A stretch of 63,409 bases of DNA, counting the filler, from Kipferlia bialata (lineage: Eukaryota), in the NCBI GenBank assembly GCA_003568945.1. It is 4 parts of 4 records of this genome, joined end to end, with 100 filler letters (N's around TTAATTAATTAA, not from the genome) between each part and the next. Parts side by side here need not be neighbours in the genome. Positions count along the whole stretch, not along the records: positions 22,245 to 44,296 come from BDIP01000307.1; 3 more parts are not named here. One strand, written 5' to 3'. The position numbers and the translations under genes were made by a program. The notes under the pieces were generated by a model, which worked only from the letters and a program-made list of their open reading frames with translations, did not search any database and was not told the origin of the DNA. Each line of letters begins with the position of its first letter. Positions within the stretch are counted from its first letter, which is position 1. This document shows, one piece after another, positions 1-63,409 of this stretch.

Positions 1-415
1 AAAGAGTGTATATGAGTGCCGCACTATATACCTTGCATACCCCTTCCCATATAACGTTTGGCCCACACCGTAATATCACACGTATAGCACCTATCTTGCA
101 ATTCATACTCAGGAAGGAGTCCTTACAGCTTAGAAAGTGGGCTGGAAAATGAAACCTTCCACTCTGTAGGTCTGAGACTGTAATCTGAGTCCGTGTACAG
201 TATACACTGTATGAGTTCATTAGGCTAAGGGACCAAGAGAAGAATGGAGGTTATTGTAACCCAAACGCCATATTCATGCGCCTTTCCAATGTAAATAGTA
301 TATAATTGAAACAAGTGTTTTCGCCGTGTCCTATCCCTACGCAAAAGAACATAATGCTTGAATGATCCAATCTAGTGTGACACTCAGTGCAGTATACTAT
401 GTACAATATGTACGC

Positions 416-450
416 AGTGACTCAGTGACTCACTGAGTCACTGAGTCACT
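416..450. repeat. Perfect 17-bp inverted repeat with a 1-nt spacer, built from TGACTCA units
   Basis: agtgactcagtgactca-c-tgagtcactgagtcact; the right arm is the exact reverse complement of the left arm. Confidence 0.9.
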
Positions 451-813
451 CACTTTACCAACGGTCAATAAATAATCTCACCAAGTGGCACAGGTTTGAC
501 AATAGTCGGTGATATTAGTGTTATGTTACATTTGCTGTTATGAGTCAAGACACGACGATTCTGCAACTCGCATAGCAATTGCTGTTAAGAGTACCACCCG
601 TGTTGTTCCACTCATTTAATCTCTAAGTAGCAGTTGGCACCACAGGTGTGGATAGTGGTACGTAGGACGTACCTGCTATATATATATATATAGACGCTCG
701 TAACGAGAGGGTGGCGCACACAAATACAAAAACACGATGACTCAAGTCACTTGGTCACTGCAACAGTGCTGGTCCCACAACAATGTTGCCTTGACGTCAA
801 CCCTAATCCCCAT

Positions 814-3800
814 TCATCTCTTAGCGGCCTTCTTCTTCTGGCGCTTACTCCTGGTCACCTCATTCCACACAGAGAATGCCACTGAATGCACCTTGAGGCA
901 TTCCTTGAGCTTGAGGCAGGTACTGTACTTGGCGGAGTCCGTCAAAGGACCCACTGTGTTGTCGTCGACATAGGCACTCATCCAGGTCACAATGGACACA
1001 TTCTCGTCTCCTGCGGTGGGGGGCAGCCCCTGTCCGTACTCAAGCACCGCCATCAGCTCATCCAGACCCTTTCCCCTGAGTAAGAATTTACACATATAAA
1101 CCATTTACGACACTAAAGTAATGATAAGTAGGGTCGTCACTTACTTCTGTGGCTGTCTCTTAAGAGCATGGGCACTGTCCAGCGGATACAGCTTGCCTGG
1201 GACATACCAGAATCTGGCCTTGCTGGAGTCGCACCTCTTGACCTGTGCTTCAAGCTGGAGTAAGACTGGAAGGAGTGTAGGCGAGATTAATAGTCACACG
1301 GTGTGGTGATGATCTGCATGCCTCCGTCATATACTATTGGGCCAATGGTGGTGGAGAGTCATCGTAAGAGTTGAGTCACAATACCTCCGTTTGGGCGTCC
1401 TGGTAGAGGGCACGCTCCTTCTCTGTCAGAATGCGCTCTGCCTCCACTCTAGCCTCCTGCACCTGGGCAATGGGCTGGGCGGCACTCACCCCGTCCTCTA
1501 CCTTGCTCATCAACTCCATCATCTCAGCCTCCACCTGGATATAAGACGAGACACTCTCATTGTATGAAAGTAAACACTGCCGGATATAGAAGAGTGCCAG
1601 AAAGATCACCAGATTTTGCAACTACAATTGTGCATTGGACGACAACAGCAAAGTGTTCGGTGTGGACACAAGAATACCTGTATCTCTCTCTGACGCCTGA
1701 GTGCGTGGACAACGGTGCAGGTCTGGACGTTAGGTAAAAGAGACACTCACATCACAAAGATGTACAAATAGACACTAAGTGTTAATACCCATAAGCCATA
1801 GGCTACCATTAACGTAGATATGTACACACCACACTTACATACTGATTCCTCTTTCTGGCCTCCTTGGCAGCCTCGGGGTCGGTCTGGAGGTCAAAGAGGT
1901 GTCAATGTGACAAATAGAAATGTTAATAAAGCACACTACTGGAGAACAGTCTGTAATAGGGTGGTCAATGCTCAAAAGAATCTTAACAAAGAAGACATTG
2001 GCATAGATAGTCACATCAGCCCATGAATCGACATATTGTTATATGAGTGAGAATACCAGACAATCACCAGAGTGATCCCAGTATGGAGTCGTTACCTTGA
2101 CAGGGGTAGTAACAGAGCCAGCAACACCAAGAGCAGGAGAACCAGCAAGAGGCTCAACAAGGGTGCTGTCGTCATTCAGCTCCTCGCTGTCATCCCCTCT
2201 GTCAGAGAGAGGGTCACACTAATGTCAGGTGGTACACACAATCATAAATACTTTAGGCCATGTATGTCGATACGACGTCAAGTACAAATATAGGTACACA
2301 CTACTTCTTAGATCGACGGATACAGAGTCTCTCTCACCTGAGAGTCAGCCTCCCACTCCTCCTCGTGGCTACAGGGCAGATGGTGGGACACAGCGTCTCT
2401 CGCTGCATCACAAAGTGCTTGCATGACCCTGGGGGGTAGAAGGTGAACACAAAGTACTGATACTGATATACGAAGAGGAACACAAAGAGTCGTTGTAGGT
2501 AGCTATCACATACTGTCACCAACCCCAAGGCAAACAATCGTACCTGTCCACCGTCTGGCGCACATCCTCATCGCCAGTGATCTGAATAGTAAGAAATAGG
2601 AGTAGGGATAATATATACCACCTGGTGATCCAGGACTAGAGTACACTTGTACCTGGCGGTAGGAGCTCTGCCCTCCTGTCTGTTGGATCCTAGCATCCAG
2701 GTCACACGAAGCCTGTATCGTGGTGATCAGGGAGTGAACCAGGGTGGCGTATCTCTCCTCAATCTCCGTGTTTGTTGCCATGTGAGTGTCAACCTGACGT
2801 TACTACACATATATGCGCAATCGTGTATACACGAGAAAAGGAACCTGCAGAACAAGAATGATGCAATGTGTATATAGACGAGCATTCCATACAATATCTA
2901 AGTATTACGGCAATTGGACAAATTTCCGTACCAGACTGAGACTCTCGGTCTTGGGGGACCTCATCTTGTTGAGCGCGGCGAGAATCTTGTCTAACACTCC
3001 GGGACTCACATTGGTCTCTTCCTTGGGTCAGAGCAGATACAAAGGTGGATAAGGTGTCCTACCTTGGTGCCAGTGGTGAAGTCCTCAAGGTCCACGTGTG
3101 TGCCTGGGTCAGAACAGTAAAGAGAACAGACAGTCCTATAGGGTCCGAACTGAAATGCATATCACACTGTAGCAATTCAAATGAGATGCCACTCGCAACC
3201 TCAATGCCCCTTCACCAACCTTGATGCCGAGAAACAGGTATCGTGGGAGTGGCGGAGGACGTGTTGGTACCTCCCTAGGGTCAATGAAAGGCTTGTCATG
3301 TGATATCGGGTGGCATGTGAATATATGTGTCTAATACATCTAAATAATAAGCGTGTCACAGAGCACGGGTAGAACACGCCACACTATACCTCGACTCTGA
3401 CTCTGCCGTCCTCCTTGTGGCTGTCACTTGGTGCGTCGGCCCTGTTCTCTGTGCTCCGGGTGGCAAAGGGGGGGCGAGGCTCACCAGACACTCCCTACAG
3501 TAAAACCAGGGTGATAGAGCGAATTAACTACCCATACATATACATAGCGTGGTAGAGACAAGAGTCAGGTTCCAACTAGCCACACTATTAAGTGCTATTG
3601 ACACTCCATGTCATACCTGTCCCTCTCTCGTCGCTCCAGACACTGACTGCCCCGTCACCACACCATGTCCGACACACACTGAGGTCAGAGGTATGGGGGT
3701 CAGAACCTGGACGTGAACAACACACCTTGGCTCTGGAGGTTGCGTCTCTGCTGGGATTGGGCAGCCTTGTCTGACTGTCAGAGAAGAAGAACTCCATATA

Positions 3801-6800
3801 CACAAACTCATGATTATAGAACGATTAGTAGTCTACATTACAGTAGAATTGATTAACAGGACATCTGCTGTAGCCAGCGACACAACATCCAGGCACCTCT
3901 ACTCCAGTTGCCTACCTGTGTTCCTGTCAAGCTGGGGAACCTCCATGTCTCCTGTTGGCACATGCTCCTGACGTATGATACTGAATTTGTAATGGTAACA
4001 CTAGATGTCATGACGTGTCGGTATCAGTTACAGATATCCGCTGACACATATACATATGATATGGCAAGCCAATCATGAACACACCTGTGTGCCACAGGCT
4101 CCAGCCGTGGCAAGGGGGACGGTGGCAAGGGGGACGGCAGGATGCACTGGCACTGATGTTTAGAACTGATCGGACGTTGAGACAATGGAGACAGCTACAC
4201 AACACTGGTGAGACAATACAAGTATATATTCCCTATAAAACTAGCGTTGGTACCTGTGACGTCCTTGCTGCCCTTCCCCACCCTAGCGGCCAGTCCGACG
4301 ACGGCGTCCTGGAGGTTAGTTACGGAAAGAGGGAAGCCACAGTTACTTCCTCCCGCTACATGGGGGAGAAAACTCACTAGGGAGTATACGTCCCACCGTC
4401 CACCCACCTGTGTCTCAGTGAGGGGCATATCCTGAGGAGGGAGGAGGGGGGGCAGCGGATCCCTGTCCTCTGCGGTGGGGGTGTCACCTGACGTCAGAAG
4501 CCACAAGAGAAACTAAATACAGACCATGACACAACAACACTCCCAGGCAATTCTTGACAGAAGACACCCCAGTAAATGGCAAGCACCGTGTATATCAGTA
4601 TCAGTATCATGATACACATGCACAGAGTAGACAGCTGTCAATCGGGACAGTCTTACCCTGGGACCTCACTCGGCTCTCTCTGATGTGTACTGGGGTAAGC
4701 ATGACAGAAATAGGGCCAAGTGCCATTATTACTGGGTGACTCAGACAGATATCTCTGACATAACTGCCCATCTCTGCCACTACACTAGGATAACACCTAT
4801 ACACAAGATAGTACATAACTATAGGGGTAAGACACACACAACCGTGCAGATGCAACCAAATACCTGTGCTGGGGGCCTTGATATGGGGTCCCAGAGAGTA
4901 AGCAAGAGGGGCCTGTTCCTGTGTTAGGGATGGAGATAGAGAGACCAAATACCAGCAATATCATATCGACAGTGATATACCGCTAAACCACTTAGTACTG
5001 TCAATACAGATTACACTCACCACAGAGTCACTTCTCCTCACAACCTCTGGAAGGCTGGCGAATTCTGCCCGCTTCAGGAGCTCCTGATGGTCAGACGAGT
5101 GTCAGTCTCATAAGTACCGAGTACATTGTAATTGTAGATATCTCTAATGTATACATATGCTGATACAGTGCCATTGATTGTGTCACAAATCTGATCCATC
5201 GCTAAATATTGATACTCTTATGTGCGTGTCAGACATGAAGCTTTATCCTTACCCGGAGTCCCTGGCTGTCCCCATAGGATGGATAGACGGTCTGGTATGT
5301 GCGCAGTCCGGTGTGCTGGGCGCCGCTCCTGTGACGTCAGAGACATGAGTACATGTTGATGTTGGTACATACATCTAGTAATAATCAGACAGAAGTTGAT
5401 CAAAAAGGGTACGCAGAGGAGAGGTGGATATACACCCGGCATATAGTCAGCACTAGTATACACACAAGTGCAGACACACTGAGTGTGTGGCAGTTTTCGT
5501 ACCTGGCGCTCTCTACCCAAGCGAATACATCGGTGTGGGTCATAGTCACGATAGCAGCAGTCCCACTCTGCTCCTGGAGAGTAAGAGAGAGGCCAAACAT
5601 AGCCCGCAGCTGCACAGAAGAGTGAGTAACGTATAGGTACCTGGTCATAGTAAAGGAGAGCCGTGCACACCAGGATACCATCCAGGGCGTTGTCTCTAGC
5701 CTGGACTACCCTGGTGTCAAAGCCGGTACAACCACACACACCCACACACACGCGTCCAGTGACGCAGAGCCAGAAGAGCGTGACATATGTATATATATAA
5801 GGTACACATGATGATATACTAGAATGGTATCAGAGCAAAGTCACCTCTGGATCAACTCTCCGTTGTGACTGCTACTAGCGATGTCACTAGCACGACAATA
5901 CAGCCTGGCACATTCTGGGTCAGTATCATTATGACGGGAGAGTACCAACATGGGTATACACTGATACAACTCACTATGGTGATGTTTGTCATTCACTTAG
6001 AGAGTGTACCAACAGACACCTTGTGCTCTCTCTCCTCCACTCAACTATATGATAACACAACGACGGCTTTGGAGGTTCGAGAGTACCTGGTATATATAAT
6101 CCACACGCCTCCTTCAAGTGAGACTGCCTCGCAACCTTGTCATGAATGAGTTGCTGGAGGCCTTCCTGGAGTGTTAGAAGAAACAAAATCATGGATGTAT
6201 ATACAAGGTGCAACTATTGAGATATTTGGGTGCCGAATACACGTCATAAGAGTGGCAAAGGACTACCAGGTCAGAGACACAAATAACAAGCACAAACTCA
6301 ATTGATACATACCTTGCTACAAGCCTTGAATGAGACCTGCACTGTGCCCTCTAATGCTATCACCTAGGGTGAGTACTTTAAGAAATATCCCAAGGTGGAG
6401 TCAGTATTTAAGCAACAACAGAATGGTTGTATCGATAGATTCACTGTGTGAATGTTTCGTGGCAATAGAGGGCATTGCTTGCATTGTACGAACCGCATCT
6501 GTCCTGGTCTGCTCTGCCTTCCGTTTCTGAAAGGCCTCTGTTCTCGCTGAGTCAAGGGTCGTGGCAGTGTCGTCGACCAGCTCCCTCAGGCAGTGCTGGT
6601 GGTTAGAGGCACAACAACAGAATCACTAGGAGTCTACCAGGACATGGTATGTGATATACAATTACTAACGAGGTTACAGTATACGTGGACATTATAAATG
6701 AATATGAATACAAACATCGTTGGGCACTCGTATACAATATCTTTACTACTTACATATAGGTGGTGGACTAAATCATATTACTAAATACCATATTATGGTT

Positions 6801-9400
6801 AACAATCCTTACTCGATGATCACTATCATACATAAATATAAACACACTGAGTACATGTATATATACATAAACATATGCTTCAATATACACTCACAGCCAC
6901 CATAGATACATAGACATACATCCACATGTGTAAGTCTGACATAGGCTGGTACTTACCGCCACACTGCCCTCTACTGCGGCCCCCTCTGCATACTTGGCAA
7001 AGGCATCCTCGACGCCTGGCAGACGAGCATACAGCCCTATAACCTCCTGTGATGTGAGATAGATTGTCATGGTTATCAGCTAAGAGGACACTGAGACATC
7101 AAGAGGTTGATGTATATCGGAAAAGGAGAGCTGTTCTGGTAAGGGGCCTATTCACCATATGGAATGAGTTACCTGATGAAGTGTGGAGAACATGTAACTC
7201 AGGGCTTCGCTGAGTTCTGTGACATCGTCTCTGCAGGCGCCGCAGTACTGTCCCCGATCTACGTCTGAGATCACCCTGCAGTGTTGGTCAGCGACCTTCT
7301 GGGCTCCCTTCACGATGTCTGTGACCCTGTCTACCAGGAGGTGCAGCTGGTCAGACCTGGCGGATAAGTCCAAGTGGAGGGGAAGAATACTCCGTAACTT
7401 CAATTTTAGAGTCATAATAGTAGTATATCATATCAGTATTCATACTGAGTCCAAACAGAAGAGAGATACACTTGAGTTCCCGTAACCACCTCCCATATAT
7501 GTATATATATATACATAAGTATATATGTAACAGACCCAATAAAGAGAACCATGGCAAAATGTGTGTACCGCACCTCTCCATAACCTCCTCGAGGTGTGAG
7601 GCTGCCAGTCTTTGCAACTCTTCGATGGTGGTCTCCAGACTTGGGGCCAGAGGGTCCTTGGTCTCGTCGTCTGGAGTCAGTATCGGTATGAGTGCCAGCA
7701 TCAGTATCACGAAGAGAGAGTTGGTGGATACAGGGAGAAGAGGTGTAACACATCATTGGCTCTTGCCACCACGTACAAATCAGCTCCGCTAGACCCACTA
7801 TCTGGTTAACCTCAGCATGGACTGGGCACTTGTTGCAGAACTGAGTCAGAATTATGATCATATATCAGTATGACACCCAAATATACGTCATGACAATCAA
7901 CTGAAGTCGGTACAGTAATAATCGAGGAAAGAGGCATGGTATCATATTATAATACTTAATATATAACAATAATTATCTATATACAAATATATAGACTCAT
8001 ACGCCCTCAGGCAACTCAAGCCAGGATCAATCAATGTACATATATATCAATATATATGGATGAAGTATCTGGGTCACCTGCATGAGCGTCTCGTGGAACT
8101 GGAGGAGGACGTCCACGTCTGTGAGGGAGGAGCGGTACTCTGACGCCCACACATCCTTGGGTTAGACACCTGAGACATACACATAGTAGTGTACCACTGT
8201 GCTAACACACCATTAGACCACTTCTGGGCAAGAACAGTCTAAGTCACACCTGAAGTTGTTCTACTCTCTTTCTCAGACCCTCTCCTCTGGTGCTGACTAC
8301 GAGGCGAATGTGGTCATGCAGCTTGTAGAGAGAATCCTTGAGGTCAGAACTGACAAGGATGCATATATGTGTATATATATGCCTTACCATGGTTGTGGGT
8401 GGCAAGATAGTATATACACTAACATCACTTCATATTCACTATGTTATCTTAATCCACTCTGTATCATGTTATCACACATATATACACAATGGTTCATTTC
8501 TCACACTCTCGACGTACCGTGAGCATGCCGCGAGCCTCCTCTATTGGCTCTGCATACCTGGTCATAAGCACTAGAGACATTTCTAAGAAATATGCGGAGA
8601 CTCTTCAAATGAAACTAGCGTGTGGTGACATATTTTTAAGTGGACACATAAGTGTATCAATATGACGTACCTCTGCCCTACAGCGCTCAGTGCAGCATGT
8701 CGTCCCTGGAGTCAATCACAATTAGTGCGTCTTTACAGTTACTCGTTGTTGAGGAAAAGTAATGTACACGTACACACATGCCTTGCATATATCCGCCTCC
8801 AAACCGTTGAGGAACGCTGAGGCATCATGGTGTGCTTGAAGGACTGTCTGGAGTAAAACAATAGGAGACACACCGGCCAGAGTTTCAAATATAGTTCAAA
8901 TCTCCTATTGTACATATACATATATACATATACATATTCTATATTCAACACTCTCACATAGAATATATATATCTTTCTAGCGTCGTTGCGCAACATAATT
9001 GTATTGAGAAACATCCCATACCTGCACCTCTTGGCATGTCAGCTCCTCCGTGAGTGGGTGGCTTGCCATACACTGATCGGCACACTCACCCGCCTTGCGA
9101 ATCTGGGTAACTACCTTCCCTGGTGTTATGTCACAGCAGTACATATTCTGAGGACGTGAAATAGGTGAATAACGTACGAAAGTGGTCTTCGGCAGCGGTG
9201 GTGGCAGGTGGTCTAGTTGCTGAGCCTATCTCCTGTGGTCAGTGTAATACACTACAGACTGCTACACTTGGTATTAAAGGAGAAGATGTAAATGGGTATT
9301 CAACTGATGATATATTCACATATAGCCATCGAGACACAGACTAGGGAGCCCCTCCTACCTTGGCACCCGCGGCCTGTGCCTGTGCCTGTGCCTGTGCCTG
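814..9400 (-). CDS. Large multi-exon hypothetical gene (may be more than one gene); 5' part runs into a QA-repeat and an N gap
   Basis: Chain of GC-richer segments bounded by GT..AG on the minus strand. The last exon reads ...GKGLDELMAVLEYGQG...KRQKKKAAKR* and ends at 814. Internal exons include AEMMELMSKVEDG (~1385-1535), LRAMFGLSLTLQEQSG (~5503-5608) and DQLHLLVDRVTDIVKG (~7195-7356). No domain recognised. Confidence 0.5.
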
Positions 9401-10015
9401 NNNNNNNNNNNNNNNNNNNNNNNNNNNNNNNNNNNNNNNNNNNNNNNNNNNNNNNNNNNNNNNNNNNNNNNNNNNNNNNNNNNNNNNNNNNNNNNNNNNN
9501 NNNNNNNNNNNNNNNNNNNNNNNNNNNNNNNNNNNNNNNNNNNNNNNNNNNNNNNNNNNNNNNNNNNNNNNNNNNNNNNNNNNNNNNNNNNNNNNNNNNN
9601 NNNNNNNNNNNNNNNNNNNNNNNNNNNNNNNNNNNNNNNNNNNNNNNNNNNNNNNNNNNNNNNNNNNNNNNNNNNNNNNNNNNNNNNNNNNNNNNNNNNN
9701 NNNNNNNNNNNNNNNNNNNNNNNNNNNNNNNNNNNNNNNNNNNNNNNNNNNNNNNNNNNNNNNNNNNNNNNNNNNNNNNNNNNNNNNNNNNNNNNNNNNN
9801 NNNNNNNNNNNNNNNNNNNNNNNNNNNNNNNNNNNNNNNNNNNNNNNNNNNNNNNNNNNNNNNNNNNNNNNNNNNNNNNNNNNNNNNNNNNNNNNNNNNN
9901 NNNNNNNNNNNNNNNNNNNNNNNNNNNNNNNNNNNNNNNNNNNNNNNNNNNNNNNNNNNNNNNNNNNNNNNNNNNNNNNNNNNNNNNNNNNNNNNNNNNN
10001 NNNNNNNNNNNNNNN
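9401..10015. other. Scaffold gap (N run) next to a (CCTGTG)n repeat
   Basis: N run preceded by cctgtg repeats, which encode QAQAQA on the minus strand. Confidence 0.95.
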
Positions 10016-11929
10016 TACCAAGGGAGAGACAGTGATGCTATAGTCACTCACTGACTCAGAGAGGTAATGTGAAGCAGTGGAGGCGAGGACAGTGACACCC
10101 ATAGAGCCCCACACACCCTCCCCACCCCATAAGGACGCAAATATACCTTTTGATACTGATACTGATACTGATACTGCAAATATACCTTTTGCATAGAACC
10201 AAAAGGGCATGCTTATACCATCGCGTAACTTACGCGGCGTAAGTGATGCATATTATTCCAGATTCCCACAAGTGTTGTCTCCCCCCCTCCTGTCCCCACC
10301 AACATGAATACAAAGTCTGCCCTGCCGTGACACTGCATATTATACCCTCTCTCCCTTCATACATACCTACCAGCATTGACATATACTCCTCTTTGACTTG
10401 CTATCAGTCATGTTTGTGTATAGACATATATAAACAGATACACATCCACTAGGAGGGCAGAGAGATGGAGTAATGGGATCATGTGACTAATAGTCACTGA
10501 CTTTTGAGCGGCATGGATCTGCTTGCTAATAACAGTTGGTTCTGACCGCCTATAGTTCCCTGACATACGCCATGTCCCCTTGATGTACCACAAGTGCTGA
10601 TGGCACTATGTGACCAATAAACTATATTGGCAATAAAGTAAGGATGGATGTGCATTGGTTGAGGTCCTCAACTTGAGGATAAAGTCCTACGTACTGGAAT
10701 TATATGTATGGTATGTGTGGAAGAGATGAGTTGAAGGATGATTAATTGTCTGGCAGCAGGTGTGGGAAGGTTCTCTTCATATTTGACTGGTTCCTTCTGG
10801 TTCCAACACCTGAATGAGAGGACAGGAACTAGTGGAATATGATATTCCCAAGCAACCCTATTCCAGGAATATCAACTCATGATTGGTGATGAACTGGACT
10901 GAGAATATAATATTATAACATACCAATATATTGTCTTGTATACATATATGGTATATAGTATAACACTCAATGAGTACTGTACAGTACAGTCACTGTACTC
11001 AGTATTAGCATTGTCAGTGACGTCACCATCATCACCAGTGACACAACCCCTCCCCCACTTCCTCATCTCCCCCGATATGCTGTGAGTAGATACCATAAAT
11101 GTTAGAGTATCCAGTACAGTGTATGTCATACACTGTATGAGACCAAACACACTTAATCACGTTAGTAACTATTGATTAGTTGTACATCCTGGACTGTAGT
11201 ATATGACCAGGACATCGGTACACACATACATATACACATTCTCAAGTTAGAGACATATATATATATATAATGGGTAAATACATACCGAGAGTTAACGTGT
11301 AGTACATAGTATGCAGTATACACTGTGTGAAGGTGAATACATAATACATATATGTATGGTTTGACTTTTAGTATGCACGGTGCATAATGCACCAGATGGG
11401 AGAGTGTTGGGCTACCGTCTTGCCATTAGTCTCCAATGGAGGCCTCTACTCCCACTATCCATCGGAATAGTATATGTCGTATGATACCATAGGTACTTGT
11501 GTAATACTATATAGTACGTGTAACTTGTATGACACACACTGGATATCCCCTGTACGAGTATACCAACTACTAGGGACAGTGCAGTAGAGAAGGAGTGATT
11601 GATTGAACCGGATCCGTTTCCCCTACGGTGACTATGTGAGGTGACAAGTAGTCATGACGACTAATCACACCGCAAGTAGTGAATCACTACTGTAAACATC
11701 TGAGTATAGGACCAAATGTGTGGCACGGTGTCTGTTTCTGCACTACATGTCCAACTGGCTCTGGACTAGGGTGGGTATTGTCTCAGTCATTCTCGAGTGG
11801 ACTCTCCGAGTTGGGGTCAGTATCAGAGTCGGATATCAGAACATATGACTCACTCGACAACCTCTTTCCACCTCGTCTGCTCCACTTATGTCTCCACCTC
11901 GTGTTTCTAGTAGGCACTGTCCGTAGCAT

Positions 11930-12611
11930 ATGAGTATGCAGCCAGACCGTCTGCGCACTGTTCTACAGGCCAAGTTCGGCTTCGATGACTTCAGAGAGGC
12001 TCAGAGAGAGGCCATCCAGTCAGTAGTGGATGGGCAATACGGTATGGATGGTACATACTGATTAGGCACATATTGTGGGTAGTAGGGGACACTAGGGGTG
12101 TGTAGAGCCGTGGTGATATTGGAAGGGTGTTGGCTGATTGACTCCCTATCCCCCCCCCCTCCTCAACCTAACCCGGTGTAATGTCTGATGCCAACCGTGT
12201 CTTATCTACCTGGTAGGGCTTGGAGCCGTATTCCTACTGCACTGGTGTTTTAGTTGTTGTTATACACAGTGTACGCCCCATTCCCCCTCTGCCCTAATAG
12301 TAACATGTACCCTTACTCTCTCTTCCTCTCCCCCCCCCCACTTGTCTCTATCTCTAACATACCATCACTCACCTGTGTATGAGGCTACTATCCCGGTATG
12401 TCGCTCATTCTCTCTCTCTCCTGCCCCACTCTTATCTAGGAATCCTAGACTAGGATATGTAACCAAGTATATCCATATGTATCAGTATATGCTCTGTGTA
12501 TTATGTATGTTATTATTAGTCTTATGTATGTTATTGTTAGTCACATATCCCCCACCTCCACCCCACCAAGGGAGGGTGTCCGTGCCACTTCCCTGACCTC
12601 TGCAGTCACAG
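11930..12611 (+). pseudogene. RecQ-family helicase N-terminal relic (truncated, degenerate)
   Basis: Exon 11930-12041 reads MSMQPDRLRTVLQAKFGFDDFREAQREAIQSVVDGQY, matching RecQ motif 0 (L..FG..FR..Q.EAI..V..G), followed by a GTATGG donor. 12176-12196 reads V*CLMPT, the lead-in to motif I, with a stop and a CGG in place of the CAG acceptor. 12571-12611 reads EGVRATSLTSAVT, similar to RecQ G(I/V).A..L.S. No DEAH or later motifs appear before the next gene. Confidence 0.65.
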
Positions 12612-12895
12612 GTACATGCACTTGCACAACCATTGCAACTCTTATCGATATAATGCCTAGTATTTTTATTGTTTATTCACATAGATGCAGATACAGATTC
12701 AGGGTTTGTGACAGGGTGTCGTAATGAACCCTTTTACAGTGTTTGGCTCACCGGTGATCTCGCATCGCTTCTTCAGGGTAAAAACAATGTTTTTCGTCTG
12801 AAGTGATCCATGTTTCCATGTTTACTTTTAGCTAAACGACACAAGATTTGGAACAGTGACGAAAGCCACCTCTATTCCCGATACAGTAGCAGCCC

Positions 12896-13303
12896 ATGTC
12901 TGAGACTGAATCTCTTCCCCATTGCGATGAAGAGATTTCAGAGAGCCTTCCCAACGTTATGAGCGTCTCTGCAGGCCAACCAGCCAAATCTGACATCGCA
13001 GACTCCTCCAATCCCACCCCCTCCCGGACCGATGCGCTTGGCACCGCACCCCTGGGACCCCTGCTGCTCGGCCTGTGCCTCCCTACGGCCATTGCGTTCA
13101 GCATATCTGCAGGTAAGGCTCCTATACTTTATGCAGTGTCACTCCGATATTTGATGTAAGTCTTTCTCAAATCAAATCTGAGAGTACTATTTTTGGACCA
13201 GACATATATGTAGTGACTCTGCTTTCTATCACTCTCTCAGACCCACCTCTTTGGTATGTAGAGGTTCTTGTTGTTAAGTATTGAACATCTCTACCGACTT
13301 AGC

Positions 13304-13340
<37 letters not shown>

Positions 13341-14765
13341 TTTTTTTTTTTCCCCCCCCCCCCCCCCCCCCCCCCCCCTCCTCACCCATGTCTGGCCTCC
13401 CAGTGTCACCCTTTGGTCGAGGTGTGTACTGAGTTCCGTAGCACGCACCCCCTGGCAGTGGGTACGGTGGGGTCCGTTGGCCAGCTGAGGGAGGGCCTCT
13501 TCACCCTCCTCCGTACTGCCCTCACCTCATCTGGCCTCCTGTCCCGTCTTGGGCCACCCAGCACTGCCAGTACCCACCGTGCCAGCCACTCCCAGGAGTG
13601 GTCAGGGCCTGGGGATGCAGCAGCGGCGCATGCATATGTTGTTGTGTCCTGTCTCTCCCCCCTCCCCCTCCGCCTGGCCCTTGTGCTGGCACTGACCCTT
13701 GACATTGGGGTGGGGGCTGTGACCCTGCTCTACAGAGAGGCCCTGGTGGCTGCCTCCATATCACACGCACAGCCGGCACACACACACACCCCATCCCCCC
13801 CGACCCAGCTGGTGCTGTGCCTGGACCCTTGTTGTCCCAAGCTGGTGCCGGTGGTGCATGGGACTGTGTACCTGCCTCTGGCTGTGGCAGGACAGGACAT
13901 GTTCCCCAGTCCCTCTGCCACTGCATCTGTCACTGCTGATTCCTCCAGTGCGGGTGGGTCTGCCGGGTCTCTCTCCCTAGGCTGTCTGTCCCCACCTGAT
14001 ACTGATTCAGTGGCCACAGGCACCACAGGCACAGACGCCCCCTCCCCAGACGCCTCTGTCTGTGCCAGTTCTGCCCTCTGGACAGGAGGCCACCACCTAG
14101 TCACCCCAGCCCCCACCTCCCCTCCACCCTCTCTGGCGGAGTGGGGTGCACGGGTATCCCAAGGGGTGGTGGACGCCCTGGATGCATGTGCGGTTGGCCT
14201 TCCCATCACAGCCCGGTCCACTGCGCCCCTCCCCGTACTGTGTATGGGCCCGTGCTCTACTGAGGCCCATGCCGCAGTGCAGCGGGTACTGATGGGGGAG
14301 GGGGCAGGGATCAGGAGGCGTCCCCAGCCTGTCGATACTGTCGATGCTGTCGATACTGTCGATTCCACCCCAGGTGGAGACCCCTCCGACCCCGCCCCCC
14401 TGCCCCCACCTCATGCCGCCCCTGTCCATCCCTATATATACCGCCCTGCCTATGCCGTCAGGTGCCTGGACGAGGGAGCAGGGTGGGTGTGTGCCGCCCT
14501 CTATGCCAGGGCATGTGCACTCCGGCATCAGGCCATAGGCACACTGCCACAGGGGTGGGAGGGGCCTCCGTCCGATAGGCGCCGCCCCCACTCCCATGTG
14601 CAGTATAGGACCCATGCCCAGACATCACATGATGACCAGAGACCCACTAGAGAGAGAGAGGGACGCATACAGAGGGGGCAGGTGGTGGAGTATGAGAGGG
14701 TGGGGCGGCTGAGGGCTCTATACGACCTCGTCAGGAGCGAAGGGGAGCGTCTACCCGTCCCGTGA
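12896..14765 (+). CDS. Divergent actin-related protein, Arp10/ACTR10-like
   Basis: Exon 1 is 12896-13112 (GTAAGG donor), with a possible micro-exon at 13241-13253 and a long exon to the stop at 14765. YVVVSCLSPLPLRLAL...AVTLL...LVLCLDPCCPKLVPVVHG, VVDALDAC and GWVCAALY follow the motif order of the actin fold as in ACTR10 (recalled, not searched). The junction across the homopolymer tract is unresolved. Confidence 0.45.
13305..13378. repeat. poly-C/poly-T homopolymer tract
   Basis: Direct reading; length likely unreliable. Confidence 0.85.
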
Positions 14766-15792
14766 TGATCTACTCTCTCTGGCCCAATGTGATACTGTGC
14801 CTTGTCACAGAGACATGTCACCACATGTGAGTGAGTGCATTCCTTGTATCTCTTATGTGACGGATACTGTCCCCTCCTAGGCCTGAGGGTATAGGTACTT
14901 ATCCTATATGCTAGGATGTGTGTGCTCCCATACCCATCTGGGTAACTGTTCAATGCCAATACCCCACTAGGGGGACTGGTGAGATGATAAGGATGATGAT
15001 AAGGAACCAGATGCAACTACTATGCGTTGGCCGGCATTGTGACCTTCTCTGGCAGTGTGACCTTTGGCCAATGGCTGGTGGAACCCCTATCCCCTCCCAC
15101 CTCTTGGTCCGGTATGAACATACCACAGTGACCACATGTCTGGTTGATGTAGGGGGTGATAGGTTCCGCCCTCTCTGTGGGATGCACGTATGGACATCTG
15201 TGTCTGTTGTCCCTACCAGAACGATCAGATGGGTCCGAGTTAGCATCTTTTCCATATATATGTGTGTATGTATCTGTGTTCAAGAGTACTTCATTGAGTC
15301 TCACCTGTATGAGCCGAGAGAATAGACAGAGAGACGGGACTCTATTAATTGGCAGGTCCACATTGTGTGTATCCTTGGGTCTGTCACAAGCCAGTCAATC
15401 CTACACTGGTAGTCACTCATTGTTCATGTTTCGAGTCACTGACAACTCGGCAGTGACAATCAAGATGAATCAATACAAGAGGATATATGTCAGAGGATAC
15501 ATAGGTTGCAGGGTGTCACGTTACACTGCCATAGAAACAGACCACATACATAATCTACATCTAGCGGTACCACTTCTAGAACATCAACCGCAGAGGTACC
15601 AATAATAATAATAATAACTAGAATAGATTCGATCGTCTCATCTCCCACAAAATCAATGTCTGGGGTAACACTCTGTCATCATGACATGACAGAGGGTAGG
15701 CTTACTACGACCACTGGTCGGACATCCACTATTAATGGGATGATACTGTCATCTTTATAGTCCAAGTACCATTCCCAGATCTATATATCACA

Positions 15793-18700
15793 TTATGCAT
15801 AGCCTGACAGCTCAGGCACACTGGCCACTCCGCCCGGGTGAGGAGTCTTCTCCTGCCCCTCCGGCATCAAAGGCATGGGAACGATGGTTGGCGGCATAAC
15901 AAGACCATCCAGGGGCACCAGCACGCCTCCTGGTAGCACCTGGCGGCATGCAGCCTGGGGATCGGTCACACACCCATCCCATTCCCCACTCTCCTCATCG
16001 CATGACTCCACCGCTATCACCTCAACATCCTCCGAACTCGACTCTTCATCTTCTAAGAAGAGCTTTTCACAACCCCAACAGCACACAAAGAGTAGGACAC
16101 TCGCTCCACATACACCCGCCGCTATCACAGGCAGAGTCAACACCGTGTCAGGTGAGGCTGGCGTCGGCTCTGGCTCTGGCTCTGGCTCTGGCTCCGGTTC
16201 AGCCTCTGGCTCGGCCCAGTCTGGATCAGTAACTGCTCCCCCCCAGGCAGGAAGAAGGGACGTCTCTGCGCTGGAAGAGTACCTGGACTGCGGAATCGTG
16301 TAGGAGACCGAGTATGACAGGGTATTGCTGGTGGCGCCTGTTGAGCCGGGTGAGGTCCCCACCAGAACGTACTCTGAGCTGACATCATCAAAGTGAGACA
16401 CTGGGACGTCCCAGGCGGCATCCGGGTCGTTGGCAGGATCTGGATCTGACTCTGCCTTGGACGTTGTATACTCGGCACTTGAGTGGCCAATGCTGAAAAC
16501 AGGGGAGAGATCGACCGGAATGATCACACCTTGCACGTCGTAAAGGCCGACTCGGGCCTCGTATGCCTCTCCCACACGCGTTGGCAGGCCGGAGACCGTA
16601 GAGCGGGAGGCGTCTAGTGAAATGGGGGTTGAATCAGGCCCCGCAGTAATCAATGCGCTAGAGACGTCAATGGAGTCACATGCAGAAACACCTTCTGCTG
16701 TGGCACAGACCGAGTAGACTCCAGCTGAAGTGAGCATCATGTCACTGACGGACACCTGGGTCTCTACGAACGCAGTACCGTCAGCACTGAACAGTGACAC
16801 ACCGTCAGCACCTGCTATGCTGTACGACACCTCAATCGGGTCCCTGAAGCCGAGTTGCGAACCACATCCAGAAGCAGCAACTTGCGTTTCTACACGAATT
16901 GCTCCTGTGGCCCCGAGCACCAATGGCTCTTCGGGCAGGGTCACGTACAGAGACACCTCTCCGACAGAGGGGACGAGGGAGAACGGAGTCGTCTGGAGGC
17001 GAACCCAACTCACTTGATCGCTCAACAGGCTGAACTCCACACGCCATTCAAAACCTTCTTCCTCTCCGAACCCCACCCGTTGGGATCCAATACTAGTGAC
17101 TTGTGACTCGTCAATGGAATACATCCCTGGGCCATTGGTTGACAAGAGGTAACTCGCATCCTCTGATGCCGAGGCCACGTTCCAAAGCCCAAGCTTTAGC
17201 CTCCCGCCCTTTGAGAGGTCCGCTAAGAACACCGCACCGTCTGGGTCCATGACGGACACGGAAGGTATCAGGTCAGAGCAGTAGGAATATGGGTCTCCAC
17301 CGGCTGTCACAGTGATGTGTAGGGGGGGAAGGGATATGTTGGTGGTCCCCGTCAGAACCTGGGTCCCCTCTAAGCTCACTGCCACTGTGCTGTTCTGATA
17401 CTCGAGGGCTGTACCGTCTAGTATGTAGGAGAACGAATCCGCGTCCCAAGTACTCGGGGTCTCTGTGTCGTCCAGACTGACCACCAGAGACTCAAGTGGA
17501 AATGGCACAACAGCAGAGGCGTAGTCAGCTAGTGTCACGGATATGGGGTATGGATCCCCTAGCACAGTGTCAAGCGCAGTCAGCGTGCAAGAGGCTGAGT
17601 CGACACCATGAGTGGTACCATTGGGATCCGCTACTACCCATTCGTGTCCTGAGAGGGATAGCGGAGCCGGAAGGGTGCCACAGTGCTGTGGATACTTACT
17701 GGCAGTGTCAGCTGAACAGGAGACGGACAGGGTGACTGGCCCCGCTGAGAGTACTGTCGCACTTGAGCAGTATCCAGATTCTGTGTCATACCCTACCACA
17801 GGATCGATGGACATGGCTTCTGCAGGGACAGCGGAGAGAAGGAAGTCGAGAGGGTCAGTGGCACTGCTGTATACATTTCCACAGTGCGTTAGGGGCAGCA
17901 GTGTAATGGTACTGCTCTCCCCTACCACGCGATGGGAGTCCTCCAGCCCCTCAGCACCTGTTGGTGTGGTCGGGTCCCACTCTTCCTCGAATGTGATGCT
18001 AGACGTCAGTAGCACCTTCGAGGAAGTGTAGACCTCATACTCAACGGACAACGCATCAATGGCTGGGACTATTCCCTCATATTGACATGTCTCCGCGTCG
18101 AACACTAGGGTAGTAGACGGTACAACTCCATCCGCCACAGACCTAAGCCTGAGACCGGCGACTTCCTCGCACACTCTGTCATCTCTCTCTCCTTGCAGCT
18201 GGTAGACCACGATGGGATTAGGAGCACACCTAACACCAGTTCTCATGACCGCATGAGTGGCAATAGGACCCCCTACATTTACCTCTCTTGAGAGGAATCC
18301 TATTCCGTCGTATATCCAGATGTCGTGGCTTGAACTCCCTACATTGAGTGTCATGGTGAAGCTGCAGGGGTATGTCTGTTGAGTCAGTGTGGTCGTCCAC
18401 GCATCCACCCCCTTAGTGAGCCTCTGAGTATACCCATCCCGCCACACTACGACGACGTAGACTGCTTCACCCAGGTCAGCCGAGACGTTGACTCCATCTA
18501 AGTCTCTGAGTACCACCTTCAGGCTGACTGTTCCATCCTCAGCAGACGTCGGCAGCCCCTCAATAGTGGAGAGTGTCTGTGATATGACATGGCTACCGAC
18601 CTTGGTGGCCCCCACGGAGAGTGTCCGGGAGCCCGCGAGAGGGTCACCACTGCCAATACCGACAACATACGACAAGTCGTACACACCTTCGTCAAACGAC

Positions 18701-21700
18701 AGCTCTTGGGTGTATGGATAGGACCCGCCAAAAGACAGATCGTACACGGTTTCACTTGAGACATCAGTAACAAGCAGGGTCGCGGTGTAGGCGAAGACAG
18801 GGTTACGACACCAGTCCACGGCAGCGATCTGCCACTCCCTTGGGGTACCAGGTCTGACAAACCAGTGGCCGAAATTGACGAAGTTCCGATACCACTCTTG
18901 TTCCAGCGTGATTACGTCACTTCGCCCCACCTCCTCCCCATAGAGCCGGACAGAAAGATAGTGGGGACCAGGAGTCAGAGGGGGCTTCACCGACCAATAC
19001 GTGTACGTTGCGGAGGAGAAAGACGTAGTGTATTCAGTCACGACCTCGTTCTCTCCGTCGTCCCAGTGCAGACTCATCTGGGAACGATACGAATCGGTTA
19101 CTGGCCCGGACTCATTGAGAAGTGAGAACTTGACGTCTGCATTTCTGCAGAGGTCGGTGTGACGAAGCTCCTGGAACTCCACCGAAGGGGCCGATGTCTC
19201 CCTCGTCGCTTGCCATACCACCACACCCTCCACAGAGAGGGCAAACTCGTAGGTAGTAGGCTCGGCTGGGGAACTCAGACTGAAGGTGTACTTAGTGGGA
19301 GTAGACGAGGAATCGAACACCACTGGAACCACCTCGTTGTCAACAGTCAGCACAGGGCCTAGGTCTGGGAGGGCATCGTAGGAGTAGAGGCTCGACCGGA
19401 CTGGAGAGAGAGCCACGGAGCATTCCACAGACTCTGAGAGGAAGTTGGGGAGCCCACTGGCGATACTCTCTTCGGCGTCGACGTTGTAGCTCTTATCGTC
19501 TCCAGGGACGGTGACCCTAATTGTAGGGACGTCCAAGTACATCCTCTTGTCAAGAGACCGGTACGTGGCTCGCACGTAGTATCGACCGGAGACATCAGTG
19601 GTCAGAGTCACCTCGTGGCCGTTAGACACCATGCCAGTCCCTTCGCTGTGGAGAGAGTAGCCTGACCCATCCCGCCTGAGAAGGTCGAAGTAGACCAGGC
19701 TATTCTGAAGGAGATTCCCACAGAGGTTAAGGATCGGCATGGATACGGCAAAAGGGGTCCCTACGACGGCATCGTCAGGCACCACTAGGGTCAGAGGTTC
19801 CTCGGACTGTGAGTGTGACACTCTAAACAGGGAAGACTCCAGGACATGGGACTTGTACTGCACCTAAGGTCAGACGGGCAACAGTGGGGTGACACATATA
19901 TACATATATATCCACAGGTGGTATACCGTGCACAGATACAGGTATGTCTGGTATATATTTGTATTCAGAAACATATTCATACGAATTTGTGTATCTCAGA
20001 CTGTGATACAGATGGAAATGGGAATGGATACCTCAATACGTAGACTGGATATTGACCCCGCCGGTGTAACCAGGTCAACAGAGTAGCGAGAGTCACTACC
20101 GAAGGACAGCCCTGTCTGCTCTACCAGAGGCTGGCTTTCAGTGTTGTAGCCCCCTATGTACACGGTCAGATCTTTAGAGTGAGAAGCAGAACTCAAAGAG
20201 GCTCACGTCAGGTGACATTACATGTACACACAAATTCTAGTGGTACCAGAGTTACACTCCTCTCTCTCTATATAGTCAACTCACCCTCTGACAGATCAGT
20301 CTCATAGACGTCACCATTGTGCTTCACGTAGAACGACACGTTATCCATGGTCTGACAATACGACTGCAGCTGGTATGGTGGTAGCCCAACGCACAACTGG
20401 AAATCTGGTACATCCCAATAGACTATCTTACCCACTTTCTGAAGTCAACGATGAGAACTTGTCGTATCCAATACGCAAACAGTAAGATGTCTTGGAACTA
20501 TTACTGTCAGAGTGCTTGCTAGAGAGGTCCTTCAGGTACCTTATGGATGTTGCTAAGATTGTACACGTCTGGGTACCCCTGGTAGAGAGTGCTGCCGCTC
20601 AAGGTCATGTAGGAGGACCTTCCGACCTTGTACTCGGAGGTGTCCATCTGGAAGACAGAGGCGTGTTCCCACTCGGCGGCAGGGAGGGGGGAGAGGCGGA
20701 AGATAGACACAGGAGGGTCTTCCGGGTAACCGTACCCTTGGTACTGGCCCCCACTAGATATGGCCAAGGTATTGTTGGCCAGGGCTATCCGCTTCCCCCA
20801 GTACTTGCCGTAGGTGTGAGTGCTGACCTGGAGTGTGGTAGAGAGGGCCCAGACCCCCTCAGCGTCAGACGAGTAGATGTGGACAGAGGCAGACGAGGAG
20901 TCGGAGAAGGTACCCATCTGAACATGAGAAACAGTTTCAGCATATGTGAGAAGAACACCCTCTTGACACAGGCCACAGAGAGACATACGGTTGAGGTCAG
21001 AAACCAAAGCGTGGCACACTTACTTGGTTGATGGCCACCGTCCCGTGTTGTCCCGTCCGCAGGTCGAGGGCCAGACTCTTTCCAAAGGATGTGTCTCCTG
21101 CTGACCCACTCCCCTCAGGTCTAGACAGTCGCTGACTAGGGGGCAGGTCTTGCCACCCCGCCACTCTCAGGTCATACACCAGCACTTCCCCAGCTGAGGT
21201 GCCGATCTGGTGGGTGAGGCAGACACACCGGCAGAAGGAGAGTGGAGAGAGGGAAATGCACGCGCAGCTGGTACTAGAGCATGCTCTGTGAGGATGCACA
21301 CCATATGTCCGGGACTGTACGTACCATCATGATTCCAGTATCTGCCTGAATGAGGGTTGGAGTGAAGGAGTATGAGAACTCCACTCCGTCCCCCCACGTC
21401 CCATCCGTCTGGTCCCTCACATGCACCGTCACTGAGTCACACCAAGAGTTCCCATCCCCAGGGCAGTAACCCATGACTACAAGGGTGTCCCCCCCTAGCC
21501 AGAGGCTGTGCCCGTACTGGGTCAGAACAGAGAGAGAGGGAGACTGAGAGTGACTCTCTCAGAGAGAGAGAGAGAGTGTGTCATAGGGGGGAGATCACAC
21601 AGGTTGTGGAGAGGAAGATACTAAGGGCGGGGGAGGGGTGAATTCAAAGGATGTCAGTGGGGATTGAACCGCACCTCAGCTTCTTCAGTGAGGGTCGGAG

Positions 21701-22144
21701 GCACTAGCACCGTGTGTGGGACAAACATATCTGTGAGGGGGTATGTCCAGTCGTCAGGGTGGGTGAAGAGGTGTACTTCCCCTGTCATAGCGAGGCCGCC
21801 ATGTCCGGCCGATGGCGCACCCACTGGCTAGTCAGGAGGGGCCTAGACGAGGTAAACACAATATGAAAGAATGGTGGTGATCAATGCGTGTAGATGTAGA
21901 AAACCCCATACCGGCCATTGTGTGGCCAGAAACGGCCACAGACTGGCCAAATCTGACCAAGTTGGCGGTGGTAGGGCTAGTGACGTCACTGCGGTCGGGT
22001 GGATGAAGTGAGTCGCTCCTGTAGTAGTCTCGATGGTACACACGCACGGTGTCTGCCATAGGGAACCCCACCACCAGCCATGGACCGTCTGCTGCCATCT
22101 CCCGGCCCATGTAGGTGCAGTCACCATCGCCAAAGTTGGAATAG
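15793..22144 (-). CDS. Large single-pass cell-surface protein: FG-GAP-like propeller repeats, beta-rich (Ig-like) stalk, PE repeat, TM helix; 5' truncated at the scaffold end
   Basis: The terminal exon 15793-19863 (acceptor ctgaccttag) has PEPEPEPEP then VLTLPVIAAGVCGASVLLFVCCWGC (TM) and an acidic tail. Upstream exons (e.g. 20032-20171, 20285-~20918) and 5' exons carry MGREMAADGPWLVVG, RFGQSVAVSG, YGHSLWLGGDTLVV, SFGKSLAL and YWGKRIALANNTLAIS, which are FG.S(V/L)A repeats. Confidence 0.8.
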
Positions 22145-22244
22145 NNNNNNNNNNNNNNNNNNNNNNNNNNNNNNNNNNNNNNNNNNNNTTAATTAATTAA
22201 NNNNNNNNNNNNNNNNNNNNNNNNNNNNNNNNNNNNNNNNNNNN
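22145..22244. other. Artificial contig-joining linker N44-TTAATTAATTAA-N44
   Basis: TTAATTAATTAA at 22189-22200 gives stops in all six frames and is flanked by 44 N on each side. Confidence 0.95.
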
Positions 22245-22396
22245 ATGTCCTCAAACAGATTGACCCCCCCCCCCCCCCCAACTTCACTATTGTATTGTTT
22301 AGTACTTTTTCTACATGCATATGTTTAGTACACACAAGTAAGTTGACCCAGTGGTGTATCCTCCACTCTGTCCCCCTTTCTGACAGTGCTCTCTAG

Positions 22397-22908
22397 ATAC
22401 GTGGTGGTGTTCCCTTTCCTGGCCATTCTGCAGGGGTTCAGAGGTAATGTATCAGAGTTTTACATGCACTTGTAAAGCGTTAGCATGATCTCAATGTGTT
22501 GATAACAACTGGTTTCCATTCCTGGTCGTACTGCAAGAGCTCAGAGGTAAGTCATTGTGAATTATAGTAGCATCCATGTATATAAAGTGATTTGGTATTC
22601 CTCTTTGGGTATATAAAGAAATGCATATATAACCTTTCATACTATTTCTGCGTTATAGTATAGAGAATAAGATTATTGTCTCTAACATGCCAGGCACTCT
22701 CTTTGCCCACTTGAACCAGTGGATCAGAGGCCAGGACCTCCACTTCATGTGGATGCAGACGGTGAAGTCAGGTAGACATATGTATATATATGTATATATG
22801 TATAGAGAGAGAGAGATATATATATAGAGAGACAGAGAGAGAGAGATGGCCTCCACTTCATGTGGATGCAGACAGTGAACTCAGGTAAATACACTATATA
22901 TATATAAT

Positions 22909-22952
<44 letters not shown>

Positions 22953-24569
22953 ACCTTCATGTGGATGCAGACAGTGAAGTCAGGTATGGTGTGTATGGGG
23001 AGAGATTAGAACATTAATGTATGAACATTGTATGGTGTGTATGGGGAGAGATTAGAACATTTATGTATGAACATTGTTTGATAATGTATTAAGACTATTC
23101 AGATAGTGAGGTGAGGTGTATGTCTGTAGTATTTACTAGAAACTGACCCTAGGTCCCATGAATGCGTGTGGTCTCTTCTACCTCATTGCATGTCCCATAC
23201 TCCTGTGTCTGGGTATATACCACCACATACGTGTACACAGGCACTCTACCAAGCCAGGGGTGGAGGCAGTCGTACTCTCTCCCAGTGCTAAGCAGATAGC
23301 TGCATATGTACCTCTTGAGGAGAACAATGCTGTGCAGTATATGACTGGTGATGCGAGTTGCAAGACATCACTCGATTGTGGCAAGGCAGAGAGAGAGGCA
23401 GAGTCTCTCAACAGGGTGGCCATGATACTATCCGTGATTGGCATGCTGATATGTCTGCCAACAAAGAGTGTTCAGGTACATATTCCATGTATATTGATAG
23501 GGCATTTAGAGAATCTACCATTGGTTACGCATATATGTATATATGTATATATATACTTCCTAACACATGTGTGTCTGCCAACAAGGAGTGTTCAGGTATA
23601 CATGGCCTCCATAGTATATTGTGTAACTGTACATTCCATGAAGGCACTAATAGCTCAGATATATATCACTTCTCGCATTGGTGTGCCTGACATTGACTCC
23701 ATCAACATATCCATCAACATGTATACCTTATAGTCATATGTATTCTAACATTCCTTATGTACCAGATCTATATCTGCGACCGTCTTGGTGTGCCTGACAT
23801 TCACTCCATCAACTATACATTTNNNNNNNNNNNNNNNNNNNNNNNNNNNNNNNNNNNNNNNNNNNNNNNNNNNNNNNNNNNNNNNNNNNNNNNNNNNNNA
23901 TAGAATTCCTAATTGCAGAGCTATATCTGCGACCGTCTTGGTGTGCCTGACATTGACTCCATCAACAACCTGGCAGACAGCCTGGGGTCAGCAATTCGGT
24001 TAACGGGGTATGTGTCTTGTGTATGATTCCCATCATGAACATACAGCGTTTGAGTGTATACATCATGTATGCTATCGTATTGTATTCAATCACTATGCGA
24101 GTTTGTACTTCCCCATCAGGTGGGAGCTCCTAGGTGGTGACAATTCTGGGATGTTTCCCTTCCTCACTTCGGCCCTCATAGGTAGTATCGCCTTAGACAT
24201 AAATATTAAGACATTTGTATTAACTACCCAATATTTATACATACTATATATTATAGATGGATATTGATGTCAGGTCTTGCCTGGGGACTGAGACTCCGTG
24301 CCACTTCAACCATGTCTAGCATACTCTCTATGGTGGATGCCAGTCAACAGCTAGAGCTAGCAGATGACGTCCCTGTAGATACATCAGTTCCCCCCTCTAA
24401 GGTGTCTCTCTCCCTCCCTCTGTCTGCGGCTAGGGTAGAGTGGAGGTGGGGTCTCTTATACACTGGGTGGGGACTGGTTGTCTGGATCTGCCAGATGGTG
24501 GTGTATGGGGTCAAGGAGCAGATACAATCAGATATCGAGGCAGAAGGTAGTATCAAGATTCAAAAGTAG
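22397..24569 (+). CDS. Multi-exon polytopic membrane protein (3' part)
   Basis: Hydrophobic exons: ALFAHLNQWIRGQDLHFMWMQTVKS, GLFYLIACPILLCLGIY, RVAMILSVIGMLICL, GMFPFLTSALIG and WGLLYTGWGLVVWICQMVVYG...IQK*. Introns are GT-AG. Family not established. Confidence 0.55.
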
Positions 24570-26189
24570 TTCACTCTCCAAATTGAAAGTGAGGTAATTC
24601 TTCTATTGCTAAGTCCAGGTGCCGGTGCCACCATCCTGCAGACTGGCATCCAAATACTGGGACTGACCTTCATATACAAGACAATGGACAATGTGAAGGT
24701 ATAGTAAAAAAACATATGTAGTGTAGTCTGGGGTGACTGGAGTAAATGTGTATTCATTGACATTCAGGACCTGTCCAACTTGTCCGCTGGTACACCATGA
24801 GTACATATTAAGCATTCATATTGAGTGCATACAACTCTCTATTACTTCTGACTTTAACTATAGGACCTGTCTAAGCTTGTCCGCTGGTCCATGCACCTCA
24901 GGGTGTGGAGCACATACTCATGCACAGTATACGTACTCAACTACGTGATTCCATTCCCACTGCGGGTACTGACGTCGAAGATCAGGTGGGATACTTGAAT
25001 TGTCTAATGAAATGTCTTTCCATGTCTATCAATTGTTGTACATTACCTTGTGTTTCTGATGCCAGTGATCAGTGTTCCTTTATTGAGAGGGAGTCCTGTC
25101 ACGTGTACCCACTGATACTGCTCCAGACAGGGCTCTCAGCAGGTATGCTTTTACTCCTTTGACACTTCTCTTATTGGAGAGGTCTTGTTGGAATGGTGTA
25201 GTACCATATCACATATATAGCTATTTTCAGTGATCTGACTGTCAGTATGCTGGCACCTGGCCCTGCTCCTGTGGGACAGAGTAGGGGGAGTCCTCTCTCT
25301 GGACTGGTGTCTCTCGACCATAGGGAGGGGGGTGTTTGCTATAGCAGGTAAGTGTAGTTACATCCGGATACATGTATCCTTTCTCCTTAATGGGGTACGT
25401 TACACTAACACTCAGGTTCAAAGAAGTTTGTGTGGCCCAATATGAGCCGGAACCATAGAGATATTGAGCCAGTGTGCCCGTGGAGGGATACAGAGTATGT
25501 GGATACCGATGGACAGGAGAGAGTGTAGTATTTAGTTGGTCACCTTCTGGCAAATAATAGATCGTCAATAGTGATATACAGTCCAAACTGGAAGATCCGT
25601 TGATTACCAGAGATTCATTGTAATTCGATGTCCAAGTCATATGTACAGTAATAGATAACGGCCAGAGAACAGAACAGTCTCATCATGAGACTCTTATGTG
25701 TTTTATGTTGAGAACCTCAACCCAAAGAAATATACCCTTGGGAAAAATTCACCCTCATGTCCTAACCGGTAAAGACCCGACAGTATGTCTTGTTCCCTCC
25801 ACACACTTCGAGCCATTGCTTTCATACTCGTGGGATGCCCAGACTGAGTGTCTCCCATGTGAGTCTGCAGCACATGCCTGCATTCCCAAGGGCATGCACA
25901 CGCATAGCAGACAACCAGGTACAGACATAAGTCATGCTATGACACGACAAATAAATTAATATGTGTACCACAGTAGCATCTGTTATGCTCTAGGGCTGCC
26001 ATGGAACTAGAGTGTATTATCTATATGTATCAGACAACCAGGTATAGAGCCTATAATAGACCTTACCTGAGACTCTCTTAACACAGCACGTGTCACGCCT
26101 ATTCACTGTAGAGACACTATCACTTTAGCATTGTGTGTCTTGTACCTATACCCTAGTAAGTGTATACGACATTGATATACTGACTCTAG

Positions 26190-27077
26190 ATACTATTCCT
26201 CGGCTGGCACACCTTAGACTTGGACCCTGTGTATTTGATAGTCACTCGTCTTAGTGACGGTACCTTTGAGGAGGAAGTGGTACCCTGTCCCATCCGAGAG
26301 AAATTGGAGGATCCCAGACTTGTAGCTATCCAAGGGTGTGTCTATGTCTGGGGAGTAAGACAGGTTGGTTCCAGACTAAGAGGACACTTGTTACCGTGTC
26401 TCTGGTCGCTCTTTCTCGACACCTATGACTGGGAAGAGATAACAGTCCCCGGAGACATGTTTACACGTGAAGACACTGACATAAGATGGGCACGGATTTG
26501 CTCTGTATTTGCTTTTGGCCAGTCACTGTACATCTACAGCCCCTTTGGCATGAAGCCCATGTGGGGGCTAGATACGGATACTCGTGAGTGGCGGCGACCA
26601 CTATGTCCGACTAACCCACGTGGTTATGTGCGTTTGGTCTGTGACGTGCCAACACTGATGACTAGTGGGAAGGAAGGTACTTTTCAGTACCAAGAGAAGC
26701 ATTAGTGGATTCAGTCTGGGACCCAACTGAGCGGTTTTCTGGTTGGTGTCACCCAGGCAACGGTATGTATAGACAGAGTCCTGCTACTAGGGCACGTTGG
26801 GTGGTGTTCCCACATCAGAAATCTTGTCCTCCACCTCTCTGTCTATGACCAAGTCTCTGGTGAGTAGTCCTTGGCCAGTCGTCCACTGCTTGAGGTGTCA
26901 GAGTTCTTGACACAGACATGTCTGATTGGACCTCATACTGCCATAGCAGTTGCCAGAAGGCAGTTCAGCTCTGGTAGATGTGTTGTAGCAGTGGATATTG
27001 ACATGGATGATGAGAGTGAGGAGTGGACTGGAGAGATTGGTGAGGGGGTGGACACCAGTCTGGTCGAGCTGCCTTGA
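26190..27077 (+). pseudogene. Kelch-like beta-propeller pseudogene with two in-frame TAG stops
   Basis: ORFs 26220-26705 and 26871-27077 share a frame and the interval between them translates openly. TAG lies at 26703-26705 and 26865-26867; the second falls in YDQVSGE*, where W is expected. Motifs VYVWG, LDTYDWEE and LDTDTREW are present. Confidence 0.65.
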
Positions 27078-27223
27078 TCAACGGGAAGCGGATTGATCTA
27101 GAACACGATATAGATATAGCCAGTATAGGATCACTGTCCGAGTGGATTTGGACACAGTATACTTCTATACGAGTCATGATCAAAAGTAATGTATCTCGAT
27201 CCGTTCCAAATCTTCCACTTCAT

Positions 27224-30200
27224 CTAGTCTAGGAGACAACATCCTCCTCTGGCGGCCAATGTGTCCACCATAAGTGCATATGCATACATCCCCTCAGCCC
27301 CACTAGGGCATGATGTAACACCAGCCACTGGGTATGACCCAGACCCCTTAGTATTGCAATACGCCCCTATTGTCATGTATGTACCCCCAACACTGTCCCC
27401 CAACACCTTCTTCACCCCCTCCTGTCCTAAAAACCACTCTGCAGTAACTGTATCGTACACACATGTCTGAAAGTGCCCACTACCCAGTCCAACGAGATAG
27501 GGACCAACGGTTACCATATCAACACTGGTCATAGCGTCATCTGGTAAAGCTCCCTGACAGACCCACTCCCCTACGTGACAAGTATTATACTTGTCACACG
27601 TAAACGAGTAGAGCTCACCATCGAGCTCTAGGTAGACAGTATCTACAGTGGACGCAAGCACAGTCCAGTACTCCCAATACTCTGGTTGTTAGTTCAAAAG
27701 ATGCATCTAATACAGGAGACACAGTGTTGATTGACAACAGTTGTCAGTCCAGTACCCCCAGTACTCTGGTTGTCAGTTCAAAACACACACATATCTGAAA
27801 AGGGTACATAGTATTTGTCAAACGCGATCTGACCTGAGTCTTCTTTGAAAGAGGGTGACGGAAGCTGCGTCCACTCCTTAGTATAGGACGAGAATCTTAC
27901 AAAACGAGTATTTGGTCTGTATTCCTCAGTACTGCCCACTATGAGCAAGTAGAGGCATCCGTTTAGAGTGAAGCTGCAACAGCCTGTAAATGAGATGACG
28001 CTTCATATATACATATATAAGTAGGTTGTAAATATATAATGTTCACGTGTAGAGTGAAACTGCAACAGCATGTCAATTAGACTCTCTCGCTATCTCTCTC
28101 TCAATCTATGGAATGATGTCTGTGTGTGTATATATATATATTAGGTCATTATTTTACCCCATTAATTGAACACGCCATAACTAGTGTTGATATACATTAG
28201 ACTTATATATACAGTGATATATATAATAGAATGATGTATATAGTGTGCGTACCTGACTCGTATAGTGATCTGATCCAGTCAGGGGACAATGCTAGACCCG
28301 CTCCCTCTCTCTCCCCCTCCTCCCCAGTAATGTGCCATTCATCCATCACCTTCCACCTGGGTATCAGTATCAGTATGAATATCATAAGAATATCAGTATC
28401 AGCATCACTACTACTCCCCGCTGAGTATCAATATCAGCATGAATATCAGTATCGGTATCACAACTACTTCCACCTGTGTGTCTCTCTGTCGAACAGAAAC
28501 AAGTAGTATGCGCCACCTGCAGTCTTGCCAATGGCATATCCAGTGGAACCAATGAGCTGAGAGGTAAGACTGAGGGAGAGAGAGACAGAGAGAGAGAGAG
28601 AGACAGGAAGAGAAGTGTCCTCCAAGACCCGAAAAACACAATATGCAAACACACTATTCATAATTCTTTCAATATTTATATATATACACTACAGATTTGA
28701 TTTCGTCGAATAGGTGACCCTCTTCGTCAACAATGTCACGAAAAGTACATTATACATGTACACTATACATGTATATGTATCACTATTAGGGATACACATA
28801 TATAGATTTATGCATTATAGATAAGTATACCTCGAACAGGTGACCCTCTTCGTCAACAATGTCACCCCAGGGTAGAGGAACGCTCCGTAGGGCACACACA
28901 CTTTTAGAGACACTGCAACCACCCTGGGATAGGGAGGTACTGTGTATCTGTTTATGCATCAACACATTGATAAGCAAGAATTCATTCTCTCTCTCTCTCT
29001 CTATACATACCTATATATACAGTATATATAGAAATATATGCATATCAATACCTCATGGCAGTACTCTCCGGCAGAGTCACTAATTCTACGCCTCTCTCCC
29101 TAACTCTCTCTTTATCTCTCTCTCTCTATATGTATATATATAGTATATAGTATAGTATATATATATATACTTGCACGTACTATCCTCAACAGTACTCTCA
29201 GGCAGTGCCACACATTCTCTCTCTATATATCTTCATATGCATAGAGAGAGAGTATATATACATACCTCAACAGCAGTACTATCAGGCAGTGTCAGCACAT
29301 AGAACTCCTCGTTTCCTCCCTGGTCTGCTAGCAAGACCTGTTTGTTAGTCTATATATATAAGTATATGTATAGAGAGAGGGAGAGTAAATCTAGCAAGAC
29401 CTGTGTGAGTGGAGAGTCGGGAACAGCACATACAATAGGCGACACAAACCCAATTGTTTGCTAAAATAATAGGACTCTATCTGTATGAACATGTGGAAAG
29501 ACCCCTTACCTGTGGGAGAGTGAGACATATATGCAAATATATATATATACATATATAGAGACAGACAGATATACTTACCTCTGTGGGAGAGAGACTCATG
29601 ACACTCCGATAGTCTGCGTGCTCTAGCACTACCCTGGTCTCTCTGTCTCTCTCTCCCTCTCTCCTACTGGTCTCTGTCTCAGTCAGTGTGGGCACATGAT
29701 TAGCCCCTGTTAGTCAGTGTCTGTATATATGTATATGTGCAGCAGAATCCATGTGTTTATGTCTCTATGTATATATGTATGTATACGAGACTATATATAC
29801 CTATGGTGATTGGAGTGGGGTACCACTGGACCCTGAAGGGAAGGCAGAACTGGGTCAGAGGTATGAGTCTATAGAAACATTGCATACATATACCCGATAT
29901 CATAGCCATTATAGGAAGATAGAAATATGAGGTGCCTGAGAGAGAGAGGGTTGTATACATAGGGAGGGAGACAGACGCACCATGTATTGACAGGCCTTGG
30001 AGTGAGAGAGACACAGACACTCACCACACAAACACATACATACACATAAATACAGCATTATACTAATATAGTAAAGCAATACAGTAATGTAGAACACACC
30101 ATGTCCTGACAGGCCTTGGAGTGTGTGGACCAGTCATATTAACATGTATATAGAAGAGTTGTATATATATATACATATATATGCAGTGGGTGTGTGGGAG

Positions 30201-31041
30201 AGAACCGCACCATGTCCTGACAGGCCTTTGAGTGTGTGGACCAGTCATATATATATTAGAGTTGTATACATACATATAGAGAGAGAGAGAGAGAAACAGA
30301 GTATGTACCATGTCCTGACAGGTATTTGAGTGTGTGGACCAGTCTCTGCGCATATCAGTGAGAGGCACTAGGCGCCATCCACTCTCATTCTCTCTCTCTC
30401 TCTCTTTCTCTTTCACTGATGTTCTTCTCCTGTTAGAAACAGGGACAGACACCTCACACATGTCTCTCTCGGCACAGGTGATACAGCGCAGGTAGGGCTC
30501 TGAGAGTCAGTAAACACACGTTAATTGTACATTAGAGATACTGTGGGTAGTTGGGTGGGTGTAATTATAGGAGAGAAGGTGGGAAGAGAGGGGATAGGGG
30601 GGGGGGGGGTTCCAGTCCACTCTAAATTATTGTGCGTGCTGAAATGCAGATATAGCCACAGTGAATAATCTAAGAGATATATGTATCTGTATATATAATA
30701 GTATATACATATACTGAATGATGTAACAGTGACAGAGAGAAGGACATATTTAGATATATATATATGGAGCCTCACCTGCATACAACCACTGTCTGCCCGA
30801 CCCCTGTTCCACTGCCTGTACCAGTGCATCCAGGGTGTCATAGTCAATAGACCAGAGGGCAGCTGGTATACCTGGGTGAGTACACATATACACAATACAT
30901 ACAAATGTAGCAATTTCGTTCACTATATTTATATAGGTATATATTCATTATATACATATCAACACCTGTGCCCATGGGGTCGACACGGACACTCATCGAC
31001 TCCTTCTGTAACAAAGAGGGGTCTCTCTGCCGGTTCAACAA
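27224..31041 (-). CDS. Multi-exon kelch-like protein (possibly degenerate)
   Basis: The terminal segment reads TVYLELDGELYSF...GEWVCQG...VTVGPYLVGLG...CVYDTVTAEW. Upstream exons read WKVMDEWH, LIGSTGYAIG, VLLADQGGNEEFYVLTLP and VYQLPSGLLTMTP. The frame at the ~27700 junction is not cleanly resolved. Confidence 0.5.
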
Positions 31042-31521
31042 TCGAAAGAGAAGAAGACAGAAGCTGTATGAAGCAGAAACACAAAAGGGTCTGAGTAGTT
31101 CTGGTGACCCTTGTGTAACACAAGGGCCTTGTGTTTTGATACCGAGATACCCTTGGGGCTAGTTTCTGATGCTGGACACCACAATACCCACACATATTAA
31201 CGATTACCAATAGGTGGTTTATTCTGAGTTGTTGTGTATTGTTAAACAACGCTGACAACAAATGAAAAGTTACACTCACTGATCGACTCGATTGGTAGGT
31301 AACGAAGGATTTACCGAGGCTCACATGGTTGGGATGGCGCTTGCAGAGAGGTCATGTATGATGGTTGGTGACGTTGGAATGACCTCGCAGCCATCATATC
31401 GGAGTGTGTTGCAATGTGAATGTCTGAAGTAATGGCTGAGCCAATTATGGCTCAATCTCGTCCAGGAAGGGCTCGTAAAGTGTCCATCAGCGAAAAGATC
31501 CCATTGTCTAGCACGCTGTAT

Positions 31522-34500
31522 TTACAAATCTCTCTTGTATGTTGTCTTAACACTGACACTGCTGGTCGGAGCGTGCTGCCAAACCACAACCAGAGGGTAC
31601 TCTGCCCAATCGCTCCTCTTACAGTAGAATGAAATGTCCTCTCCCTTCCCCTTTGTGGTGTTCACAGTGACATCGGAAATGCACTCTCGCCTCCTAATCT
31701 GAGTGCTGTCACCGCACCGGATGACTAATATTGAAAGACTAGATGTAGAGCACATGAACGAGACATTTACAAGCTTCACGCACACGTTCTGTTTTCCACC
31801 ACCGAAGCCGCCGGGACAAAACGTTATGAACACCTCGGTCCTTTCCCTTGGAAGCACTGGAGGTACATGTAGGATACTCTCCCAGACTCCCTTCCAGTCA
31901 GAACGCTGCTCACTGGAAGGTTTCTGAGGCTGTTCACCAATATATGCATATTCTCTCACGGATAGGTAAACAAGCTGATACCCCTCACTGCCTTCGTCCA
32001 GAACCAAGGAGTCAAACACACGAGCCCTCAGTTTGGTATCGGTCAGTGTGCACCCCCTGAGATCTGCTCCCCGAATATCCACCCTAGTTAGATCAAAGCC
32101 TCTCAGATCAAGCCCCTTCAAGTCTATCCCCTTGGCACTCTTTATCCTCTCCGAAAGCACAACTTCGACATGATGTCCATCCTCTGTGGTAAGTGCGCTC
32201 TCTCTCACGAACATGGTTGATCTGATTCCAGTGGCGTGACGCAGAATGGTGCCGTCGAGGGTAGCGTCTGACAGACAACAATCGGTCAGGACTGCCCGGC
32301 TGAGGTCAAGACCGGAGAGGTCTGCGCCAGTTAAATCTACTTCTGTCAGGTTGACACCTTGGACAAAATACGCCTCATGTAGGTGGGTGCACTTCAGCCC
32401 TGTGCCTGACAGGTTGGCGTTTCTCAAGTCCAGACCTTTGAAGCTAACGCCCTTGAGGTTCAGTCCATGAAGGTTAATACCTTTAACACTAGTTGCCTTG
32501 CAAAGCATATCCCCTCTTAGTCCTGTGACACCTAGTAGACTGGCATGGGAGAGGTCAAGACCGGATAGATCCCACCCAGAAATGTCTAGGCCTGAGAGAT
32601 CCACTCCTGCACAACTTGCAGCAGTCCTTAGGACCCTTGGTGTGACACCCGTTGCGACTGAGAGCTCACAACCACTCAATGTGCTACCGTCAAGGTCAGC
32701 AAAGGTGAGGTTTAGTCCGTTCACATCTAGAGTGGTCAGAGCTCTCTTCCTAAGGTCTGGACCTCCGAATGATACGCCAATTAGGGTGGCAGAAAATACA
32801 TCAGTGTCAGTGAAACTGCAGTCTTCGAAGCTGCAGTCAATGAAGTGGGCGCCGAACACCTTGGCCTCGTCTAGCTGACATCTGATGAAGGTACATCTCT
32901 GGAAAGTGGCACCACTAAGATCCACAGAGTTCATGTGGCACTCTGTGAAAGTACACTGCTTTGCCATGACACCACGGGAGGACGTGATGGTAGCACCCAC
33001 AAACTGCCACTGTACTAGGCATCTGTTCTCAAGAGCAGGTCCTACATCTATGCATCCTACACAGACGTGTGTCGCATATCCAGTCTGCAGAAGATGGTAG
33101 AGATGGTCCGTGGATGTGACCTCTATCAACAAAGCCACAGTACTTGTTGTTGAGTCATCATCGGTCTCTCCCACTGTATTCCACACACCCTCCTTGACCT
33201 CGAAACACTGAGTCAGTGTTACACTGACCCTCAGCCGGTGCAAGTCCATTCAGGATTGAGTGGCCTACATACTCTCCCATGCCTGACCCATGGGCAGAAG
33301 GCACCAAGTCAACGTCACCAACTCTCTCCTCAGGGAGTACTCGGTAGCGCCTGTAACCAGTGTGTGTCATGAGCACAAGGGAGCGGCCATCCGGGTGGGC
33401 GAGTACTGGTCCACACAGTGCATATGGTATCAGGGATGCTGTGGATGTGTCGAGGTCAACACAGAGTAGCTGCCCGTGCATGGTAGTGTATATGTGTTGT
33501 CCAATACATACAGCAGGTGTGTCAAGAGCTGGGATGGGGACATCCTGATCCTCACCTCTCTTCTTGGGAGCTACAAGTACACCCCACTTGGCATCCGCTA
33601 CCTGCCACTCATAGACACCCATTATGGTGAGGGAGTCGTCGAGGGAGACAGCGACTACTCTTCCATCCATAGGTGCTAGAAGGGTGGGAGGAAGATGTGC
33701 GCCCTCGATGTCGAGAGACTCCGGTAGAGTGGGGATCTGAGAGCCGGAGACGTCAGACACCGTAGCCAGCTGCAGTGCAAATCTGTAATCCCTTAGATCT
33801 ACAGATATCAGACTGTCTTCTCTTGCATAGAGACAGTATCCGTGGAGGGCACAGGTGTCAAGGATGTCCCCATCCAGGTCTCCTGATGTGTTCACTACCA
33901 CACACGTAGAGTCATACGTGGCTAAACACAGCATGTGAACCAGGGGGTCATAGAAGACAGGTCCGATTGGTGTGCATATCTGAGGGAGGGTCACGGCTGA
34001 TCTGGACACTGTCCCTGAGGAGAGGCATACGTTGGTGTACTCTCCACCAATACCCACAACAGCAGTGTCGAGAGTTCCAGACAGCCTGAGTGTATGATAC
34101 ACTCTATCACTCACAGGTACCACTAGAGGAGTAGAAAGTGTGCACGACAGGTTGACACAGATACCCTCACTGGGATCTACAGAGAGACGCAGTAGGTGAG
34201 AGAGGCGTCCGTCAGTGACTGGGGCAACCAGAAGAGATCCGTCGCTCTGAGGCCCAAGGTGTATTGTCTGACTCTCGTCCAGCAACACACTAGCTTCAGG
34301 ATCTAGCCTGACCGGAACTTCACTCCAACAGAACTGAGCATCACCAACAGGTGCACTGTCTTGTGAGGTGCTTGCTCTGATGCCATATGCAGTCATACTG
34401 TCTCCTTCTGTCACCAGGTGGAGCACACCACCATGAGTGCACACATGGTGGCCTGTGTCAGGTACACCAGCCACAGGGGAGAACTGTACCACCTGTGTGA

Positions 34501-34818
34501 GGGGGCATCATTTGATGGCTATATCCTAATAATAGTGCTCACCTTGTTCTTGACTGCCGTGACCAGTCTAGTGTGCTCGGCGGTCAGGCAGTTGATGATC
34601 CCGGACTTGATGTCACTAATAACAGAGGCTGGGTCTAGCAACACTCCAGCAAGGGACAGAACAGTCTCCATCTTTGGGAACTGAGGTGAGAGACAGCAAC
34701 CCTGCTCCAGTGCAGTCTCTCTTTCTCTCTCAGCTGGGGTACGTGGATCGTCAACCCTGGAGTCAGAGACTATACTGTCAAACTCTACAGTTTTGGGTTC
34801 ACTTGACTTCATGAACAA
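31522..34818 (-). CDS. Pentapeptide-repeat protein with an N-terminal beta-rich region (three ORFs joined by short introns)
   Basis: ORF 31522-33249 has many A(D/N)LxG-type pentapeptides (VDLSGATF, ANLSGTGL, ADLSGLDLS, ADLRGCTL). A 50-nt intron at 34542-34493 (GTGAGC..cacacag) joins the upstream ORFs in frame. A probable 61-nt intron at 33268-33208 (GTAGGC..ctgactcag) joins the 444-aa and 575-aa ORFs in phase 0. Confidence 0.8.
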
Positions 34819-35147
34819 ACATGGGAGCCATCTCTACTGCTGCTGCAGACTGAACCAAGATCAATGACCATAGACTTGAGGGATTGAAAGTTTCAATTTG
34901 AAACTATACCCAGACGCTACGTACCACTGCGCAATCAGGTTGTATGGACCGAGACGGCTGCCCAGAGCCCTCTGTATCATGACAAGTGGGGTGGAGAGGG
35001 GGATGGGGGCAAGAGTGTCAGAGGACAGCAGCTGTAGACGCTGGGAGGAGGCAGGGTATGTTTTCTCTAGCTCTTGATCTGTGGGGTTAGAGAGTTCGCT
35101 TCTAGAGATTACTACAAAGAACGTTTGTGAGTGGTTGGTGTTAGACT

Positions 35148-35600
35148 CTATGGCCCATTGAGTCTATGACTCATAGACTCTATCATAGAGTCTCTATGAG
35201 TAGTCGCTGAACAGTGTATACAGTATATAGTGTTCATACTCTTCCCACCTTCATCATAACTGTGATCACTCTCATCCTCAGAGCCTGACTCCTCAGTTTC
35301 GGAACCAGGATCACTCTCATCACCGCATGTGGCAGTAGTCTCAACCACACCAGCCAGGACACTAAGGGGTGTAGATGGGTCATAGTCCTGAGGGACAGCA
35401 CACTCAAGCAGGGTGGTGCCACCCATGTTGGTCACACAGATGGTGAAGGGAACAACAGGCATTCCTCTACTAATTACGGGCAAGCCAGGAGTTTCCAATG
35501 GAGGGGACCAGTGATACAAGGGTGAAGAGAAGGAGAGGTGGTGGTTCTGATGTATACATATATACTGTAGCAATACTGTTGACCCATACACCTGGGCTCA
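35148..35600 (-). CDS. Small hypothetical protein with an acidic stretch
   Basis: The ORF includes MPVVPFTICVTNMGGTTLLEC...ESDPGSETEESGSEDESD and is followed by a GTGGGA donor-like site. Exon structure is uncertain. Confidence 0.3.
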
Positions 35601-35893
35601 AGGCAAGGGTTACTATATACTCATCAGTATACAGTATACAATTGTCTATGACCAACTGGTCCAGTTACTGGATCATACACGGACACTATGCCTAAACACA
35701 TCATTTATAGTATCACGGTTGCATCAGAGCCGGTTTTACATTTGCGCCCATTCCTTTCAGAGGCTTGGGGCATCGGTATCTCTCTCTCTCTCTCTGTAAT
35801 CTGAATATATGCAATAGAGCTCTCTCTCTCTCTCTCCACTGCACTATTAGAGATAGGACATCCTCCTCTCGGTGGTATGGAGAAGACTAGTCC

Positions 35894-35936
<43 letters not shown>

Positions 35937-35951
35937 GAAGTTCTAGATGCT

Positions 35952-38900
35952 CTAGACGCTCTCCTCAGCTGGGACGGCAGCGTCCATGTCACCCTCGCCA
36001 GAGGCCCTCAGGAAGACCTGGGGGGTCAGTGCCAACACATAACTATACATATATATGTATACTGCACGTAGTATACAGTACTATATACACAGGTATTATA
36101 CCTCAAACAGGGATGTGGATGCCAGACCCATGTCCCTGATGGCCAGTCTCTCAGAGTTCATCTGGAGGTACCTGTAATTAGACTTGTCTGTGCAGGTATC
36201 ATTGTAACTGTAGGGATATTCCAACGTGTAATTACTATTAGTATCAGCATGTGTCTAATTGTGGTCACAGTATATACCTGTAGATGGTGGCAATGTCTCC
36301 TGTGGCTGTTGGGATCCTGAACACATAGTTGCCAAAGACACGCTCGGCCTCAGCGGCAGGGCAGACCTGAAGGTGAGTGTGTGATTATATGTAGAGAGAA
36401 GTCTAAATAACTGCGGACCACACAATAACCGTACCTCCTTCACGCCCTGCACGACTGGGTCCTCTGGCAGAGGCAGGGTGCAGTTCTCGGCAATGAGGGA
36501 CAGGGTGAGACCGGTGGAGTATCTGGCCTAGGGTTAGAGACATATATTCACAGAGATCCACTACAATATACATATTGAGCAGGAGAGAGAGACTAGGGTG
36601 AGACCGGTGGAGTATCTGGCCTAGGGTTAGAGAGTATCTATACATAAATATGTGACACATAGAGAGGGATATAACTTCTCAAGAGATAGAGAGAGAGAGA
36701 GAGAGATACCTTCAGGTCCACGGCAGAGCCCTCGCAGCGGATCTTTCCGTTGACAACAATCAAGATACGGGTAGAGAGAGCCTCGGCCTCCTCCATCTAC
36801 AGGGTCAGATACAGATGTCATGTGTAACAATAATATATACATATATATATATAGAGAGAGAGTATTGGTGAATGGGGTGGACAGAGCCTCGGCCTCCTCC
36901 ATCTACAGGGTTAGATAGATACAGAGAGATCCGCAAAGTATAGTGGCATAGTATAATACTGATATATGCAAGAGAGAGAGAGTGGACACGTACACTGTGG
37001 GTGGTCAGGAGCACAATCTTGTCCTTCTGGGCCTTCCTGCGGGGTTAGAAGGTTTTCAATACATCACATACATATATATCAATATGGATTAATATATACA
37101 CACATGTATACATACTGTACCTGATGTTCCAGAGGCCTTGTACCTTTCAATATATCTATCTATACACTCTATCTCATTCTATCTTTCTATCACTGTATAC
37201 ACACACACATATATATATATACATACTGTACCTGATGATGTTCCAGAGGCCTCTCCTGGACTGGGGGTCAAGGCCGGTGGTGGGCTGGGCGTGAGAGGGA
37301 GGGGGGAGAGAGAGAGGCAGAGGTTGAACCAACACGATATAGAGCGTTGAGAATGGATTCATATTTGTATACCTCTTCGAGGAATATCATGTCGAATGTT
37401 GTTCACTCAGTAGCATAAATATGTATATATATACTATATAAATATGTATATATATACTATATGAGTACGTTACCTCGTCTAGGAATATCATGTCTGCGCC
37501 TCCGATCAGGGCAATGGCCACACTGATATATATATATAAATATATATATTTGTATATATAGCACATACAATGTAATATACTATCAGTATTGATACAATAT
37601 ATGTACTAACCTCGTCTAGGAATATCATGTCTGCGCCTCCGATCAGGGCAATGGCCACACTCAGTCTCCTCTTCATGCCACCGGAGAAGGTACTGGAGTG
37701 AGATACATGTATATGAATCTAAATCATATTAACAAGACATGTATTATATACTAATGTCTACATACCGCACTGCGTTCTTGGCCACGTTGGCCAGCTGGAC
37801 ATATCCATACAAATAGGATAGTGTAGTATATATAAGATATATATATATAACATACCGCACTGCGTTCTTGGCCACGTTGGCCAGCTGCACATGCTCCAGC
37901 ATGGTGTCACACTGCTCAGACAGGGCAGCGCCAGAGAGACCCTTGAGGTTAGGTATAGGGAGAGAGAGAGAGAGAAGGTATGGTGTCACACTCCACAGAG
38001 AGTCAGACCCAGAGAGGCCCTAGAGGGTAAGAGGGATATCCTTATCTATCTATATATACAGAGAGAGAGACATAGATATATCCATACAATACCTTGATAG
38101 CACCGTAGAACATGAGGTGGCTCCTGGCATCGAGGTCGAGCCACAGGGCATCGTCCTGGGGGCACACGCCGTATCTAGAGGTAAGGAGAGGTATATAGAT
38201 ATTCATAGGGAGATAGAGATGGATTGAGAGATAGAGAGAGAGAGAGAGAGTGACTGGACATCGTCCTGGGGGCACACGCCATACCTATAAATGAGAGAGA
38301 GAGAGAGAGATTGAGAGAAAGAGAGTGAGAGGAAGAGAGAGCTCTTGGGAAATAGTTTGTGGTACAGATTCATCCTCGATCCACCCACTGTATATCCCCA
38401 TACCTGTGGCTGAGCTTAGCGCCTATGCACACATACATACACATATATATACATACACACATATATATATATATATGCGTATATATCTATATATAAGCGT
38501 ATATATCTATATACATAAGTATATATATATGAAGTGATGTATCTATATCCCTGTACCTGTGGCTGAGCTTTGCGATGGAGGCCATGCCGGGCTTGGCCTG
38601 ATATAAGGGGCTAGAGAGAGAGAGAGAGATCACCCACGAGAGTACATGCACAATAAGTATTCGGTCCAAGTATGAGCACTAAGTCATACACTATTGTGTA
38701 CACGTCTATACCTGTGTCATGACTGTCTGTCCGAGGGCAGTGACTAATCATCCATCCACATACCATAGTAATGTTTACAATGGTTACATATATCCACTAC
38801 ATATATATATATATATGTATATATATATGCCCACACCTGTGTCATGACTGTCTGTCCGAGGGCAGTGACGTCACCACAGGCCTGGGGTGAGGGACATCAA

Positions 38901-39778
38901 CACGCAAGGACATACACATAGTCCAAATGTAGAGACAGAGAGAGAGAGAGCGAGAGTACCTTGACGCGTCCAAGCAGGGTACGGATGGTGGTCGTCTTGC
39001 CAGAGCCGTTGGGGCCTGGGGTCAGTGATATGAATGTCTCCACTGTTTCAATTACCAATATAGTGTTATCCTGTAAACAACGCAATGCATGTGAATACCG
39101 CTACACATACTCACCTAGGACTCCGAGGCACTCTCCCATGTGTCCTGTGACCTCTCTACCCCCCCCCTCTCTCTCTCAATAGTATCACCACCATATCTCT
39201 ATCATATATATATATATTTCACCATACCTAGCACTCCGAGGCACTCTCCCCTGTGTCCTGTGAGAGAGACACCACGGACAGCATGGATGGGGGCACCGCC
39301 TGGGGTGAATATACACTACACATAGTAGAAATGGAGAGAGAGTGACACCGCTATCTCACTATTCAAGCATGTACCTGGGTTGGGGTATGTGACGTGGAGG
39401 TTGTCACCATGATACATATACTATAAGGATATACTACATACACTATGATATAGGATATGTGTAGGTGTATAATACCTGGGTTGGGGTATGTGACGTGGAG
39501 GTTGTCCATCATGATACGTACCGTTATTGTGCATGTTACTATACACTATATGGGATATGTGTAGCTGTAATATACCTGGGTTCGGGTATGTGACGTGGAG
39601 GTTGTCCACCTTGAGGAGGGTGTCCCCAGAGTGCTGGTTGATGATGGCAGAGGCAGAGGCATCAGTGGTGAGAGATATCTGGAGTTAGTAAAGAGAGAGA
39701 GAGAGAGGGAGAGAGAGAGCTGGCAGATGATGGCAGAGCCAGAGGCATCAGTGGTGAGGGATATCTGCTCATTAGAAG

Positions 39779-39813
<35 letters not shown>

Positions 39814-39872
39814 TAATGGTTGATGATGGCAGAGCCAGAGGCATCGGTGGTGAGGGAGATCTGTATTTTAGA

Positions 39873-39923
<51 letters not shown>

Positions 39924-40810
39924 TGTTGATGATGGCAGAGCCAGAGACATCAGTGGTGAGGGAGATCTGTATTAGAAGGGGGGGGGGGAGAGAGAGAGAG
40001 AGTGAAAGAGAGAGAGAGAGAAATGGTTGATGATGGCAGAGCCAGACATGTCGGTAGTAAGGGAGATCTAAGGGTAAGAGAGAGAGAGAGTCCAGTATGA
40101 ATATACAGTATACATATTTACATACCTCTCCGCTCTCCTCTGCCACAGGCACCCTCTCCACCACTGCAGTGCTGGCCTTCTGGCCCTTCAGCTTGGCCCT
40201 GGGGGGTCAGAGAACTATCATACTCATATGCAACACATAACATATTGACAGCATTATTGGTGTAAGGAGTTTACCTGATCTCGAGCATCTTTGATAGTGC
40301 CACTGCTATCCACGCCTCGATGTGCTTGTCAAGGATGGCACCCAGGACCATGCACACAATGCCAACGGCAACAAGAATGGCAATGATCTGGGGTGAGTAC
40401 ATGGTAAATATATATGTGTAAATTGAATGGTACTCCAAGATGGTAAATATGAATTCAAGTGAGAACACTTGAACAAACTTAGAGTAATACAACCATAATG
40501 ATGTATCATGTGATACTATACAATATACACATATACATGAATATAAATACCTGGAAGAAGTAGTCCTCTGCGTCTGCCAGGTGGAACTCGTCTTCATCAG
40601 CCACAATATATAAATGTCACATATATATATTATAGTATATATATAGTATATGGTAGAGTAATAGTGTAGTTATATGATTACACTACTGTACCTGGAAGAA
40701 GTAGTCCTCAGCGTCTGCCAGGTGGAACTCGTCCTCATCAGCCATGATGAACAGGAGCTGCATCACAGCCATGGAAGGGAGGGCGGTGGAGACGTTGACC
40801 TGGGGTAAGG

Positions 40811-40854
<44 letters not shown>

Positions 40855-40903
40855 TGCATCACAGCCATAGAGGGGAGAGCGGTGGAGACATTGACCTTGA
40901 GTA

Positions 40904-40950
<47 letters not shown>

Positions 40951-41221
40951 AAGAAAATTGTATATGTAGTATCTATATATTGCTCTCTCACCTGCTTGGG
41001 GGAGTATATGAATGATGCAATGGTGGCACATGTATATTGTATACATACATCACTAGGAGTAAGTGTATATACACAGTGTGTATATATATGTTAAGAAATA
41101 TACCTGCTTGGGGGAGTATATGAATGATGCGATGGTGGCACCCTCGTTAAGGAGAAGGACAAGGACCCAGCCAACAACGGTGGCAAGTCTCTCTGGGGGT
41201 AAGAAAGGGGGTGGGGGGAGA

Positions 41222-41269
<48 letters not shown>

Positions 41270-41721
41270 CAGTCAACCACAGTGGCAAGTCTCTCTGGGA
41301 GTAAGTAACAATTGAATAGTATGAAGAAATAATACTACACTCGTATAGATATCGGATGATATTAAGAAGCTACTTACAGATAAACGTGAATATATACTAA
41401 CCTGTGGGGAGGAGAGGTGCGATGAGGAAGGAGAATCCAACACAATATGTGACAGAAAGGGAGAGAGAAGGAGATAGGCTAAGACACAGCATATATACTT
41501 GTATACATACTAACCTGTGGGAAGGAGTGGTGCGATGAGGAAGGAGAACCCGACGCTGGTGAATGCCCATGCCACAAAGACAATGACGAGGGCAGAGAGA
41601 TCAGAGTCAGCCACAACGTGGATGTCAAAGAGGAAGGCAAAGACAACCTGAGATAAGGGGCTAGAGGGGAGAGAGAGAGGATGTCAAAGAGGAAGGCAAA
41701 GACAACCTGGGATAAGGGGCT

Positions 41722-41755
<34 letters not shown>

Positions 41756-43879
41756 GTCAGATTCAGATCAAGGTGGGTGTCAACGAGGAAGGCAAAGAGG
41801 CCAATAACAATAGTATACAACATGAAACTGCTACTCACCATAATGGTAAAGGACACCAGTGAGAACAGGAAGAAGAACAGGAACATGACTGTGAAGTAGA
41901 CGGGGCGGCCCAGGCCAGAGACCTCCATCTGCTCTCTGATGCGGTGCTAGGGTGAGAAGGGAGGAATATACATGTATACAGAGAGAGAGAGAGGGTTTAT
42001 GAATGAAGGAGAGAGACCTCCATCTGCTAGGGTCTAGGGTCACAGATCCAAATAAATGTATGCGTGTGAATATATAGATTAAGAGAGAAAGAGAGAGAGA
42101 ATGAGTGTTCATACCTGTCTATCCGAGACCAGCTTGACCAGGAAGTAGGGCAGCAGGAGGTGGAGGCAGAAGCCTGGGGGGTAAGTAAATATATATATAT
42201 ATATGTATATATTCAATGAATAATGTATATATCTCGATATACATATATATATGAATGTATGGCAGCAGGAGGTGGAGGCAGAAGCCTAGAGGGTAAGAGA
42301 GATACGCAGTATGTATATATTCAAAGAATAATGTATGTGGTGAGTGGTGTATGGCAGCAGGAGGTGGAGGCAGAAGCCAGGGGGTGAGACATATATATAT
42401 CCGTATATGTCTACAGTATCATCGTATACTACGTACCCAGGACCTCAATAGCACCGAGGTCCATGATGGACATGACAGTATACATAACACCACTGTCTAT
42501 GACAATATACAAGAAGATACTGTACTATAGTACACTACACTATGAATATATATATATACATACTCACCTAGCACCTCAATGGCCCCCAGGTCCATGATGG
42601 ACATGACACCACACTATTCATATATACCTACTCTTACTATCATGATCATACATATAATATACGCACCCAGAACCTCAATAGCACCCAGGTCCATGATGGA
42701 CATGACACTATACATATACATATATATATGCCTACTATAACATATGTCTATAACTATATACACATAAACACATATTATATATATATATATACGTATATAC
42801 ACTGACCTAGCACCTCGATGGCCCCCAGGTCCATGATGGACATGACAGTGTCAGTGTCCTCAGAAGGGAAGGACTGCAGTTAGAACCTACATGTACNNNN
42901 NNNNNNNNNNNNNNNNNNNNNNNNNNNNNNNNNNNNNNNNNNNNNNNNNNNNNNNTATACTAAGAGACAGAGAGAGAGAGAGAGAGAGAGATGACAGTGT
43001 CAGTGTCCTCGGAGGGGAAGGACTGCAGTTAGACGAGAGTATAGACTATTACATGGGAACCGGGAGAGACAAAGAGAGATCGAGACATGACAGTGTCCTC
43101 GGAGGCGAACCTTATATTGTAAGAGAGAGTGATATGCAGTATGACTCAATATATACCTTTCTGCTTCTGGTGATGGCTTCCACACCACTGTCCTCAAAGT
43201 ATGCATTGTGCATCAGATCCATGCCTATGGGTTAACCCGAGATATATATGAACACACTAATACACATAATGTAGGGGGTATACCCCTCTATACCTGCTGT
43301 GACGTATGCACTGGGCAGCTTGGCCAAAAGTATCAGTATGACTATATAGCAAAGAAAATAGTATAGTGTATTCTACAATATGATATGGTATGAATATAGA
43401 GTGTATATATTGTGTATATATATACATACATACCTGCTGTGACGTATGCACTGGGCAGCTTGGCCATGCCGAAGGCATCCGTGTCGGAGTGGTTGAACCT
43501 GGTATCAGACATGTGAAGCTACTATAATGGATGGTAATATACATAAGTATAAATATATATTGACACTAATTAATATGATGTATTGTTATGACACTATATA
43601 CAGAAACCACTCACATGAGAGCGTACTCATATATGTATGTATCACACTATACATATACTTACTCACATGAGTGTGTACTCCAGGGCAGCAGCGGTGGGGA
43701 CCCACATAATATATATATAACTATAAACGACAATACTAGTGGTATATATACACTTAATACATATACTAACTCACATGAGTGTGTACTCCAGGGCAGCTGC
43801 GGTGGGGACAGAGTCTGCGCCATAGCCAATGATGTTCAGAGGGGTGTCATACCACACATCCATGATCTGAAATAAGGGG

Positions 43880-43924
<45 letters not shown>

Positions 43925-44000
43925 GTACGTGGTCATCGATGGCGTCCATGTCAGTGAAGGAGTAGTCCACAGTGACGGCGTCATAGGTGCCAATGTCACC
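35952..44000 (-). CDS. ABC transporter subfamily A (one TMD and one NBD visible), many small exons; 5' end at or near the scaffold end
   Basis: Walker A GPNGSGKTT (exon 38960-39015); GVCPQDDALW; signature and Walker B SGGMKRRLSVAIALIGGADMIFLDE (37611-37692); PTTGLDPQSRRGLWNII; H-loop LLTTHSMEEAEAL; ABCA tail STSLFE|VFLR...EESV* (stop 35952-35954). TM exons read MEVSGLGRPVYFTVMFLFFF and LLLPYFLVKLVSDR. Confidence 0.92.
39372..43110 (-). repeat. Intronic arrays of partial exon-edge copies with their own splice sites (ABCA gene)
   Basis: Examples: 4 extra acceptor+ISLTTDxSGSAIIN copies (39725-40070), 2 DNLHVTYPNP+donor copies (39372-39507) and 3 VMSIMDLGAIEVL+donor copies (42437-42706). Confidence 0.9.
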
Positions 44001-44296
44001 TGGGGTTACTCATTCACCACATATACATACATAGGGAGTATGCTGAGGGAGAAACAGAAAGTATATACCTGAGACATCCTGGATCTCTGGCACTAGGTCT
44101 GCCAGGGTGGATGTGGCATATGCAGAGACAGGGGCAGGCATGAGGGAGTTGGGGGCAAGGAGGAGGGAGGTCACGGCCCAGGACACAGGAACGGCCTTTA
44201 ATCAGGAGAGTGTCATTGATGGGTAACGAAGAGAGCGAGGGGGAGGGGGGGGGGGGGGGGACGACCCATCCTAGCACTGGCACTAGACCAATACAT

Positions 44297-44396
44297 NNNN
44301 NNNNNNNNNNNNNNNNNNNNNNNNNNNNNNNNNNNNNNNNTTAATTAATTAANNNNNNNNNNNNNNNNNNNNNNNNNNNNNNNNNNNNNNNNNNNN
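44297..44396. other. Artificial contig-joining linker
   Basis: N44-TTAATTAATTAA (44341-44352)-N44. Confidence 0.95.
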
Positions 44397-44703
44397 CTGC
44401 TAGCAAGGTATATATCGCCTTCTTACTTCTGCCCCCCCCCCCCCCCTTTCCTCTCTCTCTATATTAATATAGTATTGTACCCTTACACGAGATGAGCATA
44501 ACTTTGCGTTTGTCAACCCAGACACCTGTCTCTCTCTCTCTGTCTCTCTTTCTCTATCTCTGTTTAACAGAGCTGAGAACGATATCGCTCTGGTGAACCC
44601 AGACAGCTCTCTCTCTCTATATATATATATATACAGGTATATACTATACACTATCTCATCATAGGGCCGAGAATGACATAGCCCTTGTCAACCCAGACAG
44701 CTT

Positions 44704-44734
<31 letters not shown>

Positions 44735-46542
44735 GTCTAATACTAGAGCTGAGAATGACATAGCCCTTGTCAACCCAGACACTCTTGACGTGTCCACCCT
44801 TCCTAACGAGTGTGTCAACAGACAGAAGGCAGCAGCAGAGTACGTAGACTCTTTCTATATTATGTATTATATAGATATGTGTGTATATATAAGGAATGTA
44901 GCACATTGAACATGCAATCTCTACAATGTGTGTGTTAGCAGACAGAAGGCAGCGGCAGAGTACGTAATTAGTGTATAGAGAGTGTATATATATGTATATA
45001 TATTTTTCCATATATACTGGCAGAAGGCAGCGGCAGAGTACGTTATATATAGATGTATAGTATATACACGCTAGATATAGTCCCATTTTTGTGTGAATAG
45101 TATATCATAGTAAATTATAGTATATGCTATATCAGTGATATTCTCTCTCTGACTCCCACTCGGTCATTCTTACCAGTAGGCTCTCTCTCTCTCTCTCTCT
45201 CAATATACATAAATATATATTTATATATTTATGTGTTTGTGTAAATAGATACTTACCAATAGGCTCTCCACTGCCTCTAGACTCCTTGAGATCAAGGAAC
45301 TCACACTCTCTCTCAATATACACACACATATATATAAAGAATATAAGAATATATATATATATATATGTGTGTGTGTATTTACCCTAGGCTCTCCACTGCC
45401 TCTAGACTCCTCCAGATCAAGGAGCACTTACTAGAGATGGCAACAGCCGAGAAGCAGCAGGTATTGGTATAATGTATAAATGTGTATATGTATATTCATA
45501 GGAGAGAGGGGGGGGGGGAGAGATTACTTGCGGAAGGTGGAGATGCCCCCGTCTTCCCCCACTAGTGTCTCTCTCCCTCTCTCTTTCTCTCCCTCTACAG
45601 CCTTATACCTGTACATCCTGATATATATATATATACCCTCATATCAGTACATCCTCCAGGCCCAGACCGAGTTGCAGAGATGGGACACCCTGGCCAGTGA
45701 GTATGCTGGGGAGCTGGCAAAGTGAGTATATATACAGTATATATGATATACCTAGACCCTGTAGGATGTATATAAGAAGAGAGAGAGAGAGAGACACCCC
45801 GCTCACCCCCCAGGACCAGCCTTGTCTGTGTCTTCTGCCAGAGGAAGTGCCTGCCAGATACAGGTATGGTATATATCTATATATATACATTCATACAGAT
45901 GATTTGTAGTACATATGGTATATTGAGATTCATACATATGAGTCTTCTGTATAGATGTATATACATACATAGATGAGTGGGTCTGTGTATTTTTGCCAGA
46001 CACAAGTATGCCCAGATATATATGTACGCTGACATACTATACATTTCCTCCTTATATGTACATGGAGAGGGGAAGTGCCCGCTGGACCCGGGGGTGATAT
46101 CTCTCTCTCTCTCTCTCTCCGATAATGCCCTATCCCTCCAACCCATTCTCTCTCTCGCTCGCTCGCTCGCTCTCTTATCCTCAATCAATGCCCCCTGTCC
46201 CTCCAACCCATCCTCTCTCTCTCTCTCTCTGTCACTCTCTATGTACCTTACCCTTCAGTCAATGCCCCCTGTCCCTCCAACCCATCCGACATAGTCAGGG
46301 GCACATTCGATGCAGGTATGCACACTGTATGTAGTATATCTATATATACACATTGTAAGCGGGCTCTAGCAGCTCTTCACAACTGTGCAGTGTTGTAGTA
46401 GAAAGACTGAGTCTATTTCGCTCTCTCTCACTCTCTCACTCTCTCTCTTTCTCACACACCTCCCCTTCTCCTGTCTACCGTTCATTGTTTCTTTCTGTCT
46501 AACCCCTAGGCCGTAGGGCTGAGCCCGTCCTTCAGGCATTCG

Positions 46543-46581
<39 letters not shown>

Positions 46582-46696
46582 TACCTCAAGGCAGAAGGGC
46601 TGAGCCCGTCCTCCAGGCATGCCCTGAGCTGTCGGCACAGGAGGCAGAGGTATATATATACTATATATATATATGTGTATATAATTGTACATACTG

Positions 46697-46729
<33 letters not shown>

Positions 46730-48130
46730 TGGAAGGCATGCCCTGAGCTATCGGCACAGGAGGCAGAGGTATATACACTCTATATATACTATATAAATAC
46801 ACAAAATAGGGATAGAGAGAGAGAGAGAGAGAGAAGTGAAAGGCATGCCCTGAGCTATCGGCACAGGAGGCAGAGGTATATACATTGTATATATNNNNNN
46901 NNNNNNNNNNNNNNNNNNNNNNNNNNNNNNNNNNNNNNNNNNNNTATATACACTATGTATATATGTACATACTGGTAGAGAGAGAGAGAGAGAGAGAGAT
47001 GGAAGGCATGCCCTGAGCTATCGGCACAGGAGGCAGAGGTATGTATATACGTTTATGTTTTGTATCAGTATTGGCGTATAGCCTTTGTTACTTATAGTGA
47101 CTTACTCTTCTGTTCTGTACGAAGTTCTGTTCTGTTACTTATAGTGACTGACTTTTCGTTCTCTTCTTTCGTATTCATTTCCCCTTCTTGCTGGCAAACT
47201 ATGTATCAACGCTTACCTCAGACCTATGTGGGAACCGGGCGCCACCACTTCGTTCCAGCAGGTATATATATATACCAACAAATATACATGTATATATATT
47301 CTGTATGTACTCAATATTTGTAAATATATATACTCAATCTACTATATATATTTCCACTTCGTTCGAGCAGGTATATATATACATGTATAGAGATACCGAA
47401 TATATACTCCAGTTCTCTCTGCTCTGTGGATGTCACTTTGTATTTGTGTCATTTATCATGTCTTTGCATACTCATCTCTAGTCCCTGTCTCCACTGGTAG
47501 GGGTAGTACCTATATATTGATATAACAATATATGTATACATTGAAATAGTGATCTCCCCCTCTCTAACTGTAGCCCCTCTGAGTACTGGTAGATATAGCA
47601 CCTACATATGTATCTAGTATATCTTTACATACTAGACACTATTATTACTACTATATGGTGTATATATAACCTCTCACTCACCCTCAGCCCCTGTGAGCAC
47701 TGGCAGGGACAGCACCTATCTATATATATACATTAATATATATATACTGTATATACTATATATACTATATATACTCACCCTCAGCCCCTGTAAGCACTGG
47801 CAGGGACAGCACAATCGGGGGCAGGGGTGTCTCCCAGTCATCATCTAGGGCATCATCAAACACTAGAGGTGTGTGGTATATATATTATATGCATTAGTAT
47901 ATGTAGAGAGAGAGAGAGAGAATGTGAGGTAGGGGGCTCCGAGTCATCATCAAGAGCGTCCTTTAACAGTAGAGGCAGAGAACCAAGAGAAGACTGTACT
48001 TCAATATCCATGCTGATATATATATATGTGTGTATGTGTGTGTGTGTATTTTCACAACACAATCACCCACCCTAGGCAATGTCGGCTCTGCAGTCAATGC
48101 CAGCGGCATGGGCACAACATGGTGAATAGT
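44397..48130 (+). CDS. Multi-exon hypothetical gene (3' part) with decoy-rich introns
   Basis: Small exons read RAENDIALVNPDTLDVSTLPNECVNRQKAAAE, GSPLPRLLQIKEHLLEMATAEKQQ, YILQAQTELQRWDTLASEYAGELAK and RRAEPVLQACPELSAQEAE, with GT-AG boundaries. No domain recognised; the 3' end is approximate. Confidence 0.55.
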
Positions 48131-48508
48131 CTAGATGCTCTGTGACAAACGTGAGCCTGTCGCACGTGTGGCATGTAATAGATATGTGTAGAACTTGCAA
48201 ATGGGTGTGCTACAGCAGGGAATGGTAAAATTCATACTACATATATATAGTCGTTTATAGATCCAGCTAACAGTGCTTGGACCAGTGATACAGCTATTGT
48301 CACACAACTGATATATAGAGGCGGCTAATTAGTGTTGGATTCTATTTCGTCCCACGAAGTTCGTGGCACGAACTCCCTCCGTAACAAACTTGCGGATCTC
48401 CCTAGCCTTCCTGTGGGCATGTATTCTCCTTGTCTCTCACCTCCTTTTCCTTTCTCTAGTGGATTCAGTGCACTCCTTACTATTTTAGTCCGCTATCGCC
48501 CTTGCTGC

Positions 48509-51500
48509 CTAAATCTCTCCCTGTCTCTCTCTAACGGCTTTGATGATCGCCTTAGCCATCTTGTGCCCCCCTGTTACACTAGGCTCCACTCTCTGCACAT
48601 AGTCAGTAGTGTCACTGCCATCCATAATCTAGAGTCAGCAGTCATAGCATAGTGAGTATTTATACTCATAGCTGCTATGAGTCATAGCATATATAGTCAT
48701 CCAGAGTCAGTGCTGTCACTGCCATCAAGGACCTGGGATGAGATTACGACTAATTAACCTATATATATACTACTAAGAATAATAGTTGAGGCACATAGTC
48801 AGACGGGTCACTGCCATCAAGGACCTAGTGTTAGGAACACCTGTATAGTGAGTATATTGTGTCACTGCCATCAAGCCTCGAGTGTCAGTATCATCCATAT
48901 ATATATTATATAGTATACATATACAATACAGAAATCTGGTTGATATCTTTACATATTAGTATACCATATTCGGTATACCAGAATATCATATCGGTAGGCA
49001 CACCTCATACAGTGGACATGTCACCACATTAGTCCCAACGATAGATATCCGAGTCACAGCCATCTCGTATATCTTTCGAATGACTAGCTGCAGTCTGTAT
49101 GGGTCACTGTCATATCTGGAGTTAGGCAATTTGGCGGCCTAATGGTATATATAGAATATACATACTATATACTATACTGCCATCTAAACCGTATCATACC
49201 TGCTGTTAGCATAATACTGTAAAACTATAATACAAAAGTGTGTCCTGGAAGACGATTATCTGTGTTTGTGCTACACCTTATGTATAGTACAAGAAATGAA
49301 GTATATCTATTGTATGACTATTTGGAGTCTAGAGGGCTCTGTGTCGTACCTAGAATCAGAGATGACAGGGTGACATACAATGGCATTTGATCACTAATCA
49401 AATTTGATTCGCAGTCCACTGAATAGCCACATTGTATTCTCTCAGTTACTCCACACCAGGTACAGTATATCTCAGTAGCAGCATTAGATCTGCATTCTAT
49501 GAAACATAGTATGTTACATACTCCATTCTCTTCAGTACCCAATCTGCCCAGCTGCCCCCAACAGTCACATCGGGGTAGCTCTATAAATATACATAGTGAT
49601 TACAGGTAGAAGACCAATCTTGATAGTGTAAGTGACTCACCCCATGCGCCTTAGCACCCAGTCTGCCCAGCTACCCCCCACTGTCACATCGGGGTAGTGT
49701 ATCATGCACACAACCACCGTCCTGGGCACATGCAATGACACTAGAGTCTCTATATAATCTTGGACTCTGAGAGTAAGTATTAATACACGGCTAATACACA
49801 ATAGAATAATTCTATTAGGATATTTGCTGGACAATAGAATATATATAGCAGTACAACCACTGTATTTGGCACATGTACAGACTCTAGAATCTCAAAGCAC
49901 TCTTGCACCCTGTCTATGAGTAATTCAATAGATGGTAGACATATAGTGTATCTGAATTACAGATACAATGTAAGTCAATGGTATGTAGAGTTTACTTACT
50001 TATCTTTGAATAGTGTATTGGACACTCATTCAATATATGTATACCTGTCTCTAAATAGGGTGACAAAGTGCTGAAGCCCAACTGCTGTGCCATCTTCTAT
50101 AGAGGCCAGAGAGGCTACCGAGAGCAAACAGCCCATATGTGCTACTGTTAGATCCATTTGCGTCACTAAAGTGCTGTGATGTCGTAAGATATCCCATTCA
50201 TGATGTTTCACTCACCTATATGTGATAGCGTTACATAACATGATCTACTATATGAGAATCAACCACCTATTGTTGAGAGTGTTGGGTGAAGTGCAATGTC
50301 GTTGCTACCCACTGACACCACTAGGGTGTCATCAGAGGTGATATGGTCTCGGATGAATCTAATTAGTTAGAGCAATGTCTCCGCTGCACACTGCTGTTGA
50401 AGTGAATAGATATTTAGGTAAAGAGTAATAAATAGTAAATAGTATACCATACTCTTACCTGTCCTGTGAGAAGAGTGTCCCTCGGATGTAAAAATACAAT
50501 ACACATGGGAAATCATTGAGTCCCTACACTGTATCTAATACTCCTGGACAGATACCTATCTTGTGGCAGTAGTACCCCTCCCCTCCGCTGTCTAAGAGTT
50601 GACTCCTCCACTGCTGTGTTGATACACGTGACACCTGGAATAAGGATAGGTGAAAGAGATCAGTTGCTGTTCTTTTTCTGGATACTATATATAGATTTCT
50701 AAATTAGAGACTCTCTAACTCCTCCACTGTTGTGTTGACACACGTGACACCTGGCATAAGTAGATATGATTTGATACAGGTGGCACCTGGTATACGTAGA
50801 TAGGTAATATAATATATTAAATATATCAATCATGGTTCTGACTCTAGATAGTAGGAAGATGCCACTATTTGTTGACTCCTCCACTGCTGTGTTGATACAG
50901 GTGACACCTGGTGTAACTGGAAGAAGTCACTAGGGAGATACTATTGACACGTTGAATAGTATATAATATCTTCTACTGCAGTGTTGATACACGTGACACC
51001 TGGCATAGGTAGATATGAACAATATGACTGGCCGTTACTACTGATGTGTTCACTATACCTAGTTCTACATTAGTGTCACTTAGTCCACGCGGAGCTGCGG
51101 TCGAAAAGTATAATTGTCTGATCATTACAGTACCTTGAATGTTCATCCAATGACACATATCTGGTACTTACATCGGAAAAGAGAGTAGATATAATCTACA
51201 TCTCTCACGGCATAATATCCATACTATGAATACAGTGTTCTATATGTAGTATTACCCTCTTTGTTCATCCAGTAACAGACATCTGGCACAGACAGATGGG
51301 GGAGAGAAAACAATTGATTGCTCTGCCAATACTTGTACCCCAGTAAGTATGGTATAATGATACACTATAATAATATACCTTCAATGTTCATCCAGTAACA
51401 GACATCTGGCACAGACAGTGGGGGAGTATAATCATAAGTACTAACGTATATATACTATGTATACTATATATCACATAGTAATACGTTACCCTCTCTGTTC

Positions 51501-52335
51501 ATCCAGTAGCACACGTCTGGCACAGACAGTAGTGGAGAGACACCACAGACAGGTCATACAGTAGTATTCTACCATACTGCACTATATATACTATAGTCTT
51601 ACCCTCTTTGTTCATCCAGTGACAGACATCCGGTACAGACAGTGGGGGAGAGAGTATACCCTTGTACTGATCAGCGGCGGGTACCCTTGGTGTGTCAAGC
51701 AGCCAGTGCTTGTTGTCTGGGATCAAATGTGTTGTTCTAAACTAGTGAACAGTATATCCTCTATACTCTACCAAGACAGAATAGATGGGGTTACACGCTG
51801 TGTCGCAAGTTGCGACTCGCAACAGAGACAGCAATTTCGTAATACCCGTATTGTGCAGTGAACATGATACCTAAGCTGCTGTCCCCTGCCAGAAACCATA
51901 TGGGCTCTCCTAGGTCTCGCAAGCATGGAACAACCTGGGACAGATGCTCAACCCTAGCATAAGGAGAGAGTGATGAAGCAGGCTTATATATATATGAATA
52001 TCTATGGGTTCTATTATAGAACTTCTATATAGGAGTGTAATGTATGCTAACAACTATCACAACCGATATTCTTCGACGTAAACTACATGTGTGAGTTATA
52101 TGTGAGAGTTACAGTCCGAAGACAGTGTGTGTCCAGTAATTCTGGACCAGAATCGACAGAGAAACACAAAACCTGTGGCGAATGTACTCTAGGTATTAAT
52201 TAGTAGGGCCTAGTGTAGAAGCATTGCAAACATTAATGATACGGTCAAAAGACTTTCATGACTGTGCAACACTATACCTGTGGCCAATGTACTGCAGATA
52301 ATACTCGTCAGAGGGCACACCCATATGCTGAAGGA
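48509..52335 (-). CDS. SGNH/GDSL hydrolase-like protein (multi-exon)
   Basis: The spliced translation gives WFLAGDSSL|DNKHW (block I GDS), GVTCINTAVEESTL, FIRDHITSDDTLVVSVGSNDIAL (block III GxND), VVVCMIHYPD and DYVQRVEPSVTGGHKMAKAII...GEI* (stop 48509-48511). The start codon is not fixed. Confidence 0.75.
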
Positions 52336-53122
52336 AAGAGTGACTGACACACATATACGATATCACACTTCTGCTGTTGAGTTTGTAGGTTTCTTCTCGC
52401 TCTCTACAGCTTTCGTTCTCACGCTATTGCCAGTGTGAAAACATGTGGTTATCACAGACAGAAACAGAACTTAAGGGTGTAGAGGGTCATATCTTTTGGA
52501 AGATGTATCTGTCGCTAGCATCTCTCTCTTCCATATACGGTGTATTGACACTATAACTGGTGGTACAACAGAGTCTTCCAGGGCTGATCTAGGTGAGTGT
52601 GGTGTTGGTATACACACTGTCCTCTCACTCCCACCATGACTAGCATTTAATACTCATCACCTAAATGTATTTCTCTTTCACTCATGTTTGGTGGTCTCTC
52701 TCTCCTAAGCTGTCCCCTCCCCTGTCCTCTTCTCTCCCCCCTCCCCAAGGTTTTATAGACCCCTACCCCCCTCCCGCTCTCACCCACCGTATACCCTTCC
52801 CTCTATGCTCTCACCCCTATTGGCATTCACTCCCCGCTCACCCCTATTGGCATTCACTCCCCCCACATCTTTTCTCCCGTATATCTCCATGATCCTCACT
52901 GATCCCAGGAGTGCTTTCACCAGTACCCGTGGACTGAACGGGCCATAGGAGGTATACATCGTATGTATTTACATACATTTATACACATATACATGTATAG
53001 CAGTGCTGTATTATTTTCCTCCCTTTGCTAGTACATTATTCCAACTCCTGCCCCCCTTTCCCTATGTATGCCTATACACACATATATGTAGCAGTGTTAT
53101 AGTATTTGTCCCAGTACAGTTC

Positions 53123-53222
53123 TATATACATATCTATATACATATCTATATACATATCTATATACATATCTATATACCTATCTATATACCCATCTATATA
53201 CCCATCTATATACATATCTATA
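53123..53222. repeat. 12-bp tandem repeat (TCTATATACATA / TCTATATACCCA)
   Basis: About eight consecutive units read directly; probably intronic. Confidence 0.8.
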
Positions 53223-54250
53223 CTCCTGCCCCCCTTTCCCGATGCTGCCCATACAGTCTCTCCACTGGAGACTCCAGCCCCCCCCCCCCAGAATGTTCAC
53301 ACATCACGCCTATATTCACGACAAGTACAATAACAATATTCATATACATATACATATGAATAGTATACAGTACTATGATCAATATGTGAATTGTTCTAGA
53401 AGTACTGTTGGTACCTGTCTCTCTCTGCCGCTTTGCATCACTTTCTCCCAATCTATCATCATTCACTCCAGGCCCCGTATGTTTCCTATATATTTCTTAT
53501 TTCATTATTATTATTCATACTCTCACTAAGCTGCATGTTCTATTTGTTTCTGTGCGGGGTGGGAATTGATTTCCTCATCATTGCCCCCTCCATATGTACT
53601 GTTACTGATACATAGTCTATTATTTCTTCTAATAATCTATTACTTATTAGCATTGTATCACTACCTGATATCAGATGAGTTCCGCAAGGGAGGCCGTGAA
53701 TGCCTTTAGGTCTTTCTGCAAACAACACCCGCATATGTCTTTTGACGAGGCAATGGATGAGTTCATTGGACAGGTATGCGTTAAAGGAGAAACCGAGGAT
53801 GCACCGATGTTTCTGTAGTGTATTCTTCAGTAATAGAAGTATATATATAATTACAGTGTAGTTGTGAAAATATTGTATACACCCTCCTCTGTGTCTTACT
53901 GCCGTCTCATATACCATATGCAAACTTCAGTGTCAAATGAGACTATTACATATGTAGTATGTGACCCTAGTTGACCCCCCCCCCAACCACTTTCGTGTCA
54001 TCTATATATGTATAAATATAATGATATATACATACATATAGATACTGACCTCCAGTTACCCCCCCAACCACTGCAGTGTGACACTCCCATGTCCTTGGCT
54101 GAGTGGAGAGCCCTGGCTCCAGGTATACATGTACACACACACACTCATATATATATACGTGTGTATGTGTTTGTATACTAATCCAGGGAGTGACAGGCAT
54201 ATATCTTAGTATTTGTATATATATGCATGTATGTATATATACTAATCCAG

Positions 54251-63409: not shown

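What the first reader, a model, noticed from the sequence alone, without database searches (positions are those of the whole stretch)
35952..44000. Consistent polarity of decoy splice junctions across most ABCA introns
Seen: copies of acceptor plus exon start lie upstream of the full exon, and copies of exon end plus donor lie downstream. Examples: exon 39574-39678 has four upstream and two downstream copies; similar cases occur at 37376-37525, 37765-37800, 38257-38286, 39115-39150, 41401-41440 and 42260-42380. Inference: to splice correctly the cell must skip up to four intact branch-point+AG sites and use the first donor and the last acceptor. That suggests exon definition, or abundant mis-splicing, in a lineage whose parasitic relatives are intron-poor. 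It is also a route to intron lengthening.
Basis: partly seen in the sequence, partly recalled or inferred. Interest (0 to 1): 0.75.

Follow-up and report, generated by a model that had tools for sequence, protein, structure and literature searches.

The report
Splice-junction mirages carrying foreign codons
Most introns of this protist transporter gene hold short copies of the neighbouring exon edge with its splice site, and the copies differ from the real exon mainly at silent codon positions, so they likely came from other working versions of the gene by recombination and would record hidden genetic exchange in a free-living relative of Giardia.

Summary
The ABCA gene (27 exons, minus strand; matching public protein labelled Kipferlia bialata) has 35 partial exon copies in 20 of 26 introns, all beside their own exon and all in the stated polarity. 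Polarity itself is unsurprising: any head-to-tail duplication across a junction produces it. Such structures are known from lancelets as 'mirages'. RNA contigs use the true site in both decoy-bearing introns seen; mis-splicing rates and exon definition were not tested. Copies explain the long introns (151-633 nt versus 62-106 nt).

Copies differ from the true exon mostly at synonymous sites (ABCA 31 of 41 distinct changes, pN/pS 0.11; seven genes 75 of 118), keep GT/AG (54 of 61) as different, equally strong splice-site variants, and lose similarity abruptly just inside the intron. Neutral decay of local duplicates does not predict this. Best reading (0.5): units were captured or refreshed from diverged working alleles by out-of-register recombination. 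No second allele was available to test it; the DNA laid shows no heterozygosity, and two small genes lack the bias.

The parts
35952..43999 (-). ABCA half-transporter gene, 27 exons modelled here (43999-43929, 43866-43775, 43498-43434, 43224-43157, 42873-42807, 42173-42115, 41946-41839, 41647-41515, 41192-41104, 40799-40692, 40387-40275, 40198-40126, 39678-39576, 39299-39228, 39015-38960, 38881-38837, 38597-38557, 38174-38093, 37941-37856, 37692-37611, 37284-37232, 37036-36994, 36796-36710, 36527-36435, 36366-36278, 36171-36102, 36017-35952); a further upstream exon ends at 44069
   Evidence: one open frame; public protein P0001 with PF00005/PF12698; RNA joins for introns 22, 24, 25, 26 and a loose end for 21
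43615..43701 (-). intron 2: donor-type copy 43701-43667 and 14-nt remnant 43628-43615
43294..43326 (-). intron 3: donor-type copy
42988..43097 (-). intron 4: acceptor-type copy 43022-42988 and internal piece 43097-43084
42257..42707 (-). intron 5: three donor-type copies (ends 42667, 42568, 42437; 12 of 12 differences synonymous) then two acceptor-type copies (starts 42377 without AG, 42285)
42012..42028 (-). intron 6: internal piece of the 5' part of the next exon
41679..41798 (-). intron 7: degenerate copy 41798-41750 without AG and acceptor-type copy 41706-41679
41270..41441 (-). intron 8: donor-type copy 41441-41402 then acceptor-type copy 41294-41270
40855..41029 (-). intron 9: donor-type copy 41029-40992 then acceptor-type copy 40895-40855
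40551..40603 (-). intron 10: donor-type copy, 53 nt, 2 of 2 differences synonymous
39719..40067 (-). intron 12: four acceptor-type copies (starts 40067, 39966, 39860, 39764), 42-46 nt of exon each
39375..39508 (-). intron 13: two donor-type copies (ends 39476, 39375)
39115..39150 (-). intron 14: donor-type copy
38712..38744 (-). intron 16: donor-type copy
38259..38421 (-). intron 17: donor-type copy 38421-38404 then acceptor-type copy 38284-38259
37980..38019 (-). intron 18: acceptor-type copy; in frame (78 nt), taken as the acceptor by the public model P0001
37766..37802 (-). intron 19: donor-type copy
37474..37524 (-). intron 20: first donor-type copy, 51 nt identical to the exon end
37373..37393 (-). 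intron 20: second, shorter donor-type copy
37121..37138 (-). intron 21: donor-type copy with a 3-nt deletion; skipped in the RNA contig
36875..36902 (-). intron 22: acceptor-type copy; skipped in the RNA contig (join 36796-36994)
36595..36620 (-). intron 23: acceptor-type copy; one DNA contig spans exon start, spacer and copy at single-copy depth
44490..47974 (+). second gene with 13 copies (22 of 32 distinct differences synonymous)
   Evidence: frame from my own model, no RNA check
50718..51540 (-). gene with 7 copies in two arrays (13 of 26 distinct differences synonymous)
57059..58194 (-). gene with 3 acceptor-type copies
61414..62023 (-). gene with 4 copies (5 of 5 distinct differences synonymous), 23-31 nt long although the exons are 760 and 787 nt
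22850..23813 (+). gene with 4 copies, no synonymous bias (1 of 5)
28705..29207 (-). gene with 2 anchored copies, no synonymous bias (2 of 7)

Best explanation
These are mirage-type tandem duplications of splice junctions (about 33 nt of exon edge plus an intron-sized piece) whose units were likely captured or refreshed from diverged, working alleles of the same gene by out-of-register recombination, and which the spliceosome skips in the two introns seen. Shown: the structure, its polarity, single-copy depth in DNA, synonymous bias, intact but different splice signals, a step in identity at the junction, shared far breakpoints within arrays, and use of true sites in two introns. Inferred: alleles whose microsatellite-rich introns are too diverged to pair can recombine only through exons; a break near an exon edge is copied from a homologue through the junction into its intron, and when the remaining exon homology is short (under about 55 nt) the new strand is end-joined instead of annealed, leaving both versions in tandem; later unequal exchange between copy and true exon edge adds units that keep the founding breakpoint. 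Polarity follows from geometry; whole-exon copies would be purged. Inferred for splicing: the shortest complete exon wins (first donor, last acceptor), as with truncated duplicates in mammals.
For: Synonymous share of distinct differences: ABCA 31 of 41, all seven genes 75 of 118 against 0.27-0.34 expected if only the copy drifts and 0.43-0.51 if the true exon also drifts silently (p 2e-5 to 1e-3 for ABCA, 7e-6 to 1e-4 overall); 26 of 31 exon edges with differences exceed 0.45; no GC-to-AT direction (27 versus 29). Copy-versus-copy differences 44 of 73 synonymous (p 0.01 against 0.46). GT/AG kept in 54 of 61 although the donor 6-mer is identical in only 7 of 31 and the acceptor 11-mer in 3 of 30; decoy donors score 5.5 versus 5.6 for true and 3.8 for other intronic GT. 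Identity is about 0.9 on the exon side and 0.33-0.63 from intron +3 on. 9 of 13 arrays share the far breakpoint within 5 nt (mean range 6.0 versus 12.3 permuted, 0 of 20000). Exon parts are 17-54 nt even for 760-787 nt exons. No close paralog: apart from P0001 itself, listed hits are 27-46% identical. Passages of PMC8516963 state that metamonads lack Ku-dependent end joining and that fornicates lost Rad51A and keep two Dmc1; the abstract of PMC6719624 links Dmc1 to stabilising mismatched base triplets.
Against: No second allele or isolate was found (62 pattern matches, none confirmed), so the donor alleles are unseen. The DNA run shows no other letters in 7.5 kb, so this isolate gives no sign of diverged haplotypes. 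Intron flanks are more diverged (donor +3..+6 57% versus 42% for unrelated donors; flanks 62% versus 57%) than synonymous sites (about 20%), which plain allelic divergence explains only with codon constraint (GC3 0.74) or extra exon-only conversion. Two small genes show no bias (1 of 5, 2 of 7) and one is even (13 of 26); outside ABCA the excess over the strictest null is modest (44 of 77, p 0.02). Non-ABCA frames rest on my own model. Differences within an array are not fully independent. The protein searches score only a word-limited candidate set.
Confidence: 0.5

Rival explanations
1. Local duplication with back-up selection: copies arise locally, and deletion between the two direct repeats (single-strand annealing after a break in a fragile intron) makes the copy the real exon edge often enough that coding and GT/AG changes in copies are selected against.
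For: Needs no second allele; fits the homozygous DNA, retained GT/AG and low pN; lancelet mirages show length instability (PMC3087553, section 16).
Against: Second-order selection needs deletion rates near ten times the mutation rate and a very large population to allow 20% silent divergence at the same time (inference); it does not explain why intron flanks diverge more than silent sites.
Confidence: 0.15
2. Classical neutral minisatellite turnover: slippage or sister exchange duplicates the junction, copies then decay freely; exon parts look conserved only through occasional conversion from the true exon.
For: Shared breakpoints in arrays; 6 of 57 within-intron segment pairs are clearly homologous; two genes without bias; simplest known model.
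Against: Predicts at most 0.43-0.51 synonymous share; observed 0.76 in ABCA and 0.64 overall. Predicts GT/AG decay with the flank: 54 of 61 intact has p 5e-6 at 21% divergence. Conversion from the true exon erases silent and replacement changes alike.
Confidence: 0.12
3. The donor was a near-identical paralog or the second subgenome of an old hybrid, since lost or unassembled; the mechanism is the same ectopic capture but says nothing about present-day exchange.
For: Explains all sequence signatures and the lack of heterozygosity; an expressed ABCA paralog appears as a partly laid RNA contig.
Against: That paralog's visible 30 letters differ at most codons and two residues (by eye), far more than the copies (pN 0.02); no close protein; up to four distinct variants per array and seven unrelated genes would need many lost duplicates.
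Confidence: 0.12
4. The copies are used productively today (alternative sites, nested or recursive splicing, or programmed DNA rearrangement), so selection acts on them directly.
For: Intact, strong splice signals; 4 of 32 ABCA decoys leave the frame open and the public model uses one; donor copies always precede acceptor copies, forming nested GT-AG units in 4 introns.
Against: 28 of 32 give a stop or frameshift; exon-end copies have no acceptor; RNA contigs use true sites in 2 of 2; most introns carry only one type.
Confidence: 0.07
5. Assembly artefact: haplotypes or strains stitched in tandem.
For: Would give silent differences and unrelated introns; the window has gaps; most arrays were not checked against reads.
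Against: 93% of 836 sampled 31-letter words of 35900-44200 are held by a DNA run; its contigs span three copies with no other letters at depth 449-461 versus 454 for single-copy DNA; stitched bubbles would put acceptor copies before donor copies, the reverse of what is seen. The run may be the window's own source, so this shows read support, not independent replication.
Confidence: 0.04

Closest known systems
'Mirages' of lancelets (Adh3, globins BflGb6/9, TnC, PGBD5; PMC3087553 section 16 read, PMC3902484 one passage read; the original 2002 Adh paper was not held and is known here only through them)
   Same: Tandem duplications spanning exon-intron boundaries, at both boundaries, units of similar size, many with AG/GT, normal splicing apparently undisturbed.
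   Different: Here in a unicellular fornicate, in 20 of 26 introns of one gene and seven genes of one window; lancelet globin units are 81-100% identical with concerted evolution, whereas here only the exon part is conserved, differences are mainly synonymous and the intron part is near background. The passages read call the generating mechanism unclear and report no codon test.
Human F7 intron 7 VNTR and oriented scanning of 5' splice sites (PMC1557585, abstract)
   Same: Repeat spanning an exon-intron boundary yields functional pseudo-donors that stay silent; the most upstream donor is used.
   Different: Single locus, identical 37-bp units, donors only; gives no rule for choosing the last acceptor.
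Repair-mediated duplication by synthesis-dependent strand annealing (PMC2671141, abstract)
   Same: Short, closely linked duplications from break repair, including exons and splice sites.
   Different: Templates are nearby cis sequence and copies start identical; here the template is inferred to be a diverged allele.
Intron gain by tandem duplication of AG|GT (Rogers model; PMC3265369, passages)
   Same: Intragenic tandem duplication creates extra splice signals and leaves exon-like sequence in introns.
   Different: No new intron is made; existing introns are lengthened and the original positions are kept.

Membership tests
Mirages (lancelet) | Head-to-tail repeats that span an exon-intron boundary | tested here: met
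   34 adjacent hits, none anti-polar; 61 junction-anchored copies in seven genes
Mirages (lancelet) | Both 5' and 3' boundaries affected; many units keep AG/GT | tested here: met
   31 donor-type, 30 acceptor-type; GT 28 of 31, AG 26 of 30
Mirages (lancelet) | Regular splicing is not disturbed | tested here: inconclusive
   true sites used in 2 of 2 introns seen, but contigs drop rare forms and only 29900-37400 was laid
Mirages (lancelet) | Minisatellite-like similarity along the whole unit (81-100% in BflGb6), concerted evolution | tested here: not met
   intron side 0.33-0.63 identity from +3 on; only 6 of 57 within-intron segment pairs above the 99th percentile of unrelated pairs; hence filed as a variant, not a plain member
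Mirages (lancelet) | Copy-number differences between haplotypes, somatic instability | not testable with these tools
   one DNA run, contigs only, no second isolate
Duplicated mutually exclusive exons | Whole exon copied with acceptor and donor | tested here: not met
   copies cover 17-54 nt at one edge only
Rogers-type intron gain | Duplicated coding AG|GT used as a new donor-acceptor pair | tested here: not met
   copies lie within existing introns and the open frame uses the original sites
Introner or transposon insertion | The same inserted sequence at unrelated sites | tested here: not met
   within ABCA only: non-adjacent pairs score at most 26; the rest of the genome was not available
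Repair-mediated duplication (SDSA with end joining) | Breakpoint hallmarks such as microhomology to a known template | tested here: inconclusive
   far junctions listed; template unseen; one case (58194) suggests 2-3 nt shared with the intron start, by eye
Exon definition | Choice of a site depends on its partner across the exon | not testable with these tools
   needs reporter or mutant data

The most novel reading that the evidence does not exclude
Kipferlia introns are archives of other alleles: each mirage unit is a fragment of a different working haplotype, left by mismatch-tolerant, Dmc1-only recombination that can pair only exons. One clonal genome would then reveal cryptic sex and very high allelic diversity in a free-living fornicate, give a general mechanism for mirages in hyperdiverse species, and show that failed inter-allele repair is a main driver of intron length.
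Probability: 0.45. Interest if true: 0.78.

Novelty: new variant of a known kind. Interest (0 to 1): 0.56.

Why it matters
Mirages were described in lancelets with an unclear origin. A simple codon test on the copies separates neutral local duplication from capture of working alleles, and can be run on any genome that has them. If capture holds, a single genome gives evidence on genetic exchange in free-living metamonads, and the thousands of natural, intact decoy sites become a test set for how a reduced spliceosome (87 of 174 proteins, PMC6679479 abstract passage) picks the first donor and last acceptor. Practically, the copies mislead gene prediction: the public ABCA model carries a 26-residue insert from one of them.

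Tried and rejected
No whole genome was held, so no genome-wide tally was possible. The repeat finder was swamped by microsatellites. No RNA holder was listed as such; X2 is a guessed RNA run whose contigs show spliced joins. No join was listed for decoy-bearing intron 23 (rows at repeats were dropped), so it is untested. Pfam scans of five single exons found nothing (too short). Metagenome scan with P0001 found no relative. The first automated scan gave 86 hits: I dropped 21 hits to a poly-C run and 4 hits among Glu-rich repetitive exons (these 25 include all 22 hits of opposite polarity) and re-anchored 7 after a one-base coordinate error; with them left in, the overall share was 88 of 169 synonymous (p 0.002 to 0.11). 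Two of six training ORFs of my exon finder were out of frame, which weakens non-ABCA models. Rejected: polarity as evidence of selection or exon definition (geometry suffices); whole-exon duplication followed by truncation (would give opposite-polarity remnants, 0 of 34); C-to-T or GC-to-AT mutation bias as cause of the silent excess; spliced-cDNA templates (copies carry intron and splice sites). Earlier scan findings: none returned.
Full report
Setting. The region holds a minus-strand, intron-rich gene with branch points fused to the acceptor. A hand-built model of 27 exons (43999 to 35952) gives one open frame of 703 residues with Walker A and ABC signature motifs. A search with one exon returned a single protein, P0001, 100% identical over the 44 residues, labelled by its sources 'ABC transporter A, ABCA [Kipferlia bialata]' with PF00005 and PF12698. 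P0001 equals my model plus 25 N-terminal residues and a 26-residue insert (754 = 25 + 703 + 26). Passages of PMC5874029 (12 of 17 places shown; supplements not read) describe this free-living fornicate as having 124,912 introns against 8 and 3 in Giardia and Spironucleus, and did not mention exon copies in introns.

Observation. Every exon was aligned to every intron. 34 hits lay in the adjacent intron (scores 28-102); 650 non-adjacent pairs reached at most 26. With one remnant added by eye there are 35 copies in 20 of 26 introns. Exon starts are copied upstream, exon ends downstream, with no exception among the 34. In the four introns with both kinds, donor copies come first. The six copy-free introns are 62-106 nt, the others 151-633 nt (rho 0.89 with copy number); total intron length is 5934 nt against about 2000 if all were of copy-free size. 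A junction-anchored scan of 108 exons in eight modelled genes gave 86 hits; after dropping 25 low-complexity hits (which held all 22 opposite-polarity hits) and re-anchoring 7, 61 copies remained in seven genes, 31 donor-type downstream and 30 acceptor-type upstream. The exons of three of these genes were chosen because they had copies. The gene at 750-9120 (42 predicted exons) had none.

Real DNA, and skipped. A DNA run holds 93% of 836 sampled words of 35900-44200. Reads were laid on 29900-37400 only. Contigs span three ABCA copies with no other letters at depth 449-461, the same as single-copy DNA (454), and no substitution was listed anywhere in the 7.5 kb; this run may be the window's own source. 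Contigs of a guessed RNA run join 36994 to 36796, skipping the decoy acceptor at 36902, and continue from 37036 into the true exon at 37232 rather than the decoy donor at 37121. Contigs cannot give mis-splicing rates. Of 32 ABCA decoys tested in silico, 28 would give a stop or frameshift and 4 leave the frame open.

Polarity is geometry. A head-to-tail duplication across an acceptor gives partial copy then full exon; across a donor, full exon then partial copy (inference from the arrangement). So polarity shows that the events are tandem and that whole-exon copies do not persist, not how sites are chosen. The structure has a name: PMC3087553 (section 16 read in full) describes 'mirages', tandem duplications of exon-intron boundaries in lancelet Adh3 and globin genes, with AG/GT in many units, undisturbed splicing and an unclear mechanism; PMC3902484 (one passage) adds TnC and PGBD5. 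PMC1557585 (abstract) shows identical pseudo-donors in human F7 staying silent behind the first donor. Preference for the outer site when the inner duplicate has a truncated exon is recalled from Reed and Maniatis 1986, not from a call. Searches for mirages listed 6 and 3 papers, of which the two read concern lancelets and the others were seen as listings only; searches on Kipferlia and on duplicated junctions listed nothing on this pattern in a protist or on a codon signature. Subscription papers are mostly not searched.

The unexpected signature. In ABCA, 28 anchored copies differ from the true exon at 43 synonymous and 14 replacement positions (pS 0.19, pN 0.02, ratio 0.11; 31 of 41 distinct changes silent); over all 61 copies 101 versus 51 (75 of 118 distinct; ratio 0.16). 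Given the observed mutation spectrum the expected silent share is 0.27-0.34 if the copy drifts alone (0 of 200000 simulations reach the observed count) and 0.43-0.51 if the true exon also fixes silent changes (ABCA p 2e-5 to 1e-3; other genes 44 of 77, p 0.007 to 0.02). Against: two small genes show 1 of 5 and 2 of 7, a third 13 of 26. Copies differ from one another silently too (44 of 73; p 0.01 against 0.46), though such pairs are not independent. Splice dinucleotides survive in 54 of 61 copies while the signals around them are different variants: donor 6-mer identical in 7 of 31, acceptor 11-mer in 3 of 30, branch-point motif present in 22 of 30 against 46 of 54 training acceptors; decoy donors score like true ones (5.5 versus 5.6; other intronic GT 3.8). 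Identity falls in a step at the junction, from about 0.9 in the exon part to 0.33-0.63 from intron +3 on. This is the profile of a comparison between two working versions of a gene, not of a dead duplicate.

Mechanism. The source must be about 96-98% identical in protein; no such paralog appears (others 27-46%, word-limited candidate sets), and the paralog transcript glimpsed looks far more diverged. The simplest source is other alleles. Exon parts are 17-54 nt (median 33) even in 760-787 nt exons, and 9 of 13 arrays share their far breakpoint within 5 nt, which points to one founding junction per array and later unequal exchange. I infer that alleles with unalignable introns pair only through exons; repair copied from a homologue runs through the junction into foreign intron, fails to anneal when the remaining exon homology is short, and is end-joined; later out-of-register exchange adds units from further alleles. 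Passages of PMC8516963 report no Ku-dependent end joining in metamonads and loss of Rad51A with two Dmc1 paralogs in fornicates; the abstract of PMC6719624 ties Dmc1 to stabilising mismatched triplets. These make the model plausible but do not test it. Weak points: no second allele was found, this isolate shows no heterozygosity where laid, and flanks are more diverged than silent sites, which needs codon constraint (GC3 0.74) or exon-only conversion in addition. Confidence 0.5; rivals are back-up selection through pop-out deletion (0.15), neutral turnover (0.12), lost paralogs or subgenome (0.12), productive use (0.07) and artefact (0.04).

Verdict. Real feature; works like lancelet mirages but fails their whole-unit similarity, so a new variant of a known kind. 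The codon signature is the part worth following. Interest 0.56.

Noticed in passing
window 37942-38019 and P0001: The public ABCA model uses the decoy acceptor at 38019 and so carries a 26-residue insert, partly translated CT microsatellite, inside the ATPase domain; likely a prediction error, not checked against RNA.
   Followed up: partly
window 750-9120 (minus): An intron-rich gene (41 predicted introns, 2% microsatellite) has no copies at all, whereas ABCA introns are 16% microsatellite with 20 of 26 affected; copy-rich and copy-free genes coexist.
   Followed up: partly
window 58116-58331 (minus): Intron with three acceptors: a near copy of the original intron, then a wholly different 52-nt GT-AG piece directly behind its AG, then the exon-start copy joined to the intron start through 2-3 shared bases; looks like two intron versions in series.
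   Followed up: partly
window 29975-30345 (minus): A 37-nt exon is followed by three copies covering up to 36 of its bases but without an acceptor; the three share changes against the true exon. Frame not settled, left out of the counts.
   Followed up: no
window 22800-22960, 46690-47005, 39150-39185: Several donor-type copies are preceded by GA runs on the sense strand, the reverse of the usual CT runs of these introns; possible fold-back synthesis at the new junction.
   Followed up: no
lay, around 36311-36339 and 36764-36797: An RNA contig of depth 442 matches only short conserved parts: a more diverged ABCA paralog is transcribed.
   Followed up: partly
window 31522-33249 (minus): Intronless 575-aa ORF with pentapeptide-like repeats, covered in part by low-depth RNA contigs.
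   Followed up: no
window 54256-55698 (plus) and 15793-19863 (minus): A long exon with protein-kinase-like motifs (Crinkler-like layout, recalled) and a 1356-aa intronless surface-protein-like ORF.
   Followed up: no
window 22145-22244, 44297-44396, 58472-58571: N-spacer-N linkers: the window joins four separate contigs, so neighbouring genes across them are not neighbours.
   Followed up: yes

What the first reader, a model, noticed from the sequence alone, without database searches (positions are those of the whole stretch)
42437..43022. Intronic exon-edge copies that differ from the real exon only at synonymous sites
Seen: the real ABCA exon 42807-42873 (minus) ends GAC CTG GGG GCC ATC GAG GTG CTA G|gtcagt. 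Three ~40-nt copies follow in the intron (42667-42706, 42568-42607, 42437-42476), each with a different donor (gtgcgt, gtgagt, gtacgt) and unrelated intron sequence. They carry 5, 1 and 6 substitutions; all 12 are synonymous and every copy encodes VMSIMDLGAIEVL. All three start at the same point and lack an acceptor. The upstream acceptor copy (42991-43022) also differs only synonymously (CCT>CCC, TCT>TCC). Established: dead intronic DNA should mutate regardless of codon position. Inference: the copies were or are under protein-level selection. Options are spare exon ends swapped in by unequal crossover or gene conversion, capture of divergent alleles, or an unknown splicing mode. I know of no description of this.
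Basis: partly seen in the sequence, partly recalled or inferred. Interest (0 to 1): 0.9.

Follow-up and report, generated by a model that had tools for sequence, protein, structure and literature searches.

The report
Spare exon ends stored in introns
In this intron-rich genome, many introns hold tandem copies of the neighbouring exon's end that differ from it mostly at silent codon positions, likely because recombination keeps copying in working exon ends from very different alleles, which would make a single genome a record of its species' diversity.

Summary
The three donor-side copies carry 5, 1 and 6 changes, all synonymous (7 distinct changes, not 12). In seven gene models, 40 of 122 exon edges have intronic copies (61 copies); an eighth gene has none (0 of 62). 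pN/pS is 0.15 (0.12 for copies keeping GT/AG); simulated neutral decay gives 0.80-0.88 and duplication followed by decay 0.42-0.44. Copies also differ from each other mostly silently, and copy donors score like real donors. The one RNA contig uses only the real exon. DNA contigs link neighbouring copies to real exons at single-copy depth, but do not cover the three focal copies. Most likely these are splice-junction tandem repeats refreshed from divergent alleles by unequal crossover and gene conversion. In my toy model, outcrossing with about 20% silent diversity reproduces the ratio; 11 clonal runs never fell below 0.34. No second isolate was available, so this is inferred. The layout is known (human F7-type minisatellites); protein-level conservation of such copies was not found in nine literature searches. 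The scan noted a similar, weaker case in another genome.

The parts
42807..42873 (-). Real exon (exon 5 of the ABC-transporter gene model), donor GTCAGT
   Evidence: RNA contig matches 42806-42875 with 0 other letters
42667..42707 (-). Donor-side copy 1, 5 synonymous changes, donor GTGCGT
   Evidence: not covered by laid DNA contigs
42568..42608 (-). Donor-side copy 2, 1 synonymous change, donor GTGAGT; its intron start resembles the real one
42437..42479 (-). Donor-side copy 3, 6 synonymous changes (4 shared with copy 1), donor GTACGT
42991..43022 (-). Acceptor-side copy of exon 5, 2 synonymous changes, followed by a CT run
   Evidence: DNA contig record 6 at depth 479
42897..42955 (.). Assembly gap that likely hides about two more acceptor copies identical to the real exon start
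   Evidence: record 5 (93 nt) at depth 1299 versus about 450; residual depth 925 in two bins
43064..43109 (-). Older, more diverged acceptor-side copy of exon 5, lacking one 6-nt repeat of the real exon
   Evidence: self-BLAST 83%; read from sequence
42257..42377 (-). Two acceptor-side copies of exon 6 (42377-42349 lacking AG; 42285-42257), each CCC>CCA
   Evidence: DNA contigs records 2 and 3 at depth 439 and 414
42115..42173 (-). Real exon 6
35952..43999 (-). ABC-transporter gene, 27 modelled exons, 29 edge copies at 21 of 54 edges (45 S, 16 N)
   Evidence: the subfamily label ABCA is recalled, not tested
44571..44605 (+). Acceptor copy in a second gene: 6 changes at six consecutive third positions, all synonymous
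51256..51653 (-). Donor array in a third gene: real end 51653-51603 and three scored copies with silent changes plus a few amino-acid changes (H>Y, K>R, K>I, P>L)
61304..61644 (-). Acceptor array in a fourth gene: three copies, 8 changes, all synonymous

Best explanation
These are short tandem repeats of about 100 nt that span a splice junction, and their exon part and splice site are likely refreshed by unequal crossover and gene conversion with the working exon end of other, highly divergent alleles. Shown: the layout, the silent-site excess, intact splice sites, and use of only the real exon in the RNA contig. Inferred steps. (1) A micro-duplication across a splice site is tolerated because it lacks the other splice site. 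(2) Misaligned pairing in the shared 17-53 nt puts a working exon end, splice site and intron start from another haplotype into a spare slot, and all units inherit one junction. (3) The reverse event puts a spare into the working slot, where selection removes amino-acid or GT/AG damage. (4) Real-versus-copy silent divergence (about 0.19) then approximates silent diversity among alleles, and copies decay once exchange stops. The copies would be a by-product, not translated and not necessarily adaptive.
For: pS 0.189, pN 0.022 in 56 copies keeping GT/AG; all 61 give 0.191 and 0.029. Copy-versus-copy sites: 26 S, 20 N over 105 S and 342 N sites, p 1.5e-6. 30 of 31 donor copies keep GT and 26 of 30 acceptor copies keep AG. 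Copy donors score 5.53, real donors 5.53, random intronic GT 3.24, yet 22 of 30 differ from their own real donor at +3..+6. The order real, C1, C2 (like real), C3 (like C1) fits an offset exchange. Toy model with outcrossing, theta 0.2 and crossover 500 times mutation: ratio 0.09-0.12, pS 0.20-0.23, copy-copy 0.18-0.23 (observed 0.24 by hand), GT kept 0.98 in 4 of 4 runs; 11 clonal runs gave 0.34-0.97. Decayed, frameshifted copies exist.
Against: No second isolate or allele was seen, so high diversity and outcrossing are untested; the laid DNA contigs list no variant letters (contigs drop variants). Theta and exchange rate were tuned to pS and pN, and outcrossing runs at 10-200 times mutation gave ratios of 0.95, 0.75 and 0.39. 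No run fits everything: crossover alone leaves introns about 24% diverged, whereas 38 of 53 copies have introns no closer than random pairs. Adding conversion gives 0.66 intron divergence but pS 0.35. Clonal arrays often collapsed to about one unit, so those runs hold few copies. The predicted gradient is weak (pN/pS 0.09 near the splice site, 0.31 beyond 30 nt; rank test p 0.14). Two small gene sets show no clear excess (1 S/3 N and 2 S/4 N).
Confidence: 0.55

Rival explanations
1. Same exchange mechanism, but the divergent donors were the homologues of a past hybrid or polyploid, or paralogous genes, not alleles of a large outcrossing population.
For: Any genetically distinct working haplotype satisfies the requirement seen in the model. 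Some copies carry several amino-acid changes besides silent ones (51540-51490: 6 S, 3 N).
Against: Per-copy silent divergence is a continuum from 0 to 0.82, not one class. DNA depth over the focal exon is accounted for without a paralogue at 80% identity or more (a filter may hide records). No whole genome was available.
Confidence: 0.14
2. A dedicated or frequent homology-directed repair route uses the copies as spare exon ends: breaks in AT- and CT-rich introns are resolved by annealing the real end to the next copy, so copies are kept functional by selection on the outcome.
For: Copy donors are at full strength. Genes with copies mostly have microsatellite-rich introns (0.11-0.19) and the gene without copies does not (0.022). 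Some protists lack Ku-dependent end joining and rely on homologous recombination (PMC8516963, passages); whether this organism does is unknown.
Against: In clonal runs, exchange fast enough to purge amino-acid changes also erased silent differences (pS 0.01-0.04). One gene with copies has few microsatellites (0.025). No deletion-form DNA joint between real and copy is listed.
Confidence: 0.11
3. The copies are spliced into some mRNAs by an alternative or non-canonical route and are selected directly as coding sequence.
For: It would explain silent-only change and intact splice sites directly.
Against: The RNA contig (2511 nt, depth 161) has the real exon 5 and the real exon 6 codon, joined canonically. 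Only 6 of 30 donor copies have an AG near their start and 6 of 26 acceptor copies a GT near their end. Contigs drop rare forms, so rare use is not excluded.
Confidence: 0.08
4. Assembly artefact: divergent haplotypes were laid end to end.
For: The three focal copies are not covered by any laid DNA contig; they make up 5.8% of the words in the searched stretch, and the DNA run lacks 7%. The DNA run may be the assembly's own source.
Against: One 322-nt contig holds an acceptor copy and real exon 6. Contigs with copies have depth 414-479 against 452-468 for unique sequence, and their ends fall where the window's repeated 31-mers predict. Long microsatellites alone account for 5.7% of words. Copy junctions contain no N.
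Confidence: 0.07
5. Ordinary duplication and neutral decay, with the silent excess due to drift of the real exon, mutation bias or alignment bias.
For: Where all copies agree and the real exon differs, 11 of 13 changes are silent, so part of the signal can lie on the real lineage.
Against: Expected silent fraction 0.46, observed 72 of 113, p 8e-5. Simulated ratio 0.42-0.44. Changes run both ways in GC content (29 versus 24), and copies differ from each other silently.
Confidence: 0.04

Closest known systems
Minisatellites whose first monomer spans an exon-intron boundary (human F7 IVS7 37 bp, CBS IVS13, LAMIN B2 100 bp, PDGF 81 bp, 6-16); PMC1557585, passages read
   Same: Head-to-tail units that repeat the splice donor in the intron; in F7, LAMIN B2 and PDGF only the authentic (most upstream) site is used; some units are near 100 nt.
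   Different: Those are single loci with 5-25 units; F7 has 4 exonic nt and identical pseudo-sites. Here 40 of 122 edges carry a few copies on both donor and acceptor sides, with 17-53 exonic nt, mostly unalignable intron parts and a protein-level signature; the passages read report none.
Intron gain by tandem genomic duplication / internal gene duplication (PMC4974935, listing and abstract start only; Gao and Lynch 2009, recalled)
   Same: Short intragenic tandem duplications involving splice signals.
   Different: There the duplicate creates a new intron inside coding sequence; here it sits in an existing intron and its exon part stays protein-compatible.
Concerted evolution of duplicates by gene conversion, and silent donor cassettes such as chicken Ig pseudogenes or Borrelia vls (recalled, no call)
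   Same: Unexpressed copies stay coding-compatible because they exchange sequence with an expressed locus.
   Different: Cassettes diversify the protein and are programmed; these copies conserve the protein, are 17-53 nt of exon, and sit in several unrelated genes.

Membership tests
Splice-junction-spanning minisatellite (F7 IVS7 type) | Head-to-tail units, one of which spans the real exon-intron boundary | tested here: met
   real-to-copy offsets 58-389 nt
Splice-junction-spanning minisatellite (F7 IVS7 type) | Reiterated splice sites remain silent | tested here: met
   RNA contig uses real exons 5 and 6; one run, contigs only, two exons
Splice-junction-spanning minisatellite (F7 IVS7 type) | Units similar along their whole length | tested here: not met
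   38 of 53 copies have intron parts no closer than random pairs
Splice-junction-spanning minisatellite (F7 IVS7 type) | Variable copy number between alleles | not testable with these tools
   both runs found come from one sample
Duplicated (mutually exclusive) alternative exons | Each copy has both an acceptor and a donor | tested here: not met
   6 of 30 and 6 of 26 have the missing dinucleotide nearby
Duplicated (mutually exclusive) alternative exons | Copies appear in mRNA | tested here: inconclusive
   none in the RNA contigs laid, which drop rare forms
Neutrally decaying duplicate (pseudo-exon fragment) | pN/pS about 0.45-1 against the parent | tested here: not met
   0.12-0.15 observed; 0.42-0.88 simulated
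Silent donor cassettes (programmed gene conversion) | Copy sequence moves into the expressed locus and diversifies the protein | tested here: inconclusive
   differences are mostly silent; transfer was not observable with one sample

The most novel reading that the evidence does not exclude
The genome keeps, at a large share of its exon edges, working spare exon ends with their own splice sites, and swaps them into the gene by homology-directed repair as a routine event: an intron-borne backup system in which untranslated DNA stays under protein-level selection.
Probability: 0.12. Interest if true: 0.92.

Novelty: new variant of a known kind. Interest (0 to 1): 0.72.

Why it matters
Sequence that is not seen in the mRNA carries the signature of purifying selection on protein at about a third of exon edges in seven gene models. 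If the best explanation holds, one genome stores exon alleles of its population, so silent diversity (about 0.2), outcrossing and the rate of misaligned exchange could be estimated from a single assembly of a microbial eukaryote in which sex is hard to observe. It also predicts raised silent diversity at exon edges, offers many natural tests of choice among equally strong splice sites, and warns that such copies mislead gene prediction (my own predictor took one copy as an exon).

Tried and rejected
No whole genome is held, so nothing genome-wide was possible. The run search found two runs of one sample; no holder is on record as RNA, though run X2 holds 0.17 of the words against 0.159 expected for spliced exons and joins exons. 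The three focal copies had no cover in either run; the tool says a hole proves nothing. An exact 21-nt exon pattern found 0 matches in metagenome contigs, which says little because silent variants would not match. A related-locus search with a 29-residue exon was too short. No homologue search of the ABC protein was obtained, so its subfamily, its paralogues and the organism remain open. Silent divergence did not correlate with intron similarity (rho 0.00, n 53). A tally of in-frame versus frameshifting indels was uninformative: 12 gapped alignments, many at copy ends. Rejected: mutation bias (permutation), alignment bias (simulation), mature-mRNA templating (copies end in GT and intron, not in the next exon). 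Rows dropped: 5 of 61 copies without GT/AG for the strict set, and 3 more with N for the intron test. Literature searches found no description of the silent-site signature; subscription journals are largely missing, and no supplements were read.

Full report
Observation. The focal exon 42873-42807 (minus) sits in frame in a 27-exon ABC-transporter model built from coordinates. The translation shows Walker A, signature and Walker B motifs; that reading and the label ABCA are recalled, not tested. Three donor-side copies follow at 42707-42667, 42608-42568 and 42479-42437 with 5, 1 and 6 changes, all synonymous, and the acceptor copy 43022-42991 has two. The 12 changes are 7 distinct ones, because copies 1 and 3 share four. 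The intron after copy 2 resembles the real intron start (p 0.020); the others do not.

Extent. Self-BLAST lists 76 close repeat pairs, none starting before 22,743. An ungapped finder anchored at exon ends, not requiring GT or AG, found 61 copies at 40 of 122 edges in seven gene models and 0 of 62 in an eighth, predicted 31-exon gene; 894 mismatched exon-intron pairs gave 0 hits. Aligned lengths are 17-53 nt, median 33. Gene models other than the ABC gene are predictions checked only for open frame and AG/GT.

Statistics. All copies: 94 S, 45 N, by codon position 18/23/99, pS 0.191, pN 0.029, ratio 0.151. The 56 copies keeping GT/AG: ratio 0.118. Outside the ABC gene: ratio 0.18, 37 S and 27 N distinct changes, p 3.5e-9. 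Two small sets show no clear excess (1 S/3 N, 2 S/4 N). A permutation keeping each base change expects 33.4 silent of 113; 72 are observed. Neutral copies run through the same finder give 0.80-0.88, and duplication followed by neutral decay 0.42-0.44. Copies differ from each other at 26 S and 20 N sites (p 1.5e-6), so the signal is not only drift of the real exon, although 11 of 13 sites where all copies agree against the real exon are silent.

Splice sites and introns. 30 of 31 donor copies keep GT and 26 of 30 acceptor copies keep AG. With matrices trained on the copy-free gene, copy donors score as real donors (5.53 and 5.53; random GT 3.24), while copy acceptors are weaker (6.58 against 8.45; random -2.34). 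22 of 30 copy donors differ from their own real donor at +3..+6, and 38 of 53 adjacent intron parts are no closer than random pairs. The copies therefore look like separately maintained working exon ends.

Reads. Two runs of one sample hold the stretch. In 41810-42896, an RNA-like contig of 2511 nt matches the real exon 5 with 0 differences, continues into exon 4, and carries the real exon 6 codon. DNA contigs hold an acceptor copy with real exon 6 (322 nt, depth 439), the second copy (414) and the 43022 copy (479), against 452-468 for unique sequence; their ends match the repeated 31-mers of the window. A 93-nt contig at depth 1299 and a residual depth of 925 in two bins imply about two more identical acceptor copies in the gap. 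The three focal copies are not covered, so their tandem order rests on the assembly. The DNA run may be the assembly's own source and is not independent.

Mechanism. At any time only one unit per haplotype works, so a single lineage cannot easily keep both sides of a real-copy pair under selection (inference). I tested this with a toy forward model: haploid, N 80-250, lethal amino-acid or GT damage in the working slot, arrays of up to 4 units, 30 runs. Eleven clonal runs gave ratios of 0.34-0.97, and fast exchange erased silent differences; their arrays often collapsed. Outcrossing at theta 0.2 and crossover 500 times mutation gave ratios of 0.09-0.12, pS 0.20-0.23, copy-copy 0.18-0.23 and GT kept 0.98 in four runs; slower exchange gave 0.39-0.95. 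Two parameters were tuned, so only the copy-copy ratio and GT retention are checks. Crossover alone leaves introns too similar (0.22-0.26); adding short conversion gives 0.66 but pS 0.35. Faster slippage in these microsatellite-rich introns could close the gap, but I did not model it. The predicted gradient is present but weak (pN/pS 0.09, 0.09, 0.13, 0.31 by distance bin, computed; p 0.14). I put this explanation at 0.55; the rivals are a hybrid or paralogue donor (0.14), a routine spare-end repair route (0.11), rare splicing use (0.08), artefact (0.07) and neutral decay (0.04).

Comparison. Nine searches (listings and abstract starts) found no report of protein-level conservation in such copies. 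The organism was not determined. One genome paper of an intron-rich protist, checked on a recalled resemblance only, has 0 occurrences of 'tandem', 'duplicat', 'heterozyg' or 'ploid' in its main text (PMC5874029, passages; supplements not read). PMC8516963 (passages) states that metamonads lack Ku70-Ku80; its relevance here is untested. Conversion theory and cassette systems are recalled.

Verdict. A real, statistically strong and window-wide feature; a new variant of a known kind of repeat, most likely a by-product of exchange with divergent alleles. Interest 0.72.

Noticed in passing
window 892-9232 (minus): Predicted 31-exon gene with no exon-edge copies and few intron microsatellites (0.022 against 0.11-0.20 in most other genes); copy density is patchy along the window.
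   Followed up: partly
window 22145-22244, 44297-44396, 58472-58571: N runs flanking a 12-nt all-frame stop spacer: the window joins separate contigs, and genes next to these joints are cut.
   Followed up: partly
window 57860-57830 (minus): Possible very old acceptor copy reading VVLFLDSA against the real VILLVDPA in a gene that looks thioredoxin/PDI-like (label recalled); below the finder's threshold, read by eye.
   Followed up: no
window 37140-37120 (minus): Donor copy of ABC exon 21 with an in-frame 3-nt loss, read by eye and missed by the ungapped finder.
   Followed up: no
window 39678-40067 (minus): Four acceptor copies of a linker exon; all scored copies share one amino-acid difference from the real exon (A>G), suggesting a recent change in the real exon.
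   Followed up: partly
window 31525-33249 (minus): Long open frame with pentapeptide repeats (Pfam PF00805, E 9e-37).
   Followed up: partly
window 54103-55695 (plus): Long open frame with a weak protein-kinase match (PF00069, E 5.8e-7, below the curated cut-off).
   Followed up: partly
window 15796-19863 (minus): 1356-codon open frame without a Pfam match.
   Followed up: partly
window 27620-30350 and 48560-49700: Further exon-edge-like arrays (self-BLAST) in genes I did not model; not counted in the tally.
   Followed up: no
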